NCBI GenBank assembly: GCA_963737655.1
Contig: CAVTTN010000002.1
Location: 1,248,001-1,312,000, forward strand
Length of the DNA: 64,000 nt
Direction of reading: 5' to 3'
DNA from: an uncultured Planctomycetota bacterium
GTDB lineage: Bacteria > Planctomycetota > Planctomycetia > Isosphaerales > Isosphaeraceae
Part shown: in pieces, positions 1 through 64,000 of the stretch
How the letters are laid out: each line of letters starts with the position of its first letter
How positions within the stretch are numbered: the first letter of the stretch is position 1
Notes under the pieces: model-generated
Databases searched by the model: none
Told to the model about the DNA's origin: nothing
What the model saw: the letters and a program-made list of their open reading frames with translations, nothing else
Translations under genes and position numbers: made by a program

Positions 1-1753
1 ATCGCGATCGTCGGCGGGTCGAGCAACGTCTTCATCGGCGACCTCATCGGCCTGAACGCGGCCCAGTCGGCGGCCCGGCCCAACTCCATCGGCGTGTACA
101 TCAACGGCGGGAACGGCAACGTCTTCTCCGGCAACGTGATCTCGGGAAACACCGGCTACGGCGTGGACATCGTCAGCGGGACGGGCGAGACCTTCACGCA
201 CAACTGGATCGGCCTGGTCGGCGGCAATGGCGCGATCATGCCGAACACCGGCGACGGGATCTTCGTCGCGACCTCGGGCAACGTCATCGGCGACACCAGC
301 GGCAACGGCGGCAACATCATCGCCGGCAACGGCGGTTACGGGATCGACGGCTCCGGCGCCTCGGACAACCTGATCCAGCAGAACTTCGTCGGGACCGACC
401 AGAACGGCGCCTCGGCCAAGGGGAACGCCCTGGGCGGGATCTACCTCAGCGGCGGCACCGGCAACACGATCGGCGGGACGGTCGCGGCGACCCGGAACGT
501 GATCTCGGGCAACACGGGCTTCGGCGTGGGCCTCTCCGGCACGTCGAACCTGGTCCTGGGGAACTACATCGGGACCACGCCGACGGGCGGCTCCGTCCGG
601 GGCAACGCGGGCGTGGGAGTCTCGATCCTCGGCTCCGCCAACACGATCGGCGGGACGGTCCTCGGGGCCGGCAACGTGATCTCGGGCAACGGCGGGGCGG
701 GCGTCTTCCTCGACACCTCGTCGGCCACCAGCAACCGCGTGGCCGGCAACTTCCTCGGCACGGACGCTTCGGGGACCGTCGCCCTGGGCAACGGCACATG
801 GGGCGTGATCGACCGCAACGCGCAGGGCAACACCATCGGCGCGGCGGAGTCGCTGACCCAGGCGACCTCGCTCGGCGGCGGCCGGAACGTGATCGCCGGC
901 AATGCTCAGGGGGGCATCGCGATCTATGGCGGCAACGCCACGAACGTGCTCGTCCGGGGCAACTACCTCGGCGTGGACGGCACCGGCAACGCCGCCCTGG
1001 GCAACGCCTACAGCGGCGTATTCGTCGGCGTGGGAACCGGCTTCAGCCCCAGCGTGGGCGGGACGGCCACCGGGGCCACGATCACCGGCAACCTCGTCTC
1101 GGGCAATCAGCAGCACGGGGTCTGGATCGACGGCGGCGACTCCACGACCCCCTCGGCCACGAATGCGTCGGTGACGGGCAATATCGTCGGCCTGAACGCC
1201 GGAGGCACGGCGAAGCTGCCCAACACGTTCGCAGGCGTCTTCGCGCAGGAGGCCACCGGCAACACGATCGGCGGGACGACCGCCGCGGCCTCGAACGTGA
1301 TCGCCGGCAACAGCACGTCGGGAATCTCGCTGGGCACCGGATCGACGGGCAACCTGGTCCTCGGCAACTCCATCGGCACGAACGCGACGGGTTCGACGAT
1401 CCTGGGCAACGCGGCCCAGGGCGTTTATGTGAACGCCGCGAACAACACGATCGGAGCGGCGAGCGGGACGACCCAGGTCATCGGCGGGAACGCCTACAAC
1501 GGGATCTTCCTCGACTCCGGCGCCACGTCGTCGGTCGTCCTGGGCAACTACATCGGCGAGGGGACGGGCGCGAGCGGGGCGGCGATCCCGAACTCCTACA
1601 ACGGGATCGCGGTGACCGGGGCCAGCGTGAGCCTGGGCGTGGCGGGCGCCGGCAACTTCATCGCGGGGAACGTGCAGACCGGGATCTATTTCACCGGCGC
1701 CTCGGCGACCGCCGGCCTCGTCGTCGGCAACACGATTGGCCTGAACGCCTCGG
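1..1753 (+). CDS. Giant protein segment 1 (frame +1): parallel beta-helix repeats
   Basis: Repeats of NTIGGTxAxxRNVISGNxxxGVxIxxxxxGNxVxGNYIGTxxxG. The ORF track version (94..1881) turns non-repetitive after GLNAS at ~1752. Confidence 0.85.
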
Positions 1754-4700
1754 CGCGATCGTGCCCAACGTCCAGGCGGGCGTCTTGCTCGACAATGGCG
1801 CCTCGGGGATCACGGTCGGCGGGACGGCGGCGTTGGCCCGCAACATCATCTCGGGCAACGGGGGAGACGGGATTGATGTGACGGGGTCAACGAGTCAGTC
1901 GCTCATCCAGGGCAACTACATCGGGACCAACCCGGCCGGTACCGCTCCGGTTCCCAACGCCTTCCAGGGGATCTACGTCACCGGCAATGCCGCCAACAAC
2001 ACCATTGGCGGATTGGCGGCATTGACGCTCTCGGCGGCTGCGGCGGGCGCGAGGAACGTGATCTCGGGCAACACCCAGTCGGGCGTCTTCATCTATCAAG
2101 CGGGCCCAGGAAATCTCGTCGAGGGGAACTATATCGGTACGGACGCAACCGGCGCGAATGCGGTGCCAAACCTTTACTACGGCGTCCAGGACGATTCTCC
2201 CTCGAACACGATCGGCGGACTCGTCGCGGGATCGGCGAACCTTATCTCGGGCAACCTCTACTACGGAATTAACCTCTACGGCTCGGGGGCGTCGCAGATC
2301 CTTGTGGTTGGCAACTTCGTCGGCACGAATCCGGCTGGCACGTCAGCTGTCGCCAACGGCGCCGAAGGCGTGCTCCTCTGGGGCAGCGGGGGACAGAACA
2401 CGGTCGGCGGGACGAGCGCAGCGGCGCGAAACGTGATTTCTGGCAATGTCGGCGGGGGCGTCTTGTTCTATCAGGCAGCTTCCGGAAATATCGTCTTGGG
2501 TAACTATATCGGCACTGATTTGACGGGGTCGTTCGCTGTCACGAACCTCGGTCAAGGGGTAAACATCACGTCCAGCCCCGGGGAAACCATCGGCGGGACC
2601 GTCTCCGGCGCCGGCAACTTGATCGCGGGCAACCTGCAGGAGGGTGTCCTCCTGAGCGGCTCAGCGACCGCAAGCAATGACGTCGTGGGCAATACGATCG
2701 GCTTGAACTCTTCGGGCGCCTCGCTGGGCAACTCCACGGGCGTTTACCTCGCCAACTCGGCCAGCGGCAACACGATCGGCGGCCTGACCACCTCGGCTCG
2801 GAACATCATCTCGGGCAACACCGGCTCCGGCGTGTGGATCGACGGCGCCTCCTCCAACCTGCTCGTCGGCAACCTGATCGGGACCGACCCGACCGCCTCG
2901 GCCGCCCGGCCCAACGGCCTAGGTATCTACCTCAGTGGGACGTCCGCCAACAACACGATCGGCGGGACCGTCGGCGGAGCCGGCAACGAGATCGCCTTCA
3001 ACACCGGCGCCGGCGTGCAGACCAGCGGCTCGGGGGTCACCGGCACGGCGATCCTGGAGAACTCGATCCTCGCCAACGGCGGGCTGGGGATCGACCTCGG
3101 CGGCGATGGCGTGACGGCGGCCGGCACGCCGCTCGTCACCCTCTCGGGCCTGGCCTCCGGCCTGGCCAGCAACGGGACGATCTCCGGGGCGATCTCCGCG
3201 ACGCCCAGCACGACGTACCGGATCGAGCTCTATGCCAATCAGGCCGCCGACCCCTCCGGCTACGGGGAGGGGCTCACGTTCATCAACGCGGTGAACGTCA
3301 CCACCAACGCCTCGGGCTCCGCCACCTTCAGTGTGACCACGGCCGCCGGCGCCTACGTCGGCCAGTACATCACCGGCACCGCCACGCCGGTCAGCGCCGG
3401 GACCCTTGGCGCGACGAGCGAGTACGGCCTGGACCGCGTGTTTTCGGACCTGGTGACGAACACCAGCAACACCGGCGCAGGGTCGCTCCGCCAGGCGATC
3501 ACCGACGCCAACGCCTCCTCGATCACGCCGTTCCCGATCGGCTTCTTCATCGCCTCTTCGGGCGTCCAGACGATCTCCCCCGCGACGGCCTTGCCGACGA
3601 TCTCCCACACCGTCCTGATCGACGGCTACACCGAGCCGGGCTCGAGCGTCAACTCGTCCTCGACCACCGATAACGCGGTGCTGACCATGTCGCTCGACGG
3701 CCTCGGGACCGTCCAGAGCGACGGCCTCCTGTTCACGTCGTCGAACAACACGGTCCGGGGTCTGGCGATCTCCGGGTTCACCTTCACGTCGGGCAGCAAC
3801 CAGTTCGGCCAGGTGCATTTCTCGAGCGGGACGAACAACCTCGTCACCGGCAACTTCCTCGGCATCCGGCCCGACGGCACCGTCGCCAGCGGAGGGGAGG
3901 CCAACGGCGTCCTGACGAGCAACCTCTCGACGGGCAACACGATCGGCGGGACCTCGGCCGCCTCAAGGAACGTGATCTCGGGGAACACGACCAATCACGG
4001 CTACACCACCTTCGGCCTCTTCCTTTATTCGAACAACAACCTGATCGAGGGGGATCTCGTCGGCCTGAACGCCTCCGGGGCGGCCAAGGCGAACGACTAC
4101 GGGATCTACGTCCTCGGCACCGGCGAGACGATCGGCGGCTCGGCCTCGGGCGCGGGCAACGTGATCTCGGGCAACACCTACACCGGCGTGGACGTGAACG
4201 CGGCCAATGCCCTGGTGATCGGCAACAGCATCGGGACCAACGTGACCGGCACGGCCGCCGCGGCCAACGGCGCCGCGGGGGTCGAGCTCGACTCGACGGG
4301 GGCGACCGTCGGCGGGTCGGGGGCGTTGGGGAACCTGATCGCGGGCAACTCGCAGTATGGGGTCCACATCACGCAGTCTTCGGCGTCGAACAACTTCGTC
4401 CTGGGCGACCTGATCGGCCTGAACGCCTCGGGGACGGCGATCCCCAATAGCGCCTCGGGGGTGCAGGTCGATATCTCGACGGGCAACCAGATCGGGGCGA
4501 TCGGCGCGGGCAACACGATCGCCGGCAACGGGGCGTTCGGGATCGAGGTCGTCACCTCCGGCACCCCGGCGAACACGATCCGAGGCAACCTGATCGGCAC
4601 CTTCGGCACCGGGGCCACGGCCGTGCCGAACACCCTGGGCGGCGTGTTCCTGACCGGCCCGGTCGTCCTGGGAGGGACGGCCTCGGGCGCCGGCAACGTG

Positions 4701-7700
4701 ATCTCGGGCAACAACGGCCCGGGGGCCTCGATCCTCGGGTCGGGCACCTCGGCCCAGGGCAACTTCGTCGGCACGAACGTCGCGGGGACCGCCGCCCTGC
4801 CGAACCAGGGCTGGGGGATCGCCGTCACGGACGCCGCCAACGTGACGATCGGGCCGGGCAACGTGGTCTCGGGCAACTCGCTGGGCGGCGTGGCGATCTC
4901 CGGCACCCTCTCGACGAACGACCTGGTCATCGGCAGCTTCATCGGGACCGACGTGACCGGCTCGACGGCCCTGGGCTCGCAGGGGTTCGGCGTGTTCGTG
5001 GGCGAGCCGAACCGGGTGACCGGCCTCGGCGGCGGGTCCTTCGGCACCGCCACCTTCGCCACCATCGGCGGCTCGGCCGCCGGCTCGGGCAACGTGATCT
5101 CGGGCAACTCGAACACGAACGTGGACATCGCCGCCTCGGCCGCCTCGACCAGCGCCCTGGTCGAGGGCGACATCATCGGCGAGAACGCCGGGGCGACGGC
5201 CGCCGTGGCGGGGTCGAACTTCGGCGTTTACGTCTTCGACTCCCTCTCCAACACGATCGGCGGGACCGTCTCCGGGGCCGGCAATACCATCGGCGGCCAC
5301 GCCTACTACGGGATCACCCTGGACACCCTGTCCTCCGGCAACCTCGTCGCCGGCAATATCGTCGGCCTGAACGGCGCGGGCACGGCGGCCGTGGCGAACG
5401 TCTACGGCGTGTACGTGAACGCCGCGAGCAACACGATCGGCGTGCCCGGCGCGCTGGGCGGCAACACGATCTCGGGCAACTCGCAGGTGGGCGTGTTCCT
5501 CCAGACCTCGGCCACGGGCACCCTGATCCAGAACGACCTGATCGGGACCAACGCCTCGGGGTCGTCGGTCCTGGGCAACGGCGTCAGCGGGATCCAGGTC
5601 AACGCCGCGAGCGCGACCATCGGCGGGAGCACCGCGGCGGGCGCGGGCAACGTGATCTCGGCCAACGGCGGCCCCGGCATCCTCCTGAACCAGGGCGGCT
5701 CGGCCCTGATCGCCGGCAACCTCGTGGGGACGTCGCCCAACGGCCTCGCGAAGCTGGGCAACGGCGGGATGAGCTACGCCAACATCAGCATCACCACGCC
5801 GAACAATACCGTCGGCGGCACCAACCCGATCTATCGCAACGTGATCTCCGGCAGCGGGATCCCGGGGGTCACGGCCGGGTTGCCCGGGATCTCCCTCACC
5901 GGCTCGGCCGCCGAGGGGAACCTGATCGTCGGCAACTACATCGGCACCGACGCCACCGGGGCCGCCGCGCTGGGGAACGCCGGCAGCGGGATCCGGATCG
6001 ACACGGCCCTGGACACCACCATCGGCGGGAACGCCGCCGCCGGCGCCGGCAACGTGATCTCGGGCGGCCTCACCAACGGCATCAACGTGCAACCGAGTGC
6101 CACGCCCGTGCTCCTCGGCACCCTGGCGTATCTCCAGGCCGACGGGACGGCCGCCGACGCCACCGGCTCCTATTCGCCGACCGCCCCCAACGGCGTGGGC
6201 TACTCGTCGGGCGTCTCCGGCGGCCAGGCGTTCAACTTCAACGGCTCGAACCAGTACGTGAGCCTGGGGACCTCGACGGCCCTGGCCCCGGCGGCCATCT
6301 CCGTGAGCCTGTGGGTCAACCCCCGGAGCATCAACGGCGTCTACACCGACCCGATCGGCCGGTGGGGGCAATCGAACTCCGCCCAGAACTCCTGGCTGTT
6401 CGACATCGCCCCCAACGGCCAGGTCTATTTCAGCGTGACCAACGCCTCGGGCACCCAGAAGGACGCCGGCTCGGTCTCAACCGTCCCGCTGAACGCCTGG
6501 ACCTTGATCACCGGGACGTACGACGGCACCAACGTCAGGATCTACATCAACGGCGTCCTCGAAGGGTCGATCGCCCAGACCGGGGCAATCCAGGCCAACG
6601 CCTCCAGCACCACATCCGTCGGCGCGAAGTTCGCCGACGGGACGCCGAACTACCCGTTCAACGGCCTGGTCGACGACGTGGCGATCGCCTCCCGGGCGTT
6701 CTCGGCCGCCGAGATCCAGGGGATCTACAACGCCAAGGCCACGGCGCTGGGCGGGACGACGATCCAGGGCAATTTCATCGGCACCAACGCGGCGGGCACG
6801 GCGGCGTTGCCGAACGCCTCGCAGGGCGTGCTGATCTCCGGAGCGGGGACGACCATCGGCGGGGCCTCCGCCGGCCTCGGCAACGTGATCTCGGGCAACA
6901 CCCAGAGCGGGATCGACGTCGAGAACGCCTCCGTCGTGGTCCTCGGCAACGACATCGGGACGGACGCCGCCGGGTCCGCCGCGTTGCCCAACGGCTACGA
7001 GGGGTTCTTCACCCGGTCCCCGTTCCCCTCCACGCTCGGCGGCACGGCTGCCGGGTCGAGGAACGTGATCGTCGGCGGCGGCAACCCGGGCGTCTGGCTG
7101 GAGACGCCCACCTCGGGCAACCTCGTCCAGGGCAACTACATCGGCACCGACCGGACCGGCTCGCTGTCCCTGGGGGGCGGCGAGGGGATCTACGTCCACT
7201 CGCCCTCCAACACGATCGGCGGGGCCGCCGCAGGCGCGGGGAACCTCGTCGGCGGGAACGCCGGGTACAACATCCACGTCGCAACCTCCCTGGCGGCGGG
7301 GAACCTGATCCTCGGAAACACCGTCGGCATGAACGCCGCCGGGACCGGGACGCTCGCCAGCCTCGACGGCATCGTCCTGGACGGAGCTCCGAACAACACC
7401 GTCGGCGGGACGGCCACCGGCGCGGGCAACCGGGTCGTGGTGACCACCGCCGGTCAGACGGGCGTGTCGATCCTCAACGCCGGGGCCACCGGGAACCTCC
7501 TGCTGGGCAACACCATCGGCCTGAACGCGGCCGGCACCGCCGCCCTGGGCGCGGGCAACGGGGTGTACGTGGCGACGGACCACAACACCATCGGCGGGAC
7601 GGCCTCAGGTGCCAGGAACATCATCGACGGCTCGTCCAACTATGCTTCGATCTGGCTGGACACGACCGGGGCGTATTCCAACCTGATCCAGGGGAACTAC

Positions 7701-10700
7701 CTCGGCATCACGCCCTCGGGGTTCTCCGCGGGCGGGGGCAGCGCCTTCGGGGTCCTGATCGGCTACGGGTCGAGCAACACCGTCGGCGGGACGACCTCCG
7801 GGGCCGGCAACGTGATCTCCGGCAGCAGCCGCTACGGCGTCTACCTCGGCGGCAACTCGGGCAATGCCGTGGCCTCGGCGAACCTCGTGGCGGGCAACGA
7901 CATCGGGACCACGCGAGACGGCCTGTCCCCCCTGGGCAACGCCGTCGGCGTCGACATCGACGGCGGGGCCACCGGCAACACCATCGGCGGCCCGGGCGCG
8001 GCGTTCCGCAACATCATCTCCGGCAACACCCAGCAGGGCGTCTACATCGGTTCCACCTCGACCGGGGGCAACCTCGTCGCGGGGAACTTCATCGGGACCG
8101 ACTCCACCGGCCTCAACGCCCTGACCAACGGCGCGGAGGGCGTGCGGCTCTACACGGCGGGCACCGGCAACACGATCGGGGGGGACTCGACGCTCGGCCT
8201 CGGCAACCTCATCTCCGGCAACGCCGACGCCGGCGGGAAGGGCAACGGGTCGGCGGGTCTCGCGGTGATCGGCGGGGGCGGGACGCCCGGCACGGGCACC
8301 CTGATCGTGGGCAACCTGATCGGCACCGATGTCAACGGCGCCAACCCCATCTTCAACGGGCGCGAGGGGGTCTACATCGGCGGCTCGGACGTGACCGTCG
8401 GCGGCACGACGGCCGGGCTTCGCAACGTGATCTCGGGCAACGGGCTCGTCGGCATCCAGATCGGGAACTACTTCGGCTTCACCACGGCCCGCAACCTCGT
8501 GATCGGCGACTACATCGGGACCAACGCCCTCGGGACCTCCGCGATCGCCAACGCCAACGAGGGAGTGCTCATCGCCGGCGGCGCGACGGCCAACACGATC
8601 GGCGGGGACGGGGCCGCCTTCCGCAACGTCATCTCGGGCAACAACTACGACGGCATCCACCTGTCGGGGGGGACGCTCACCGCTTCCAACGTGATCGCCG
8701 GCAACTACGTGGGCGTGGGTTCGGACGGCAGGTCGCTCTCACCGGCGGCGGTCGCGTTCTACCGGGCCGACGGGACGGCCGTGGACGCGGTCAACGGCCT
8801 GAACGGCGTCCTCTCGGGCGGGGCGACCTACGCGGCAGGAGAGGTCGGCCAGGCGTTCAGCTTCGACGGCGGGTCGGGGATCGTGAGCCTCCCCGGCACC
8901 ACGACCGGGCCGCTGGACATCACCGGGACGGCGATCACGATCGAGGCCTGGGTCTACCAGACCGACCCGACCCAGGCCAACAACGGCGGGGCCCAGCAGA
9001 CGATCCTCGACAAGTTCTACGACACGGGCTTCACCGGCTACGGCCTAGTCACCCTCAACGGCGAGCTGGCCCTCCAGATCGCGACGGCAAGCAACACGTC
9101 CTACACCCTGACCGCCCCCTCGGCCCTGCCGCTCAACACCTGGGTCCACGTCGCCGGGACCTACGACGGCGGGACGGCCCGGCTGTTCGTCAACGGCGTG
9201 CAGGTGGCCTCGGGGAGCCAGAGCGGCGCGATCCTCCACAACGCCCTGCCCGCCGCGATCGGCAACGACAACGCCGGCTCCGGCCTCTACGGCTTCAAGG
9301 GCCGGATCGACGAGCTGGCGGTCTACAGCCGCGTCCTGGACCCCCAGGAACTCGCCGAGATCGTCGGGTTCGGATCGACCGGCAAGGCCAACGAGCTGGG
9401 CAACAAGTTCCAGGGGATCGAGATCGACCAGTCCCCCTACAACACGATCGGCGGGACGGCCGCCGGCGCGGGGAACGTCCTCTCCGGCAACCACAACTGG
9501 GGCGTGTGGATCCACTCCGACGGCTCGACCACCATCGGCGGGAACGTCGTGCAGGGGAACCTGATCGGCACCGACCCCACCGGGAACCTGGCGGTCCCCA
9601 ACCAGTACGGCGGCGTGATCGTCTCCGACGCCGTGAACTCCGGCACGATCGGCGGGACGGCCGCCGGCGCCGGGAACGTGATCTCGGGCAACGGCTCGGG
9701 CATCTACGTCGGCGCGCAGGTCTCCTCGACCGACTCCTCCAACATCCTGATCCAGGGCAACCTGATCGGCCTGAACGCCGCCGGGACGGCGCAACTGGCC
9801 AACGGTGCCTATGGCGTGCACATCTTCGGGCCGGGCAACACGGTCGGAGGGACCACGCCTTCGGCCCGGAACGTGATCTCGGGCAATCGCTCCCAGAACG
9901 TCTTCCTCGACAACACGGCCGCCACGGGCAACCTGATCGAGGGGAATTACATCGGCACCCTCGCCAGCGGCAACGCCTCGGCCGGCGGGGGGTGGAGCGG
10001 GATCGTCATCCAGTACGGCGCATCCAACAACACCGTGGGCGGCCTCACCTCCACCCCCGGCACCGGCGCGGGGAACATGATCTCGGGCAATGGGGGGGAC
10101 GGCGTCTCGCTCTACGGGAGCAACGGCGACCTCGTCGGCAACGTGGTCCTCGGCAACCTGATCGGCACCAACGCCGCGGGGACGGCGGCGGTGCCCAACT
10201 TCTATCAGGGGATCTACGACTCCGGCACCCTGAACACCACCCTCGGCGGCACGGCGGCCGGCTCCCGGAACGTCATCTCGGGCAACTCCCAGTGGGGCGT
10301 CTACCTCGACAACTCGGCGACCGGCACGGTGCTCGAAGGCAACTTCATCGGCACCGACATCACGGGCCTCCTGGCGGTGTCGAATAGCCGGGTCAATGGC
10401 CAGTTCGCCGGCGGCGTGGTCGTCATCAACGGCTCGCACAACAACACCATCGGCGGCAGCACGGCCGTCGGCGCGGGGAACGTGATCTCGGGGAACAACC
10501 TGATCGCGAACGCCGCGACCGGCATCGAGATCTATGGCTCGACCTCCACGCAGAACCTCATCGAGGGGAACATCGTCGGCCTGGGTGCCGACGGGATGAC
10601 CATCCTGGGGAACAGCTACACGGGGATCCGCCTCTATCAGGCCCCGAACAACACCATCGGCGGGACCGTGGCCGGCCTGGGCAACCTGGTGGCGGAGAAC

Positions 10701-13700
10701 GTCGGCGGGATCTTCGTCACGGACTCCTCGAACAGCGTCCTGATCGCCGGCAACATCGTCGGCCTCGCCGCCGACGGCTCGACCCCCCGGGGCAACGTCC
10801 AGTACGAGGGGATCGGCCTCCGCGACGTGACGGGCGACACCATCGGCGGGACCGTCGCGGCGGCCCGCAACGTGGTCTCCTCCAACGTCGGGTCGGGGAT
10901 CTACCTCTACAACCCGACCACCACCGGCAACCTGATCGTCGGCAACTACGTCGGGACCGACATCACCGGGACGCTCGCCCGGGGGAACGTCGGTCCGGGC
11001 GTCTTTCTGATCGCCCAGGCCAATGGCAACACCGTCGGAGGGACCTCGGCCGCGGCGAGGAACATCATCTCGGCCAACGCCACCGGGGTGTCGATCACCG
11101 GGACGGGGACCTCGAACAACGTCATCCAGGGCAATTACATCGGCCTGGACAAGAACGGGGCCGCCCTGGGCAACACCGTCAACGGCGTGATCATCACCTC
11201 CGGCGCCTCGGGCAACACCATCGGCGGGAGCACCGCCCTGGGCGCCGGCAACGTGATCTCGGCCAACGCGTCCCGAGGCGTCGAGATCGACTCCTCCGGC
11301 AACGTCGTCGTCGGCAACCTGATCGGCACCAACCCGGCCGGCACGGCGGCGATGTCCAACACCTTCCCCCTGTTCATCGCCGGGGCGAACAACCTGATCG
11401 GCGGCACCCAGGCGATCTACCGCAACGTGATCGACGAGGGATCGAGCACCATCGGCGTGTCGATCAATGGCGCCGGGGCGACCGGCAACACGATCTCGGG
11501 CAACTACATCGGCGTGGACGCCTCGGGCAACAACCGGATCTCGAACTTCCAGGCCGTGACGATCGCCGACGCCTCGAACAACGTGATCGGCGGCACGGTC
11601 GCCGGCGCCGGCAACGTGATCGCCGGGGGCAACGCCCTGATCGCCGTGTACCTGAGGAGCACGACCGGGACGAGCTCCGGCAACCTCGTGGCGGGGAACT
11701 CCGTGGGCCTCGGCGCCAACGGGACGACGGCCGCCCTGGGCACCGCGGGGATCTACCTCGACGGCGCCGGCACGACGAACAACACGATCGGCGGCACCGT
11801 CCTCGCCGCCCGGAACGTGATCGCCTCGGGCCCCAACGGCACGGACCTGACGATCCGCAACGGCGCGAGCAACAACCTCGTCGTCGGCAACTACGTGGGC
11901 GTCCTGGCCGACGGCGTGACCCCGGCGGGCAACTCGATCGGCGTGAGGCTTTATGGGGCCGCCTCGGGCAACACGATCGGCGGCACCTCGGCCTCGGCCC
12001 TCAACCTGATCTCGGGCAACGGCACGGGGGTGACGATCACCGGGGCGGGGACCTCGGGCAACGTCTTCCTCGGGGACATCATCGGGCTGGACGTCTCGGG
12101 CCTGAAGGCCGTGGCGAACACGGCCAACGGCGTGGTGATCGACGGCGGTGCCTCGGGCAACACGATCGGGGCGGTCGGGAGCGGCAACACCATCTCGGGC
12201 AACGCCGGGGACGGCGTCCACATCGACGCGGCGAGCTCCAACGTCGTGGCCGGGGACACCATCGGCCTGGACGCCAACGGCAAGGGCCTCGGCCCGGGCG
12301 CCGTGTCGTTCTTCCCCGCCGAGGGCAGCGCGTATGACGCCGTCAGCGGGGTGACCTCGGCGGTCGGCTCGGGCACCACGTTCGCCACCGGCGAGGTCGG
12401 CCAGGCGTTCCTGTTCAGCGGGACGAGCACGAGCGGGGTGACGATCTCCGGGTCGTTCGCCGGGCCGCTCAACGTGACCGGCTCGGCCCTCACCATCGGC
12501 GCCTGGGTCTACCAGACCGACCGGACCCAGGCGAACAACACCGCCAACAACCTCCAGCTCGTCCTGGACAAGCAGAACACCACGTCCGACGGCTACTCCC
12601 TGGCCCTCCGGAACGGGGTCCCGTACGTCTCGGTCGGCACCTCGCAGACGGTCCAGTACTCGCTCCTGGGCGGGTCGGCGATCCCCCTGAACACGTGGAC
12701 CTACCTGGCGGCGACCTACGACGGCTCGAAGCTCCGCCTGTTCGTCAACGGGGGCCAGGTCGGCTCCCTGGCGGTGACCGGGAACCTCAATTCCAGCGGC
12801 GTCAACGCGGCGATCGGCAACGCGCATAACTCGACGAACTACGGCTTCAAGGGGAAGATCGACGAGCTGGCCGTCTTCTCGCGGGCCCTGGCGGCCCCGG
12901 AGCTCTCGGCGATCGTCGCCCTCGGCTCGGCCGGGACCGGCAACCCGGTCTCCAACGGCGGCAACGGCGTGGTCGTCCAGAACGGGGCGACGGGCAACAC
13001 GATCGGCTCGGGCGACGCGATCTCGGGCAACGCCGGGGCGGGCGTCTTCCTCGGGGGCTCCCTGACCTCGGGCAACGTCGTCGCCGGGGACTTCCTCGGG
13101 ACCGACCCCTCCGGCCTGGCCGTCCGGGCCAACGCGACCTATGGCGTCCTGGTCTCCGACGCGCCGGGCAACACGATCGGGGGGGCCTCGGCGGCCCTCC
13201 GCAACGTGATCTCCGGCAACGACAAGGGCGGCGTGGCGATCGCCGGGGCCCACGCCGTCGGCGACGCCGTTGTCGGCAACTACGTCGGCCTCGGCACCAA
13301 CGGCTCGACCCCGCTCGGCAACGCCGGGGACGGCGTGTTCGTGGGCGACGGCTCCAAGGTCTCGCCGACCGTCTCGGGCGTGGCCTCGGGCATCCTCCTC
13401 GGCGGGACCGTCGCCGGCTCCGGCAACGTGATCTCGGCGAACTCCCGGTTCGGCATCGAGGTCAACGGCGGGAGCGTCTCGGCCGCCACCCTCGTCACGA
13501 TCGCCGGGAACGTCGTCGGCCTGACCTCCGACGGCATGGTCGCCGAGGGCAACACGCTCGGAGGGGTGGCGCTCCTGGAGGCCCAGGGCAACCTCGTCGG
13601 CGTCGTCGGCTCGGGCAACACGATCTCCGGCAACGGCGGGAGCGGCGTCGAGATCGACCTCGGCTCGACCGGCAACCAGGTCAACTCGAACCTGATCGGC

Positions 13701-16700
13701 CTGGACGGGTCCGGCCACAACCAGAGGCCCAACGTGGTCGGCGTGACCGTCTACGACGGCCCGAACTCGATCGGCCTGGCCGGGACGTCCTACAGCAACA
13801 CGATCGCCGGGAACGTCCAGAGCGGCATCTCCCTGCTCTCCGGCCCGGGCCTGTCGGTGGCGAACGACCTGATCGGGACGACCGGGGCGGGGGACCTCGG
13901 CCTCGGCAACGGCGGGGATGGCGTCTACGTCGCCACCTCCGGCGTCACGATCGGCGGCAGCACGACCCTCGACAGCATGAGCGCCGGCAACGTCATCTCG
14001 GACAATGCCGCCAACGGGATCGAGATCGACGTGGTCGGGGCGGCGGCGACCCTGGTCGAGGGGAACCTGATCGGCCTGGCCTCCGCCGGCAGCACGGGGC
14101 TGGGCAACAGCGCCAACGGCGTCCTGATCTACCGGGGGACCGGCGTGACGATCGGCGGCCTGACGCCCGACCTCCGCAACGTGATCTCCGGCAACGGCGC
14201 CCGGGGCATCCATGTCTACGACCCCTACGACGCCGACGCGAACGCCTTGATCGTCGGCAACTACATCGGGACCGACCGTTCCGGCGCCTCCGGGATCCTC
14301 GACGGCGACTCGGGCGTGTGGATCGACACGGGCGGGACGACCGTCGGCGGGACGGCCTCGGGCGCCGGCAACGTGATCTCGGGCAACAGCGGCGATGGCG
14401 TCTACATCGACGCGTACGGCGTGGCGACGAACTTCGTCCTCGGCAACCTCATCGGGACCGACGCCACCGGCGCCTACGCCGTGGGCAACGCCGACGGGGT
14501 GGTCCTCGACAGCGGGGCGGACGACGTGATCGGCGGGACGGACGCCTCGGCGAGGAACATCATCTCGGGCAACCTCGGCGACGGCGTCCTGATCGAGGGC
14601 TCGGGGGCGTCGAACAACCTCGTGGCGGCGAACTTCATCGGGACCGACCGGAACGGGACCTCGGCCGTGCCCAACGGGGGATGGGGCGTCTTCATCGACG
14701 GGGGCTCCTCCGACACGATCGGCGGGATCGCCTCAGCGGGGCTCGACCCCGCCCACTCGGGCCCCCGCAACGTGATCTCGGGGAACCTCCGGGGCGGCGT
14801 GCTGGTCTCCGGCGATGGGTCCTACAACTCGCTGGTCGAGGGGAACTTCATCGGCGTCGATTCCTCGGGCCTGCTCGCCCTGCCCAACGACGGCTACGGC
14901 GTGTTCGTCGGTGACGCCATGGGCCAGGGCCTGGGCGGCACCACCTACGGCACGGCCCTGGAAGTGACCATCGGCGGGATCGCGGCCGGCTCGGGCAACG
15001 TGATCTCCGGCAACTCAGGGTGGGGCATCGCCCTCCTCGGCGACGGGTTCGCCTCCCAGGACCTGGTCGCCGGCAACCTCGTCGGCGTCGGCTCCGACGG
15101 CCAGACCCCCGTCCCCAACGGCACGAGCAGCCCCGGCGACTACGGCGGGATCGTCGCCTCGGGGAACTCGTTCAACTTGATCTCCGGCAACGTGATCTCC
15201 GGCAACGACGGGCCCGGCATCGAATTCAACAACCAGAGCGGCCTGGGCGAGTCCAACGACCTGATCCGAGGGAACGTCGTCGGGCTGGCCGGCGACGGCC
15301 TCTCCGCCGTGGCCAACACCGGCAACGGCATCCTCCTCGACCAGGTCTCCGGCGACACGATCGGCGGCACGGGCACCGGCGACGGCAACACGATCTCGGG
15401 CAACGGCGACCACGGGATCGAGATCACCGGGGGCCAGTCGCAGGACGACCTGATCCTGGGCAACACGATCGGCCTGGGCTCCGACGGCACCGCCCTGGGC
15501 AACGCCCACGGCGGGGTGTACCTCGGGGGCACCGCCTCGTTCAACACGATCGGCGGGACGGCCACCGGGTCCGCCAACGTGATCTCGGGCAACGGCGTCC
15601 TCAGCGGCTTCAACGGCGTGCTCCTCCTCAACGTCTCGCACAACGTCCTGCTCGGCAACCTGATCGGGACCGACCCGACCGGTACGCACGCGATCTCCAA
15701 CGGCGGGGACACCGTGACCGTCGCCGGGGGATCGGCGAACAACACGATCGGAGGGGACGTCGCCGGGGCCGGCAACACCATCGGCGGCCAGGTCACCCAG
15801 AGCCTCGCCGGCATCTGGGTCGGCGACTCCGGGACGACCGGCAACGTGATCGTCGGCAACCAGATCGGCCTGGTCGATTCCGCGACGCTCCCCGACTTCC
15901 AGTACGGCGTGTTCGTGAACACGGGGGCGACCGGGACGACGATCGGCGGGACCTCGGCCGCCGCCCGCAACGTGATCTCGAACAACGCGAACGCGGGCGT
16001 GGACGTCGAGGAGTCGGACGTGGCCGTCCTGGGCAACTACATCGGGCTCGACGCGACCGGGATGCTCGCCGTGCCCAACGGCTACTTCGGGGTGACCGTC
16101 GAGAACGGCGCCTCGGGGGTGACGATCGGCGGGACCGTCGCCGGCTCGGGCAACGTGATCTCCGGCAACACCAGCGAGAACATCTTCATCACCGGCCTCG
16201 GCACCACGGCCAACGCGGTCCTCGGCAACACGATCGGCCTGAACGTCGCCGGTGCCCCCCTGGGCAATGCGTACAGCGGGGTGTTCCTCGACACCGGGAC
16301 CTCGGGCACGACGATCGGCGGGACCTCGGCCGCCGCCCGCAACGTGATCTCGGGCAACAATAACGGCGTACACGTCTACGGCTCGTCGGACCTGATCCGG
16401 GGGAACTTCATCGGTACCTCGGCCGACGGCACCTCGGCCCCGGGCGGGCAGGACGACGGCATCGACCTCTTCGGCGCCGACAACACCGTGGGCGGGACCG
16501 TCTCCGGCGCCGGCAACGTGATCTCGGGGAACCTCACCGACGGCATCCAGATCGACAACCCGGCGATGGGCAACGTGATCGTGGGGAACCTGATCGGCCT
16601 GACGGCCGACGGCTCCGCCGCCCTGCCCAATAGCGTGGGCGTCTACTACCAGGACGCGGGCGGGAATAACGTCGTCGGGGGCACCGACCCGGCCTCGGCC

Positions 16701-19700
16701 AACACGATCTCGGGCAACGCCGCGGCCGGGGTCCAGTTCTATTCGCAGGTCAACGGCGGGTCGGCCCTCTGGCTCCAGGCCGAGGGCAATGGGAACGACA
16801 CCTATTTCGGCCACGACGCCACGGTCCTCGGCTCCGTCGGGTACGCCCCGAGCTACTCGGCCGACGCCGGCCAGGCGTTCTCGTTCGACGGCTCGGGCGA
16901 CGGGGCCGTCGAGGTCCCGTCGTTCCCGAACATCGGCACCGCGTTCTACGGCCAGTTCACCGTGGAGGCGTGGGTCCAGGTCAACGCCTCGGGCCAGGAC
17001 GCCACCATCCTCTCCAACGAAACGTACCCCGGGCCGAACGGCTTCGGCTACGCCCTCCGCCAGGACGCCGCCGACCACTTCGTCTTCGGCGTGGGGAACC
17101 TCGGGAGCGACCAGACGGTCGAGTCGAGCACCACGCTCGTCCCCGGGCAGTGGTACCACATCGTCGCGGTCGATACCTACTCCTATCTCAACCTGTACGT
17201 GGACGGCCAGGAGGACTCGGCGGCCCCGGCCTTCGGCATCGCCCCGAACACCACGAACCCGCTACGGATCGGCCTGGAGACCGACGGGACCGACCCCTTC
17301 AACGGCCAGATCGACGACGTGGCCGTGTACGACTACGCCCTCGTGACATCTGGGGTGGCGACCCTGGACGGCCCCCACGCGATCGACGTCCGCGGCGTGA
17401 ACCGGGTCCAGGGGAACCTGGTCGGCCCCGGGGCCCCGGCCGGCGCCCAGCCGATCGGCATCCAGGTCGGCAACTCGACGGACGTCCTCGTGGGCGGGAC
17501 GGCCCCCGGCGCCGGCAACGTGGTCGCGGGGAACGTCGATGGCATCGACGCCGACCAGATCGGCAGCAACGGCAACGTCGCGATCTTCGGCAACCTCGTC
17601 GGCCTCCTGGCCGACGGCGCGACCGTCCTGGGCAACACCGAGGCCGGCGTGAAGCTCGACGGCGCCGCCGACGTCCAGGTCGGCGGGACGGCCGCCGGCT
17701 CGGGCAACACGATCACAGGCAACGCCGCGGGCGTCCTGATCGTCGGGGGCGCGAGCAGCAACCTCGTCCGGGGCAACACGATCGGCCTGGACCTCGCCGG
17801 CAACGCGATCGGCAACACGGTCGCCGGGGTGGAGATCACCTCGGGCGATCAGAACACGATCGGAGGGACGGCCCCGGGCTCGGCCAACGTGATCGCCGGG
17901 TACGGCTCGGCGACTGCCGACGGCGTCCTGATCGACGGCCAGAACGCGGGCCAGAACCTCGTGGCCGGGAACTTCGTCGGCACCGACGCCTCGGGCGACG
18001 GCAACCTGGGCCTGGGCGGCGACGGCATCCACGTCGCCGGGGGGGCCTCGGACAACTCGATCTCGGGCAACGTCGTCGGGTCCAACGGGAACTATGGCAT
18101 CCGGGTCTCGGGGATCAATGTCTCCGTCAACCAGGGGATGCAGCAGTTCAACGACGGCGACGTCACCGACGACGCCACCTTCCTCGCCGACCACGCCAAC
18201 GACCGACAGCCCTTCAATTCCCTGGTCGATCCCTTCGGCGGGTCGATCGACCTGGACTTCGGGACCATCCCGTCGGACTTCGGCTTCGGCTACGTGAACT
18301 TCGGGCTGTACGACCTCCAGGAGGGGACCGCCGGCCGGGGGATCTCCGAGGTCGACCTCGACGGCGTCCCGCAGTCCTTCGGCACCGCCGGCCCCGGCTT
18401 CGCGGGCGAGGTCCAGACGGGCTTCTTCGTCTATCTCGACCCGGCGGTCGTCGCCCAGAACCACGGCCTGGCCCTGATCCACATCGTGTTCCAGGCCGAT
18501 GCCCCGGGCGACGCGGGGGTGGGGATCGACTACGCCTATTTCCACGTCGAGGCGGTCTCCCGGGGCACGCTGATCGCCGGCAATGACGTGGGGATCGGGC
18601 CCGGGGGCCAGGACCTGGGCAACAGCTTGGGCGGGATCGACCTGGACGGCTCCGGCCAGGCCACGATCGGCGGGAGCTCGCTCGACGGCACGGGCAACGT
18701 CGTGGCGTTCAACGGGGGGGACGGCATCGACGTCGTCAACTCGTCCTTCGGCGGCATCCTGATCGCCGGCAACGACGTCGGCACCGACCCGTCGATCACG
18801 GCCGTGGAGGGCAACAGCGGGGACGGCATCCTGGTCTCCAACTCCTATCAGGTCACCATCGGCGGCACGAACGCGGGCCAGGGCAACGTCATCGCGGCCA
18901 ACGGCGCGGACGGCATCGACCTCGAAGTCAACGCCAGCGATAACCTGATCGTCGGCAATACGATCGGGGCGCCCGGCGGCCTGGGGAACTTCGGCGACGG
19001 CGTGGAGATCGCCGGCGGCGCGAGCGGCAACACCGTCGGCGGCTCCCAGGCCATCGGCGACCCGAACCCGGGGTCGAGGAACGTCATCGGAGGCAACTTC
19101 GGCGCCGGGGTGAACATCCACGGCGACGGTGTCTTCCTCAGCGGCAACCTGGTCGTCGGCAACTACATCGGCACCACCGCCGACGGCCTCTCGGCCGACC
19201 CGAATCAAGGCTCGGGCGTCTCCCTCGGCGACGGCGGCTTCGCGACCTACGAGAACACGATCGGGGGCGCCGGGGCCGGCAACCTGATCTCGGGGAACTC
19301 CGGAGACGGCGTGTACCTGAACGCCGCCGAGTTCACGACGATCCAGGGCAACTGGATCGGCCTGGACGCCACCGGGGCCGCGGCCCTGGGCAACGGCGGA
19401 TTCGGCGTGGACCTCCAGAATTCCCAGGCCGCCCAGGTCGGCGGGTCGCGGGCCTCGGGCCAGGGCAACGTGATCTCGGGCCAGGCGTCGGGCCCCGGCA
19501 TCTACGTCTTCGGCGCCTATGGCCAGGGCGACGGCCCGGAGATCCAGGGGAACCTGATCGGCACCGACTCCGCCGGCCTGGCCGCCCTCCCGAACGCCTC
19601 CGGGGTGGAGATCCAGGCCGACCACGTGTCGATCGGCGGCGGCTCTCGCGACCTCGGGAACCTGATCTCGGGCAACACCGGCGACGGCATCGATTTGGAC

Positions 19701-22700
19701 GGCAACTCCGACTGGATCGCCGGCAACAACATCGGCACATTCGCTGACGGGACCGGCTCCCTGCCCAACCAGTACGGGATCTACGAGACGGGCCTGGGCA
19801 CCGGCAGCACCATCGGCGGGGTGGCGGCCCCGGGCCTGGACGACGCCTCCTCCGGCCCTCGCAACGTGATCTCCGGCAACCTCGCCGCGGGGATCGTCCT
19901 GGAGGTCGGCACCCTGGTCGAGGGGAACTACGTCGGCCTGGCCTCCGACGGCATCACCGCCGACCCCAACGCCCTCCAAACCTTCGAGGGCGGGATCCTC
20001 ATCAAGGACTCCCTGGCCGGCGGCAACACGATCGGCGGCGGGTCGATCGACACGGCCAACGCCATCTCCGGCAACGACGGCCCGGGGATCTCCCTGATCG
20101 GCCCGGGGGCGTCCCCCAACGTGATCCAGGGCAACATCATCGGCCTGAACGCCACCGGCCTGGGCCTCATCCCGGGGACCGTCGCCTGGTTCCGGGCCGA
20201 GGGGGACGCCACCGACGTCGTCACCGGCCAGGCCGGGACGATCGGCCAGGGCACGACCTTCGCCAACGGCGAGGTCGGCCAGGCGTTCCAGTTCGACGGC
20301 TCCCCCGACGCGGGGATCACCTTCCCCGACTCCCCCGACCTCCAGCTCACCGAGCTGACGATCGAGGGCTGGATCGAGCTGAACTCGGCCCCCACCACCG
20401 CCGCCGACTACCTGATCGTCACCAAGGGGCTGACCTTCGGCGAGGGCGAGAACTACGGCCTGTACGTCCACAACACCGGCTCGTCCCTGGAACTCCTCCT
20501 GGAGTGGACCAACGGGGCGACCTACCAGGCCGTCTCCTCCGGGGCCGGCCTGACCCTCAACTCCCTCGAACACGTCGCGGTGACCGTCGACGGCTCCACG
20601 ATCAATTTCTACGTCAACGGCGCGCTCGTCTCGTCCTCCTCGCAGTCGGCCGCGCTGCTGCCGACCCCGGGCGTCCTGGAGATCGGGGCCACGCACTCCG
20701 GGTACGCGAACTACTTCGACGGCCTGATCGACGAGCTGGCCCTGTACAACCGCCCGCTGTCCGACGCCGAGATCGATTCGATCTACCTCGACGGCTCGGT
20801 CGGCAAGCCCGTCGCCCCGACCGCCTCGGCCCCCAACACGGGCGACGGGATCATCGTCCAGGGCTGGTCGGGCAACACCGTCGGAGGCGACACGGCCGGG
20901 GCCGGCAACACGGTCTCGGGCAACGCCCAGAACGGCGTGGTCTTCTTCAACGCCTCGGGCTCGGTCGTCCAGGGCAACCGGATCGGCCTGGACGGCTCGG
21001 GCCAGGCGGCCTCCGGCAACACCTTCGCCGGCATCTACCTCGGGACCAGCTCGGGCAACACCATCGGCGGGACCGCCGCCGGGGCCCGCAACATCGTCTC
21101 GGCCAACGGCACCTGGGGGATCGTCCTCGACTACGCCTCCGGCTCGAACCTCGTGGCCGGCAACTGGGCCGGGACCGACTCCACGGGGGCGGCGGCCCTC
21201 GGGAACGTCCAGAGCGGGATCGCCCTGCTCAACGGGTCGTCGAGCAACACGATCTCCGGCAACGTCTCCTCGGGCAACGGCCAGGACGGGATCAGCCTGT
21301 TCGGGGCATCGGCCTCGAACCACGACGTCGCCTCGAACCTGATCGTCGGCAACGTCGTCGGCCTGAACGCCACCGGCACCGCCGCCCTGCCCAACGTCGA
21401 TCAGGGCCTCTACGTCAGCTATTCCGACGCCACCACGATCGGCGGGGCGAACGTCGGCGACGGCAACACGATCTCGGGCAACGCCGGCGACGGCCTGATC
21501 CTCTTCGGCGACTCGGCGACCCTGGTCCAGGGGAACTGGATCGGCCTGGACCATTCCGGCTCGGCCGCGATCGGCAACGCCTTCGTCGGGATCAGCGTGA
21601 CCGAAGGCTCGACGAACACGACGATCTCCGGCAACGTCATCTCGGGCAACGGCACCGACGGGATCGGCCTGGCCGGGGCCTCCGCCGCGGACCGCGACAT
21701 CCTGGGCACCCTGATCGTGGCGAACGTCCTGGGCCTCTCGGCCGACGGCGAGGTCGCCCTGGGCAACGGGTACAGCGGGGTCTGGGCCTCCGACTCCGAG
21801 GGCACGACCATCGGCGGGACCGCCGGGCTGGGCAACACGGTCTCGGGCAACGGGATCTACGGGATCGGCCTCGACGGCTCCGGCACGACGCTCGTCCAGG
21901 GCAACTGGGTCGGGCTGGACGGCTCCGGGACGACCGGCCTGGGCAACAACATCGCCGGGATCGTCGTCCTGGACGGGGCGACCGGCACCACGATCACCGG
22001 CAACGTCGCCTCCGGCAGCCACAACCTCTCCGGGATCGATATCGACAGCTCCCCCGGGACCCTGGTCCTCGGCAACCGGGCCGGGACCACGGCCTCGGGC
22101 GATTCCGCCGTCCCGAACGCAGGGTCCGGCATCAGCGTCGCGAACTCCGACGGCGTGACCATCTGCGGCAACCTGGCCTCGGGCAATGCCTTCGCCGGGA
22201 TCGACCTGAATGACGCGAACGGGGCGATCGTCGCCGGGAACCTCATCGGGACCAACGTCGGCGGTACGTTCGCCGTGCCCAACGCCTACGATGGCATCTA
22301 CCTCGAGAACAACTCGGCGAACACGACGATCGGCGGGCCGACGGCGGCGGACCGCAACGTCATCTCCGGCAACGGCCGGGACGGCGTCCGCCTGGTGGGC
22401 GTGGGAATCACCGACACCCTGGTGCTCAACGACGCCATCGGCACGGCGGCGGATGGATTCTATGCCGTGGCCAACGGCGGGGACGGCATCGACATCCTGT
22501 ACGGGGCGGCCCTCAACACCATCACCGGAGTGACGGCCTCGGGCAACGGCAACGACGGCGTCGAGATCGACGCCAGCGGCTCCAACGTCGTCCAGGGGAG
22601 CTTCCTCGGCACCGACCCGACCGGCACCTACGCCATCCCCAACGGCGCCGGGGTGAACATCCACGACGGGGCCACGAACAACCTCGTCGGCGCCGACGGC

Positions 22701-25700
22701 TCAGGCGCCGCCGACCTCGCGGCCCGAAACGTCATCGCGGGCAACGCCGGCGATGGCGTTCAGATCACGGGCGCGGGAAGTACCGGCAACGTGGTCGCGG
22801 GCAACGACATCGGCGTCGTTACGCAAGTCCGCTATGGGGCCGCGCTCTCGACACCAGCTTCAACGGCACCGGCTACGTCGTCGCCGACATCACGCATCCG
22901 TACGACAACTATGCCACGTCCGTAGTGCCACTGGCCGACGGGTCGGTGATCGTCGTGGGTTACAGTCCCTACGGGTCCGGCGACTTCGAGATGGTGAAGT
23001 ACAAAGCCGACGGCTCGCTCGATGCCAGCTTCGGCGTCAACGGCTACGTTGAGACGGACTTCGGGCCGGCCGTTGGCGGGGGCCAGACCGGCGACATCGC
23101 TCACTCGGCTCTCTTGCAGCCCAACGGCGAGATCGTGCTGGTTGGTACCGCGGCGTACGGGATCAATAGCATCCCTCACATGACGCTCGCCCGCTACGAC
23201 ACGACCACCGGGGCGCTGGATGCCGGCTTCGGCACGGGCGGGCGGGTCGTCATCCCGAACCTCGTCCCTCCCGGCGGCACCTACGGCGGCGAGCAAGCCT
23301 TTGCCGACTTCCTTCAGCCGGACGGCAAGATCGTCGTGGCCGGCATTGGGGACACCGGAAAATTCGCCCTCGTGCGCGTCAATGCCGACGGCAGCATCGA
23401 CACCAGCTTCGGCCCCAACGGCACGGGCTGGGTCACGACGCAGGTAAGCAACAGCTGGGCCGTGGTCGAAGCCCTCGGCATGCAGTCGAACGGCGACCTG
23501 GTCGCGGTCGGCTACGCCAACGGCGCGGGTGCCGGCTCGATCGCCCTGGCCCGCTACACCGCCGACGGCCTCCTCGACACGACGTTTGGACAGTCCGGTA
23601 TCGTGATTACCGACCTCGGCGGCGGCGTGCGTAGCGTGGGCACCGGAATCGCGATCCAACCCGACGATTCGATTGTGCTGAGTGCTTATGCCAACAACAG
23701 CCCGACCGACAGCGGCATCGTGGCGCGCTACACGGCTAACGGCACCCTCGACGATACCTTCGGCACGAACGGCATCGTCACCCTGGCGGGAAGCGATGCG
23801 ATTCGGGTCGCCCTGACACCGGGCGGCAAGTTGCTGATCGGCCAAGACATCAACGAATCCGCGATCGTCTATCACTTCGGGCTGACGCAACTCAACGGCG
23901 ACGGCAGCGTCGATTCCTCCTTCGGCACCAACGGCCAGGTGGAACTGAACTTCGGGGGCGGGCAAGAACAACTGTTCGACATGACCGTGTTGCCCGACGG
24001 CCAGGTTTACCTTGTGGGTGAAACGAACGCGACGGGCAACGAAGCGTTCGTGACCGCCCGCGTCGGCTCCAGCGTCACGACCGCCGTGGGCAATGCCAAC
24101 GGCGTGGTGATCGAAAGCGGGGCAAGCGGCAACACCATCGGCGGGACGGTCGCCGGGGCCGGCAACCTGATCTCGGGCAATCTCGCCGACGGGGTGGAGA
24201 TCGCCTCCGGGGCGGGCGACGGCAACCTGATCGCCGGGAACATCGTCGGCCTGAACGCCACCTCCGACGCCGCGATCGAGAACCATTACGACGGCATCGC
24301 CGTCGGCAGCAACAACAACACGATCGGCGGCACCGTCCTCGCCGCCCGGAACGTGGTCGCCGGCAACGCCCTCCACTGGGGCGTCTACGTCGGCGGCGGC
24401 TCCGGCAACGTGATCGTCGGCAATTACGTCGGCCTGACCCCGGCGGGCCTGGCCTTCGGCAACGTCGATGGCATCTACCTCCAGGGGCTCGACCAATACG
24501 ACCATCGGCGGCACCGACCCGAGCCAGAGGAACTTCATCGGCCGCAACGGCGACGGGATCGTCCTGGACCACGCGACCGGCAACCGGGTCCTCGGCAATT
24601 TCCTCGGCACGAACCTGGCCGGCACCGGCAGCGGCATCGTCTACCGCAACGGCAACAACGGCATCAACATCTTCGGAGGCGGCGGCAATACCATCGGCGG
24701 CACCGCCTCCGGCTCGGGCAACCTGATCTCGGGCAACGTCGAGGCGGGCGTCCTGATCGCGGTCTCATCTTCGGGCAACATCGTCCTCGGGAACCTCATC
24801 GGCACCGACACGCTCGGCGGGACCGCGCTGCCCAACGGGACGGGCGTCGAGATCGACGACTCCTCGAACAACACCATCGGCGGGACGATCTCCGGGTCGA
24901 TGAACCTGATCTCCGGCAACGCCGGGCCGGGCATCCTCCTGAAGAAGACCACCGCCAACTCCGCCGACCTGATCGTCGGCAACCGGATCGGGACGAACCT
25001 GGCGGGGACCTCGGCCGTGCCCAACGGAGGGGCGGGCATCCAGACGTCGCAATCCGGCGGCGCCACGATCGGCGGGATCGCCGCCGGCGCCGGCAACCTG
25101 ATCTCCGGCAACGTCGGCGACGGGCTCTATTTCGACTTCGCAGCCCCGGCCACCGGCAACCTCGCCCAGGGCAACACGATCGGCCTGAACGTCTCCGGGG
25201 CCGCGCTGGCAAATCACGGCGACGGCATCGACGTCAGCGGCTTCAACAACAACACGATCGGCGGGACGGTCGCCGGCTCGGGCAACATCATCTCGGGCAA
25301 CCTCGGATTGCAAATCCTCCTGGCCTCGACCGGGAACATCGTCCAGGGCAACGTGATCGACCTGAACCCGGGCGGAACGGCGGCCCTTTCGCTGACCGGG
25401 ATCAAGATCACCGGGTCGAAGAACACCGTGGGCGGGTCGGGGGCCGGCTCGGGCAACCTGATCGGCGGAGGGGTGGACGTCTCCGGGGGCTCGGCCACGC
25501 TGAACGTCGTGGCCGGCAACTCGATCGGGATGAACGCGGCGGGGACCGTGGCCCTGGGAGGCCCCGACGGGATCGTCGTCGAGAACGGGGCCAGCGGCAA
25601 CACCATCGGCGGGATCGCGGGCAACATCGTGGTCGTCACCGGGGGCGGCGGACTGGTCGGCGGGATCGTCCTGACCGACTCGGCGACCACCGGCAACGTC

Positions 25701-28700
25701 GTCGCCGGCAACCTCGTGGGCCTCACGCCCGACGGCAAGCACCTGCTCGGCACGCCTCGCAACGGCATCCTCATCGCTTCCGCCCAGAACAACACGATCG
25801 GCGGGACCACCGCGGCGGCCCGCAACCTGGTGGACGGGGCCCAGTATGGGATCGACGTCTTCGGGTCGGCCTCCGCGAACGTGGTCGAGGGGAACTACGT
25901 CGGCACGGACATCTCGGGGACGATCAGCCTGGGCAACGCTTACGGGATCACCGTCGCGGGGTCGAACAACACCATCGGCGGGACCGTCGCCGGCTCCGCC
26001 AACGTGATCTCGGGCAACTCGCTCTCGGGGACGAGCGACCAGGGTTACGGCCTCGCGGTCGGCGGATCGAACACCCTGGTCGTCGGCAACTTCATCGGCG
26101 TGGGGGCCGACGGCCACACGGCCGTTCCCAACCCGGTGGCCGGGGTGGTCGTCTCGGGATATTCCGCGACGATCGGCGGGACCTCGGCCGGGGCCCGCAA
26201 CGTGATCTCGGGCAACACCAACGAGGGCGTGTACGTCGCCTCGGGCTCCGCCGGCACCAGTATCCTCGGCAACTTCATCGGGGTCGATTCCTCCGGGACC
26301 GCCGCCGCTCCGAACCACATCGGCGTGCTCGTCCGCGACGCCTCCAACGCGACGATCGGCGGGACGGCCGTCGGCGCCGGCAACGTGATCTCGGGGAACT
26401 CCACGGGCGTCGAGATCGACGGCTCATCCTCGTCCGTCGCCGTCCTCGGCAACCTGATCGGCACCGACATGACGGGCCAGGCCCGGCCCTCGGGGGCCGT
26501 CCAGTCCCTCGGCGTGTTCGTCGGCCCGGCATACTACGGCGGGACGCCCTCGAACAACTCGATCGGCGCCTCGGCGTCCGGCTCGCGGAACGTGATCGCC
26601 GGGAATTCGGGCGATGGCGTCCTGCTCGCCTCCGGGTCGATTGGTACGACCCTCGCCGGCAATTACATCGGCACCGACATCACCGGCGGGACGCCCCTGG
26701 GCAACTCGATCGGCGTGAGCGTGGCGTCGGGTTCGAACGTGATCGGCGGGTCCGTGTTCGGCTCTCGCAACGTGATCTCGGGCAACTCGGCCACCGGCAT
26801 CGCCCTGGGCGGGGCCTCGGCGGCGTCCAACGTGATCCTGGGCAACTACATCGGGCTGGATGCCTCGGGCACCCAGCCCCTGGGCAACTCGGTCGGCGTG
26901 GCGGTGGGGGATTCGGCGAATTCCTTGACCGCGTCGAACAACACCGTCGGCGGAACCGCCTTCGCCGCTCGCAATATCATCTCGGGCAACGCGTCCGACG
27001 GCGTGGACCTCTTCGGCAGCGGCAACGTCGTCGAGGGCAACTATATCGGCACCGACGCCTCCGGCTCCAGCGCCCGGGGGAACGCCGGGGCGGGTGTTCA
27101 TCTGTTTTCGTCGGCCTCCGCTATCAGCACCGGCAACACCATCGGCGGCGGCGCGAAGAACGTGATCTCGGCGAACTCGGGGGATGGGATCCAGCTCTCC
27201 GGCGGGTCGGGGACCGTGGTCCAGACGAACTTCATCGGCACCGACGTCATCGGGACGACCCCCCTGGGCAATCTCGGCAGCGGCGTGAAGGCCGTGGGCG
27301 TCGACCCGACGACCTCGATCGGCTCGACCGTCTCCGGGGGCCCGAACCTGATCGCCTACAACGGCTCGACGGCCTCGGGCGTGACGGCGGGCGTCCTGAC
27401 CACCGGCGGCTCGGGGATCGTGATCCGGGACAACTCGTTCCACGACAACGTGGGGCTCGGGATCGACCTGGGAGGCGACGGCGTGACCCCCAGCGGCCTG
27501 ACGATCTCGTCGGCCAGTTCCTCGGGCGGTTCGAGCACCATCGGCGGGACGCTCTCGGGCGGGGCGCCCAACACGCTCTACGCGATCGACATCTACACGA
27601 TGACCGGCACCGATCCCTCGGGCTATGGCGAGGGCACGGGGTTCCTCGGCACGAAGGTCGTGACGACCAACGGCAGCGGCTCCGTGACGTTCTCGGCCGT
27701 GCTGCCGGTCCCTCTGCCGAGTCATGCGGTGATCACGGCGGAGGCGACGAACCTGAACGGCGGCGGCTCGACCGAGTTCGCCCACAACCTCGGCGGAGAC
27801 CGCCCGCCGGTGGCCGTCGCCGGCTCGTCGTTCTCGGTCCAGGCGGGGACGACCGTCACGCTCGACGGGACCGGGTCGAGCGACCCGGACAACGACCCCC
27901 TGACGTATTCCTGGAACTTCGGCGACGGCTCGACGGCCACCGGCTCGAAGCCGACCCACGCCTTCACGACGCCCGGGACGTTCAAGGTCACCCTGACGGT
28001 CAACGACGGCTTCGGGCTGACCTCCTCGGCCACGCTCTCGGCGACCGTGACCAACGCGGCGCCCACGTTTGCCAGCAACGGCTACTCGGCGTCTCAGACG
28101 ATCTCCTCGGGGACGTCGTCGGGACGGTTCGGCACGTCGGTGGCGACGTTCACCAGCGGCGATTATGCCGTGGGCGCCCCGGGCGACGGCACGGTCACCC
28201 TCTATTACACGGATGCCAAGGGCAACGCGCAGGTCCTGACGCTGTCCGACCCGGACGGCCAGCCCTCGACCGACGGGTTCGGCCAGGCGATCGCCGCCCT
28301 GGATAGCTCCTTGCTGATCGTCGGTGCGCCGACCGACGCGACCTCGGGGGCCGGCAACGGGGCGGCGTTCCTGTTCGACGCCAACTCGGAGAGCCCGACG
28401 TTCGGCCAGCTCCTCGGGACGTTCCGGCCGTCGGTGGCCTCGGGCGAAACGAACATCGCCTTCGGGGCGGCGGTGGCGTCGTTCGGGACCGAGGTAGTCG
28501 TCGGCGCCCCGGGCAAGACCGGCGGCGCCGGGGCGGCGTATGTGTTCAACGCCGACCCGACCTCCGCCTCGTTCGGCACGATGGCCCTCCCGGCGATCCT
28601 CGACCCGACGGCCAACCCCGGCGACGGCTTCGGCACGGCGGTCGTGGGGATCGGCACCGACCTGGCCATCTCGGCGCCCAACGCCAGCGGGCTCGTCAAC

Positions 28701-31700
28701 GGGATCCCCCGGCCGCATACCGGGGTCGTTTACGCATTCGACGCGACCGGGGCGCAGGTCGGCTCGCCGACGGCGGACCCGGACGCCGGGCTCGGCAACA
28801 ACGCCCCCCTGTTCGGTCAGAGCCTCACGACGATCAACAACGACCTGGTCGTCGGCGCCCCGGGGACCGTGAACAACGGGACGACCTCCGGGGCCGTGTA
28901 CCTCTTCGACCTGCTCGGCACCGGCCTGAAGCTGGCGAAGTTCCTCAGCCCGGTCTCGGAGCTCAACGGTGCCGGGTTCGGGTCGGCCCTGGCGAGCACC
29001 GGGACGGAGCTGCTGATCGGGGCGCCGAAATCCAGCCTGGGAGACGGCCAGGCCGGGGCGGCGTACCTGTATGACGTGACGATCGATGCGTCGAACGTCA
29101 CGCATTCGACGTTCCGGGGGGCCGTCCAGGCTCCGTCGCCGGCTCCGGGAGACGGCTTCGGGACGGGCCTCGGGTTCGTCGGCTCGACGATCGTGGCCGG
29201 GGCCCCGGGGTCGCTCTCGGCCCCGGGCCGGGCCTTCATCCTGCCCGCCAGCTCGCCCCTGACGGTCAACGCCATGAGCGTGGGCGAAACCCCCGCCGGG
29301 ATGACCACCGTGATCGTCGGCGGGACCGTGCTCGATCCCGGAGGCGGCGAGACCCATACCGTCCTGGTCGACTGGAAGGACGGCTCGACGACCACCGTGA
29401 ACCTCGCCGTCGGCCAGTCCTTCTTCACCGCCACCCACAACTACCCGCAGGACTCCTCCACGGCCTATGCGATCACGGCGAGGGTGACCGACTCCTTCGG
29501 CGCCTCCGGGACGGCCGGGGTGGCCGTCACCGTCCACAACGACCCGCCGACGATCGCGACCCTCACGGTCTCGCCCGGGACCACGATCCTCGAGGGGACG
29601 AAGGTCCTGCTCACCGGCTCGTTCACCGATCCCGGGGCGCTGGACTCTCACGATGTGACCGTCCACTGGGGAGACGGCTCGTCGGACTACACGTTCCACC
29701 TCGCGGCCGGCGTGACGTCGTTCAACGCCGGGTCCGACCCGAACCTCTCGCACGTGTATGCCGACAACCCCACGGCCCCGGCGACGAGCTTCGGCCTGTC
29801 CGTCACGGTCAAGGACAACGGCGGCGGTTCGACCGTCAGGAACGTCCCGGTCACCGTCCAGAACGGGGCGCCGACGCTCTCGGGCGTGGCCCTCAGCGCC
29901 CTGAACATCAACGAGGGCGACTCGGTCACCCTCTCCGGCCAGGTCGCCGACCCGGGCGTGAACGACTCTCACACCCTGACGATCGACTGGGGCGACGGCT
30001 CGGGGCTCCAGACGATCCAGCTCGCCCCGGGGAGCCAGGCGAACAAGCCCCTGCCGGGCGTCACGCCGTTCTCGGTGACCCACCAGTATGTGAACAACAC
30101 GGTCGGCCTGTCGCCGAGCTCGTTCGTCGTGACCGTGACCGCCACCGACAAGGACCTCGCCTCGACCTCGACCAGCCCCGGGACCGTCCGGGTCACCAAC
30201 CTCTCGCCGAAGGCCAGCATCGGCGAGGACCCGGCCCTGAACACCGACCCGTCGATGATCACGCTGACCTCCACGGCGTCCGACCCGGGGCCGGTCGATA
30301 ACCTCTCGCTCAACTACTCCTGGACGCTGACGAGGACCGACGGCGGGGTCGAGACCCTCCAGGGCGTCGGCTCCGCGTTCAAGCACTTCACCTTCGCCTC
30401 GGACGCCAGCAATACGTATGACGTGGCGCTGACGGTCACCGACCTCGACGGCCTGAGCGACACCGTGATGTCGCTGGTGATCGTCCCGACCGGCAGCTCA
30501 TACGAGGTCACCGGCGACCTGCACGGCCACACCCAGGCCGTCGTCCTGTCCAACAGCGACGGCTTCACCGTCGATGCCACGAAGTCGACGATCCCGGTCT
30601 TCGTCGACGCCCAGGGGATGAATTCGACGGTCCTCGGCGGCCCGGGGAACGACACGATCGTCACCGGACACGGCAACGACTCGATCAACGGCGGGATGGG
30701 GAACAACTACTACAACGTCGTCATCGGCAGCAGCCCGACGATCACCCAGCCGAACGCCCCGGGCACCGTCGCCACGATCGACCTGTCCCGGACCAACTTC
30801 GCCGTGAGCGTGGACCTGAGCATCACCGGGACCCCGCAGATGGTCGATCAGTCGATCGGCCGGAACGACTCCTTGACGCTCAACGGGTCGTTCCAGGACC
30901 TCATCGACACGTCGGGCAACAACGACACGTTGATGGGCAATTCCGGCGACAACCTGATCCGTGGCGGGACCGGGGACGACCTCCTCTTCGGCGGAGCCGG
31001 CAACGACACGATCTATTCCGGGTCGGCGGCCGGGAACCAATCGACGCTCAAGGGAGGCGCCGGTTCGAGCCTCCTGTTCGGCGGCCTGGGCAACGACTCG
31101 GTGGTCTCCGGGTCTCTGGCCGGGGGCCACAGCACCCTGGTGGGCGGCCCGGGCAACCAGATCCTCTTCGGCGGCCTGGGGAACGACTCGCTGGTCTCCG
31201 GGTCTCTGGTCGGGAACCAGACGACGCTGATGGGCGGCCCGGGCAACCAGATCCTCTTCGGCGGCCTCGGCAACGACACGCTGATGGCCACCGGCTCGGG
31301 CCAGAATACGCTGGTGGGCGGCTCGGGGGCCCAGCTCCTCTTCGGAGGGCTCGGGAACGACTCGATCGTGTCGAACTCCGGGCCGACGACGCCTCACACG
31401 GTGGTGGGCGGGGGCGGTTCGGACATCCTCTTCGGCGGCCTCGGGCCCGACACGGTGGGCGCCGGCTCGTTCTCGCCGACCGGCCAGTACACCCCGGGCA
31501 CGGGCAACAGCACGATCGTCGGCGGGCCCGGGCGCAAGTCCTCTTCGGCGGCCTGGGGAACGACTCGATCCAGGGCGGGACCGGCCCGAGCACGATCGCC
31601 GGCAACGGCGGGGCGGACATCCTCTTCGGCGGCGCCGGCAACGACACCATCGGCGCCGGCTCGTTCACCCCGGGCCCCAACGGCTCGATGACCTACACGC

Positions 31701-34700
31701 CGATGAGCGGCCCGGCCACCCTGGTGGGCGGATCGGGCAACGTCCTCCTGTTCGGCGGCCTCGGCCCGGATACGCTGGCCGCGGGCGGCTCGGGCCAGGA
31801 TACGTTGGTCGGCGGCCCCGGCGCCGAGGTCCTCTTCGGCGGCTCGGGTCCGAACACGATCAGCGGTGGAGGCGGCGGCGACACGATCCAGGCCGGGGCC
31901 GGCCCGACCCTGGCGTTCTCCGGCGACCCGGGCAACCCGAACGTCGGCTCGCCCGGCGACGTCTCGCTCCTGTTCGGCGGCAGCGGCCCGGACACCCTCG
32001 GCGCCGGCTCGTTCACCCCGGGCCCGAACGGCTCGATGACGTTCACGCCGGGGCAGGGCACGGCCACCCTGGTCGGGGGCAGCGGCCCGGCCGTCCTCTT
32101 CGGCGGAGCCGGCCCGACGACCCTGATCGGCGGGACCGCCCAATCGACGCTCCACGGAGGGGCCGGGCCGAACCTCCTGTTCGGCGGGTCGGGCCAGGCC
32201 ACGCTCTATTCCGGCTCGCTCGGGTCGCCGAACAGCCCGCCCTCGACCCTCTTCGGCGGCTCCGGCAACGACATCCTCTTCGGCGGCCTCGGGCCCGACA
32301 CGCTGGAGGCCGGCTCGGGCAACTCCACCCTGAAGGGCGGGCCCGGCGGCCAGCTCCTCTTCGGCGGCTCGGGGAACGACTCGATCGTCTCGGGCTCGGC
32401 CCCCGGGAACTCCAACACCCTCTCCGGCGGCTCGGGCGCCACGATCCTCTTCGGAGGCATGGGCAACGACTCGGTCTACGGGGGCACCGGCCCGGCGACG
32501 CTCGTCGGCGGATCGGGCCACCAGGTCCTCTTCGGGGGGATCGGCAACGACTCGATCGTCTCCGGGTCGCTCGCCGGGGGAACCGCCACCCTGGCCGGCG
32601 GAGGAGGCTCGGACATCCTCTTCGGAGGCCAGGGGACCGAGACCCTCGGCGCCGGCTCGTTCTCGCCGAACGGGACGTTCACGCCGATGACCGGCAACAC
32701 GACGATCCAGGGAGGCTCGGGCCCGGCGATCCTCTTCGGCGGCCTGGGCAAGGACGACCTCTCGCTCGGGATGAACTCGCCGGGAGGGACGGTCGTCGGC
32801 GGCCTGGGCAATGACGTGATCACCGGCGGCCTCGGCAATGACTGCCTCGTCGGCGGGACCGGCGACGACTCGATCACCGGCAACGGCGGGAACGACGTCC
32901 TGATCGGCGGGGGCGGCTTCAACTGGGCCATCGAGGCGGGGAACTACGACTTCACGATCACGCCGACCAGCCTGGTCGGGACCGACTCCGGCCACGTGGC
33001 GAGGATCAACGACTCCCTCCAGCAGATCCAGGCCGTGGCGGTGACTTCGGGCAACTCGCCCCACACGCTCGACGCCTCGGCGTTCGCCGGGACCGCCTCG
33101 CTCTCCGCCGGCTCGGGCGATGACACCCTGATCGCCGGCTCCGGGCCCGACACCCTCGACGGGGGCGCCGGCAATAACTCGCTGGTGGCCGGCTCGGGAG
33201 ACGACACCTTCGCCGTCTCCGGCCTGAACCTGGGGACCGATACGATCGTCCACGGCTCGCCCAGCTTCGGCGTCGAGGCCCTGGACTTCTCCGGGTTCGG
33301 CGCGGCGGTGAATCTCGACCTGAGCAAGGCGGGCCCCCAGGTCGTCAGCCCCGGCAAGACGGTCGTCCTGCCCGATGGCGTATCGATCTCCCAGGCCCTG
33401 GGCTCGGACTACAACGATACGATCATCGGCAACGCGATGGACGACACCCTGATCGGCGGAGGCGGGTCGGACATCCTCGCCGCCGGGACGGGCTCGAGCA
33501 ACACGCTGATCGGCGGCAAGTTCCAGGTCGTCTTCCTCGACTTCGACACCAAGGACGGCGGCGACGCCTCGGCCTATGGCCTCCACGACTACACCACCGA
33601 CGAGCGCCAGGCGATCCTCCAGGGGATGATCCGCGACTACTCGGCCTTCTCCTACAGCTTCACGCTGACGAAGCCGACCGCCGGCGCGTTCACCACGCTC
33701 TACATCAACGACCCCGCGCTGATGGGCCTGGAAGGCGGGATCGGCGACGAGATCGACTGGAGGAACGTCGACCCGACGGACGACGCGTCGATCAACGTCA
33801 ACGGCCTGCTCGGCCACGCCGGGCAGCCGGCGGCGGACTCGGCCGACTTCATCGGGATGACGATCACCGTCTCGGCCCACGAGCTCGGCCACCTCCTGGG
33901 GCTGAAGCACTCCGACGCCTTCGGGCCGATCGGCTCGGGGATCTCGCCTCAGGTCAGCCCCACCGCGTTCGTCACCCAGGCGATCTTCGACGCCAACCCG
34001 GACGACCCGCCGATCCTCGTCCCCTACCTCGGCCTGACCGCCGCCGACGAGACGAACCTGCACATCATGGCCTCCGGCGCCGCCACCCACACCTCCGGGT
34101 TCGACTCGGTCAAGGCCACGTTCTTCGGCGAGCGCGAGGCGATCAAGCTCTCCTACGACGAGCAGGGCTCGCCCGTGGCCGAGACGAGCGCCTCCCACAA
34201 CGTCGTGACCGCCCCTCAGCCGATCGGCCTGTCCGCCGACGGCGAGCTCCAGGCCATCAACGTCCCGAACACCGACGTCTCCGGGATCTATGCCGGCCAG
34301 TCGTTCGACGTCCACGCCGGAGACGTGATCGGCCACATCGGCCTGGACGCCAAAGGCAACTCGGAGAGCGATTTCTACTCGTTCACCGCGATGGCCGGAG
34401 ACCTCCTCAACGCCGACGTCTACTCCGCCAGCCTGGCGAGGATCACCGACCCGATCGACTCGGTCCTCCGCCTCTACTACCAAGACCCCGTGACGATGCA
34501 GTGGGTCCTCGTCCCGTTCAACGCCGAGGCGAACCCCGGGAGCGTGGCGGTCAACGACGACGGGTTCCAGGGCAGCGATTCCAGCCTGATCGACGTCCCC
34601 CTGCCGACGACCGGCACGTACGTCCTTGAGGTCGCCACCTCGAGCCCGGCCGGCACCCACACGCACTACACCGGCGATTACGAGCTCTTCGCCTCCACCT

Positions 34701-37700
34701 TCCGCCTCGGGGCGAGCGAGGCGAAGGGGGACACGCTCTATAGCGGCTCGGGCGCCGACGTGGTGATCGCCGGCTCGAGCAACGACACGATCATCGCCCA
34801 GCCGAAGAAGGACGTGGTCCAGTACGGCTCCGGGGACGCGAACACCGTCGATAGCCTGCCCCCGCAGAACGTCTCGGCCGGGGCGAATCAGTCCGTGACC
34901 GAGGGGGGCACCGTCGGCCTCCTCGGCTCCTTCTTCGACCCGGCCGTCAACCACACCGATACCGTCCTCTGGCACCTGCTCTCCGGCCCGGCCGGCGCGC
35001 CTCTGCCCGATGCCTCGACGCTCGCCTACGGGTTCACGGCGACGAGGCCCGGCACCTACGTCCTCGACTTCAGCGTGAACGACGGCGTCGATGCCCCCGT
35101 GCATTCGTCGGTCACCATCACCGCCGCCGATACCCCGCCCGCGGTCACCTCGCCGATCCGACCCGGGCACCCCGAGGACGAGCAAACGACCGTCGAGGGC
35201 ACGACCCTCCAGGTCCATCTCGGCTCGTTCACCGACCCGGGCACGCTCGACGGCCCCTGGCAAGTCCTCGTCGCCTGGGGAGACGGCAAGACCGACTCGT
35301 TCTCGGAGGACTCGCCCGGTTCGCTCGGCACTTATGCACACACCTACGCCGATAACCTCCCCGGAAACGCCGACTACTCCGTGACGGTGACCGTCACCGA
35401 AGGCCCCGGCCTCTTCGGCACCGTCTCGTTCCCGGTCGGCGTGACCAACGCCCCGCCGGTCGTCGCCGCGATCTCCAACGTGGTCCAGCCCTATTCCGTC
35501 CCCCTGAGTGCCTCCGGCTCGTTCGCCGACCCCGGCGCCGATGCCCCCTGGGCCGGGACGGTCGATTACGGCGACGGCACGCCCGGCAACCCCGACATTC
35601 AGACCCTCACGATCGATCAGGCCACCAAGACGTTCTCCCTGAACAAGACCTACGCCAACCCCGGCATTTACACCGTCTCGGTGAACGTGACCGACAAGGA
35701 CGGAGCGGCCGGGACGACCAGCTTCACCGTGACGTCGGCCGGTCCCCCGGTCGTGACCTCGCCGATCCGACCCGGGCATCCCGAGGACAAGCAAACGACC
35801 GCCGAGGGCACGCCGCTTCAGGTCAACCTCGGCTCGTTCACCGACCCGCTGGGCGGAGACGGCCCGTGGACCGTCCTCATCGCCTGGGGAGACGGCAAGA
35901 CCGACACCATGCAGGAGGTTTCCGCCGGCTCTCTGGGCGCGGTCTATCACACGTATGCCGATAATTTCGCCAATAACGCCGACTACTCCGTGACCATCAC
36001 CGTCACGGGCTCCGATCACCTCCCCGGCTCGGTCTCGTTCCCGGTCGGCGTCACGAACGCCCCGCCGGCCGTCGCCTCGATCGCCAACGTCTCGCAGACC
36101 TTCCCGAACGCCCTGAGCGTCGCCGGCTCGTTCGCCGACCCCGGCGCCGATGCCCCCTGGGCCGGGACGGTCGATTACGGCGACGGCACCCCGCAGAACC
36201 CCGACGTCCAGCCCCTGACCCTCGATCAGGCCACCAAGACGTTCTCCCTGAACAAGACCTACGCCAACCCCGGCAACTACGCCGTCAAGGTGACGATCAC
36301 CGACAAGGACGGAGCGGCCGGGACGACCAGCTTCAGCGTCAACGAGTACACGCAGATCTCGGCCTCGCTCCGCACGCCCCCGGCGTACTCGGCCAACGGG
36401 ATCTCCACGCTCGGCGTGACGTTCTCCAACCCGATCAAGGCATCCAGCTTCACTCCGGCGGCCCTGACGATCACCCGAGAAGGCCAGCCGGTGACGATCC
36501 CGGGCTTGACGATCGCGCCGACCCCGGGAGACAACACCGGCACGCTGTTCACAATCTCGGGACTCGGCTCGGTCGGGTCTCCTCTGATCGAGGGGCGGTA
36601 CTCGATCACCCTGGACGCCTCGAAGGTCACCGACGCGACCGGCCATCCCGGCCTCGGCGTGACGGCCCCGGCCACGTTCCTCGTCGATCGCACGGCGCCG
36701 ACGAGCAAGGTCCAGGCGTTCGCCTCGCAGAAACAGGCCACGGAGACCTTCCCCGTGACCGTCACGTTCAGCGACCCGGCGCCGGCCTCCGGCGGGACGC
36801 CCTCGGGCGTGGCGTCGTACAACCTCTATTACGCGATCGACAACGGCGCGTTCTCCGAGTTGCAAAAGATCGTCGTGACGCCCAACCCGGTGACCGGCGT
36901 CCTGCCCACGACGGTCAACTTCACCGCGACGAGCGGCCACTCCTACAGCTTCCGGGCGGTCGCCACGGACCTCGCCGGGAACGTCGAGAGCAAGCCGGTC
37001 TCCTCGGAGGCGTTCGCCGTCGTCCCCGACCTCGACCCGCCCGCCACCACGGTCTCGGCGGTCGTCGGCAACGCTGCCGCCGGGTCGTTGACGGTCAGCT
37101 ACCAGGGCAGCGACCTGCCCGCGTCCAGCGCCGTCGGGATGGCCAGCTTCGAGCTGTTCGCGGTGGTGGACCTGGAGAAGAACCCCAACGCTCCGGCCGT
37201 GGACCTCGGCACCCTCGCGGCCAACAATCCTCTGGGCGTCTCGACCGGCCAGTACACCTATCCGGCCATCGCCGACGGCAATAACCACAGCTACCGCTTC
37301 TTCACCGTGGGCAAGGACAGGAACGGCAACGTCGAGGCCGCCCCGGCGAGCCTTTCGGCCCTGCCCTCCACCAGCCTGACGGTCCAGGCGGCCCCGCTGA
37401 AGGCCACCGATTTCTCGGTGGACCACGGCTCCAGCAACCGCTCGTTCGTCCGTTACGTGGACGTCGTCTTCAACGAATCCAACGCGACGAACTCCAACGT
37501 CCTGACCAACCTGATCGCCGGAGGCGCGCTGACCCTGACCAGGCACGCGATCACCGGGGTCGCCGTCGGAGACCCCTCGGTCGTCCTGGATAATGCCCAC
37601 GGCGTGAAGGTCTCGGCGATCGACCACACCATCGAGCTGGACTTCGGCGCCGGAGGCGTCGGCTCGGCCTTCGGCGTCGCCAACCCGGCGACCAACGCCG

Positions 37701-37981
37701 CGTCCGATGGCTATTACGAGATCGACATGAACCTCGGCGCGGGCCCGGTCACCAAGGCGTTCTTCTACCGCCTGATGGGCGATGTGAACGCCGACGGGAC
37801 CGTCGATACCAACGACGTGACGGTCATCAGCAACGCCCTCGGGTCGTCCTCGACGACCCAGATCCTCGCCGCCGACGCCGACGGCGACTCCGCCGTGACC
37901 GCCAACGACCGCAATATCGCGAGGAAGCAAGCCGGACAGAAGCTGGCCAGCGGCGAATTCAGCAAGCTCGGCCTGCAATGA
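1..37981 (+). CDS. Giant extracellular multidomain protein (beta-helix stalk with LamG, delta-60, PKD, FG-GAP, RTX, metalloprotease, dockerin-like domains); 5'-partial, about 12,660 aa in window, interrupted by 4 frameshifts
   Basis: Frame +1 is open from base 1 (IAIVGGSSNVFIGDLIGLN...). The repeat protein reads continuously across frame changes at ~1752 (+1 to +3), ~22842 (+3 to +2), ~24485 (+2 to +3) and ~31531 (+3 to +2), ending at TGA 37979-37981. Each junction is repaired by adding or removing one G. Confidence 0.85.
1752..22842 (+). CDS. Giant protein segment 2 (frame +3): beta-helix repeats with 5 inserted LamG domains and one unassigned domain
   Basis: Genuine part of ORF 798..22925, starting at GAIVPNVQAG. 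Module end GLGIDLGGDGVT...DPSGYGEG at ~3080-3440, then a new module start VTNTSNTGAGSLRQAI at ~3453. Confidence 0.9.
22841..24487 (+). CDS. Giant protein segment 3 (frame +2): 7 delta-60 repeats (beta-propeller), then beta-helix repeats
   Basis: ALDTSFNGTG, GSLDASFGVNG, GALDAGFGTGG, GSIDTSFGPNG, GLLDTTFGQSG, GTLDDTFGTNG and GSVDSSFGTNG, with (Q/L)PDGKIVVAG-type strands. ORF 22925..28306 loses the pattern after GIYLQG. Confidence 0.85.
24486..31532 (+). CDS. Giant protein segment 4 (frame +3): beta-helix end, PKD domain, 7 FG-GAP repeats, PKD-like domains, start of RTX-like repeats
   Basis: ORF 24468..31691. PKD motif LDGTGSSDPDNDPLTYSWNFGDG at ~27800-28050; seven FGx(S/A)(V/L)...(G/S)AP blades at ~28110-29250; W(G/K)DG PKD-like units at ~29300-30200; GGxGND repeats from ~30635. 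Confidence 0.88.
30987..31280 (+). repeat. 90-bp (30-aa) tandem repeats in the RTX-like region
   Basis: ttcggcgg(a/c)...aacgac recurs at 30987, 31077, 31167 and 31257 with high nucleotide similarity. Confidence 0.8.
31531..37981 (+). CDS. Giant protein segment 5 (frame +2): RTX-like repeats, metzincin protease, PPC domain, PKD-like repeats, FN3/Ig-like domains, dockerin-like C-terminus
   Basis: ORF 31688..37981. HELGHLLGLKH at 33878-33910; HIMAS Met-turn candidate at 34061; PPC-like ESDFYSFTAMAGD...NDD...GTYVLEV; C-terminal paired Ca-loops GDVNADGTVDTND and ADADGDSAVTAND. Confidence 0.88.
35144..36339 (+). repeat. Tandem duplication of a 609-bp (203-aa) two-PKD-like-domain unit
   Basis: VTSPIRPGHPED starts at 35144 and 35753; ggagcggccgggacgaccagcttca occurs at 35702 and 36311 (period 609). 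Confidence 0.9.
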
Positions 37982-38957
37982 GCCTGAGCCACCCCGGCTC
38001 GCTCCTCCTGGCGATCGCCTCCGCGTTCGGCGCGGCGGCGATCGTCCCGGTTTTCCGGTCGCGGGGCCCGAATCGATGGGCGACCGCGGCGGCCTGGTGC
38101 CTCGTCCCGGCCGTCTTCGCCTGCCCGTGGCTGATCCCGGCCGACGACGTGGCCTCTCGGGCGGCCTCGGCGGTCATTTCGACCGACCTCGCCTTGAAGA
38201 TGGTCGATTTCTTCCGGCAATGGGGCCGATTGCCCCCGGGCGAGGCCGTCCGCGAGTATTTCCGGTTGCTCGTCCCGCTGCCGGTCTTCGCGGTCCTCTA
38301 CCCCGACCTGAAGAAACGGCTCCGCCGGCCCGAAAACCCCTGGCCCCAGGTCGCCAAGGTCGTCGGAGGGCTGGCGGGGACGTGTTTCGGGGCCGTGTCG
38401 CTGGTCGTCCTCTCGAAAAATGAGACGCTCCGGGCCTATCCGGTCCTCGATCACGTCGTCAAGATCGTCCTCTTCGTCCCGACCATCGAATCCATCTCCG
38501 CGATGGCCAACGGGCTCGAACGGCTCGCCGGGTTCGACGTGCCGCCGATGCTGAGGCATCCGTTCGCGTCACGGACGGTCGGCGAGTTCTGGGCGAGGTA
38601 CAACGTCCGGGTCCACGGCTGGCTCGTCCGGCACGTGTTCCGCCCTCTCGGGGGACGTCGGCGCCGGCCCGGGCGGTCTGGCTGACTTTCCTCGTCAGCG
38701 GACTCCATCACGAACTGATGTTCGGGATGGCCACATCGCGATTCACGGGATATCAGCTCGCGTTTTTCCTCGCGCAGGCCCCGGCGGTCCTGGCCTCGGG
38801 CCGGGTGGAACGGCTGGCGAGGCGTCGAGGGGTCGCGGGGAAAGCCCTGGCCCACGGGTCGACGCTCGCGTTCCTGGCCGTCACGTCGGTCCTGTTCTTC
38901 CACGGCGTCGGCCTGGTGTTCCCGACGTTTTACGCGGGACGATCGCCCCGGCCATGA
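37978..38957 (+). CDS. MBOAT-family (wax-synthase-like) membrane-bound O-acyltransferase, frameshifted at ~38661
   Basis: Multiple TM segments and PFASRTVGEFWARYN motif. After a one-base shift the protein continues AVWLTFLVSGLHHELMFG (MBOAT catalytic His region) into ORF 38718..38957. Start overlaps the giant gene stop (ATGA). Confidence 0.8.
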
Positions 38958-39050
38958 GCGAAAAAGGGCCCGAGAGGCGGCCGGGCCCCTCGCCCGGACG
39001 GAGGGGCGTGGGGTCGCCGCGACGAACGATCGAGGAGGCCGCGAGCCGTT

Positions 39051-39368
39051 TCAGAAGCTCAGGGCCGGCTCCAGGCGACGGGGACGGGCGTCGCGATCGC
39101 GGAAGCGGGCGGCGCGCTCCAGGGCCTTGGGCGACGGGGCGACGATCGGCCCGGCCGCGCCTTCGGGCTCGCGGACGAGGATCAGCCCGTCCAGGTCGAG
39201 CGCCGCGAGGATGTCGGTCGTCTCTTCCAGGTCCCGCCCGAGGCGCCGGGCGACCTCGGAGGGGGTCTGCCAGGCCGAGGGGCGGCGCGTCAGGGCGTCG
39301 AGAACGGAGCGCCAGGACTGCGGGACTTCGGACATCTCAGGACCTTTCGCGGGGTGGAGAGAACTCAT
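39051..39368 (-). CDS. Small hypothetical protein, winged helix-turn-helix-like (alternative start 39335)
   Basis: TPSEVARRLGRDLEETTDILAALDLDGLI resembles an HTH recognition helix plus wing. Confidence 0.55.
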   Translation of the reverse strand: MSSLHPAKGPEMSEVPQSWRSVLDALTRRPSAWQTPSEVARRLGRDLEETTDILAALDLDGLILVREPEGAAGPIVAPSPKALERAARFRDRDARPRRLEPALSF

Positions 39369-39614
39369 GCGCCGCCGGAGACTCTAGCGAATGTCGGGCC
39401 CGGACCGGGCCCGACCGTCGGTTTTCTTGGGGGCCGGACGGGAGGCCCGTCCCGTCCGCCGCTCGATCACTCGCACGTCTCCGGCGCTTTGACTATCCGG
39501 GATTCGTGAGCGCCGGTCAATCACTGACGATCGGTGACCGTTCGTTATTTGATCGCATCCGGGCCCGTGATGCGTTTCCGCCCTTCGGGCCGATGGACCC
39601 GGACGATGTTCGTT

Positions 39615-40733
39615 CTAGGCGAGCGACCAGGCCCCGTCCATGTCCTCTACTCCCATTACGTCGGCCGTGACGTCTCCCGCCGGGAATTCTTCGGAGAATC
39701 GGCCGCGACGCTGGAGATTCAGGCCGATCGGCTCGTCGGGCCGGGCCACGGGGCGGGCCTGGAGCCGTTCGAGCCGCTCCAACTCCTCGGACGACGGCGC
39801 CTCCAGGCCGGGGAAGCGGGCATCGGCCTCGGCCAGGGCCACCGCGTACTCGGCGCTGGCGATCGCGGCCTCGGAGTCGGCCCGCCGGGCGTCGGCCTCC
39901 CACGAGCGAAGCGCTCCGAGGGCCGCGTCGGGGAATTCGTTCACGCGGTCCAGGACGTTGCGGACCCACCGGGCGGCCGGGCCTTCGGGGGCCTCCCGGG
40001 CCAGGAGGAACGCGGCGGCGCAGGAGTTGGCGTCGCGGGCCTCGGTCGCCTCGTTCACGAATTCTTCCAGGGCCGGGGCGTCGGCCTGGCGGAGCGCCTC
40101 GACGTACCGGACCACGATCCGGGGGTTCAGCCGCTCGGGGCGGTCGCAGGCCGAGTCGATCCGTGCCTGATCCTCGGTCCCCGGCACCCTCGGGCGGAAC
40201 GCTTCGAGCTGGCGTCGGCCCCATTCCTGGGCGGCCTCGTCGCCGCCGTCCTCGGCCTCTCGGCTGAACCTCAGCAGCGAGTCGAGCGTCGGCGACGCCG
40301 GGCCTCCCGTCATCGACCGGACGAAGGCGCGGGCCTCGAACTCGGCCGTCCTCCCGGCGAGCTGGGACTCGATCAGGGCATGCCGCAGGAGGCGATTGGT
40401 CTCCCTCTGGAGCGATTCGAGGGAGCCGCGCTCGCGAGACGCCTTGCGGGCGTCGGCCGCCTTGACCAGGCGTTCGAGGAAGACGGGCGGGACGGGGCTG
40501 AAGCCCTCGGCGCGGGGCAGCAAGTCGCGGCGGACCTTCGCGGCGGCCTCGGCAGCACTCTGGCGAGCGGCCTTCGGCGTGACCTCGCCTCGACGGACCT
40601 GCCGCTCCAGGTTGGTCCGAACGGCGCGGAACGTCGCCAGGGCCGCGTCGGATTCGGCGGCGAACGGCGAGTCATGACGGGCCGCCGCCAGACCGGCCTG
40701 GCTCAGGGCGTCGCGCAGGGGATTCAAGCTCAT
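39615..40733 (-). CDS. Hypothetical all-alpha protein (~372 aa)
   Basis: Long ORF rich in A/E/R/L. ATG at 40733 is preceded by GAGGAG; no recognisable motif. Confidence 0.7.
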   Translation of the reverse strand: MSLNPLRDALSQAGLAAARHDSPFAAESDAALATFRAVRTNLERQVRRGEVTPKAARQSAAEAAAKVRRDLLPRAEGFSPVPPVFLERLVKAADARKASRERGSLESLQRETNRLLRHALIESQLAGRTAEFEARAFVRSMTGGPASPTLDSLLRFSREAEDGGDEAAQEWGRRQLEAFRPRVPGTEDQARIDSACDRPERLNPRIVVRYVEALRQADAPALEEFVNEATEARDANSCAAAFLLAREAPEGPAARWVRNVLDRVNEFPDAALGALRSWEADARRADSEAAIASAEYAVALAEADARFPGLEAPSSEELERLERLQARPVARPDEPIGLNLQRRGRFSEEFPAGDVTADVMGVEDMDGAWSLA

Positions 40734-40834
40734 GGACGAGAGACTCCTCATCGAGGGAAGGGGCCCGCCATCGTCGCGGGCCGGTGGGTCGTCATCAGCG
40801 GTTAGCACTCGACACTCAGCACTCCGAGGCCCTC

Positions 40835-41218
40835 TCAGGCTTCGCCGACGAGCCATTCCAGGGCCTCGACCGCTCGGTCAATGGCCCGGGTCCGGCTGTC
40901 GCCTCGCCGTTCGATCGTCTCGGGATGTTCGGGGCAGGAGAGGCGGGCGATCCACGCCGGATCGGAGACGGCGTCGCGGTGCCAACTGACCAGCCAGCCT
41001 CGGGGGCCGAGCCGGTCACGAAGCCATCGGGCCCGTCGCTCGTCGCGGCGATCTCGGAAGGACAGCAGCACGGAAAGACCCTCGGGTCCGGAGGCGCACC
41101 CGCCCAATCGGGTCACCATCCAAGCGAAACCATCGAGGACGTCCCGACCGCCGATCACCCAATCCGGACTCGAGACGCATTTTTCTCCGGGAGAGGAGCT
41201 CCGAGAGACGCCGGTCAT
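40835..41218 (-). CDS. Hypothetical protein (start uncertain)
   Basis: ATGA overlap with the methyltransferase stop; the C-terminal half looks protein-like (GWLVSW...WIARL...RAIDRAVEAL). Confidence 0.45.
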   Translation of the reverse strand: MTGVSRSSSPGEKCVSSPDWVIGGRDVLDGFAWMVTRLGGCASGPEGLSVLLSFRDRRDERRARWLRDRLGPRGWLVSWHRDAVSDPAWIARLSCPEHPETIERRGDSRTRAIDRAVEALEWLVGEA

Positions 41219-42126
41219 CGCTCCTCGCGACCGACCCGCCCCCAGGCCACATGATCGATCGACGTGGCCAGGAAATCCGGGTCATCGAGCAGAAAATCGG
41301 CGGAATCGGGATCGACGAGGTCCGCGAACCGCTCGGAGATCGCTCCTTGGAGCCTCGGGGCCACCCGTTGGGACAACCTTCGGAGATATTCCGCGAAATA
41401 GGTGCGTTCGTCCTCGCTCAAGGGCGAGCCGCGATCGGTGGCGAACGTGCGGGTCCGGATCTCGTGCAGCCCGGCCTTGCGGAAGACCTCGCGGAGCTCC
41501 CTCCCCACGTAGAACTTGCGGGGTTTCTCCACGCTCGCGGCCAGGGACTCCAGCTCGGCGACCCTCACGGCGAGCTCGACCTCGATCGGCCAGGGCAGGA
41601 TCACATGATGGAGCGTATCGGCCTCCAGGACGGCGACAATCCCGCCGGGTTTCGTCACCCGGGCCAGGGCTTTCAGCGCCTCGACGGGGTCGGGGAGACT
41701 GTAAAGGCTCTGGGCGCACCAGGACGCGTCGAACGTGCCCGGGGCGAAGGGGAGCGCGTCGATCGGCGAGGCGGCGAACTCGATCCTCCGGGCCAGGCCG
41801 GCGGATTCGGCGGCCCGGCGGGCGATCTCCAGATAGTCCGGGCTGAGGTCCGCGGCGACGACCCGGCCGGATGGGCCGACTTTGCGGGCCAGCCAGGCGG
41901 AATACGCGCCGTCTCCGCAGGCCATGTCCAGGACGGCCATCCCCTCGGCCACGGGCAGGATCCCGATCATCGCCTCCAACTCCGAGGCGAAGGCGCGATG
42001 GTAGGCGGCGAGCATCGGCTCGTAGCCGGGGACGGCGGGTTTCGGAGGCACGGGGCCGGCCCTCCTTCTCGGGCGGGGATCGCTGGGGCGGAACCCGGCG
42101 AAGACCCGATGCGAAGGGCGTTCCAA
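41215..42126 (-). CDS. Class I SAM-dependent methyltransferase (UbiE/Methyltransf_31-like)
   Basis: VLDMACGDG motif I, VVAADLS, LPFAPGTFD, RVTKPGG. Confidence 0.9.
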   Translation of the reverse strand: MERPSHRVFAGFRPSDPRPRRRAGPVPPKPAVPGYEPMLAAYHRAFASELEAMIGILPVAEGMAVLDMACGDGAYSAWLARKVGPSGRVVAADLSPDYLEIARRAAESAGLARRIEFAASPIDALPFAPGTFDASWCAQSLYSLPDPVEALKALARVTKPGGIVAVLEADTLHHVILPWPIEVELAVRVAELESLAASVEKPRKFYVGRELREVFRKAGLHEIRTRTFATDRGSPLSEDERTYFAEYLRRLSQRVAPRLQGAISERFADLVDPDSADFLLDDPDFLATSIDHVAWGRVGREER

Positions 42127-42143
42127 TCGGCCCGGATCGGATC

Positions 42144-42806
42144 TCAGGCCAACCGGCCTCGCCGTCGCGAAGCCAGCGCCGAGGCCCCTCCCACCACGAT
42201 CAGCAAGGCCGAGGCCGGCTCGGGCACCGAATTGGCGACCCGGAGATTGTCGATCCCGAAGCTCGGAGCGGCCGAGGTGATCTCGATCCGGTCGAACGGG
42301 ACCGACCCGGTGCCCAGTTCCAGGGAGCCCTGAGGAAACGACGTGTACGGGTGAGGCGAGACGCCGCTCGTGGACGCGGAGCCGACGAGCGAGGCGCCCT
42401 CATAGGCGGTCACGGTGATCACCGCCCCCGGCGTGTTGCCCGGCTGGAGGTCGCCGGTGACGAAGTCGAAGCGGACGTCGTAGAGCGAGGCGGCCGACGC
42501 CCCGACGGTGAACGTGACGTCCAGGGCGATGTTCGCCGAGGGGCTCACGCCGTTGTCGCCCAGGTAATGCCCGGACATCGGCGCGACGAGGTTGACCGCG
42601 TTCTGGACCCCGAAGCTGCCGCCCGCGCCGGCGGCCGGAGTGCTGAAGGTGGCGGTGGTCCCCGAGTCGGTCAGGGAAAACGGCGTGTAGGTGGTGTAGA
42701 GAGGGGAGGAGTCGAAATCATAGGTCGCATACCCGGCCTCGGCCCGGCCGGGCGAGATCGCCCAGGCGGCCAGGAAGACCGCAGCCGCTCTCGACAAGGT
42801 CCGCAT
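42144..42806 (-). CDS. PEP-CTERM sorting-domain surface protein
   Basis: Signal peptide ending in RAEA; C-terminal VPEP, hydrophobic helix and RRRGR. Confidence 0.9.
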   Translation of the reverse strand: MRTLSRAAAVFLAAWAISPGRAEAGYATYDFDSSPLYTTYTPFSLTDSGTTATFSTPAAGAGGSFGVQNAVNLVAPMSGHYLGDNGVSPSANIALDVTFTVGASAASLYDVRFDFVTGDLQPGNTPGAVITVTAYEGASLVGSASTSGVSPHPYTSFPQGSLELGTGSVPFDRIEITSAAPSFGIDNLRVANSVPEPASALLIVVGGASALASRRRGRLA

Positions 42807-42932
42807 CGAGTGAGCCCCCTTCGAGGTCCCCCGGCCGATCGGCCGACGGGTGAGGGACTAACCTAGCCGGACTCCACATCCTTTTCCAGTAAGAATCCCT
42901 GAAAATGGCCCCCCGCCCGGCCCGGCTGGCGG

Positions 42933-45050
42933 TCATTCCGCCTCCGAGACGAGGATGACCAGGCTCCTCGACTCGACACGGTATCGGTGGAGGACCGGGA
43001 CGACCGGGCCTTCGTCGAGGCCGAGGGCGTCGTCGGGCGAGGGCAGGGCGGTGTCCACCGTCCTCCTCCAGGGGCGGGCGGTGGGGGAGGCCGGGACCCG
43101 GAACGTGAGCGGCTCCCAGTAGGCGTTCAGGGCGACGTAGAAGTCGCGATCGATCACGCCGGGGCGGTCGGTCTGGCGGCCGTCCAGGGTAAACGCCAGG
43201 GCACGGCTGTCGTGCGAGAAGTCCGGCTTGCACGGCTCGATGCCGTGCCAGGCCACGTCGGGCGGCCCTCCGCGAGAGCCTCCGTGGAAGAACGTCTTGC
43301 GCCGGAGGGCCGGGTGCCGAAGCCTCAGGGCGATCATCTGGCGGACGAACCGGAGGAAGTCCTCATTGGACTCGGCGAGCCTCCAATCGACCCAGCTCGT
43401 GGGATTGTCCTGGCACCAGGCGTTGTTGTTACCGCCCTGGGTACGCAGGAACTCGTCGCCGCCGAGGATCATCGGCACGCCCTGGGAGATCAACAGGGTG
43501 GCCATCAGGTTGCGGGCCTGGCGGCCTCGGAGGGCCTCGACCTTCGGGTCATTGGTCGGCCCCTCGGCGCCGCAGTTCCAGCTCCAGTTGGCGTCGCTGC
43601 CGTCGCGGTTGCACTCGCCGTTGGCCTCGTTGTGCTTGAGGTTGTAGGAGACGAGGTCGCGGAGGGTGAACCCGTCGTGGCAGGTCACGAAGTTCAGCGA
43701 GTGGAGCGGGCCTCGGCCGTGGTAGAGGTCGTCCGAGCCGCAGACGCGGGTGGCCAGGGCGGAGGCCATCCCGGGTTCCCCCCTCCAGAACTTGCGGACG
43801 TCGTCGCGATACTGGCCGTTCCAGACGCTCCACCTCGGCCCTCCCGGGAAGCTGCCGACCTGGTACAGGCCGCCGGCGTCCCACGGCTCGGCGATCAGCT
43901 TGGCGTCGGCCATGAGCGCGTCCTCGGAGATCATCTCGATCACCGGGGGCTGCACCAGGACCTGGCCCTTCGCGTCCCGGCCGAAGACGCTGGCCAGGTC
44001 GAACCGGAACCCATCGATGACCGCCTCGGCCACGAGGTTCCTCAGGCACGACAGGATCATGTAGCGGACGACCGGGTGATTGCTGTTGACCGAGTTGCCG
44101 CAGCCGCTGAAATTCATGTAGCGGCCGCGGTCGTCCAGCATGTAATAGAGGCTGTTGTCCAGGCCCTTGAAGTGGTAGGTCGGGCCGTTCTCGTTCCCCT
44201 CGGCGGTGTGGTTGAAGACGACGTCGAGGATGACCTCGATGCCCGCCTGGTGGAAGGCGCGGATCATCCGCCGGAACTCCTCCCACGGCGCGGACCGCTC
44301 CGGGTTGCTCGAATACGCGGCCTTGGGCGCGGCGAAGGCGATGGTGTTGTATCCCCAGAAGTTCTTCAGGCGTTCGCCGGTCAGGGGATTGACATAGGCG
44401 CAATCGTTCTCGTCGAACTCGTCGATCGGCAGGAGCTCGACGGCCGTGATGCCCAGGGCCTTCAGGTACGGGATCTTCTCGATCAGGCCGGCGAACGTCC
44501 CGGGACGGCGGACCTGGCTGGAGGGGTCGGCGCTGAAGCCGCGGACGTGGAGCTCGTAGACGATCGTGTCCTGGCGGGGGATGCGGAGGTGGAGGTCTTC
44601 CTCGTCGGAGCCGATCCCGCGATTGACCAGGCTGCGGCGGGGGGTCCCGCTGCCGGCCTCGCCCCAGGGCCGGCCGCACGAGAGCGACCGGGCCGCCGGG
44701 TCCAGCAGGATCGCCGAGGGGTCGTAGCGATGCATCGGCCCTTCGGGCCCGGCCACCCGGTAGCCGTAGCAGACCTCCTCGGGCAGGCCGCTCACGCGGA
44801 GATGCCAGTGGTCGCCGGTCCGGTGATAGGCCGGGTCCAGCGGGATCTCCACGGCGGTCTCGGCGCTGCACGGCTCGGACAGGACGAGCGTCACGGCCGT
44901 GGCGTGCCGGCTGATGACCGCGAAGTTGATCCCCTCGCCCACGCGGCTGGCGCCCAGGGGGATGGGGTGCCCCCGGCCGACGCTCAGCGGGTGGGGGCCG
45001 AAGGAGGTGGCGGGCGCCGTCGGCGCGAGCGGATGGAGATTCGTCGGCAT
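42933..45050 (-). CDS. glgX: Glycogen debranching enzyme (isoamylase, GH13)
   Basis: YELHVRGF, VELLP, NFWGY, DVVFNHTAEG, DGFRFDLA, IAEPWD, NFVTCHDGFTL, QGGNNNAWCQDN. Alternative GTG start at 45056. Confidence 0.95.
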   Translation of the reverse strand: MPTNLHPLAPTAPATSFGPHPLSVGRGHPIPLGASRVGEGINFAVISRHATAVTLVLSEPCSAETAVEIPLDPAYHRTGDHWHLRVSGLPEEVCYGYRVAGPEGPMHRYDPSAILLDPAARSLSCGRPWGEAGSGTPRRSLVNRGIGSDEEDLHLRIPRQDTIVYELHVRGFSADPSSQVRRPGTFAGLIEKIPYLKALGITAVELLPIDEFDENDCAYVNPLTGERLKNFWGYNTIAFAAPKAAYSSNPERSAPWEEFRRMIRAFHQAGIEVILDVVFNHTAEGNENGPTYHFKGLDNSLYYMLDDRGRYMNFSGCGNSVNSNHPVVRYMILSCLRNLVAEAVIDGFRFDLASVFGRDAKGQVLVQPPVIEMISEDALMADAKLIAEPWDAGGLYQVGSFPGGPRWSVWNGQYRDDVRKFWRGEPGMASALATRVCGSDDLYHGRGPLHSLNFVTCHDGFTLRDLVSYNLKHNEANGECNRDGSDANWSWNCGAEGPTNDPKVEALRGRQARNLMATLLISQGVPMILGGDEFLRTQGGNNNAWCQDNPTSWVDWRLAESNEDFLRFVRQMIALRLRHPALRRKTFFHGGSRGGPPDVAWHGIEPCKPDFSHDSRALAFTLDGRQTDRPGVIDRDFYVALNAYWEPLTFRVPASPTARPWRRTVDTALPSPDDALGLDEGPVVPVLHRYRVESRSLVILVSEAE

Positions 45051-45141
45051 GAGCACGCCTTTGGTCCCGCCCCGCGGATCACGGGACGGCGATCATCATA
45101 GGGGTTCCGACCAGGGCACGCCACCCCGGATGGCGGACACC

Positions 45142-47645
45142 TCAGGCATGCCCCTTCTCGACCAGGTCGATCAGCTCTCGGCCGGTCATCCGGTGGGCGG
45201 CGTCGTGGGGGCACGCGTAGACGCAGCTCGGCTCCCCGCCGAGGTCGTGGCAGAGGTCGCAGGCCGTGGCCTTCTGCTGGACCACCGCCATCATCTTCCC
45301 CGGCCGGTTCGGGTCGGGGATGCGCTCGCCGGTGGGGAACGGGTGCATGTTGATGTTGCCATACGGGCAATTCTCGGCGCACTTGCCGCAGCCGATGCAC
45401 CAGTCCTCGATGATGATCTCCAGCGAGTCCCTCCGCCGGATCGACCCCACCGGGCAGCCGACCATGCAGTACGGGTCCAGGCACGACCGGCACGAGCTGG
45501 CCACGAGGAACTTGTCGAACCTCAGCCCCTCGCGGATCAATCGCGTGACGCCGTCGTGGGCGTCGGCGCAGGCCTTGGTGCACTCGTCGCACCTCGTGCA
45601 TTTCTGGAGGTCCAGGACGAGCAGGCTGTTGGCATTCATGAGCCCCTGGCTGAGGAACTCGCCCAGGGGGAGGCTGTCGGCGCGCTCTGGGCCCGGGCGT
45701 TCTCCTCCAGCCTCTTGATCGCCTCGCGGACCAGGGGCTCGCGGACCAGGGGGAAGCGGGCGAGGAGGTCGCGGAAGTCGGCCGCGGTGATCTGGACGAG
45801 GTCCACGTGGTCCAGGGCCGAGCACGTCGCCGTCCTCAGGCCGGGAGGGGCGAGCGCGCGGACCTCGGCAACGTCGCTCATCAGCGCGATCTCGCCGAAG
45901 TAGCCGCCGGGCCCGACGTAGGTGAGGACGTGGTCTCCGCCGGGCCTCTTCTGCGAGACCTTCACGAACCCGGTGCGGACGAGGTAGAACCCGTCCTCCG
46001 AGCGATCCCCCTGGCGGAAGATGATCTCGCCCGGGTCGCGCCTGGCGAGCTTGACCGTCTTCCTCAGGTCGTCCACGAACCGGCCGAACTCCGCCTCGTC
46101 GTCGCGGATCGTCGAGAAGATGCCGACGCTCCTCAGGTGGCTGGAGATCGCCCGCTCCCGGTACTTCTCCTCCAGCTTCGCCCGGAACGCCCGGCTCCTC
46201 TGCATGATGTACAGGACGTTCCTCAGGAGCTCCAGGACGACGGTTTCCTCGGCCGCGCGGACGGTCGCCGAGCGGGGGTAGGAGTTCATGCAGGTCATCT
46301 CGCCGAAGATGTCGCCGGGCCCGAGGGTCGCGGCCGGCCTGGCGTAGGCCAGCGCCACCGGGGCGTCGATCGCGATGAACCCGCGGTCCCCCTCCCCCTC
46401 GCGCGTCTCCTCGTTGCGAGAGACCAGGTCCACCGTCAGCTTCTTCATCAGGCCGAACAGCCCGCGACCCTTCTTGCCCGCCCGGTTGCGGGCGTGACTC
46501 ATCGAGGCATTCAGATAGATATCCACCGATCCCGACTCGATCAGGAACGCCGACGAGCCGAACTCGCCTTCGCGGCAGATGATCTCGCCCTTCTTGAAGG
46601 TCCGGCGGACGATCGAGCTCTCGTTCCACCTCAGGAACGCCGGGGAGGAGCCGCGGAACGCCCGGCGGATGTCGTCGATCGGGTGGCGGATCAGCTCTTC
46701 GGCGCGGATCTTCTGAGGGGGCGGCGAGATGTCCTCCCACGGCTTGGCGACGACCGTGACCTTGTTCGTCAGGGCGCCCGTGGGGCAGGAGATCATGCAT
46801 TCGCCGCACGCCACGCACGACGAGTTGCCCATCGGGTCATCGAGATCGAAGGCGATCTTCGCCTGATAGCCCTTCTTCGCCCGGCCGATGACCTGGTTGT
46901 CGCGGATGTCGTTGCAGCCCCGGACGCAGCGATCGCAGAGGATGCAGGCGTCGTGATCGACGGCGATCACCAGCGAGGAATCGTCCTTGGGCCGGGGGGC
47001 CCGGCGGCTGAACCGGGGCGTCCCGACCTGGAATTTCGCCGCGAGCTCCTCCAGCTCGCAATCGCCGGTCTGCTTCTGCTTGGCGCAGGGGGTGGGGTGG
47101 TCGGCCATCAGCAATTCGGTGACGGTGTTGACGGCCTGGCGGACGGTCTCGGAGGTGGCCATCGTGGCCACTTCCATCGTGTCCTCGACCCGGTGCTGGC
47201 AGGCCGGCAGGAGCTTCCTCTCGGTCTGCATCTTGCCGCGCTTGACCTTCGAGATCTCGACCACGCAGACGCGGCAGACGGCCACCGGGTCCATGTGCTC
47301 GCGGTGGCAGAGGATCGGGATCGGGTTGACCGGGCTGCTGGAGGCGCGGAAGGTGGTCCCGGCGGCGAAGAGGAGGGCGGCGGCGTCGTAGATCGTCGTC
47401 GGCCGGGGGATCACCTTCCCCTCGGCGTCCTTGAGGAACGTCCCCTGGGCGTCGGTGGCGGGGACGGCCTTCTTCACGGTGATCGTCCGGCCGTCGATCT
47501 TGATCGTGACGTCGCGGTCGAGGTCCTCGGCGGTGACCTTGTCCATCCGCAGGAGGCGGCCGTCGAGGTCCCGGGAGAAGAGCCCTTCCTCCTCCTCGCG
47601 ACGGGCCACCGAGGCCGGCAGGGTGCTCATCGTCCCAACGCTCAT
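45142..47645 (-). CDS. NuoG/HydA-like N-terminal Fe-S module + two cyclic-nucleotide-binding domains + 4x[4Fe-4S] ferredoxin domain (~834 aa); frameshift at ~45688
   Basis: ILCH..VCRVC..LLPAC (2Fe-2S); CILCDRCVRGC and CVACGECMISCP; cNMP pockets FGEM..PRSAT and FGEI..LRTAT. After a one-base shift: CTRCDECTKAC, CRSCLDPYCMVGCP, CIGCGKCAENCP and CDLC..SCVYACP. Confidence 0.85.
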
Positions 47646-49432
47646 CGCTTCACCTCCAGGGTGCGGAGCGGGTCATCCCCGCCGACGGCCGGGCTCGGGG
47701 CGGGTCGGAACGCGGTGCGGACGTAGCCGGCCATGTCGTCTCGGAAGTTGCGGATCACCGAGCCCAGAGGATTCGCCGCGACCATCCCCAGGCCGCAGAT
47801 CGACGCCATCTCCAGGGCCTTGCGGAGGTCCGCGACCATGTCCTCCACCGGCTCCAGGCCCACCCCGTCGTACCGGCCCCCGAGGAGGTCCGTGCCGATC
47901 TCCACGAGCTTCTGCGAGCCGATCCGGCACGGGACGCACTTGCCGCACGACTCGTTGCGGAAGAACTCGGTGCAGTTCAACGCCTGGTCGGCCATGTCGG
48001 CCGAGTCTCCGTAGACGACCAATCCGCCGCCGAGCATCAGGCCGAAGTCGCGGAACGCCTGGAGGTCCAGGGGCAGGTCGAGGATGTTCAGGAAGGGCTT
48101 GTCGCCGGTCTTGCCCTGGGCCGACCTGGGGAGGTCGGCCAGGGGGATTCGCGTCGGGAGGAAGCCTCCCGAGGGGCCCGACGTCGCCACGGCCTTGAGC
48201 CTCTGGCCGGACCTCATCCCCCCGGCGTATTTGCCGATGAGCTGGCCGAGGGTCGTCCCGTTGGCGACCTCGTACACGCCCGGCCTCGCCACGTCGCCGG
48301 AGATCGAGAAGAACCGGGCCCCCTTGCAGCCGCCCGTGCCCAGGTCGCGATACCAGGCCCCTCCGTGGTGGTAGATCGCGGGGACCCAGGCGAACGTCTC
48401 GACGTTGGAAAGGAGCGTGGGCTTGTCGTACAGGCCGTTGGTCTCCAGCAGGGGCGGCTTGTTCCGGGGCTCGGCGCGCTTGTCCTCCATCGCCTCGATC
48501 AGGGCGCTCTGCTCCCCGCAGATGTAGCCTCCGGGGGAGACGAAGACCTCGATCGGGAACGATCGGCCCGTGCCGAGCAGGTCCTCGCCGCAGACGCCCA
48601 TCCGCTCGGCCCGGCCGATCGCGGCGTTCACGGCCTCGATCTGGGGCTCGTATTCGTGGCGGATGTAGACATAACCGCGCTCGGCCCCGGTGAGCAGCCC
48701 GGCGAGGATCACGCCTTCGAGGACGAGGTGGGGCGTCCTCAGCAATAATTCGCGGTCCTTGAAGGTGCCGGGCTCGCTCTCGTCGCCGTTGACGACGACG
48801 TACTTGCGGTCCCCTCGGGCCTGGCGGACGTCGTGCCACTTCTGGTGGGCCGGGACGCCCGCGCCGCCCATCCCTCGGAGGTCGGAGGCCTTGAGCTGCT
48901 CGACGAGGTTGTCGGCGTCCTTGGTCTCGACGAATTTGCGGGCGGCGGCGTATTCCTCCCGGCCTTCATACGGGTCGATCCGCCATCCGGTGCGGACCGG
49001 CTCGGCGAAGGTGGGGTCGATCCGGGAGAATGGGTCGGAGCGGCCGGTTATCGCGTCCCGGAGCAGGGCCCGGCACTCGGCCAGGGTCTTGGACCGATAG
49101 ACATGATGGCCCACCATCACCGCCGGAGCGGCGTCGCACTGGCCCAGGCACGACACCCCCTTGATCTCGACCGATTCCCCCCCGCCGAGCTCGGCGGCCA
49201 TCTCCTTCAAGGACCGGAGGTAGTCCGGGGCCCCTCGGAGGTGGCAGGCCATGTCCCGGCACACCAGGAACTCGACGTCCGGGGGCGGCTCCATCCGGTA
49301 GTGAGGGAAGCAGCTCGCCACCTCATGGAGCCGATGCAACGGCACGCTCAGCCGCTCCGAGAGCGCCTTGAGCTCCGAGGCGGGCAGGTAGCCGTTCTTC
49401 TTCTGGATCGCGTGGAGTTCTTGTTGGATCAT
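47642..49432 (-). CDS. NuoE-NuoF fusion (NAD(P)H diaphorase: 2Fe-2S, FMN/NAD(P)H site, 4Fe-4S)
   Basis: CRDMAC...CLGQC (NuoE); LRGMGGAG, NGDESEPG, YICGEQSALI, ESCGKCVPCR...ICGLG (NuoF). Alternative starts at 49447 and 49459. No other nuo genes are in the window. Confidence 0.92.
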   Translation of the reverse strand: MIQQELHAIQKKNGYLPASELKALSERLSVPLHRLHEVASCFPHYRMEPPPDVEFLVCRDMACHLRGAPDYLRSLKEMAAELGGGESVEIKGVSCLGQCDAAPAVMVGHHVYRSKTLAECRALLRDAITGRSDPFSRIDPTFAEPVRTGWRIDPYEGREEYAAARKFVETKDADNLVEQLKASDLRGMGGAGVPAHQKWHDVRQARGDRKYVVVNGDESEPGTFKDRELLLRTPHLVLEGVILAGLLTGAERGYVYIRHEYEPQIEAVNAAIGRAERMGVCGEDLLGTGRSFPIEVFVSPGGYICGEQSALIEAMEDKRAEPRNKPPLLETNGLYDKPTLLSNVETFAWVPAIYHHGGAWYRDLGTGGCKGARFFSISGDVARPGVYEVANGTTLGQLIGKYAGGMRSGQRLKAVATSGPSGGFLPTRIPLADLPRSAQGKTGDKPFLNILDLPLDLQAFRDFGLMLGGGLVVYGDSADMADQALNCTEFFRNESCGKCVPCRIGSQKLVEIGTDLLGGRYDGVGLEPVEDMVADLRKALEMASICGLGMVAANPLGSVIRNFRDDMAGYVRTAFRPAPSPAVGGDDPLRTLEVKR

Positions 49433-49522
49433 CTTTGTAGGGTGCATGAAATGCACCATCTGGAATTGGATTCCCCGGGCCGCCGTCTCGGAGGGAATCG
49501 GGATGGGCGCATTTCATGCACG

Positions 49523-51106
49523 TTACGGGGCACCCTTGAGGAACCTCGGGATGTCCAGCGCATCGACGTCCCTGGCCATCGACGGGCCGGGCTTGCGGTC
49601 GCCTCCGTGGTAGCGGTGGCATTCGGTGCAGGCGTGGCCGGCCCCTCCGACGGGCTGGCCCGAGGCGTCTCGGCCCGCCGGGGCGTGGCACGAGGCGCAC
49701 ACGTCCATCCTCGGCAGGAGGACGTCCGCGTTGGTCGTCGATCTCTCGAAGGCGTCCTCGTGGCACGACCGGCAGGAGACCGCCCGGTGCGCCGAGTGGT
49801 CGAAGTTCGCGTGCTCGAACCAGATCGTCGGCACGTAAGTCGGCTCGATCTGGACTCCGTCGAGAGACTGCGACAGGTCGGGCGAGGACTTGCGGCCGGC
49901 GGGGGTGTCGTAGCCGTGGCATTCGGTGCAGGTGTTGTGACCCGGTCCGAACAGGAGCTTCTCGGCCACGGCCACCCTCGCCGCGATCTCCTTCCTGGCC
50001 GAGACCTCGACGGCCGAGGACTTGCCCGGGAAGCCCCGGCGGCCGTCGTCGATCTTCCTGGCCAGGGCCGGGTCGCCCTCCAGGGTCAGGCCCAGCGAGA
50101 GGTTCGTCAGCGCCTCATGCAGGGCCGACGGTTGGAGGCGGTGAGGGACCGTCACGACCTTCGTGCCCTCGCCTTGGGGCATCGGCACGTTCAGCGCGTG
50201 GCAGGCCGCGCAATCGGCCTGATACGTGATCGGCTTGATATAGGCGCCGGTGCCGGCCAGCGGTTGATCGGCCAAAGCGAGCACGCCCGATCGGGACGAC
50301 GCCGAAGGCAGGGCGCCGTTGTCCAGCCGGTGGCACGAGGCGCATTCCAGTTGAACGGCGTCCTCGGGCTTCTTGCCCGGGGCGTACCGTTCCCTCGCCG
50401 TCGCCGACGTCAATTGCCCGGCCCGGAAGATCGGCGAGCCGCCCTGGACGGTGGTGAGGCCCGGGGCCATGTGCAAGGCGTGGTTGAACTTGAGCGTCCC
50501 GGGGTCGACCGCCGACTCCTTCCCCTGCCGGAACAGGGCGAAGGCCGGGTGATCGCCGGGGAACGAGGTCACCTTCGCCGCGAACGCGCTCTTTCCGGCC
50601 TTGGTGTGCGAGTCCAGCGCCTTGTGGCAGGAGGTGCAGTCCGAATCCTCCAGCTTCACCAGGGACGCCTCGCGCCCCCGGTGGTCGCGGTGGCAGCCGG
50701 CGCACGAGACGTCGCTCGGGTCGTTCGCCTGCTGGGCCTGGTGATGGATCTCGACCTGATGGCAGTCGAGGCACTTGAGGTCCGCGCCCTTCGTCGAGCC
50801 GCCGACGGCCTTCGTCCAGGAATCGTCGCTGATCGGATGGAAATCGACGTGGCATGCCTCGCACCGGGCGTCCCACGAGGCGTGGACGGCCGCCACCGGG
50901 CCGTGGGAGTAGCGCATCCGGGCCGAGTCGCTCTCGGCCAGGAGCCCGCGGCCGCCGGGCCTGAGCCCGCTGGCCCACCAGCCCAGGGCCGCGATCAGGG
51001 CGAGGAACGTCAGCGAGAGCTTCGCCCTCATCAGCCGGTCGGGCGTCTTGAAATAGTCCAGCGGGATTCGCGAGGCCCGCTGCTTGCCGGTCTGACGGTT
51101 CGCCAT
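49523..51106 (-). CDS. Membrane-anchored decaheme c-type cytochrome (cytochrome c3-like)
   Basis: N-terminal TM segment and ten CxxCH motifs: CEACH, CLDCH, CAGCH, CTSCH, CASCH, CAACH, CTECH, CRSCH, CASCH, CTECH. Confidence 0.92.
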   Translation of the reverse strand: MANRQTGKQRASRIPLDYFKTPDRLMRAKLSLTFLALIAALGWWASGLRPGGRGLLAESDSARMRYSHGPVAAVHASWDARCEACHVDFHPISDDSWTKAVGGSTKGADLKCLDCHQVEIHHQAQQANDPSDVSCAGCHRDHRGREASLVKLEDSDCTSCHKALDSHTKAGKSAFAAKVTSFPGDHPAFALFRQGKESAVDPGTLKFNHALHMAPGLTTVQGGSPIFRAGQLTSATARERYAPGKKPEDAVQLECASCHRLDNGALPSASSRSGVLALADQPLAGTGAYIKPITYQADCAACHALNVPMPQGEGTKVVTVPHRLQPSALHEALTNLSLGLTLEGDPALARKIDDGRRGFPGKSSAVEVSARKEIAARVAVAEKLLFGPGHNTCTECHGYDTPAGRKSSPDLSQSLDGVQIEPTYVPTIWFEHANFDHSAHRAVSCRSCHEDAFERSTTNADVLLPRMDVCASCHAPAGRDASGQPVGGAGHACTECHRYHGGDRKPGPSMARDVDALDIPRFLKGAP

Positions 51107-51134
51107 GAGCGGCCCTCGGACTGTCTCGATCCGG

Positions 51135-52112
51135 TCAGAGATAACGCAAGGCGACGACGATATGGACGAACATCAACGCGATCAGGGCCACCGACAGCGG
51201 CAGGTGGACGAGCAGCCAGTTGTGGAGCCAGAAGTGGAGCCGTTCCTGGCGGTCGAGCTGGCGGCGCTGCTCACACAGGCCCTCCATCGCGTCGATGGCC
51301 GGGTGGGCCCGGGGGTCCACCTTCGTCTTCAGGTCGGCGAACATGGCCGAGGCGCGGTCGGGGCGGCTCAGGGGCGAGCGCCCGAATCCTTCGTGATGCA
51401 GGAACGGCCCGGCCGTGGTCTCGAAGAACGATCGGAGGGCCTCGGAGTTGGCGATGGCCTCGCCGGCCGATCGCGTCTGGAGGACCTTGCCGCTGATCTT
51501 CCCCGCCGAGCGGACCGCGCCGACGACGAGATGGACCGTCCGGGGGTCGGCGTCGTCCTCGTCTTCCTCGGGGGTCGGCTTCCCGGGCACGGCCTCGGCC
51601 TTGCCGCAGGTGGCCTGGACCAGCCGGGTCGCTTCCTCGTGGTAGTGGCCGATGATCCGGGGGATCTGGGAGTGGATCGTCTCGGCCGGGATGTCCGCCA
51701 GCATGGTCTTCGGCAGGAGGTTCTGGAGCGCCAGGCCCCAGACCCCGCTGGCGATCACCACGAGGAACAATGCCATCAGGACCGTGCTGAGCGAGCCGCC
51801 CCACCGGAACCCGCTGTGGAGGACCAGGATCGGCAGGCTGAGCAGGCCGAGCCAGATGTGGGCCTTCATCCAGACCTTCACCCGCCCGAGCCGCCAGACC
51901 CTCAGCTTCTTCCTCGGCCAGAGGAGGAACTCGAACAGGCAGATCAGCCCGCCGATCACCCCGAAAGTGAACCCCGGCAGGCTCCCGCCGCCCAGGAAGC
52001 GAGACCGGGCGAGGCTCGCCACGGCGTACCAGAGCGTGGCGCCGAGGGTCGCCAGCGACGCGAATGCGAACCAGGCCCGATGGCCCTTCCAGTGCTCGGA
52101 ATCGATCAGCAT
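51135..52112 (-). CDS. Integral membrane protein, putative diheme cytochrome b (ferric-reductase-like TM domain)
   Basis: About 5 TM helices; two helices each carry H-x13-H (HIWLGLLSLPILVLH and HLPLSVALIALMFVH). Confidence 0.75.
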   Translation of the reverse strand: MLIDSEHWKGHRAWFAFASLATLGATLWYAVASLARSRFLGGGSLPGFTFGVIGGLICLFEFLLWPRKKLRVWRLGRVKVWMKAHIWLGLLSLPILVLHSGFRWGGSLSTVLMALFLVVIASGVWGLALQNLLPKTMLADIPAETIHSQIPRIIGHYHEEATRLVQATCGKAEAVPGKPTPEEDEDDADPRTVHLVVGAVRSAGKISGKVLQTRSAGEAIANSEALRSFFETTAGPFLHHEGFGRSPLSRPDRASAMFADLKTKVDPRAHPAIDAMEGLCEQRRQLDRQERLHFWLHNWLLVHLPLSVALIALMFVHIVVALRYL

Positions 52113-52321
52113 CGCCGGAAACGTCCCCCTCGGGGCGCCCTCGCCCCGTCATCGGGCCGTCGCGATCGGCAGGCCCCGCAGAACTCGCCCCCCGATCGTA
52201 GCGAAATTCCGGCGGAAGCCAACGGTTTACCCCCGGTTCCTTGATTTTCGGCCCGGAGGGGGGCATCTTCAGAGATATCGAACCGGCCGATGACGGCCGA
52301 GTCCCCGGGGAGGGTCCGGTC

Positions 52322-53749
52322 ATGAGGCGAGTCTCAACCGTCGGCGGCGCCCTGACCGGCGCCTCGGCCCTGGCCACGATCTGGCTGGTCTTCGGGCCGC
52401 GTCCCACCCCCGCGAGCCCTCCCCCGGTCGGACCGACGAACGCCCCGGTCGCCGCGGGCCCGAAATTCGTCCCCCGAGGGGCCGGCTCGTGCGCCGCCGC
52501 CGCCTGCCACGGCTCGGCCACGTCGCTACCGTCATTCTCGAACGTCTTCCGCAACGAGCACACTACCTGGATCACCCGAGACCCCCACTCGCGGGCCTAC
52601 GAAGTCCTCAGCGATGAGCGGTCGCTGTCGATCGCCCGGAACCTGGGCAACGGCCGACCGGGCGGCCGCGTGATTGCGCCGTCCGAAGACGCCCGCTGCC
52701 TGGCCTGCCACTCCACCCCTTCGGCGACGACCGCCGCCTTGGGCGACGCCGCGGACGTGATCCGTCGCGACGGCGTCGGGTGCGAGTCTTGCCACGGGCC
52801 CTCCAGCGGATGGCTCAGCGAGCACACCCGGGCCGATTTCGTGGGACTCTCCGGCGAGGTCAAGCACGACCAGTTCGGCCTGAACAACCTGAAAAACCCG
52901 ATCGTTCGCGCGAAGACCTGCACCGGCTGCCACGTCGGCGCCCCGGAGGGAGACGGCCTCCCCCTGCGAGACGTCAATCACGACCTGATCGCCGCCGGCC
53001 ACCCCCGGCTCGACTGGGAGTTCTCGGCCTACGTGGCGAACTACCCCAAGCACTGGACCACCGCGAACGACCCGCCGGACTGGGACGCCCGGCTCTGGAA
53101 GATCGGCCAGGTTGAGACCCTCCGCGCCGCGACCGACCTCCTCAACGCCCGGGCCGAGGCCGCCGAGGCCCACAAGGCCCCCTGGCCCGAATTCGCCGAA
53201 TATTCCTGCTACAGCTGCCACTTCGCCCTGAAGGACAAGCCGTTCAAGGTCGGCCTCGACCCGCAGACGCCCCCCGGGATGCCCGCCTGGGGCTCGTGGA
53301 CGACTCCTTTGATCCCGCCTCTCGCGAAGCTCTCCGCCGGACCCGCCCCATCGGCCGACGAGCGGCTGAATGACCTCCGAACCGTCATGAAGACCTTCGG
53401 CGCGGAGCCCAAGATCGCCGCCGAGAAGGCCCGATCGACCCGCGACGCCCTCTCGGCCTGGCTGGCGACCCTCCCGAACGCCCCGCTGACCGCCCCCGAG
53501 ATCAAGACGCTGATCGCCGCCCTCGACGCCAGGGACGCTGCCGGACGACTCGCGCTGGTCCACCGATGGGACTCGGCCGCGCAGGTCTATCTCGGCCTCG
53601 CCGCCCTGAATGTGTCGCTCCAGAAGCTCGACCCGAACGCCGTCGATCCCAAGCTCCGGGCCGAGCTGAAGGAACTCCTCGGAAAGCTCAGCTTCGCCAA
53701 GGGGTTCGACAGCCCCCGGGATTTCAACCCGTCGGCGCCGAACCGTTAG
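52322..53749 (+). CDS. Multiheme c-type cytochrome (c554-like N-terminal region), 4 CxxCH + 1 CX4CH
   Basis: N-terminal hydrophobic segment; CAAAACH, CLACH, CESCH, CTGCH, CYSCH. ATG at 52322 follows GGAGG. Confidence 0.88.
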   Translation: MRRVSTVGGALTGASALATIWLVFGPRPTPASPPPVGPTNAPVAAGPKFVPRGAGSCAAAACHGSATSLPSFSNVFRNEHTTWITRDPHSRAYEVLSDERSLSIARNLGNGRPGGRVIAPSEDARCLACHSTPSATTAALGDAADVIRRDGVGCESCHGPSSGWLSEHTRADFVGLSGEVKHDQFGLNNLKNPIVRAKTCTGCHVGAPEGDGLPLRDVNHDLIAAGHPRLDWEFSAYVANYPKHWTTANDPPDWDARLWKIGQVETLRAATDLLNARAEAAEAHKAPWPEFAEYSCYSCHFALKDKPFKVGLDPQTPPGMPAWGSWTTPLIPPLAKLSAGPAPSADERLNDLRTVMKTFGAEPKIAAEKARSTRDALSAWLATLPNAPLTAPEIKTLIAALDARDAAGRLALVHRWDSAAQVYLGLAALNVSLQKLDPNAVDPKLRAELKELLGKLSFAKGFDSPRDFNPSAPNR

Positions 53750-54062
53750 GCCGCCCCCCTCGATTCGGGAGGTCTCGGACGCCGGGGAGGAAGCCGGATG
53801 CTCGGCCAATCGCCGTGCCGGTCCTTCTTCATGAGGTCGGCGACGATCGCACGGAGATCGTCGTTGAACGACCGGCCTTGAAGATCGCGCCGCCCGGACT
53901 TCCTTCAAGACGTCATCCGCTCGGGGGCGGAAGCGAATTCAACGGTCGATTGGTGATGGGCCTGCTTGATGGATGAGCAATCCGACCGGACTCGGACCGA
54001 ACGGCGGCGCACGGTACACTGGGGGAAATCGCCGGACATCGTCACGAAGGGCAGTCGCACCG

Positions 54063-54647
54063 ATGGCCACCGTCGAACTGCTTCCGAACGAGGTCGGGCG
54101 CGTCGTCGAATCGTCGTTCCCGACCGAGGATTCGCTCTATGAGATCGTCGATGGCCTGCGGGTGGCGATCGCCCCGATGAGCGCTTATGCGGGCCTGGTC
54201 GCCTCGCGATTGGTCACCGAGCTCAACATCTCCGCCCGACCGGGGCGATTCGGCCAGGCCGCGGTGGAGACGCTTTTCCGCCTCCCCCTCCATGAGGACC
54301 GCTCCAGGAATCGGCGGCCGGATGTTGCCTTCGTGTCGGACGATCGTTGGCCCGTGGGGACGCCCATCCCCCTCCGGGACAACGCCTGGGACGTGGTCCC
54401 CGATCTCGCCGTCGAGGTCGTCAGCCCTCACGACCTGCTTGAGGAGGTCCTGGATCAGGTCGATGAGTACTTCCGGGCCGGGGTCCGGCTCGTGTGGGTC
54501 GTCCTGCCCGTCCATCGCCGGGTTTACGTCTACGAATCCCCTTCGAAACTTCACGTTCGGACCGACGCCGACGCCCTCGACGCGGAGGGCGTGCTCCCCG
54601 GGTTCCGCCTGCCCCTGGCGGGGCTGTTCGACCCTCCTGCCGCGTGA
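54063..54647 (+). CDS. Uma2/DUF820-family endonuclease-fold protein
   Basis: YEIVDG, RRPDVAFV, PDLAVEVVSP, YFRAGVRLVWVV, VLPGFRL. Confidence 0.9.
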   Translation: MATVELLPNEVGRVVESSFPTEDSLYEIVDGLRVAIAPMSAYAGLVASRLVTELNISARPGRFGQAAVETLFRLPLHEDRSRNRRPDVAFVSDDRWPVGTPIPLRDNAWDVVPDLAVEVVSPHDLLEEVLDQVDEYFRAGVRLVWVVLPVHRRVYVYESPSKLHVRTDADALDAEGVLPGFRLPLAGLFDPPAA

Positions 54648-54749
54648 TCCCCTCGGCCGGTACGGTCTTGGACGCCCCGGCGGTTCCCCTGTATCCTGGG
54701 GGCCGAGCGTCTCGCGACCGATCCGGGCCAGAACGAGGGGCAGCATGTC

Positions 54750-56483
54750 ATGGGCATCCCGACGATGATCGAAGCCTTGGGCGAGGACGCCTCGAAGGCC
54801 GTCCAGGCCGCCCTGGACGACTGGCAGGCCGGCAGCAAGGTCAAGAGGCTCTGGGACGGTGACGCTTCGCTCTGGTCGGGCGCCGACGAAGGCCAGTGGC
54901 TCGGCTGGCTCCACGTGATCGACGAGCCCGGCCGCACCGAGATGGTCAAGAACCTGCAGGCGATCGCCCAGGACGTCCATTCGCTCGGCGTGACCGACGC
55001 CCTGGTCATGGGGATGGGCGGGTCGAGCCTCTGCCCCGAAGTGTTGAAGATGACGTTCGGCCACATTCAGGGCTGGCCCAATCTCCACGTCCTGGATTCG
55101 ACCGTGCCGGCCCAGGTCGCCTCGTTCCGCGACTCGCTCGACCTGGCGAAGACGGTTTGCATCGTCTCGTCGAAGTCCGGCAGCACCACCGAGCCGAACG
55201 TCTTCCGCCAGTACTTCCAGGAGCAGGTCGGCGCCGCGATCGGAGCGGAGAAGGCCGGTTCCAGGTTCCTCGCCGTGACCGACCCGGGCACGAAGATGCA
55301 GGCCGTGGCCGAGCAGAACGAGTTCCGCACGATCGCCTTCGGCGTGCCGTCGATCGGCGGGCGGTTCTCGGCCCTGTCGAATTTCGGGATGGTCCCGGCG
55401 GCCGTGATGGGCCTCGACGTGGCGGATTTCCTCCGCCGGGCCGGCGAGATGGTCGTCGCCTGCGGCCCGAACACCTCGGCCGAGTCGAACCCGGGCGTCC
55501 GCCTCGGCGCGATCCTCGGCGTGATGGCCCGCGACTTCCACAAGGACAAGGTCACCCTGATCACCTCGCCTCCGATCGGAGACCTCGGCGCCTGGCTCGA
55601 ACAACTGCTCGCCGAATCGACCGGAAAGCAGGGCAAGGGCGTGGTCCCCGTCGACGGCGAGGCGATCGGGCCGCCTTCGGCGTACGGGAACGACCGCCTG
55701 TTCGTGTACTTGCGGCTCGAAGCCGCGCCCGATGCCTTGCAAGATGAGGCGGTCTCCGCCCTGGAGAATGCCGGCCATCCGGTGGTTCGCGTGCCGATCG
55801 AGGACCCGATGGACCTGGGCGCCGAGTTCTTCCGCTGGGAGTTCGCCACGGCGGTGGCCGGTTCGATCCTGGGGATCAACGCGTTCAATCAGCCGGACGT
55901 CGAGGCGAGCAAGATCAAGACCCGCGAGCTCTCGGCCGAGTACGCGAAGACGGGCAAGGTTCCCGACGAGGTCCCGGTCTCCGAGGGCGGCGGATTCAAG
56001 CTGTTCACCGACGAGAAGAACGCCGACGCCCTCGCCCGGGCCGCCGCCACGCCCGAGCCGGCCGATTACCTCCGGGCCCACCTCGCCCGGTTCGAGGTCG
56101 GCGATTATTTCGCCCTCACGGCCTATGTCCAGATGGACGCCGAGAACAAGGCGATCCTCGAAGAGATCCGCCACCTCGTGAGGGACGGGCGGCGAGTCGC
56201 GACGACGCTCGGGTTCGGGCCGAGGTTCCTGCACTCGACGGGCCAGCTCCACAAGGGGGGGCCGAACTCGGGCGTGTTCCTGCAAATCACCTCGGACGAC
56301 GCCTTCGACCTGGCGATCCCGGGCGAGGTCTACAGCTTCGGCCTGTTGAAGAGGTTCCAGGCGCAGGGGGATTTCGCCGTCCTGGTCGAGAGAAACCGCC
56401 GGGCCCTGCGCGTCCACCTCGGTCCCGACGTGCCGGAAGGGCTGCGGAAGCTCAAGGAGACCATCCGCGAAGCTCTCGGATGA
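54750..56483 (+). CDS. pgi: Glucose-6-phosphate isomerase-like SIS protein (PGI half of the Tal-Pgi type)
   Basis: WLGWL, GMGGSSL, SSKSGSTTEP, IGGRFSALS, EQLLAESTGKQG, NAFNQPDVEASK, GPRFLHSTGQLHKGGP. Confidence 0.85.
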   Translation: MGIPTMIEALGEDASKAVQAALDDWQAGSKVKRLWDGDASLWSGADEGQWLGWLHVIDEPGRTEMVKNLQAIAQDVHSLGVTDALVMGMGGSSLCPEVLKMTFGHIQGWPNLHVLDSTVPAQVASFRDSLDLAKTVCIVSSKSGSTTEPNVFRQYFQEQVGAAIGAEKAGSRFLAVTDPGTKMQAVAEQNEFRTIAFGVPSIGGRFSALSNFGMVPAAVMGLDVADFLRRAGEMVVACGPNTSAESNPGVRLGAILGVMARDFHKDKVTLITSPPIGDLGAWLEQLLAESTGKQGKGVVPVDGEAIGPPSAYGNDRLFVYLRLEAAPDALQDEAVSALENAGHPVVRVPIEDPMDLGAEFFRWEFATAVAGSILGINAFNQPDVEASKIKTRELSAEYAKTGKVPDEVPVSEGGGFKLFTDEKNADALARAAATPEPADYLRAHLARFEVGDYFALTAYVQMDAENKAILEEIRHLVRDGRRVATTLGFGPRFLHSTGQLHKGGPNSGVFLQITSDDAFDLAIPGEVYSFGLLKRFQAQGDFAVLVERNRRALRVHLGPDVPEGLRKLKETIREALG

Positions 56484-57019
56484 ACCGCCAAGACGCCAAG
56501 ATCGCCAAGGGAAGAGGAGAGGAGAACGCGTTTACTTCTGGGGGTTTCGATGAGCCTTTCCGAAAATCCTGCTCTCCGGACCGAGCCGGATGAAGAACTG
56601 GACGCCCTGGCCCATGCGGTCATCGGCGCGGCCATCGAAGTCCATCGGCATCTCGGTCCGGGCTACCTGGAGGGCGTTTACGAGGACGCCCTGGCTGTCG
56701 AATTCGGCCTGCGTGGCATCGTCTTCGAGCGGCAGAAACCGATCGCCGTCGAGTTCAAGGGGGTCCCCGTCGGTGAGGGTCGGCTCGATTTCCTCGTCGA
56801 AGAGCGTCTGATCGCCGAATTGAAGGCCGTCGAGGAACTGGCGCCGATCCACCGCGCCCAGGTCCTCTCCTATCTCCGAACGACCGGGCCGAGCCTCGGC
56901 CTGCTGATCAACTTCAACGTCACAACCCTGAGGAACGGGATCAAGCGAGTGATCCTCTCCTGATCCTCCTCTCCTCTTCTCTCGTCTTTCCTTGGCGCCC
57001 TTGGCGTCTTGGCGGTTCA
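56481..57019. mobile_element. GxxExxY cassette bounded by terminal inverted repeats (putative small mobile element)
   Basis: 56481-56510 TGAACCGCCAAGACGCCAAGATCGCCAAGG versus the reverse complement of 56990-57019: 28/30 identical. Inner gaagaggagaggag / ctcctctcctcttc tracts also match. Confidence 0.65.
56550..56963 (+). CDS. GxxExxY protein (PD-(D/E)XK nuclease fold)
   Basis: AIEVHRHLGPGYLEGVYE, RLDFLVE, ELKA, AQVLSYLR, GLLINF. Confidence 0.93.
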   Translation: MSLSENPALRTEPDEELDALAHAVIGAAIEVHRHLGPGYLEGVYEDALAVEFGLRGIVFERQKPIAVEFKGVPVGEGRLDFLVEERLIAELKAVEELAPIHRAQVLSYLRTTGPSLGLLINFNVTTLRNGIKRVILS

Positions 57020-57039
57020 CCTTTCCCGGACGATCCACG

Positions 57040-59120
<2,081 letters not shown>

Positions 59121-59124
<4 letters not shown>

Positions 59125-59528
59125 ACCCGCTCGGGACGATCCGCTCGAGGCCGGCCGGTCCCCGCCGATCGCGTCGCAAGACGGTCACGATCGGCGGGAT
59201 GCTCCTGATCGTCGCCCTGTCGGCGGCGGGGCTGAGGCTCCTCCGGGCGATCCTCCCTCTGACCGCATCCCAGGCCGCCCGGGTCGCCCGCGAGGAGGTC
59301 TCCCGGCGCGACCCGGCCTTCGCCGCCGACGCCCAGGTCGTCCAGGTCGCCCCCCGAGAGGAGACCGCCGGCAGGCCGTGGAACTGGGCCTACCGCTGGG
59401 AGGTCGTCCTGAGGGGCCGCGACGCCCCGACCGGGTACTTCGTCGAGATCGACGGCCGCGAAAACGTGAAGGTCGGCCTCGCCTACGACATCCGCCCCGG
59501 CCACTGGTCCTACGACGAGCCGCGATGA
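59121..59528 (+). CDS. Hypothetical membrane-anchored protein (~135 aa)
   Basis: ATGA overlap with the tkt stop; basic N-terminus followed by TM TIGGMLLIVALSAAGL; fills the gap before rpiA. Confidence 0.6.
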
Positions 59529-59559
59529 ACCCGAACCCGATCGAGAAACGGCACGACGC

Positions 59560-60231
59560 ATGAGCGCATCTCACCCCGCCCTCCAGTTCGTCGAGCCCGG
59601 CCAGGTGCTCGGGCTCGGCACCGGCCGATCGGCCGCCGCGTTCATCCGGGCCCTGGGCGATCGGGTCAAGGCGGGCCTGGACGTCCGCGGCGTCCCCACG
59701 TCGAAGGCCTCGGCCGAGCTCGCCCGGTCGCTGGGAATCCCCCTGGTTTCGCTCGACGACATCGACTCGATCGACGTCGCCCTCGACGGCGCCGACGAGG
59801 TCGACCCGGCCCTGAACCTCATCAAGGGCCGGGGCGGCGCGCTGGTCCGCGAGAAGATCGTCGCCGCGGCGGCCCGGCAATTCCTCGTGCTGGTGGGCGA
59901 GGAGAAGCTCGTCCCGGTCCTCGGGGCGAAGGGGGCCCTGCCGGTGGAGGTCGTCCCGTTCGCCCTCGGGTTCTGCCGGAGGAAGCTCGACGCCCTGGGC
60001 TGCCGGCCCTCGCCGAGGACCACGCCCGAGGGCGCCCCGTACATCTCCGACAACGGCAACCCGATCCTGGATTGCCACATCCACGAGCTGGCCGACCCCG
60101 CCGCCCTCGAACGGGCGATCCTCGCCCTGCCCGGGGTCGTGGACACCGGATTGTTCCTCGGGATGGCCTCGGCGGTGATCGTCGGCGATGATGAGACATC
60201 GGCGCGGGTCTTGCGGCGCCCGGGGACCTGA
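59560..60231 (+). CDS. rpiA: Ribose-5-phosphate isomerase A
   Basis: GLGTG, DGADEVD, LIKGRGGALVREK, SDNGN, PGVVDTGLF. Confidence 0.96.
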   Translation: MSASHPALQFVEPGQVLGLGTGRSAAAFIRALGDRVKAGLDVRGVPTSKASAELARSLGIPLVSLDDIDSIDVALDGADEVDPALNLIKGRGGALVREKIVAAAARQFLVLVGEEKLVPVLGAKGALPVEVVPFALGFCRRKLDALGCRPSPRTTPEGAPYISDNGNPILDCHIHELADPAALERAILALPGVVDTGLFLGMASAVIVGDDETSARVLRRPGT

Positions 60232-60255
60232 TCTCCCGTCCAGAAGGAGGATGTC

Positions 60256-60906
60256 ATGAGCCTCGGCACGGCCGTCGAAACCCGATCACCGATCGAATCC
60301 CAGGTCGTCCCCCCTCCGCCCGAATCCGGCGATGCGCCGTATGAGCTGACGGCCGACGAATTCCTCGCTCTCGTCGAAACCGGGGCATTCCGCGAGGGTT
60401 CCCGCATCTACCTCCGGGACGGCCGGATCTACGAGAAAATGGCGAAAACCATCCCCCATTCCCTGCTCGGCTCGATGATCGCCACCGCCCTGATCCGACG
60501 CCTCCCGCCGGGTTGGTTCGTGATCCCCGAGGGACAGTTCAAGGTCGATGACAGGAATTCCCGCCTGCCCGACATCGCCGTGGTCCGGGGGGCCCATCCC
60601 TTCGCCCTCCTCGAACCCGGCGCCTTTCCCGAGGCCAAAGACCTCGGCCTGATCGTCGAGATCTCCGTGACGAGCCTCGCGAAAAACCCGGGCCGGAACC
60701 TCGATCGCTATGCCCGGTCCGGTGTGCCGAGCTACTGGGTCATGGACTTCCCCGGCCGCCGCATCCTCGCCCATTCCGGGCCCCGGGCCGTCGAGGACCG
60801 GGGCGAGTATGAGCACGTCGCGGTCGTCGGGCCCGGCCGGATGATCCCCCTCGTCCTGGACGGCGTCGAGTCCGTCCGGTTCGCCTATGAAGAACTGATG
60901 CCCTGA
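60256..60906 (+). CDS. Uma2/DUF820-family protein
   Basis: [42 protein letters not shown] upstream. Confidence 0.85.
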
Positions 60907-60935
60907 TCGGGATCAAAATCTCAGGAGATGCTGTC

Positions 60936-61961
60936 GTGCAACTCGGAATGGTCGGGCTGGGGCGGATGGGCGCGAACATGGCCCGCCGCCTGATGAAGGG
61001 CGGACACCAGTGCGTCGCCTTCGACATGAACCCGCAGAGCGTCCAGGCCCTGGAGGCCCACGGGGCCGTCGGCGCCTCGTCGATGGAGGACTTCGTCCGG
61101 AAGCTCACCAAGCCCCGGGCCGTCTGGCTGATGATCCCGGCCGCGTTCGTCGACTCGACCCTGGAGAAGTTCGCCGCCATCCTCGAGCCCGACGACATCT
61201 TGATCGACGGCGGCAACTCCTACTACATCGACGACATCGCGCGGGCCAGGACCCTGAAGACCAAGGGCCTGCACTACGTCGATGTCGGCACGAGCGGAGG
61301 CGTGTGGGGCCTGGAGCGCGGCTACTGCCAGATGATCGGCGGCGAGGACGCGGTGGTGAAGCACCTCGACCCGATCTTCAAGACCCTCGCCCCCGGGATC
61401 GACGCCAACCCCGCCCGCACCCCCGGCCGCGAAGGCCAGCCCGCGTCCACCGCCGAGCACGGCTATCTCCACTGCGGGCCCAACGGCGCGGGGCACTTCG
61501 TCAAGATGGTGCACAACGGCATCGAATACGGCATCATGGCCGCGTACGCCGAGGGCCTGAACATCCTCAAGCAGGCCGACATCGGCACCCGCGAGCACGC
61601 CAAGGACGCCGAGACCACCCCCCTGCGGAACCCGGAGCACTATCAATACAAGTTCAACCTCGCCGACGTGGCCGAGAACTGGAGGCGAGGCAGCGTGATC
61701 GGTTCCTGGCTCCTGGACCTCACCGCCAGCGCCCTGGCCAAGGACGAGGGGCTCGTCGAGTTCTCCGGCCGCGTGAGCGACTCGGGCGAGGGCCGCTGGA
61801 CCATCCAGGCCGCCATCGACGAGGCCGTGCCGGCCCACGTCCTCACCACCGCGCTGTATGAACGATTCAGCTCCCGAGGCGAGTCGAATTATGCCGACAA
61901 GCTGATGTCGGCCATGCGCAAGGAATTCGGCGGGCACGTCGAGCGCGCTGCGGGCGGTTGA
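60936..61961 (+). CDS. gnd: 6-phosphogluconate dehydrogenase, decarboxylating, short form
   Basis: [48 protein letters not shown] start after AGGAG. Confidence 0.96.
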
Positions 61962-61966
61962 GAGAT

Positions 61967-62150
61967 TGAACCGCCAAGACGCCAAGTTCGCCAAGGGCAG
62001 AGGAGAGGAGTAGAGCGGGAAGAAATGAGAAACACAGATTAGATCGGATGAGAATTTAACTCGATTTGCAAATCCGCTGATTTGCGCGCTGAATTCTTAC
62101 TCTTCTCCTCCTCTCCTCTCCCCTTGGCGGACCTGGCGCCCCGGCGGTGA
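61967..62150. repeat. Gene-less copy of the GxxExxY-flanking inverted-repeat element (MITE-like)
   Basis: 61967-62010 matches 56481-56524 at 42/44 bases. The right arm (62108-62148) is its imperfect reverse complement (35/41). The interior is ~95 bp and AT-rich. Confidence 0.8.
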
Positions 62151-62185
62151 GTCCGATTCCCCATCCACCAGTCGGAGCCCAGAGA

Positions 62186-63817
62186 ATGGCGACAGCCGAG
62201 ATCACGAACCCGCTGACGGCCGGGACGCCCCGGACCTTGCTGCCCCAGCCGTGCGTCCTGGTGATCTTCGGCGCGGCCGGGGACCTCTCCTGGCGGAAGC
62301 TCCTCCCGGCCGTCTACAACCTGAACGTCGATGGCGTCCTGCCGTCGAACTTCGCCGTCGTCGGCTTCGGGATGAAGCCCGACGGGCCGATCGAGGGCGA
62401 CCCGGACCAGTACATCCGCGACCGCGCCCGGGACGGCATCGAGCACAACTCCCGCCAGCCCCTGGACGAGTCCCACTGGAACGACTTCGCCCGCGCCCTG
62501 TTCTTCGTCGAAGGCTCGTTCAGCGACCTCCGCGCCTACGAGCAGCTCAAGGCGAAGCTCGACGCCGTGGACCAGCAGTTCGGCATCCCCGGCAGCCGGG
62601 TCTTCTACCTCTCGATCCCCCCGGGCCTCGTCAACGTCTGCGTCGAGCGGCTCAAGGCCGCCGGCCTCGTCGCCGACCCCCAGGACAAGCGCAAGTTCAC
62701 CCGGGTGATCGTCGAGAAGCCGATCGGCCGCGACCTGGAGAGCGCCCGGGCCGTCGTCAACGGCGTGGGCCAGGCGTTCTCCGAGGACCAGACCTACCGG
62801 ATCGACCATTATCTCGGCAAGGAGACCGTCCAGAACTTGCTGGTCCTCCGGTTCGCCAACAGCATCTTCGAGCCGCTCTGGAACGGCAAGTACATCGACC
62901 ACGTGCAGATCACCGTGGCCGAGGAAGAAGGCGTCTCGCACTTCGACGACGACGGCCGGATGACCGCCAGCCGGATCGGCTATTACGAGGGCGTGGGCGC
63001 CCTCCGCGACATGGTCCAGAACCACATGCTCCAGGTCCTCTGCCTGACCGCGATGGAGCCGCCCTACTCGCTCGACCCCGACGTCGTCCGCGACGCCAAG
63101 GCCGGCGTCCTCCACTGCCTGAGGCCCATGACCGACGCCGACGTCCAGGCCAGCGTCGTCCGGGCCCAGTACATCGACGGCGACGAGATGGGCGTGGCCG
63201 TCCCGGGCTATCGCACCGAGGTCCGGAGATATTACGAGGAGTTGCTCAGGAAGCCCGTCCCGCCCGAGGCCGTGAACTCCACGACCGAGACGTTCGTCGC
63301 CATGCGCCTGTTCGTCGACAACTGGCGATGGGCGGGCGTCCCGTTCTACCTCCGCACCGGCAAGCGCCTGCCGAAGCGCGCGAGCGAGGTCGCCATCCAG
63401 TTCAAGGACGTGCCGAACGTCCTGTTCAACGCCCATCCGGACGTCCCCCTGGAGCCGACGGTGCTCTCCCTGAGGGTCCAGCCCGAGGAGGGCCTGTCGA
63501 TGAGGATCGCCTCCAAGCTCCCCGGGCCGAAGGTGCGGATCTACCCCGTCAAGATGGAGTTCAACTACTCCGAGAGCTTCGGCGGGACCACCCCGGAAGC
63601 ATATGAACGATTGATCCTCGACGTGATGGCCGGGGATGCCACCTTGTTCATGCGTCGAGACGCCGTGGAGGCGGCCTGGCAGTTCGTCATGCCGATCCTC
63701 GACCACTGGCAGAGGAGCCACTCGCGCTACCTGCCCGAGTACCGGGCCGGGACGTGGGGGCCCCTGGAAGCCGATCGCCTGATCGAGTCCGACGGCCGAA
63801 GCTGGAGGACCCTATGA
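62186..63817 (+). CDS. zwf: Glucose-6-phosphate 1-dehydrogenase
   Basis: IFGAAGDL, EKPIG, YRIDHYLGKE, RDMVQNH, WAGVPFYLRTGK, EAYERL. Confidence 0.97.
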   Translation: MATAEITNPLTAGTPRTLLPQPCVLVIFGAAGDLSWRKLLPAVYNLNVDGVLPSNFAVVGFGMKPDGPIEGDPDQYIRDRARDGIEHNSRQPLDESHWNDFARALFFVEGSFSDLRAYEQLKAKLDAVDQQFGIPGSRVFYLSIPPGLVNVCVERLKAAGLVADPQDKRKFTRVIVEKPIGRDLESARAVVNGVGQAFSEDQTYRIDHYLGKETVQNLLVLRFANSIFEPLWNGKYIDHVQITVAEEEGVSHFDDDGRMTASRIGYYEGVGALRDMVQNHMLQVLCLTAMEPPYSLDPDVVRDAKAGVLHCLRPMTDADVQASVVRAQYIDGDEMGVAVPGYRTEVRRYYEELLRKPVPPEAVNSTTETFVAMRLFVDNWRWAGVPFYLRTGKRLPKRASEVAIQFKDVPNVLFNAHPDVPLEPTVLSLRVQPEEGLSMRIASKLPGPKVRIYPVKMEFNYSESFGGTTPEAYERLILDVMAGDATLFMRRDAVEAAWQFVMPILDHWQRSHSRYLPEYRAGTWGPLEADRLIESDGRSWRTL

Positions 63818-64000
63818 GCAACACGATCGCCGAGTCCGAGCCGACGACGGTGCCCCTGAGGCAGGTCGAGCGCGAGCTGAACCGCCAGTTGAAGGCCGTC
63901 CAGGGCCGGTCGGGCGAGGCCCCGGTCGTCCGCGCCGGCCTGTCGAACCTGATCATCTATTGCAACAGCGCCAAGCTGGCCGAGGAGGTCGGCGCCGAGG
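63814..64000 (+). CDS. opcA: G6PDH assembly protein OpcA, 3'-partial
   Basis: ATGA overlap with the zwf stop; MSNT...VERELNRQ...VRAGLSNLIIY matches the OpcA N-terminal pattern; canonical position after zwf. Confidence 0.75.
   Translation, partial: MSNTIAESEPTTVPLRQVERELNRQLKAVQGRSGEAPVVRAGLSNLIIYCNSAKLAEEVGAE

Follow-up and report, generated by a model that had tools for sequence, protein, structure and literature searches.

What role could be served by a gene cluster that joins an NADH-type flavoprotein, an iron-sulfur protein with cyclic-nucleotide-binding (cNMP) domains, a membrane protein and two multihaem cytochromes in an uncultured planctomycete? The cluster lies in a 64,000-nucleotide stretch of contig CAVTTN010000002.1 (assembly GCA_963737655.1), here called the window, and the original prediction read it as a cyclic-nucleotide-gated electron conduit from cytoplasmic NAD(P)H to periplasmic multihaem cytochromes. 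The ORF map and profile scans bear out the gene layout that it described, with four co-oriented genes on the minus strand and one divergent cytochrome gene on the plus strand. The minus-strand genes encode an inner-membrane protein (IMP; 325 aa, 51135..52112) with five predicted helices and a His-pair signature, a membrane-anchored decahaem cytochrome c (527 aa, 49523..51106), a NuoE-NuoF fusion flavoprotein (NuoEF; 605 aa, 47642..49459), and an Fe-S/cNMP protein. The last is divided here between a 669-aa ORF (45636..47645), which contains a HoxU/NuoG-N-like Fe-S module followed by two cNMP-binding domains, and a separate 165-codon ORF (45142..45639), which contains a HydN/DmsB-like 4x[4Fe-4S] ferredoxin domain. 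The NuoEF gene and the following gene overlap in an ATGA at 47642-47645, the coupling expected from the prediction. The plus-strand gene (52241..53749, likely start 52322) encodes a pentahaem cytochrome and is separated from the operon by a divergent intergenic region (52113..52240), in which no sigma-70-type site was found by a scan that does not cover planctomycete promoters. The scanned flanking genes in the window encode a Uma2-like protein, a methyltransferase and two proteins with no Pfam match, and are unrelated to the cluster. The adjacent ORFs of 707, 577 and 710 aa were named by eye only.

The gene neighbourhood was surveyed in the 42 loci whose flanks each extend 6 kb or more. NuoEF was found in 41 of these loci, the IMP and the decahaem cytochrome in 38 each, and the pentahaem cytochrome in 35, while all five genes are present in 33. 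The gene set spans two phyla, Planctomycetota and Acidobacteriota, and is found in several gene orders. Because it recurs in both phyla with different gene orders, the association is more than chance, which supports the five genes as a conserved unit and agrees with the co-occurrence that the prediction had anticipated. Three of the four genomes without an adjacent IMP gene encode the IMP elsewhere. Among 31 relatives, the IMP accompanies the cNMP-Fer4 protein in all nine genomes that encode the latter, and both are missing from 20. No further family is conserved nearby. Among the 68 loci clustered, hydrogenase, molybdoenzyme and porin are all absent as conserved neighbours, in line with the expected lack of a hydrogenase or molybdopterin subunit, and no complex I Q-module or formate dehydrogenase (FDH) partner is conserved. 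The NuoG-N/cNMP/Fer4 protein is encoded in at least 628 species-level genomes, including common soil Acidobacteriota and Planctomycetota, and the IMP is present in 22 of 251 sampled planctomycete genomes.

All domains of the proposed NuoE-NuoF fusion (2Fe-2S_thioredx, Complex1_51K, SLBB and NADH_4Fe-4S) were matched in Pfam, and these domains correspond to a [2Fe-2S] site, an FMN/NADH site and a [4Fe-4S] site. Among solved structures, the chains most similar to NuoEF are HydB-type subunits (E 6.5e-90) and Nqo1 (E 1.2e-82), and its binding motifs align to those of HydB 7t2r_B. The N-terminal module of the Fe-S/cNMP protein is HoxU/NuoG-N-like, with a [2Fe-2S] site, a degenerate His site and two [4Fe-4S] sites. 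One Cys is absent from the His-ligated site (H-x3-C-x8-C), and the Fe-S chain may thus differ from that of HoxU or NuoG. The set resembles HoxEFU, the NuoEFG N-module, HydBC-type subunits and FdsABG in its NuoE-like [2Fe-2S], its NuoF FMN/NADH site with [4Fe-4S], and its HoxU/NuoG-N-like [2Fe-2S] with 2x[4Fe-4S]. All NuoEFG/HoxEFU domains and cluster motifs are found, save this one Cys. All NCBIfam scores of the NADH module fall below the family cut-offs (nuoF_fam, 362.5 bits vs 558.65; HoxU, 131.3 vs 333; NuoG, 107.7 vs 470), so that no equivalog-level score is reached, and no catalytic partner is conserved among the 68 loci clustered. Unlike these known systems, the window set is not accompanied by a conserved hydrogenase, formate dehydrogenase or complex I partner in the clustered loci, and it has two cNMP domains and a ferredoxin of four clusters added on.

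In the fused form of the family, the two cNMP domains lie between both Fe-S segments, that is, in the middle of the Fe-S path as predicted. They match the cNMP_binding profile (PF00027) with E 1.9e-35, and the residues of an FGE...R[ST]A motif are invariant in both domains across 16 sequences (G440, E441, R450, S451 and A452; G576, E577, R596 and A598). We take this motif to be the phosphate-binding cassette, and ligand binding is predicted only. Thirty Cys/His cluster ligands of the protein are invariant across 16 diverse sequences. The 16 Cys of the ferredoxin domain, which matched Fer4_11 and related domains, are invariant in 34 sequences. Such conservation bears on whether the protein might act mainly as a sensor or regulator that integrates redox state and cyclic nucleotides, rather than as the main electron path. 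The classic regulatory nature of cNMP domains, the degenerate His-cluster site and an NDH-2-like neighbour in another locus that likewise bears a cNMP domain all speak for a sensor, but the thirty invariant ligands, the tight linkage to NuoEF in 41 of 42 loci, their translational coupling and a Pfam scan in which no HTH, kinase or other output domain was found make this role very improbable. As for the source of the nucleotide, genome G000 encodes two cyclases of class III, both outside the window and the nearest about 72 kb away. A cyclase adjoins the cluster in only 2 of 23 loci screened with a cyclase query, plus one weak partial match.

The NuoG-like, cNMP and 4x[4Fe-4S] parts were originally taken as a single protein. 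All of these domains are present, but in the window they are encoded by two ORFs (669 and 165 aa) in different frames, and the TGA ending the 669-aa frame overlaps the ATG of the ferredoxin ORF. Protein and DNA alignments with fused homologues placed a -1 frameshift at approximately 45680..45690, near 45685, in the linker that joins the second cNMP domain to the ferredoxin domain, so that the 669-aa ORF is cut short and its last ~16 residues are out of frame. All 119 other homologues listed are one protein with a C-terminal ferredoxin domain (714-1065 aa). At the frameshift stretch the window is 1 nt shorter than the intact same-genus genome G001, and G002, also of this genus, is 1 nt longer. 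The 1-nt frameshift is probably an assembly error. There is a smaller, still considerable, chance that it is real and that the module is inactive in this genome, with the Fe-S protein reduced to a pseudogene or, in the best case, made as two pieces. The deposited sequence does have the differing frames, the site has no long homopolymer, and 35 kb of giant ORFs in the window are uninterrupted, which implies that the indel error rate is not high. Against inactivation, a second gene in the window, MBOAT-like, is split at ~38650, where the junction has a five-G run and one extra base is needed to restore the frame. The assembly has 3 contigs but a completeness of only 87.7%, compared with 96-99% in short-read family relatives. 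The few-contig genome G002 has its opposite-sign indel in this stretch plus a split IMP gene, whereas the short-read genome G001 is intact, and the remaining cluster genes of the window are all intact. Even if the shift were real, the stop overlaps the start of the ferredoxin ORF, a Met conserved in homologues, at the domain boundary, and the ATGA there could permit re-initiation and a working two-chain form.

The IMP has no Pfam or NCBIfam match, and the ferric reductase domain PF01794 (FRD) fails even at E 10. Both of the expected H-x13-H helices are present (H85-x13-H99 and H303-x13-H317), and these four His residues, W81, W299 and S122-G123-xx-G126 are invariant in 34 sequences. The AF2 model consists of five long helices (pLDDT 84). 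Its best structural neighbours are di-haem bundles, namely CybB (Z 10.1), STEAP1 (Z 9.4; superposition rmsd 4.6, 143 aligned), STEAP4 (Z 9.0) and Dcytb (Z 8.8), all of them sub-threshold matches under the level reliable for helical bundles. A Foldseek search with the model gave no matches, and an Atlas neighbour cluster is auto-named 'ferric reductase like transmembrane component'. The IMP resembles ferric-reductase-domain proteins (NOX, FRE, STEAP and MsrQ) and CybB/cytochrome b561 in having two His pairs with a spacing of 13 on two TM helices, which is consistent with two stacked b haems carrying cytoplasmic NAD(P)H-linked electrons across the membrane. It differs from NOX, FRE, STEAP and MsrQ in having five helices, not six, in a putatively cytoplasmic insert of ~160 residues and in leaving PF01794 unmatched. 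From the Lys/Arg-rich loop pattern, we read the large loop between helices 4 and 5 as probably cytoplasmic. The proposed electron donor is the Fe-S protein, in contrast to the fused FNR-like domain of ferric reductases, and the proposed acceptor is a multihaem cytochrome. The IMP is probably a ferric-reductase-like protein of the PtdF / PCC4-IMP type that carries electrons across the membrane through two b haems.

In the accessible text of He et al. (2017, PMC5566968), five TM helices with W-x3-H-x13-H on TM3 and TM5 and SGxxG on TM4 are the signature of the PCC3/PCC4 IMP, and a quinone-active cytochrome b role is suggested for the PCC4 protein. On that suggestion, the IMP would be a quinone-reactive cytochrome b with no direct transmembrane electron passage, and the cluster would form two half-systems connected through the quinone pool, with NuoEF, the Fe-S protein and the IMP as a non-pumping NADH:quinone oxidoreductase and the IMP and cytochromes as a quinol:cytochrome c oxidoreductase. 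DmsB/HydN-type four-cluster ferredoxins usually feed quinone-reactive anchors, and the best single structural neighbour of the IMP, sub-threshold as it is, is CybB, which reacts with quinone. The W-x3-H-x13-H motif, however, occurs twice, on helices 3 and 5, and this is the NOX/FRE/STEAP-type arrangement in which electrons go straight across. No quinone-site motif emerged from the analysis, which was not aimed at such motifs. We consider two quinone-linked half-systems unlikely.

The PCC4 cluster (PMC5566968) and the ptdABCDEFG operon (bioRxiv 10.1101/2023.11.21.568154) have both been described bioinformatically, as predictions only. Neither is assigned a function in the accessible text of these sources, in which planctomycetes figure among the carriers. 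Compared through these descriptions rather than through named Ptd/PCC4 sequences, the window cluster represents a variant of the PCC4/ptd core, in which a cNMP-binding Fe-S protein stands beside a five-helix IMP and a periplasmic decahaem cytochrome, together with a pentahaem cytochrome and an NAD(P)-linked redox protein. The window IMP has the five helices, both W-x3-H-x13-H motifs and SGxxG, the decahaem cytochrome is encoded next to it, and the Fe-S/cNMP protein corresponds to PtdE (pfam13247-type, subgroup II), with an N-terminal extension and the frameshift in the assembly. As far as the published descriptions were accessible, the differences are that NuoE-NuoF and the HoxU/NuoG-N module stand in for the FAD/NAD(P) oxidoreductase PtdC, and that the HoxU/NuoG-N module precedes the cNMP Fe-S protein as an N-terminal fusion. 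The porin (PtdB) and the tetrahaem cytochrome (PtdD) are not conserved in the 68 loci clustered, and none was found among the scanned window genes. The claimed novelty of the layout therefore holds in part. No characterised complex of this layout was found in the literature searched, but the layout is not wholly unknown, since its core is that of PCC4/ptd. What appears to be new here is the variant with NuoEF and the fused HoxU/NuoG-N module.

Other planctomycete loci combine this core with different flavoproteins. Locus L130 encodes an FNR-like FAD/NAD/2Fe-2S protein of the PtdC type in ptdC-D-E-F-G order, with homologues of the window Fer4 domain (46% identity, E 3.6e-39), IMP and decahaem cytochrome. 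In locus L087 the flavoprotein is NDH-2-like, bears a cNMP domain of its own and has a GAF-cyclase as neighbour. Together with the NuoEF/NuoG-N loci, these loci place three unrelated NAD(P)H flavoproteins on one core. Among 20 sampled planctomycete IMP loci, 4 have NuoEF and NuoG-N, 12 have only a short cNMP-Fer4 protein and 4 have no adjacent Fe-S gene. The NAD(P)H module is not adjacent in those 12 clusters, and NADH thus need not be the general donor.

Both cytochromes have the predicted number of haem motifs. The decahaem cytochrome, encoded 28 nt downstream of the IMP gene, contains 10 CXXCH motifs and a single hydrophobic segment near its N-terminus (30-48), and matches the Pfam families Cytochrome_C7, CIII and c3_2. 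The pentahaem cytochrome contains four CXXCH motifs and one CX4CH motif, all invariant in 27 sequences. Its N-terminal part is c554-like, with a profile match to cytochrome c554 1bvb (E 1.1e-11), and the match to c552 (5ze8) is only marginal (E 0.16). Its C-terminal domain was modelled as helical and most closely resembles EfeM, EfeO and imelysin-like proteins, with sub-threshold scores (Z 8.2-8.9).

We give an even chance to a reading in which the cluster is a modular transmembrane electron conduit and an outward NADH redox outlet under cAMP/cGMP control. NADH would be oxidised at the FMN of NuoE-NuoF, and the electrons would pass to the HoxU/NuoG-N-like clusters of the Fe-S/cNMP protein and then, past the segment with the two cNMP-binding domains, to the four [4Fe-4S] clusters of the same protein. 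This protein, presumably docked on the IMP, would deliver them to the two b haems of the five-helix ferric-reductase-like IMP, and on the periplasmic side the anchored decahaem cytochrome would transfer them to the pentahaem cytochrome and on to a terminal acceptor. Running electrons outward would draw on the membrane potential and conserves no energy, so that the cluster would act as a redox outlet under the cell's cAMP/cGMP control. A more tentative and rather unlikely extension is that cNMP binding shifts an inter-cluster distance and thereby switches tunnelling, making the cluster a quinone-free second-messenger exhaust valve from NADH to multihaem cytochromes. With the putative EfeM/EfeO-like metal-binding domain of the pentahaem cytochrome, the output of this valve could be a cAMP-switched reduction of iron or another metal.

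Electrons might also flow inward. A periplasmic or extracellular donor, for instance Fe(II), Mn(II) or reduced humics, would then reduce the cytochromes, and the IMP would hand the electrons on to the Fe-S proteins and finally to NAD+ (or quinone). PCC4 occurs in Fe(II) oxidisers and is drawn inward, from Fe(II) oxidation to the quinone pool, in the accessible text of its description (PMC5566968). The similarity of the pentahaem C-terminal domain to iron-binding EfeM/EfeO, although sub-threshold, also fits this direction. NuoEF/HoxEFU-type modules are reversible in known enzymes, but reducing NAD+ with a donor whose potential is close to 0 V or higher is a steeply uphill reaction, and inward electrons oppose the membrane potential. 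Within the 68 clustered loci, the gene set has neither a proton-coupling nor a bifurcating partner, and no porin is conserved in these loci or was seen among the scanned window genes. Inward flow is thus distinctly unlikely.

Comparable systems include the transmembrane redox complexes Tmc, Hmc and DsrMKJOP of sulfate reducers. In Tmc and Hmc, a membrane cytochrome b joins periplasmic multihaem cytochromes to cytoplasmic Fe-S proteins, and CymA, ImcH and CbcL of metal reducers supply periplasmic cytochromes for extracellular respiration. These systems use HdrD-like or quinol-dependent modules, and we know of no NADH flavoprotein or cNMP domain in Tmc, Hmc, DsrMKJOP, CymA, ImcH or CbcL. If the outward conduit is correct, it would connect NADH directly to periplasmic multihaem cytochromes without recourse to the quinone pool, and would be the first case of an electron-transfer chain whose wire itself incorporates a second-messenger sensor. 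What the cluster does matters for understanding how heterotrophs abundant in soil and water get rid of reducing power and how they interact with iron, manganese or humic matter. The modular view, one core with three unrelated NAD(P)H flavoproteins, provides a testable framework for the PCC4/ptd clusters. All five genes are also carried by a cultured bacterium, Tautonia sociabilis GM2012.

The cluster lies in a region of about 69% G+C and comprises four tightly packed genes on the minus strand and one divergent gene. The first minus-strand gene (51135-52112) encodes a 325-aa inner-membrane protein (IMP). It is followed 28 nt downstream by the gene for a 527-aa decahaem cytochrome (49523-51106, minus strand), whose sequence includes 10 CXXCH motifs and a single hydrophobic segment near the N terminus and shows only marginal matches to PDB sequences (best E 0.023). 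A 605-aa NuoE-NuoF fusion (NuoEF; 47642-49459, minus strand), encoded a further 63 nt downstream, contains the Pfam domains 2Fe-2S_thioredx, Complex1_51K, SLBB and NADH_4Fe-4S. Its stop codon overlaps, as ATGA, the ATG of a 669-aa NuoG-like/cNMP ORF (45636-47645, minus strand) with the domains Fer2_4, NADH-G_4Fe-4S_3, Fer4_Nqo3 and cNMP_binding (E 1.9e-35). The divergent gene (52241-53749, plus strand) encodes a pentahaem cytochrome with four CXXCH motifs and one CX4CH motif. The ORF map, Pfam domains and haem motifs agree with the original prediction of four co-oriented genes beside a divergent five-haem cytochrome gene; the ATGA coupling and the two H-x13-H motifs of the membrane protein (H85-x13-H99 and H303-x13-H317) are also present as predicted. 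The NuoG-like, cNMP and 4x[4Fe-4S] parts, predicted as one protein, all occur, but in the window the ferredoxin part lies in another frame. A scan of the region with a sigma-70-type model, which does not cover planctomycete promoters, returned no promoter-like site, and one terminator-like site was found against 3.4 expected.

A pattern scan of one genome per species gave at least 628 tblastn-confirmed loci for the fused Fe-S/cNMP protein. The best 80 of these were kept and yielded 68 distinct loci from MAGs and isolates of Planctomycetota and Acidobacteriota, which are the loci most similar to the query and not a random sample. Six window proteins were searched in them, with counts limited to the 42 loci having at least 6 kb on both sides. 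NuoEF was found in 41/42, IMP and the decahaem cytochrome in 38/42 each, and the pentahaem cytochrome in 35/42; all five genes occur together in 33/42. Ten distinct gene arrangements were observed, the commonest being pentahaem(-) / NuoEF / Fe-S / IMP / decahaem (19 loci), and the window order, pentahaem(-) / IMP / decahaem / NuoEF / Fe-S, was found at 6 loci. Four full-flank loci lack IMP; in three of these genomes it is found at another place (at a distance of about 13 kb, of about 26 kb, or on a contig of another number), and the fourth is a 3.9-Mb MAG. Because of these synteny counts, a chance association of neighbouring genes was rejected, and the co-occurrence in other genomes on which the original prediction depended is borne out. 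Among 31 relatives, nine encode a cNMP-Fer4-type protein and all nine also encode IMP, two have weak or partial IMP matches only, and 20 have neither protein; these kin are not independent and the comparison is descriptive only.

When the 3922 ORFs of the 68 loci were clustered all against all, no further shared family emerged beyond lineage-specific neighbours. Neither a hydrogenase nor a molybdoenzyme, porin or cyclase was among the families shared across these loci, in line with the predicted lack of an accompanying hydrogenase or molybdopterin subunit. The alternative that the module works for a hydrogenase or FDH whose gene lies at another place in the genome was also considered. The window's own genome (G000) contains two other NuoG-like genes, open frames of 1183 and 1076 aa, which have their own N-terminal modules. 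The better-scoring of two class III cyclase domains in this genome lies beyond the window, some 72 kb upstream of the cluster (G000:C2:1220613-1221098).

The core of the cluster is already in print as an uncharacterised cluster. He et al. (2017; PMC5566968) defined "PCC4" as a porin and periplasmic cytochromes with 4, 5 and 10 haems. It also includes a conserved inner-membrane protein of five helices, with SGxxG on the fourth and W-x3-H-x13-H on both the third and the fifth, which is likened to the ferric reductase domain. Subgroup II, which includes Planctomycetes, has a pfam13247 Fe-S gene upstream of the membrane-protein gene. The window IMP fits this five-helix, SGxxG and W-x3-H-x13-H signature exactly. 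A second account describes ptdABCDEFG, with PtdA as a pentahaem cytochrome, PtdB a porin, PtdD a tetrahaem cytochrome, PtdE a cNMP-binding protein with 4Fe-4S clusters, PtdF a ferric-reductase-like membrane protein and PtdG a decahaem cytochrome, and calls the function "completely unknown" (10.1101/2023.11.21.568154). The literature searched contained no other paper on the cluster, and a peat EET preprint (10.64898/2026.05.27.727921) has nothing on it and does not mention NuoF, NADH, decaheme, ferric reductase or cyclic nucleotide. The original claim of a layout without characterised precedent is therefore narrowed: the core has been printed as PCC4/ptd, functionally uncharacterised, but the NuoEF/NuoG-N variant and the modular donor swap described below were not met in the literature searched.

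IMP has no Pfam or NCBIfam family match. Residues W81, H85, H99, S122, G123, G126, W299, H303 and H317 are invariant in 34 homologues. The AF2 model (pLDDT 84.1, pTM 0.75) shows five long helices, the fourth and fifth being separated by a soluble insert of some 160 residues. Since the loop before helix 3 is rich in Lys and Arg, the positive-inside rule would place this insert in the cytoplasm. Foldseek found no match to the model in the PDB (best E 0.22). With an exhaustive structural aligner, di-haem bundles rank top, namely CybB (5oc0; Z 10.1, rmsd 3.3, 128 aligned), a designed two-haem protein (7ah0; Z 10.0), STEAP1 (6y9b; Z 9.4), STEAP4 (6hcy; Z 9.0), Dcytb (5zlg; Z 8.8) and cytochrome b561 (4o6y; Z 8.3), all six scores (8.3-10.1) being under the level trustworthy for helical bundles. 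An Atlas neighbour cluster is auto-named "ferric reductase like transmembrane component".

An IMP-anchored search of an even Planctomycetota sample (E <=1e-15) detected IMP in 22/251 genomes, and 20 loci from 19 of these 22 genomes were searched with the window proteins. Of these, 4/20 loci resemble the window in having NuoEF and the NuoG-N-extended protein. Twelve of the 20 encode a shorter cNMP-Fer4 protein, which matches the window protein from about residue 309 on, with no NuoEF within 10 kb, and the remaining 4/20 have IMP and cytochromes without an adjacent Fe-S gene. Locus L130 has the order FNR-like / tetrahaem / cNMP-Fer4 / membrane protein / decahaem / Cys-rich protein / pentahaem, thereby following the ptdC-D-E-F-G order. 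Its FNR-like protein contains FAD_binding_6, NAD_binding_1 and Fer2, its membrane protein has both W-x3-H-x13-H motifs, and its Fer4 domain shares 46% identity with that of the window (E 3.6e-39). At locus L087, in the closed genome G023, the cNMP-Fer4, IMP and decahaem genes sit next to genes for a GAF-class III cyclase and for an NDH-2-like flavoprotein that itself contains a cNMP domain; a cyclase adjoins the core at L114 too. The core thus consists of the cNMP-Fer4 protein, the predicted di-haem membrane protein and the decahaem cytochrome. Three unrelated NAD(P)H flavoprotein modules are attached to this one core, two of them seen at a single locus each.

Several neighbouring genes were also recorded. 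L130 carries, between the decahaem and pentahaem genes, a gene for a 492-aa protein very rich in CxxC pairs with no Pfam match (12625-14100, plus strand). The NDH-2-like/cNMP fusion of L087 has 592 aa and is followed by the 633-aa GAF-class III nucleotide cyclase (13595-17408). LVIVD-repeat proteins of 1180 and 1263 aa are encoded beside two short-form clusters (L122 8873-12412 and L124 13414-17202, both minus strand).

Cofactor sites were compared over 16 diverse fused homologues, using the residue numbering of P0004. C108, C119, C122 and C144, which form a [2Fe-2S] pattern, are invariant, as are H178, C182 and C191, and C229, C232, C235, C239 and C272, C275, C278, C282, corresponding to two [4Fe-4S] clusters. 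The C-terminal ferredoxin has sixteen Cys that do not vary among these homologues or in a set of 34 sequences. Both cNMP domains retain invariant residues (G440-E441...R450-S451-A452 and G576-E577...R596-A598), which we take to be the ribose- and phosphate-contacting residues. Compared with NiFe-HydA (7t2r_A), the second Cys of the His-ligated cluster site is replaced (Gln in the window), giving H-x3-C-x8-C. This degenerate [4Fe-4S] site lies at about 47090-47130 on the minus strand (residues ~179-192 of the 669-aa protein), and the change is family-wide. The glycine-rich, acidic and CxxCxxC motifs of NuoF align with HydB (7t2r_B). Since the NCBIfam scores of NuoEF and the Fe-S/cNMP protein are far under the equivalog cut-offs, the predicted NuoEF and NuoG-N parts are relatives of the complex I, Hox and Hyd families and not members of them.

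The gene set provides a well-supported genetic and cofactor inventory, and the transmembrane-conduit mechanism itself is a prediction from sequence. With NADH (about -320 mV) as donor, the reduction of Fe-S clusters, b haems and c haems would run downhill. Electrons would leave NADH and pass through the Fe-S clusters, the b haems and then the c haems, and this outward flow would be favoured by the membrane potential. No energy would be conserved along this route, and both reducing power and membrane potential would be lost through it, a reason for tight second-messenger control. We give an outward, cNMP-modulated NADH outlet an even chance. It is favoured on these grounds and because the reverse, an inward flow reducing NAD+ from Fe(II)-like donors, would be uphill on both counts by established bioenergetics and the gene set has no coupling module; inward flow is accordingly rated improbable. 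A quinone-linked reading is unlikely, and a mainly regulatory role for the Fe-S/cNMP protein seems very improbable. Gating by cNMP in the literal sense is rather unlikely.

The 669-aa frame closes with a TGA, and this stop codon shares bases with the ATG that opens a 165-codon ferredoxin ORF (45142-45639, minus strand). All 119 other listed homologues have 714-1065 aa with the ferredoxin domains included. In a protein alignment, the window tracks the family in one frame up to "...KRLEENARAQ", and in the second frame from "...ADSLPLGEFLSQGLMNAN..." onward. The linker DNA of the window is 1 nt shorter than that of the intact same-genus genome G001, and that of a second same-genus genome, G002, is 1 nt longer within the same ~12-nt stretch. 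A programmed frameshift was rejected because the frame is intact in G001, while G002 carries a shift of opposite sign at this site. The +1 indel of G002 lies in the linker at L074 3313-3555, and in the database protein P0003 (843 aa) the ferredoxin region is translated in the wrong frame.

The frameshift is probably an assembly error. The estimated completeness of G000 is only 87.7% despite 3 contigs, compared with 96-99% for short-read family relatives, and in G002 (40 contigs, 71% complete) the membrane-protein gene is split into two frames too (G002:C15:1005320-1006283). A second split gene, MBOAT-like, is present in the same window (37978-38957, plus strand). Compared with an intact 308-aa homologue in another genome, G008, its first piece (37978-38682) corresponds to residues 10-228; the second (38601-38954), which lies in a different frame, corresponds to residues 212-305 (43% identity, E 2e-15). 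The junction, near 38645-38655, is a five-G run where one more base restores the frame, and the split looks like a long-read assembly error. A genuine split of the Fe-S/cNMP gene would agree with the 35 kb of giant ORFs that run unbroken in the window and with the lack of a long homopolymer at the linker site. Among the sequencing runs listed, none contains this genome (seven share at most 0.07 of the sampled words) and none is of RNA. Should the shift be genuine, one can conceive of a two-chain form, as the break coincides exactly with a domain boundary and its junction reads ATGA.

Across 27 pentahaem sequences, each of the five haem motifs is invariant, together with five additional His. 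The family profile matches cytochrome c554 (1bvb; E 1.1e-11) and NrfA (E 4.4e-5), and c552, cited for PtdA, is marginal to it (E 0.16). The AF2 model (pLDDT 74.8) has no Foldseek match in the PDB (best E 0.25). Its C-terminal helical domain (53048-53746, plus strand) holds the fifth haem motif and is nearest, at sub-threshold scores, to EfeM (7q1g; Z 8.9), EfeO (7wgu; Z 8.8) and two imelysin-like chains (3pf0, Z 8.2; 4ecg, Z 6.8), which rank above the next row (Z 6.3). The domain has no Pfam match and no sequence-level support for the EfeM/EfeO likeness, and the modelled fold offers at most a lead towards possible metal chemistry. In a pentahaem homologue at L037 (10372-11724, minus strand), one haem motif is interrupted by an in-frame TGA (C-N-TGA-C-H), which may reflect sequencing error, pseudogene status or recoding.

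The giant uninterrupted ORFs of the window (798-22925, 24468-31691 and 31688-37981, all plus strand) encode 7375, 2407 and 2097 aa with Laminin_G_3, beta-helix/NosD, PKD, FG-GAP, RTX and dockerin domains; the products are presumably very large proteins that are secreted or located at the cell surface.

Follow-up and report, generated by a model that had tools for sequence, protein, structure and literature searches.

The window, the whole stretch of 64,000 nucleotides that was analysed, carries on its forward strand the host genes pgi (glucose-6-phosphate isomerase, 54750–56483) and tkt (transketolase, 57040–59124), which are separated by a 539-bp unit (56481–57019) with inverted arms. The left arm (56481–56525, forward strand) overlaps the TGA codon of pgi at its start and consists of TGAAC, three copies of CGCCAAG with spacers A and AT, and a purine tract. 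The right arm (56975–57019, reverse strand) is an inverted copy, with spacers A and GG and a tract that reads as pyrimidines on the forward strand, and ends shortly before the tkt ATG at 57040. In each arm the three units are spaced 8 and 9 nt apart and the tract is innermost. The 45-nt arms are 89% complementary, pairing at 28 of the outer 30 positions, and form the longest inverted repeat between 55500 and 58000. The GxxExxY gene (56550–56963, forward strand, 137 amino acids) is the sole gene inside the unit. An earlier note had described the extent of this unit, the build and complementarity of its arms and a content of GxxExxY without transposase, and each of these was reproduced by coordinates, arm comparison and profile matches, respectively.

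A gene-less pair of arms of the same family (a doublet) lies at 61969–62148 (no strand assigned), at the gnd-zwf junction of the same gene cluster and 5 kb downstream of the cassette; its left arm is intact, its right arm degenerate and its interior AT-rich. When the 539-bp unit was folded as RNA the arms paired in the prediction, with a z score of −4.8 and none of 100 shuffles equally stable. No Rfam match was obtained at gathering score within 56000–62500, and the cassette site is an mRNA gene junction, not an rRNA gene.

The GxxExxY protein

The window protein matched only TIGR04256 (GxxExxY; E 2e-40, 137.7 bits against a cut-off of 35) and PF13366 (PDDEXK_3; 137.3 bits against a cut-off of 22). 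PF13366 is listed as of unknown function, with many transfers (PMC3424549). The nearest folds to the predicted structure (pLDDT 92) were lambda exonuclease, RecE and Cas4, and the top rows of both fold searches were PD-(D/E)XK proteins, in agreement with the fold that the earlier note gave as established. Scores were modest: the best Foldseek match had a probability of about 1.0 and E 4e-3, none reaching E 0.001, and the VIA fold search gave a best Z of 8.0 with an rmsd of 2.7–4.3 over 92–101 residues. The matched core comprises residues about 30–137; helix 1 (residues 15–35) lies mostly outside it. A sequence search of solved structures yielded nothing significant, ESM Atlas returned GxxExxY clusters only, and PADLOC gave only a weak Cas4b match (E 0.0015).

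The window protein possesses E41, D80, E90, K92, Q104 and Y108. Residues predicted to be catalytic hardly vary across the family: E41 and D80 are each conserved in 256 of 257 proteins, K92 in 254 and E90 in 253. The pN/pS ratio across 29 Nostoc alleles of the gene was 0.24. GxxExxY occurred in 48 of the 111 genomes in the sample of the window's phylum, in 25 of 111 in another phylum sample, and at two distant loci on viral contigs.

Arm families within and between genomes

Most sampled GxxExxY genes are bracketed by inverted arms whose units follow the pattern CRC-N-R-A-N. Of 252 GxxExxY genes whose flanks were complete, 179 had inverted flanks scoring at least 15; in a control set of ordinary small genes from the window's genome, 1 of 120 did. 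The unit consensus was identical on left and right in 157 of 193 cassettes. All three GxxExxY genes of the window's genome carry arms, the motif being different for each, with one gene copy per arm type; the arms of one (L003) match the CGCAGAT family only loosely. The CACGGAG family of this genome (four pairs) has no matching GxxExxY gene, and four-helix-bundle genes there are likewise bracketed by inverted repeat arrays. A RAYT was considered as the partner of the arms and rejected: the seven PF01797 matches in the genome all lie outside the cassette and, read by eye, have other repeats as flanks.

The CGCCAAG family comprises 41 inverted pairs and 11 unpaired calls in the window's genome. 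By our own crude gene caller, 40 of the 41 pairs are intergenic and 36 adjoin at least one gene 3' end, mostly within tens of bases. Forty pairs have no GxxExxY gene, and their interiors held no GxxExxY remnants, only purine/pyrimidine tract matches. The best pairwise identity between doublets was 60–84%; since no two exceeded 84%, a recent burst of whole-element copying can be discounted. Target duplications of 3–9 nt were not in excess over mismatched pairs at any offset tested across the 41 pairs (the earlier note had reported no obvious duplication at the cassette), and no outer terminal repeat was found around the doublets. The outer arm boundary is fuzzy, the signal fading by about 9 nt outside AACC. 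Variable bases were shared far more often between the two arms of a doublet than between arms of different loci (0.95 against 0.53 at position 10, 0.78 against 0.36 at position 18), indicating that arm-to-arm copying within doublets is real.

CGCCAAG-arm matches numbered 76 in the window's genome and 0–4 in 40 relatives. In the phylum sample, in which kin are not independent, a density of at least four arms per Mb was reached by 39 of the 47 genomes that bear the gene and by 10 of the 63 that lack it; a split of 49 genomes into groups with median arm counts of 22 and 0 was made in part post hoc, three genomes having been reassigned, and is given little weight. A reversed-pattern control for these counts was set aside, since the pattern can match the tandem arrays themselves. 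Exceptions occurred in both directions. Four of five genomes checked were arm-rich without a detected gene (G300, with 263 matches at 92% completeness, G318, G303 and G260); two others hold 26 and 34 CGCCAAG arms (G072 and G087), yet their sole detected gene has other arms; and five CGCCAAG-armed genes reside in genomes with just 0–2 arm matches. At metagenome loci with a CGCCAAG triplet a partner arm was found in 47 of 80, and of the ten pairs longer than 250 bp five enclose a GxxExxY gene or remnant that shares 61–70% identity with the window protein. Across the 80 loci the CGCCAAG arms did not convincingly surround any other type of gene, one case (L200) being doubtful. The earlier note had named, as evidence against its reading, an occurrence of the arms genome-wide and regardless of GxxExxY genes; this is half the case, in that the arms are genome-wide and nearly all pairs in the window's genome are gene-less, but the arms are still tied to GxxExxY genes.

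Two of the three cassettes in the window's genome occupy the same junction in family-level relatives and must therefore reside for long periods. The pgi gene adjoins tkt in two relatives (2 of 19 other tkt loci), neither of which has a GxxExxY gene there. A clean empty site was not found at pgi-tkt, where G001 and G008 have other content, nor in Nostoc, where the alternative to the cassette is a 1.7-kb insert containing a 510-codon frame, nor in Microcoleus, where deletion scars or unrelated content were seen (L349–L362, compared in part). At one Microcoleus locus, gene-less doublets are internal-deletion derivatives with remnants of the gene ends, and gene-less doublets can thus arise from a cassette by internal deletion. 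Shared DNA often stops at the arms between cyanobacterial homologues at different loci, and in G024 the cassette has multiplied within the terminal repeats of another element. The non-IS mobile cassette of the earlier note accordingly stands in part: the arms accompany the gene across genomes and two pgi-tkt relatives lack it, but self-mobility is not borne out, with neither target duplication nor clean empty site. A same-strand upstream frame was counted at 75 of 114 cassettes; the count has no control and carries no weight.

Covariation of helix 1 with the arms

One residue of helix 1, Ala21 in the window protein (codon at 56610–56612, forward strand), predicts base 5 of the arm unit. The rule, Thr with G and Ala or Val with A, was fixed in writing before being applied to 117 new genes, of which 86 had callable arms and the labelled ones were 45–76% identical to the nearest training protein. 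With the right arm alone scored, Thr occurred with G in 46 of 48 cases and Ala or Val with A in 11 of 11 (p = 3e-10); Ser at this position split 11:11. Held-out accuracy was 0.84 for the Ala21 column and 0.48–0.65 for 11 columns nearer the left arm. The association is limited to one or two columns, does not fade with distance from the arm and is independent of the codon third position. Changes were counted on a 133-row FastTree built without the helix segment, giving 17 for the residue (shuffled mean 38), 20 for base 5 and 20 for the joint state, compared with 36 joint changes for base 2. Well-supported branches of the FastTree offered only four independent pairs, all concordant (p = 0.125). 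A second rule, likewise fixed in advance and pairing Asp at −6 with C at base 4, fitted 25 of 36 training cases, failed on the held-out set with 2 of 18, and was dropped. Helix periodicity places Ala21 close to the packed face (L17, V24, A28), and its influence may therefore be indirect.

Between the Nostoc alleles L309 and L307 there are 13 base differences in seven helix-1 codons and five in the other 111 codons. Both arms switch type along with helix 1, the left arm and helix codons being swapped on one tract. The arm type on the resident gene predicts which type abounds in that genome. The five Nostoc genomes with the CGCCAAG allele have a median of 55 CGCCAAG arms (23–165), compared with medians of 3–8 in the three groups into which the remaining 40 genomes fall (range 0–23; p = 2e-4), and the 23 with the CGCAGAG allele have a median of 28 CGCAGAG arms, compared with 10–15 elsewhere (p = 3e-7); the CGCRAAG comparison was weak (p = 0.054). 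In the 12 genomes that lack the gene at this locus, the median for each of the three arm types (3, 11 and 5.5) is the lowest or close to it. On flank trees the five CGCCAAG alleles are scattered, requiring 5–6 changes, and a single clade was rejected.

Orthologous Nostoc sites can carry different arm types, one having replaced the other in place, as seen at three of nine informative G091 sites. Five of nine informative arms are missing from relatives along with a surrounding insert of 110–170 bp, and several such inserts bring terminal repeats of their own and show clean empty sites, one with a TTA duplication. Part of the arm dispersal in cyanobacteria is hitch-hiking inside such inserts, and these could be moved by other transposases. 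Nostoc also has many single, unpaired arms.

Among the papers listed by the literature searches none linked GxxExxY or PF13366 to repeats, and neither the gene-plus-arms design nor the residue-base rule was found there. The cyanobacterial arms may already be catalogued; small cyanobacterial repeats reportedly described by Elhai et al. in 2008 might include them.

Probable recognition and proposed spread of the arms

The explanation we favour, with some reserve, is that the GxxExxY nuclease-fold protein recognises CGCCAAG-type arms and spreads them, in a partnership like that of REP and RAYT. Judged from sequence comparison, the protein very probably binds the arms; its substrate is presumably DNA rather than RNA, and it may cut, with cut-and-repair yielding the arm copying. 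The first helix would read the arms, the protein would cut DNA at or beside an arm, and host repair would then copy an arm to an intergenic site, whether new or old. The cassette itself, tolerated at gene junctions, would move rarely, through the same recombination and horizontal transfer. Cutting of cognate arms would tend to erase them, since simple break repair copies the uncut molecule.

Alternatively, the protein may recognise the arms without moving them, the arms riding on MITEs and host gene conversion and the matching allele being selected later, for instance for binding, protection or processing of a repeat that is abundant, or as part of an addiction-like pair. The Nostoc inserts with their own terminal repeats and the arm-rich genomes without the gene suit this account, as do the long residence of two cassettes and the argument that RAYTs are host-coopted (PMC5581495). 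We nevertheless think it unlikely: arm counts track the allele in five separate Nostoc lineages and are low where the gene is missing, MITE transposition alone fails to explain the in-place swaps, and the doublets of the window's genome lack outer terminal repeats or duplications. A role for the arms as RNA, in which transcript pairing loops the gene out or marks processing and the protein binds or cuts the stem, is distinctly improbable. It draws on the stable predicted fold, the agreement of left and right units, the gene 3' ends bordering most pairs and the arrays around four-helix-bundle genes. The looping-out suggested in the earlier note, by analogy with intervening sequences, gained no support from the mismatches, which showed no excess of the G-U-compatible type on the sense strand (179 G-U-type against 162 A-C-type, p = 0.39, although mismatches may be near-neutral); moreover, many Nostoc arms stand unpaired, DNA exonucleases have the nearest folds, and a stem alone leaves the genome-wide counts and in-place swaps unexplained.

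There is still less reason to regard the gene as a passenger between ordinary REP-like repeats, the match reflecting linkage of the left arm to the helix codons and copying to the right arm. Arm-to-arm copying is real, left arm and helix codons lie on one tract in the Nostoc swaps and the G024 cassette multiplied inside another element, all as such an origin would have it. The rule nonetheless holds between proteins 45–76% identical, in one or two columns without distance decay or dependence on third positions; the catalytic residues are nearly invariant, and other gene types are not convincingly found within CGCCAAG arms at the 80 loci. A classical cut-and-paste element, with a novel transposase gene, the arms as its terminal repeats and the doublets as MITEs, would account for the terminal inverted arms, the Microcoleus deletion derivatives and the homology that stops at the arms. 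It is hardly credible given the lack of target duplication at the offsets tested, the fuzzy outer boundary, the low identity of doublets devoid of gene remnants and the single gene copy per arm type in the window's genome.

A bolder reading is conceivable, if doubtful: a widespread class of selfish repeat system, so far undescribed, in which GxxExxY proteins serve as the enzymes and rewrite intergenic repeats along the chromosome to their own type. A PD-(D/E)XK nuclease of ~130 residues would read tandem 7-mer arms via a swappable N-terminal helix, and one recombination swapping helix and arms would reprogramme dozens to hundreds of sites. Spread of the arms by the protein would, if real, account for the many intergenic hairpins of planctomycetes, cyanobacteria, chloroflexi and other groups and provide a very small nuclease whose recognition helix can be read in part. 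For a common family without assigned function, the arm match is a first testable lead: each protein has a candidate substrate, and exchange of one residue is predicted to alter specificity, so that function can be tested directly.

Among known systems, the intervening sequences of 23S rRNA, some of which bear an ORF with PF05635 cargo, also place a small ORF within a long stem of a transcribed unit; the cassette differs in its mRNA gene junction, nuclease-fold cargo, genome-wide arms and want of an RNA-specific pairing signal. The window protein has the core fold and the E-D-ExK-QxxxY residues in common with the Cas4, lambda exonuclease and RecE nucleases, but it is much smaller, its covarying helix 1 lies mostly beyond the matched core and, unlike Cas4, it has no CRISPR context at pgi-tkt. 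MITEs and their parent IS (PMC3184786, PMC3542288) are similar in the gene-less derivatives of a unit bounded by inverted repeats, which in Microcoleus arose by internal deletion, and dissimilar in target duplication, sharp ends, copy identity and a transposase of known family. The TIRtron (PMC3733652) likewise has one gene between long inverted arms from a repeat family, but TIRYTs are tyrosine transposases and GxxExxY differs in fold and active site.

The closest likeness is to the REPtron, the RAYT (TnpA-REP) with its REP/REPIN repeats, as portrayed in PMC3116915, PMC5581495, PMC8266576 and PMC3733652. RAYTs are HUH/Y1 tyrosine transposases and REPs are palindromes tagged GTAG/CGTC, whereas the GxxExxY enzyme is of PD-(D/E)XK type and its arm, which pairs only with a partner arm, is made up of three tandem copies of a non-palindromic 7-mer and a purine tract. 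GxxExxY doublets further differ in having unique interiors and in-place replacement of arm type, and the RAYT-family genes of the window's genome have other flanks. In both, a nuclease gene present as one copy has its cognate repeats on either side, a genome can hold several such genes with a different repeat type for each (here three cassettes), gene-less inverted doublets are dispersed between genes, and protein and repeat type covary. If the GxxExxY protein does spread the arms, it would represent a second, unrelated enzyme class with the REP/RAYT way of life.

The 539-bp unit and its arm family

An inverted-repeat search placed the left arm of the unit at 56481-56525 of the window and the right arm at 56975-57019, with 28 of 30 outer bases matching between the two. 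The GxxExxY gene is the sole gene between them, the pgi stop falls within the left arm and tkt begins 20 bp beyond the unit. The observed unit is real, with the architecture that the earlier note had described. Two genes for Uma2 (PF05685) putative endonucleases (53973-54647 and 60256-60906) lie inside the same pentose-phosphate gene cluster.

A fuzzy search of the window's own genome yielded 41 inverted pairs of CGCCAAG arms and 11 unpaired arms. Arms thus occur genome-wide, with a GxxExxY gene inside the window's pair only, the remaining pairs spanning 118-412 bp; most arms lack the gene, but as a family they are not independent of GxxExxY genes. One arm counted as unpaired, at window 61969, does have a partner, though a degenerate one, and the two make up a doublet between gnd and zwf with no gene inside. 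As judged with our own crude gene caller, convergent-gene gaps hold 15 of the 41 pairs, against 13% of background gaps, and divergent-gene gaps hold 5, against 26%. Variable bases are common to both arms of one pair far more often than to arms from different pairs, and arm symmetry dies out about 9 nt outside AACC. No target duplication was found at the 41 pairs, and no two doublets of this genome exceed 84% identity. A doublet of a second family, CGCAGAT, is nested inside 11 of the 41 pairs. There are 76 occurrences of the CGCCAAG doublet motif in this genome and 0-4 in each of 40 relatives. Two doublets of this genome (G000:C2 2355747-2356158 and 7025286-7025609) harbour a palindrome of the GTAG type, which here flanks a RAYT-family gene (L010) as well; repeats of different systems nest within each other.

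Association with GxxExxY genes and their alleles

Each of the three GxxExxY genes in the window's genome has inverted arms of its own CRC-N-R-A-N unit (CGCCAAG, CACGAAG and a degenerate CGCAGAT type), and these are the commonest pair-forming triplet families there (91, 26 and 33 triplets, respectively); a fourth family, CACGGAG (4 pairs), is without a GxxExxY gene. Among all loci gathered, 179 of 252 GxxExxY genes with full flanks lie within an inverted repeat of score 15 or higher, compared with 1 of 120 small control genes. In a phylum sample, a density of at least 4 arms per Mb was reached by 39 of 47 genomes with the gene and by 10 of 63 without it; a search at a looser threshold still detected no gene in four of five arm-rich genomes of the latter kind. 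Metagenome loci, where the search started from the arm, had a partner arm in 47 of 80 cases; of the ten pairs exceeding 250 bp, five contain a GxxExxY gene or what is left of one, at 61-70% identity to the window protein, and one more doubtfully takes in a different gene. Five genomes have many CGCCAAG arms and a first gene with arms of another type: three have a second, CGCCAAG-armed gene and two do not. The arms are associated with the GxxExxY protein family.

In genome G300 (L524-L529), in which no GxxExxY gene was found, CGCCAAG arms form head-to-tail arrays of 70-130-bp units. A long-branch GxxExxY clade (L281, L282, L284 and L285) has no callable arms at all.

Alleles at one Nostoc locus differ in their arms, which are of CGCAGAG, CGCCAAG or CGCAAAG type, or hold an unrelated insert of 1.7 kb instead. 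Arm counts, made in 45 of the 91 searched genomes, picked because the allele was read, relate to alleles at that one locus only. Genome-wide counts follow the allele: the median was 55 CGCCAAG arms in 5 same-allele genomes against 3-8 otherwise, and 28 CGCAGAG arms in 23 same-allele genomes against 10-15 otherwise, with a weak trend for CGCRAAG (24 with the allele against 5.5-20). CGCCAAG alleles are dispersed over both flank trees. Between alleles L309 and L307 there are 13 base differences within seven helix-1 codons and 5 across the remaining 111, and the arm type is switched on both sides. In most alleles (L303-L332) an ATG directly precedes the left arm, which could encode the N terminus of the protein.

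In 4 of 10 regions of genome G091 compared with five relatives, 11 CGCCAAG sites were found among the matches listed, 9 of them informative: at 3 the relatives have another arm type in the same place, 1 retains the outer end alone and 5 are missing along with a 110-170-bp insert, several of these inserts bearing their own terminal repeats. The comparison indicates that arms are both swapped in place and transported by other small elements. One Microcoleus locus was found in three states: with a full cassette, as a gene-less doublet that retains remnants of the gene ends, and as a collapsed scar. The related cyanobacterial cassettes L085, L090 and L096 have either the upstream or the downstream flank in common, not both, pointing to rearrangement breakpoints at cassette ends.

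Among 19 other tkt loci, pgi lies upstream in two. The empty junctions anticipated for relatives were found only in part: the GxxExxY gene is missing from both, but other content is present, namely a different small gene (presumably DUF559-like) with different, CCCCTCTCCC-type hairpins in a member of the same genus (G001, L042), and a short hairpin with nothing more in G008. The G001 gene suggests that small nuclease cassettes settle at this junction repeatedly. The window genome's other two cassettes are also present in family-level relatives, at the same junctions as here; together, these comparisons indicate that gene junctions acquire and lose cassettes, which can also stay in place for long periods. 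Genome G024 has four GxxExxY cassettes (L017, L038, L271 and L279) at different sites, 88-95% identical, two with internal stops; outside their arms lies a further pair of short terminal repeats common to all four, as though the cassettes had been amplified as another element's cargo.

The protein and its predicted recognition of the arms

The window protein was modelled confidently (pLDDT 92). The nearest solved folds, with modest scores, are lambda exonuclease, RecE and Cas4, in agreement with the PD-(D/E)XK-type fold previously ascribed to the family. Predicted catalytic residues E41, D80, E90 and K92 are all present, with 98-100% conservation across 257 homologues; an internal stop interrupts 5 of these homologues.

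From 107 labelled cassettes out of 140, the best predictors of bases 5 and 4 of the arm unit were the residues three (window Ala21) and six before the V of VIGAAIEVH, respectively. Both rules were written down before testing on 117 new genes from two phylum samples, two genes from an already-used genome being left out. Both-side arms were callable in 86 genes and not in 31, and scoring used the right arm alone, some 350 bp from the predictor codons. Thr was paired with G in 46 of 48 cases and Ala or Val with A in 11 of 11, while Ser divided 11:11. The base-4 rule was rejected (2 of 18 correct). Where the base-5 predictor (residue -3) is Ser, the next one (residue -2) sorts the cases, Y/N/R/H being mostly with A and G/S/acidic mostly with G. 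Base 7 (G vs T/A) tracks the deepest split of the protein tree, marked by a one-residue C-terminal indel, with 5 changes across all labelled cassettes.

On a tree built from columns after the helix segment (185 rows once 8 near-duplicates were removed, 133 of them having Thr, Ala or Val), the residue changed 17 times, base 5 20 times and the joint state 20 times; on this reconstruction residue and base switch together. Independent pairs on well-supported branches numbered just 4, all concordant (p 0.125). The signal did not increase toward the left arm and the codon third base was without influence, which speaks against simple linkage. The side chain at Ala21 may be part-buried, and a direct base contact is hence putative.

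Recognition of the arms by the protein is the best-supported mechanistic step and very probable. The protein would then cut DNA and repair would copy the arms, as suggested by conservation of the active site, by arm counts that depend on the allele and by the replacement of arms in place; the whole chain we put slightly above an even chance. Ordinary break repair takes the uncut molecule as template; possible ways round this are that the protein binds a cognate donor arm and cuts the recipient, or that it frees the arm-bearing strand. The alternative raised earlier, that the arms form an RNA stem looping the gene out of the transcript, is not favoured, since on the sense strand G-U-type mismatches between arms are not over-represented.

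Relation to known systems

Our literature search found no published link between the GxxExxY family and repeats. REPtrons (PMC3116915, PMC3733652, PMC8266576, PMC5581495) work in a similar manner, but the GxxExxY system differs in enzyme type and repeat structure. It differs from IS elements and MITEs (PMC3184786, PMC3542288) in lacking a target duplication and sharp ends; PMC3424549 and bioRxiv 2021.01.26.428298 were also consulted. Both four-helix-bundle (PF05635) genes of the window's genome (L286, G000:C2:5657557; L287, G000:C2:1242303) sit between long inverted arrays of heptamers, (GTTGTCA)n and (GGGCAGT)n, which makes a cargo-plus-repeat design parallel to the GxxExxY cassette with a different repeat class.

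Follow-up and report, generated by a model that had tools for sequence, protein, structure and literature searches.

The window, the whole stretch of 64,000 nt that was analyzed, carries a co-directional set of pentose-phosphate genes in the order pgi-like, tkt, gnd, and zwf. A gene-less hairpin element occupies the spacer between gnd and zwf, and a longer cassette with a GxxExxY gene in its loop lies 5.5 kb upstream of it. The features are listed by window position; positions elsewhere in the genome are given as C2 coordinates.

56480..57020, no strand: cassette of 541 nt, the only gene-bearing copy of the GCCAAG family
56550..56963, + strand: GxxExxY gene of 137 aa, PD-(D/E)XK fold, in the cassette loop (TIGR04256, 2.2e-40; PF13366, 3.8e-40; pLDDT 92.8)
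60936..61961, + strand: gnd-like 6-phosphogluconate dehydrogenase gene (NF007161, 2.1e-139; TIGR00872, 1.2e-119), TGA stop at 61959-61961
61966..62152, no strand: gene-less hairpin element of 187 nt (nhmmer pair C2:1309966-1310152; fold z -8.6)
61966-61972: left end of the element, TTGAACC, preceding the left-arm units
61973..61995, + strand: left arm, three intact tandem GCCAAG units, fitting the family pattern
61995..62029, + strand: GA-rich (polypurine) tract of the left arm, paired with the CT tract in the fold
62030..62090, no strand: decayed inner CGCAGAT-type hairpin with an AT-rich loop at 62050-62069, recognized by eye on comparison with inner modules elsewhere in the family
62091..62123, + strand: CT-rich (polypyrimidine) tract of the right arm
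62123..62152, + strand: right arm, three inverted units CTTGGC, CCTGGC, and CCCGGC (two decayed) and the decayed end GGCGGTGAGT (nhmmer, 24.6 bits)
62187..63817, + strand: zwf, glucose-6-phosphate dehydrogenase (TIGR00871, 6.2e-170), likely ATG at 62187

Five bases (GAGAT) separate the gnd-like TGA from the start of the left arm at 61967, and the arm (61967-62010) is identical to the left arm of the cassette (56481-56524) at 42 of 44 positions; on recounting, both figures agreed with those of an earlier note made from the sequence. The same note described the right arm as more decayed, which is borne out by the nhmmer scores (24.6 bits, against 50.0 bits for the left arm), but its count of 35/41 was not reproduced, the global alignment with the right arm of the cassette giving 31/45 matches. 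The right arm is complementary to the left arm of the cassette at 80% over 49 nt and to its own left arm at 78% over 60 nt, and its changes run towards G/C. The interior (62011-62107) was found as described, AT-rich and non-coding in a high-GC context, with 97 nt in place of about 95 bp, 41% G+C compared to 68% in the flanking genes, an AT-rich core of 61 nt (62030-62090), and no open reading frame of its own of at least 50 aa. The likely ATG of zwf is situated 34 nt 3' of the element (ATGGCGAC), and this start is conserved in relatives.

The 187-nt element is an imperfect palindrome that folds into a single long hairpin. Since a palindrome reads alike on both strands, its orientation carries no information, and the shared orientation with the cassette, noted earlier, says nothing about the relation of the two. 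The predicted RNA fold has an energy of -100.9 kcal/mol compared to -64.2 ± 4.3 for shuffled sequences (n = 200; z -8.6; no shuffle as good), and the DNA fold -47.3 compared to -27.8 ± 3.3 (z -5.9), values so far below those of the shuffles that the palindrome is not due to chance. Co-transcription of the spacer would place a hairpin modeled at about -101 kcal/mol between gnd and zwf in the RNA. No terminator-like site was detected in 61500-62600, the right flank CCGATTCCCC lacking a T-run shape, and no sigma-70-like promoter was found at the gnd-zwf copy. In the Rfam 15 search of 55500-63000 (E up to 1), no family reached its gathering score; the best match was a model of a plant miRNA precursor (35.7 bits, gathering score 96), which is explained by the element being a long hairpin.

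The cassette and the gnd-zwf element, treated in the earlier note as a full and an empty copy, belong to a genome-wide family. With the cassette arm as the seed, nhmmer was run for three rounds with pairing allowed over up to 2000 nt and returned 99 arm matches in the 7.63-Mb genome, corresponding to 44 pairs (88 arms) and 11 solo arms. One of the 44 pairs encloses a gene and the other 43 are gene-less; the pairs span 124 to 541 nt, the gene-bearing one being the longest. The common arm plan comprises a TTGAACC-like end, three tandem GCCAAG units of 8 to 9 nt, and a GA-rich tract, so that by inspection the arms are direct tandem units with a GA tract and not short palindromes. The inner parts of the copies have 30 to 64% G+C in a genome of 69% G+C. 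The arms co-vary, as in 28 of the 44 elements the best-matching arm of all 44 was the element's own partner. In the gnd-zwf copy, the own partner ranked 25th of 44 with a within-element arm identity of 0.78, showing that this copy has lost its arm symmetry; its closest arm match in the genome by BLAST lies at C2:4608872 (96% over 49 nt). Identity between full-length copies is 81% at most, so that none are close, and the spread was therefore old or slow, with no recent move caught. Direct target duplications of at least 3 nt were found at none of the 44 elements with any of three boundary definitions, a result equal to that of shifted controls.

Many interiors carry a complete second, nested hairpin of CGCAGAT units, and 8 of the 25 strict CGCAGAT hairpins of the genome are located centrally inside GCCAAG elements. 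Nesting was observed within the GCCAAG family as well, at C2:4510363-4510603 and C2:6996760-6996944, where the inner arm pair starts directly after GGGGAG of the outer, more decayed pair. Another type of palindrome, GTAGG(C/T)CCGAC...GTCGG(A/G)CCTAC-like, is present inside the larger GCCAAG elements C2:2355744-2356161 and C2:7025283-7025612, and a similar one upstream of tkt in the congener G002; it may represent a further repeat family.

The position of the elements relative to genes was analyzed with a crude GC3-based ORF caller. Facing gene 3' ends lay within 50 nt of the element in 47 of 53 cases (median 12 nt), and facing 5' ends in 8 of 35 (median 105 nt), in agreement with the preference for sites just past stop codons proposed earlier. 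The 44 elements were found in 15 convergent, 23 co-directional, and 6 divergent settings, a distribution differing from that of all spacers of at least 100 nt (17% convergent, 60% co-directional, and 22% divergent; chi-square P = 0.03), and in the co-directional settings the element was nearer to the upstream stop in 20 of 23 (P = 5e-4). The stop codon of a neighboring gene falls within the outermost bases of seven elements, and the TGA of the pgi-like gene falls in the first bases of the 541-nt cassette. At C2:1146384-1146605, a 222-nt element splits convergent genes that are 16 to 55 nt apart in the relatives G002, G003, and G012, and both genes terminate in the terminal TAA of the element in the genome under study (G000), meaning that the insert rewrote both C termini. 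At site 2807999, the right end of the element (TCAATCTCC) matches the native gene end of four relatives, a coincidence which, judged from the sequence, may reflect homology-guided insertion or chance.

Orthologous sites were compared in related genomes. In the gnd-zwf spacer, the element is absent from the sequences of G002, which belongs to the same genus, and of G008, G012, and G013, and in G004 and G015 the BLAST coordinates leave a spacer of only about 80 and 90 nt, respectively. The element-free spacer of G002 contains three tandem GGGGAC units just past the gnd stop. The same spot in the congener G001 is taken by a different hairpin of about 85 nt and of the CGCAGAT type, inside which two contigs of that assembly end. 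The orthologous sites of six further copies were sought, 2807999 and 4937352 remaining without a clean comparison. At site 1146384, no element is present in G002, G003, and G012, whose flanking matches are 16, 25, and 55 nt apart, and the element at site 5211260 is absent in G003 and G012. In G002, site 391283 (C2:391283-391471) is empty (11 nt), whereas G000 and G003 have a GCCAAG-type element there and G008 has a CACAGAG-type hairpin, which from the sequences points to either a reused hot spot or arms changing type in place. A decayed GCCAGG left arm was present at site 2149661 in G003. In copies with long complementary flanks, checked for an inverted target duplication or a prior hairpin, the flanks were too diverged or the sites otherwise occupied, and at the cassette site of G002 tkt is preceded by a gene other than pgi. 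The filled and empty orthologous sites indicate past mobility, which had been suggested on the basis of the full and empty copies. The family is neither limited to two copies nor fixed in relatives, and no member has the look of an intrinsic terminator.

The protein encoded in the cassette was aligned with its homologs, 27 of 30 GxxExxY proteins being used after two near-duplicates and one protein interrupted by an internal stop were left out. Residues G38, E41, Y44, E51, and D80 are invariant in the 27 proteins and E90 and K92 nearly so; E41, D80, E90, and K92 are the residues of the nuclease motif. The PDB sequence search gave no match at E up to 1. The fold search with the protein model returned weak PD-(D/E)XK neighbors, namely, lambda exonuclease (7e-4, TM 0.48) and, weaker, RecE, Cas4, and Hjc, and these modeled similarities support the PD-(D/E)XK fold and not any specific activity. 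The function of GxxExxY (PF13366) is listed as "Unknown" in the available text of a superfamily survey (PMC3424549).

Three GxxExxY genes are present in G000, each between inverted tandem-unit arms of a distinct type (GCCAAG, CACGAAG, and degenerate CGCCGAT/CGCAGAT), and each of the three unit types was found also in gene-less hairpins. Inverted arms of tandem 7- to 9-nt units are common to gene-less copies and the GxxExxY-bearing copy of the same genome. Thirty GxxExxY loci were fetched from 18 of 31 related genomes. Flank inverted-repeat scores above 35, the value at the 95th percentile for 840 pairs of mismatched flanks, were found at 23 of the 30 loci and at 2 of 300 small genes drawn at random from G000. 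The arms of the relatives' loci consist of a TTCACC-like end and about three units. At several loci (L027, L048, L001, and L045), the longest ORF begins within the left arm; from such an in-arm start, the units would be translated as short peptide repeats (such as DTE/NTE or TKY runs). Two near-identical tandem GxxExxY cassettes with CACGGAA-type arms, about 420 nt apart, are located at G010:C12:108537-109643.

The unit patterns, picked after the arms had been seen, were counted in the 31 genomes, which are kin and include several fragmented assemblies:

GCCAAG x3: 89 in G000; 0 to 6 in the others, mostly coding or microsatellite matches
CACGRAG x3: 23 in G000 and 38 in G012; at most 5 in the others
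CGCRGAG x3: 39 in G017, 25 in G001, 24 in G008, 18 in G003, and 12 in G002; at most 2 in the others
CGCAGAT x2: 81 in G000, 63 in G008, 45 in G001, 23 in G020, 12 in G003, 10 in G017, 8 in G010, and 4 in G018; at most 2 in the others

Abundant hairpin families mostly match the arms of the GxxExxY gene of the same genome. Among these genomes, GCCAAG is abundant in the G000 species only, the CACGRAG-rich genomes G000 and G012 both own a GxxExxY gene with CACGRAG arms, and GxxExxY genes with CGCRGAG arms occur in the five CGCRGAG-rich genomes (at least 12 matches) and in no others. The picture for CGCAGAT is mixed: a gene in arms of this type is present in G000, G008, G010, and G018; in G020, the gene of a CGCAGAT-clade protein lacks detectable arms and yet the genome has 23 CGCAGAT arm matches; and in the fragmented assemblies of G001, G003, and G017 CGCAGAT hairpins occur and no CGCAGAT-armed GxxExxY gene was found. 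In the tree of all 30 GxxExxY proteins, the clade tracks the unit type and the GCCAAG protein stands alone, a pattern that would also arise without recognition if gene and arms were inherited as one unit. A looser GCCAAG pattern gave 98 arm matches in G000, 11 in G003, 6 in G001, and none in G002, and both units were intact in 65/98 in G000, compared to 1/11 in G003 and 0/6 in G001, the latter two being fragmented assemblies and the only two genomes behind this comparison. The unit changes in these congeners are A to G, as in the right arm of the gnd-zwf copy, and no GCCAAG-armed GxxExxY gene was among the matches found in G001 and G003. Decayed GCCAAG relics in genomes where the gene was not found fit the prediction that the hairpins depend on their cognate gene, as described for REPINs without a RAYT. 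A true RAYT is not the partner, given that all seven Y1-transposase (PF01797) matches in the genome are at least 40 kb from any arm and have no unit motifs within 800 nt.

Genes of another kind occur in similar surroundings. Both four-helix-bundle genes (TIGR02436) of the genome, at C2:5656069-5659392 and, about 4 kb before the start of the window, at C2:1240788-1244108, have long inverted repeats of tandemly arrayed heptamers on both sides, (GTCAGTT)n/(AACTGAC)n and (GCAGTGG)n/(CCACTGC)n. These arms are 90 to 128 nt long, with unit numbers differing between the two sides. As an unrelated fold occupies similar hairpins, the arms may not be nuclease specific.

The gnd-zwf element very probably belongs to a hairpin family that was once mobile, as a gene-less copy in decay, and the family probably depends on the GxxExxY nuclease, as suggested by the correspondence of unit types and genes in the sequences. 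The best reading, which we consider probable, is that of a non-autonomous partner of a PD-(D/E)XK nuclease, comparable to REPIN/RAYT with another enzyme. The element would have entered the gnd-zwf spacer after the lineage had split from several congeners, and its two arms, each with an end, three tandem units, and a GA tract, would pair into the long hairpin. The GxxExxY nuclease of the cassette may recognize the repeated units and maintain or spread gene-less copies in trans, as RAYT does for REPINs. Copies land or survive directly past stop codons, at times supplying the stop, and can nest in the apex of other hairpins. We infer both the action of the nuclease on the arms and the mode of copying. 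A wider and more tentative proposal, somewhat less likely to be right than wrong, is that each GxxExxY protein is a sequence-reading PD-(D/E)XK nuclease that maintains its own population of gene-less hairpins in trans through the tandem 8- to 9-nt units, that new families arise when the specificity changes, and that loss of the cognate gene leads to decay, with the hairpins inserting at gene 3' ends with their own stops and nesting in each other's apex. This would constitute a second, enzymatically unrelated symbiosis of the REPIN/RAYT kind, of which the gnd-zwf copy would be a dying member.

The main alternative to this dependence on the nuclease is that the hairpins spread or persist in some other way, be it through template switching at palindromes, through a different trans-acting enzyme, or simply through vertical descent with decay, and that the GxxExxY gene is a passenger with a tendency to land in hairpin loops. 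We regard this as unlikely, though by no means negligible. Hairpins do accept other DNA at the apex, as seen from the strict CGCAGAT hairpins inside GCCAAG elements (8/25), unrelated TIGR02436 genes occupy similar repeat-built hairpins, and no matching gene was found for the CGCAGAT hairpins of G001, G003, and G017. Against it stand the three hairpin families of the genome, which have one gene-bearing copy apiece and a different GxxExxY paralog in each, and the exact agreement between the five CGCRGAG-rich genomes and the five with such a gene. The CGCAGAT-clade protein of G020, which coexists with 23 arm matches without having detectable arms itself, the decay of relics where a GCCAAG-armed gene was not found, and the absence of all seven Y1 transposases from within 40 kb of an arm or from the vicinity of the motifs also argue against it.

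Two further explanations concern the gnd-zwf copy itself. A regulatory device of the host, be it a REP-like mRNA stabilizer, a processing site, or an insulator, could set the gnd:zwf ratio and be kept for that purpose, which would suit the very stable predicted RNA hairpin, the location in a co-directional pentose-phosphate row, and the strong preference of the family for gene 3' ends. This is improbable in view of the same gene pair occurring without the element in six relatives, the decay of the right arm towards G/C, and the lack of a T-run terminator shape and of any Rfam family above threshold. Descent from the neighboring cassette by internal deletion, with the gene lost in place or on copying, was one of the two origins offered in the earlier note, the other being a non-autonomous derivative. 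Such an origin would account for the left arm matching that of the cassette at 42/44 positions at a distance of 5.5 kb, but it is very improbable: when the interior was aligned to the GxxExxY gene region, the BLAST matches covered the arms only, with a GA/CT tract and a decayed CGCAGAT hairpin in place of any gene remnant, and the lack of shared coding sequence implies that the copy is not an internally deleted cassette. Its interior modules are those usually found in the rest of the gene-less copies, there are 43 other pairs without a gene, and the closest arm match lies elsewhere, at C2:4608872. Of the earlier proposal, the gene-less relative stands, as do the past mobility and the sites just past stop codons; the dispersed family to which the copy belongs comprises 44 pairs and 11 solo arms.

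If true, the nuclease-hairpin system would assign a function to the widespread GxxExxY (PF13366) family, account for many odd intergenic palindromes in G+C-rich genomes, and provide a second independent case for testing ideas on long-lived intragenomic replicators. To our knowledge, REP-like repeats outside Proteobacteria have no known driver. The hairpins are also relevant to annotation, as they break short-read assemblies, with contigs of G001 ending inside one, and shift or supply the stop codons of neighboring genes. A published description of GxxExxY-linked hairpin repeats was not found in the open-access literature (PMC and bioRxiv) and may exist elsewhere; in the available text of one paper of that literature, the name GxxExxY serves only as a domain label. 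For the combination of IVS protein, inverted repeat, and heptamer, the best matches listed in the open-access literature contained nothing relevant besides heptamer direct repeats.

Three known systems resemble the family. Miniature inverted-repeat transposable elements (MITEs), derived from insertion sequences with a DDE transposase, are gene-less and short, have inverted repeats at their ends, reach many copies, and lie mostly between genes. The GCCAAG copies are likewise short, mostly gene-less, inverted-repeat bounded, multicopy, and mostly intergenic. Unlike MITEs, they have no target-site duplication (0/44, at least 3 nt), and no larger, transposase-bearing partner occurs within the same arms, since the pairs are at most 541 nt long and the only gene is that of the 137-aa GxxExxY protein.

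The intervening sequence (IVS) of the 23S rRNA gene with the S23p protein in Coxiella burnetii, as described in the available text of PMC4990558, shares with the family a long stem formed by inverted flanks, a loop holding a small ORF or nothing, insertion in a transcribed region, a patchy distribution, and a view of the insert as selfish. The four-helix-bundle family of its ORF also occurs in repeat-built hairpins of the present genome. The gnd-zwf element differs in lying between protein-coding genes and not in helix 25 or 45, and in having no ORF; excision by RNase III is a feature of the IVS and would be conjectural in the element.

The closest resemblance is to REPINs and their RAYTs. The gene is here of the PD-(D/E)XK type (GxxExxY, TIGR04256/PF13366) and not an HUH Y1 transposase (IS200-like), the arms consist of tandem direct 8- to 9-nt units with a GA tract in place of short palindromic REPs, and the hairpins nest, while the link to the enzyme is correlative. 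Common to both, according to the available text of PMC3116915, are inverted doublets forming extragenic hairpins of about 100 to 300 nt, pairs far outnumbering singlets, co-changing hairpin sides, and one gene-bearing copy flanked by the same repeats. In both systems, as far as the available text on REPINs goes, a single genome contains several families side by side, each of them with a gene of its own. REPIN populations decay without their RAYT (available text of bioRxiv 10.1101/2021.07.10.451892), and the GCCAAG relics look decayed in the two fragmented congener assemblies in which no such gene was found. The gnd-zwf copy looks like a passenger in a kind of bacterial selfish DNA that is apparently undescribed.
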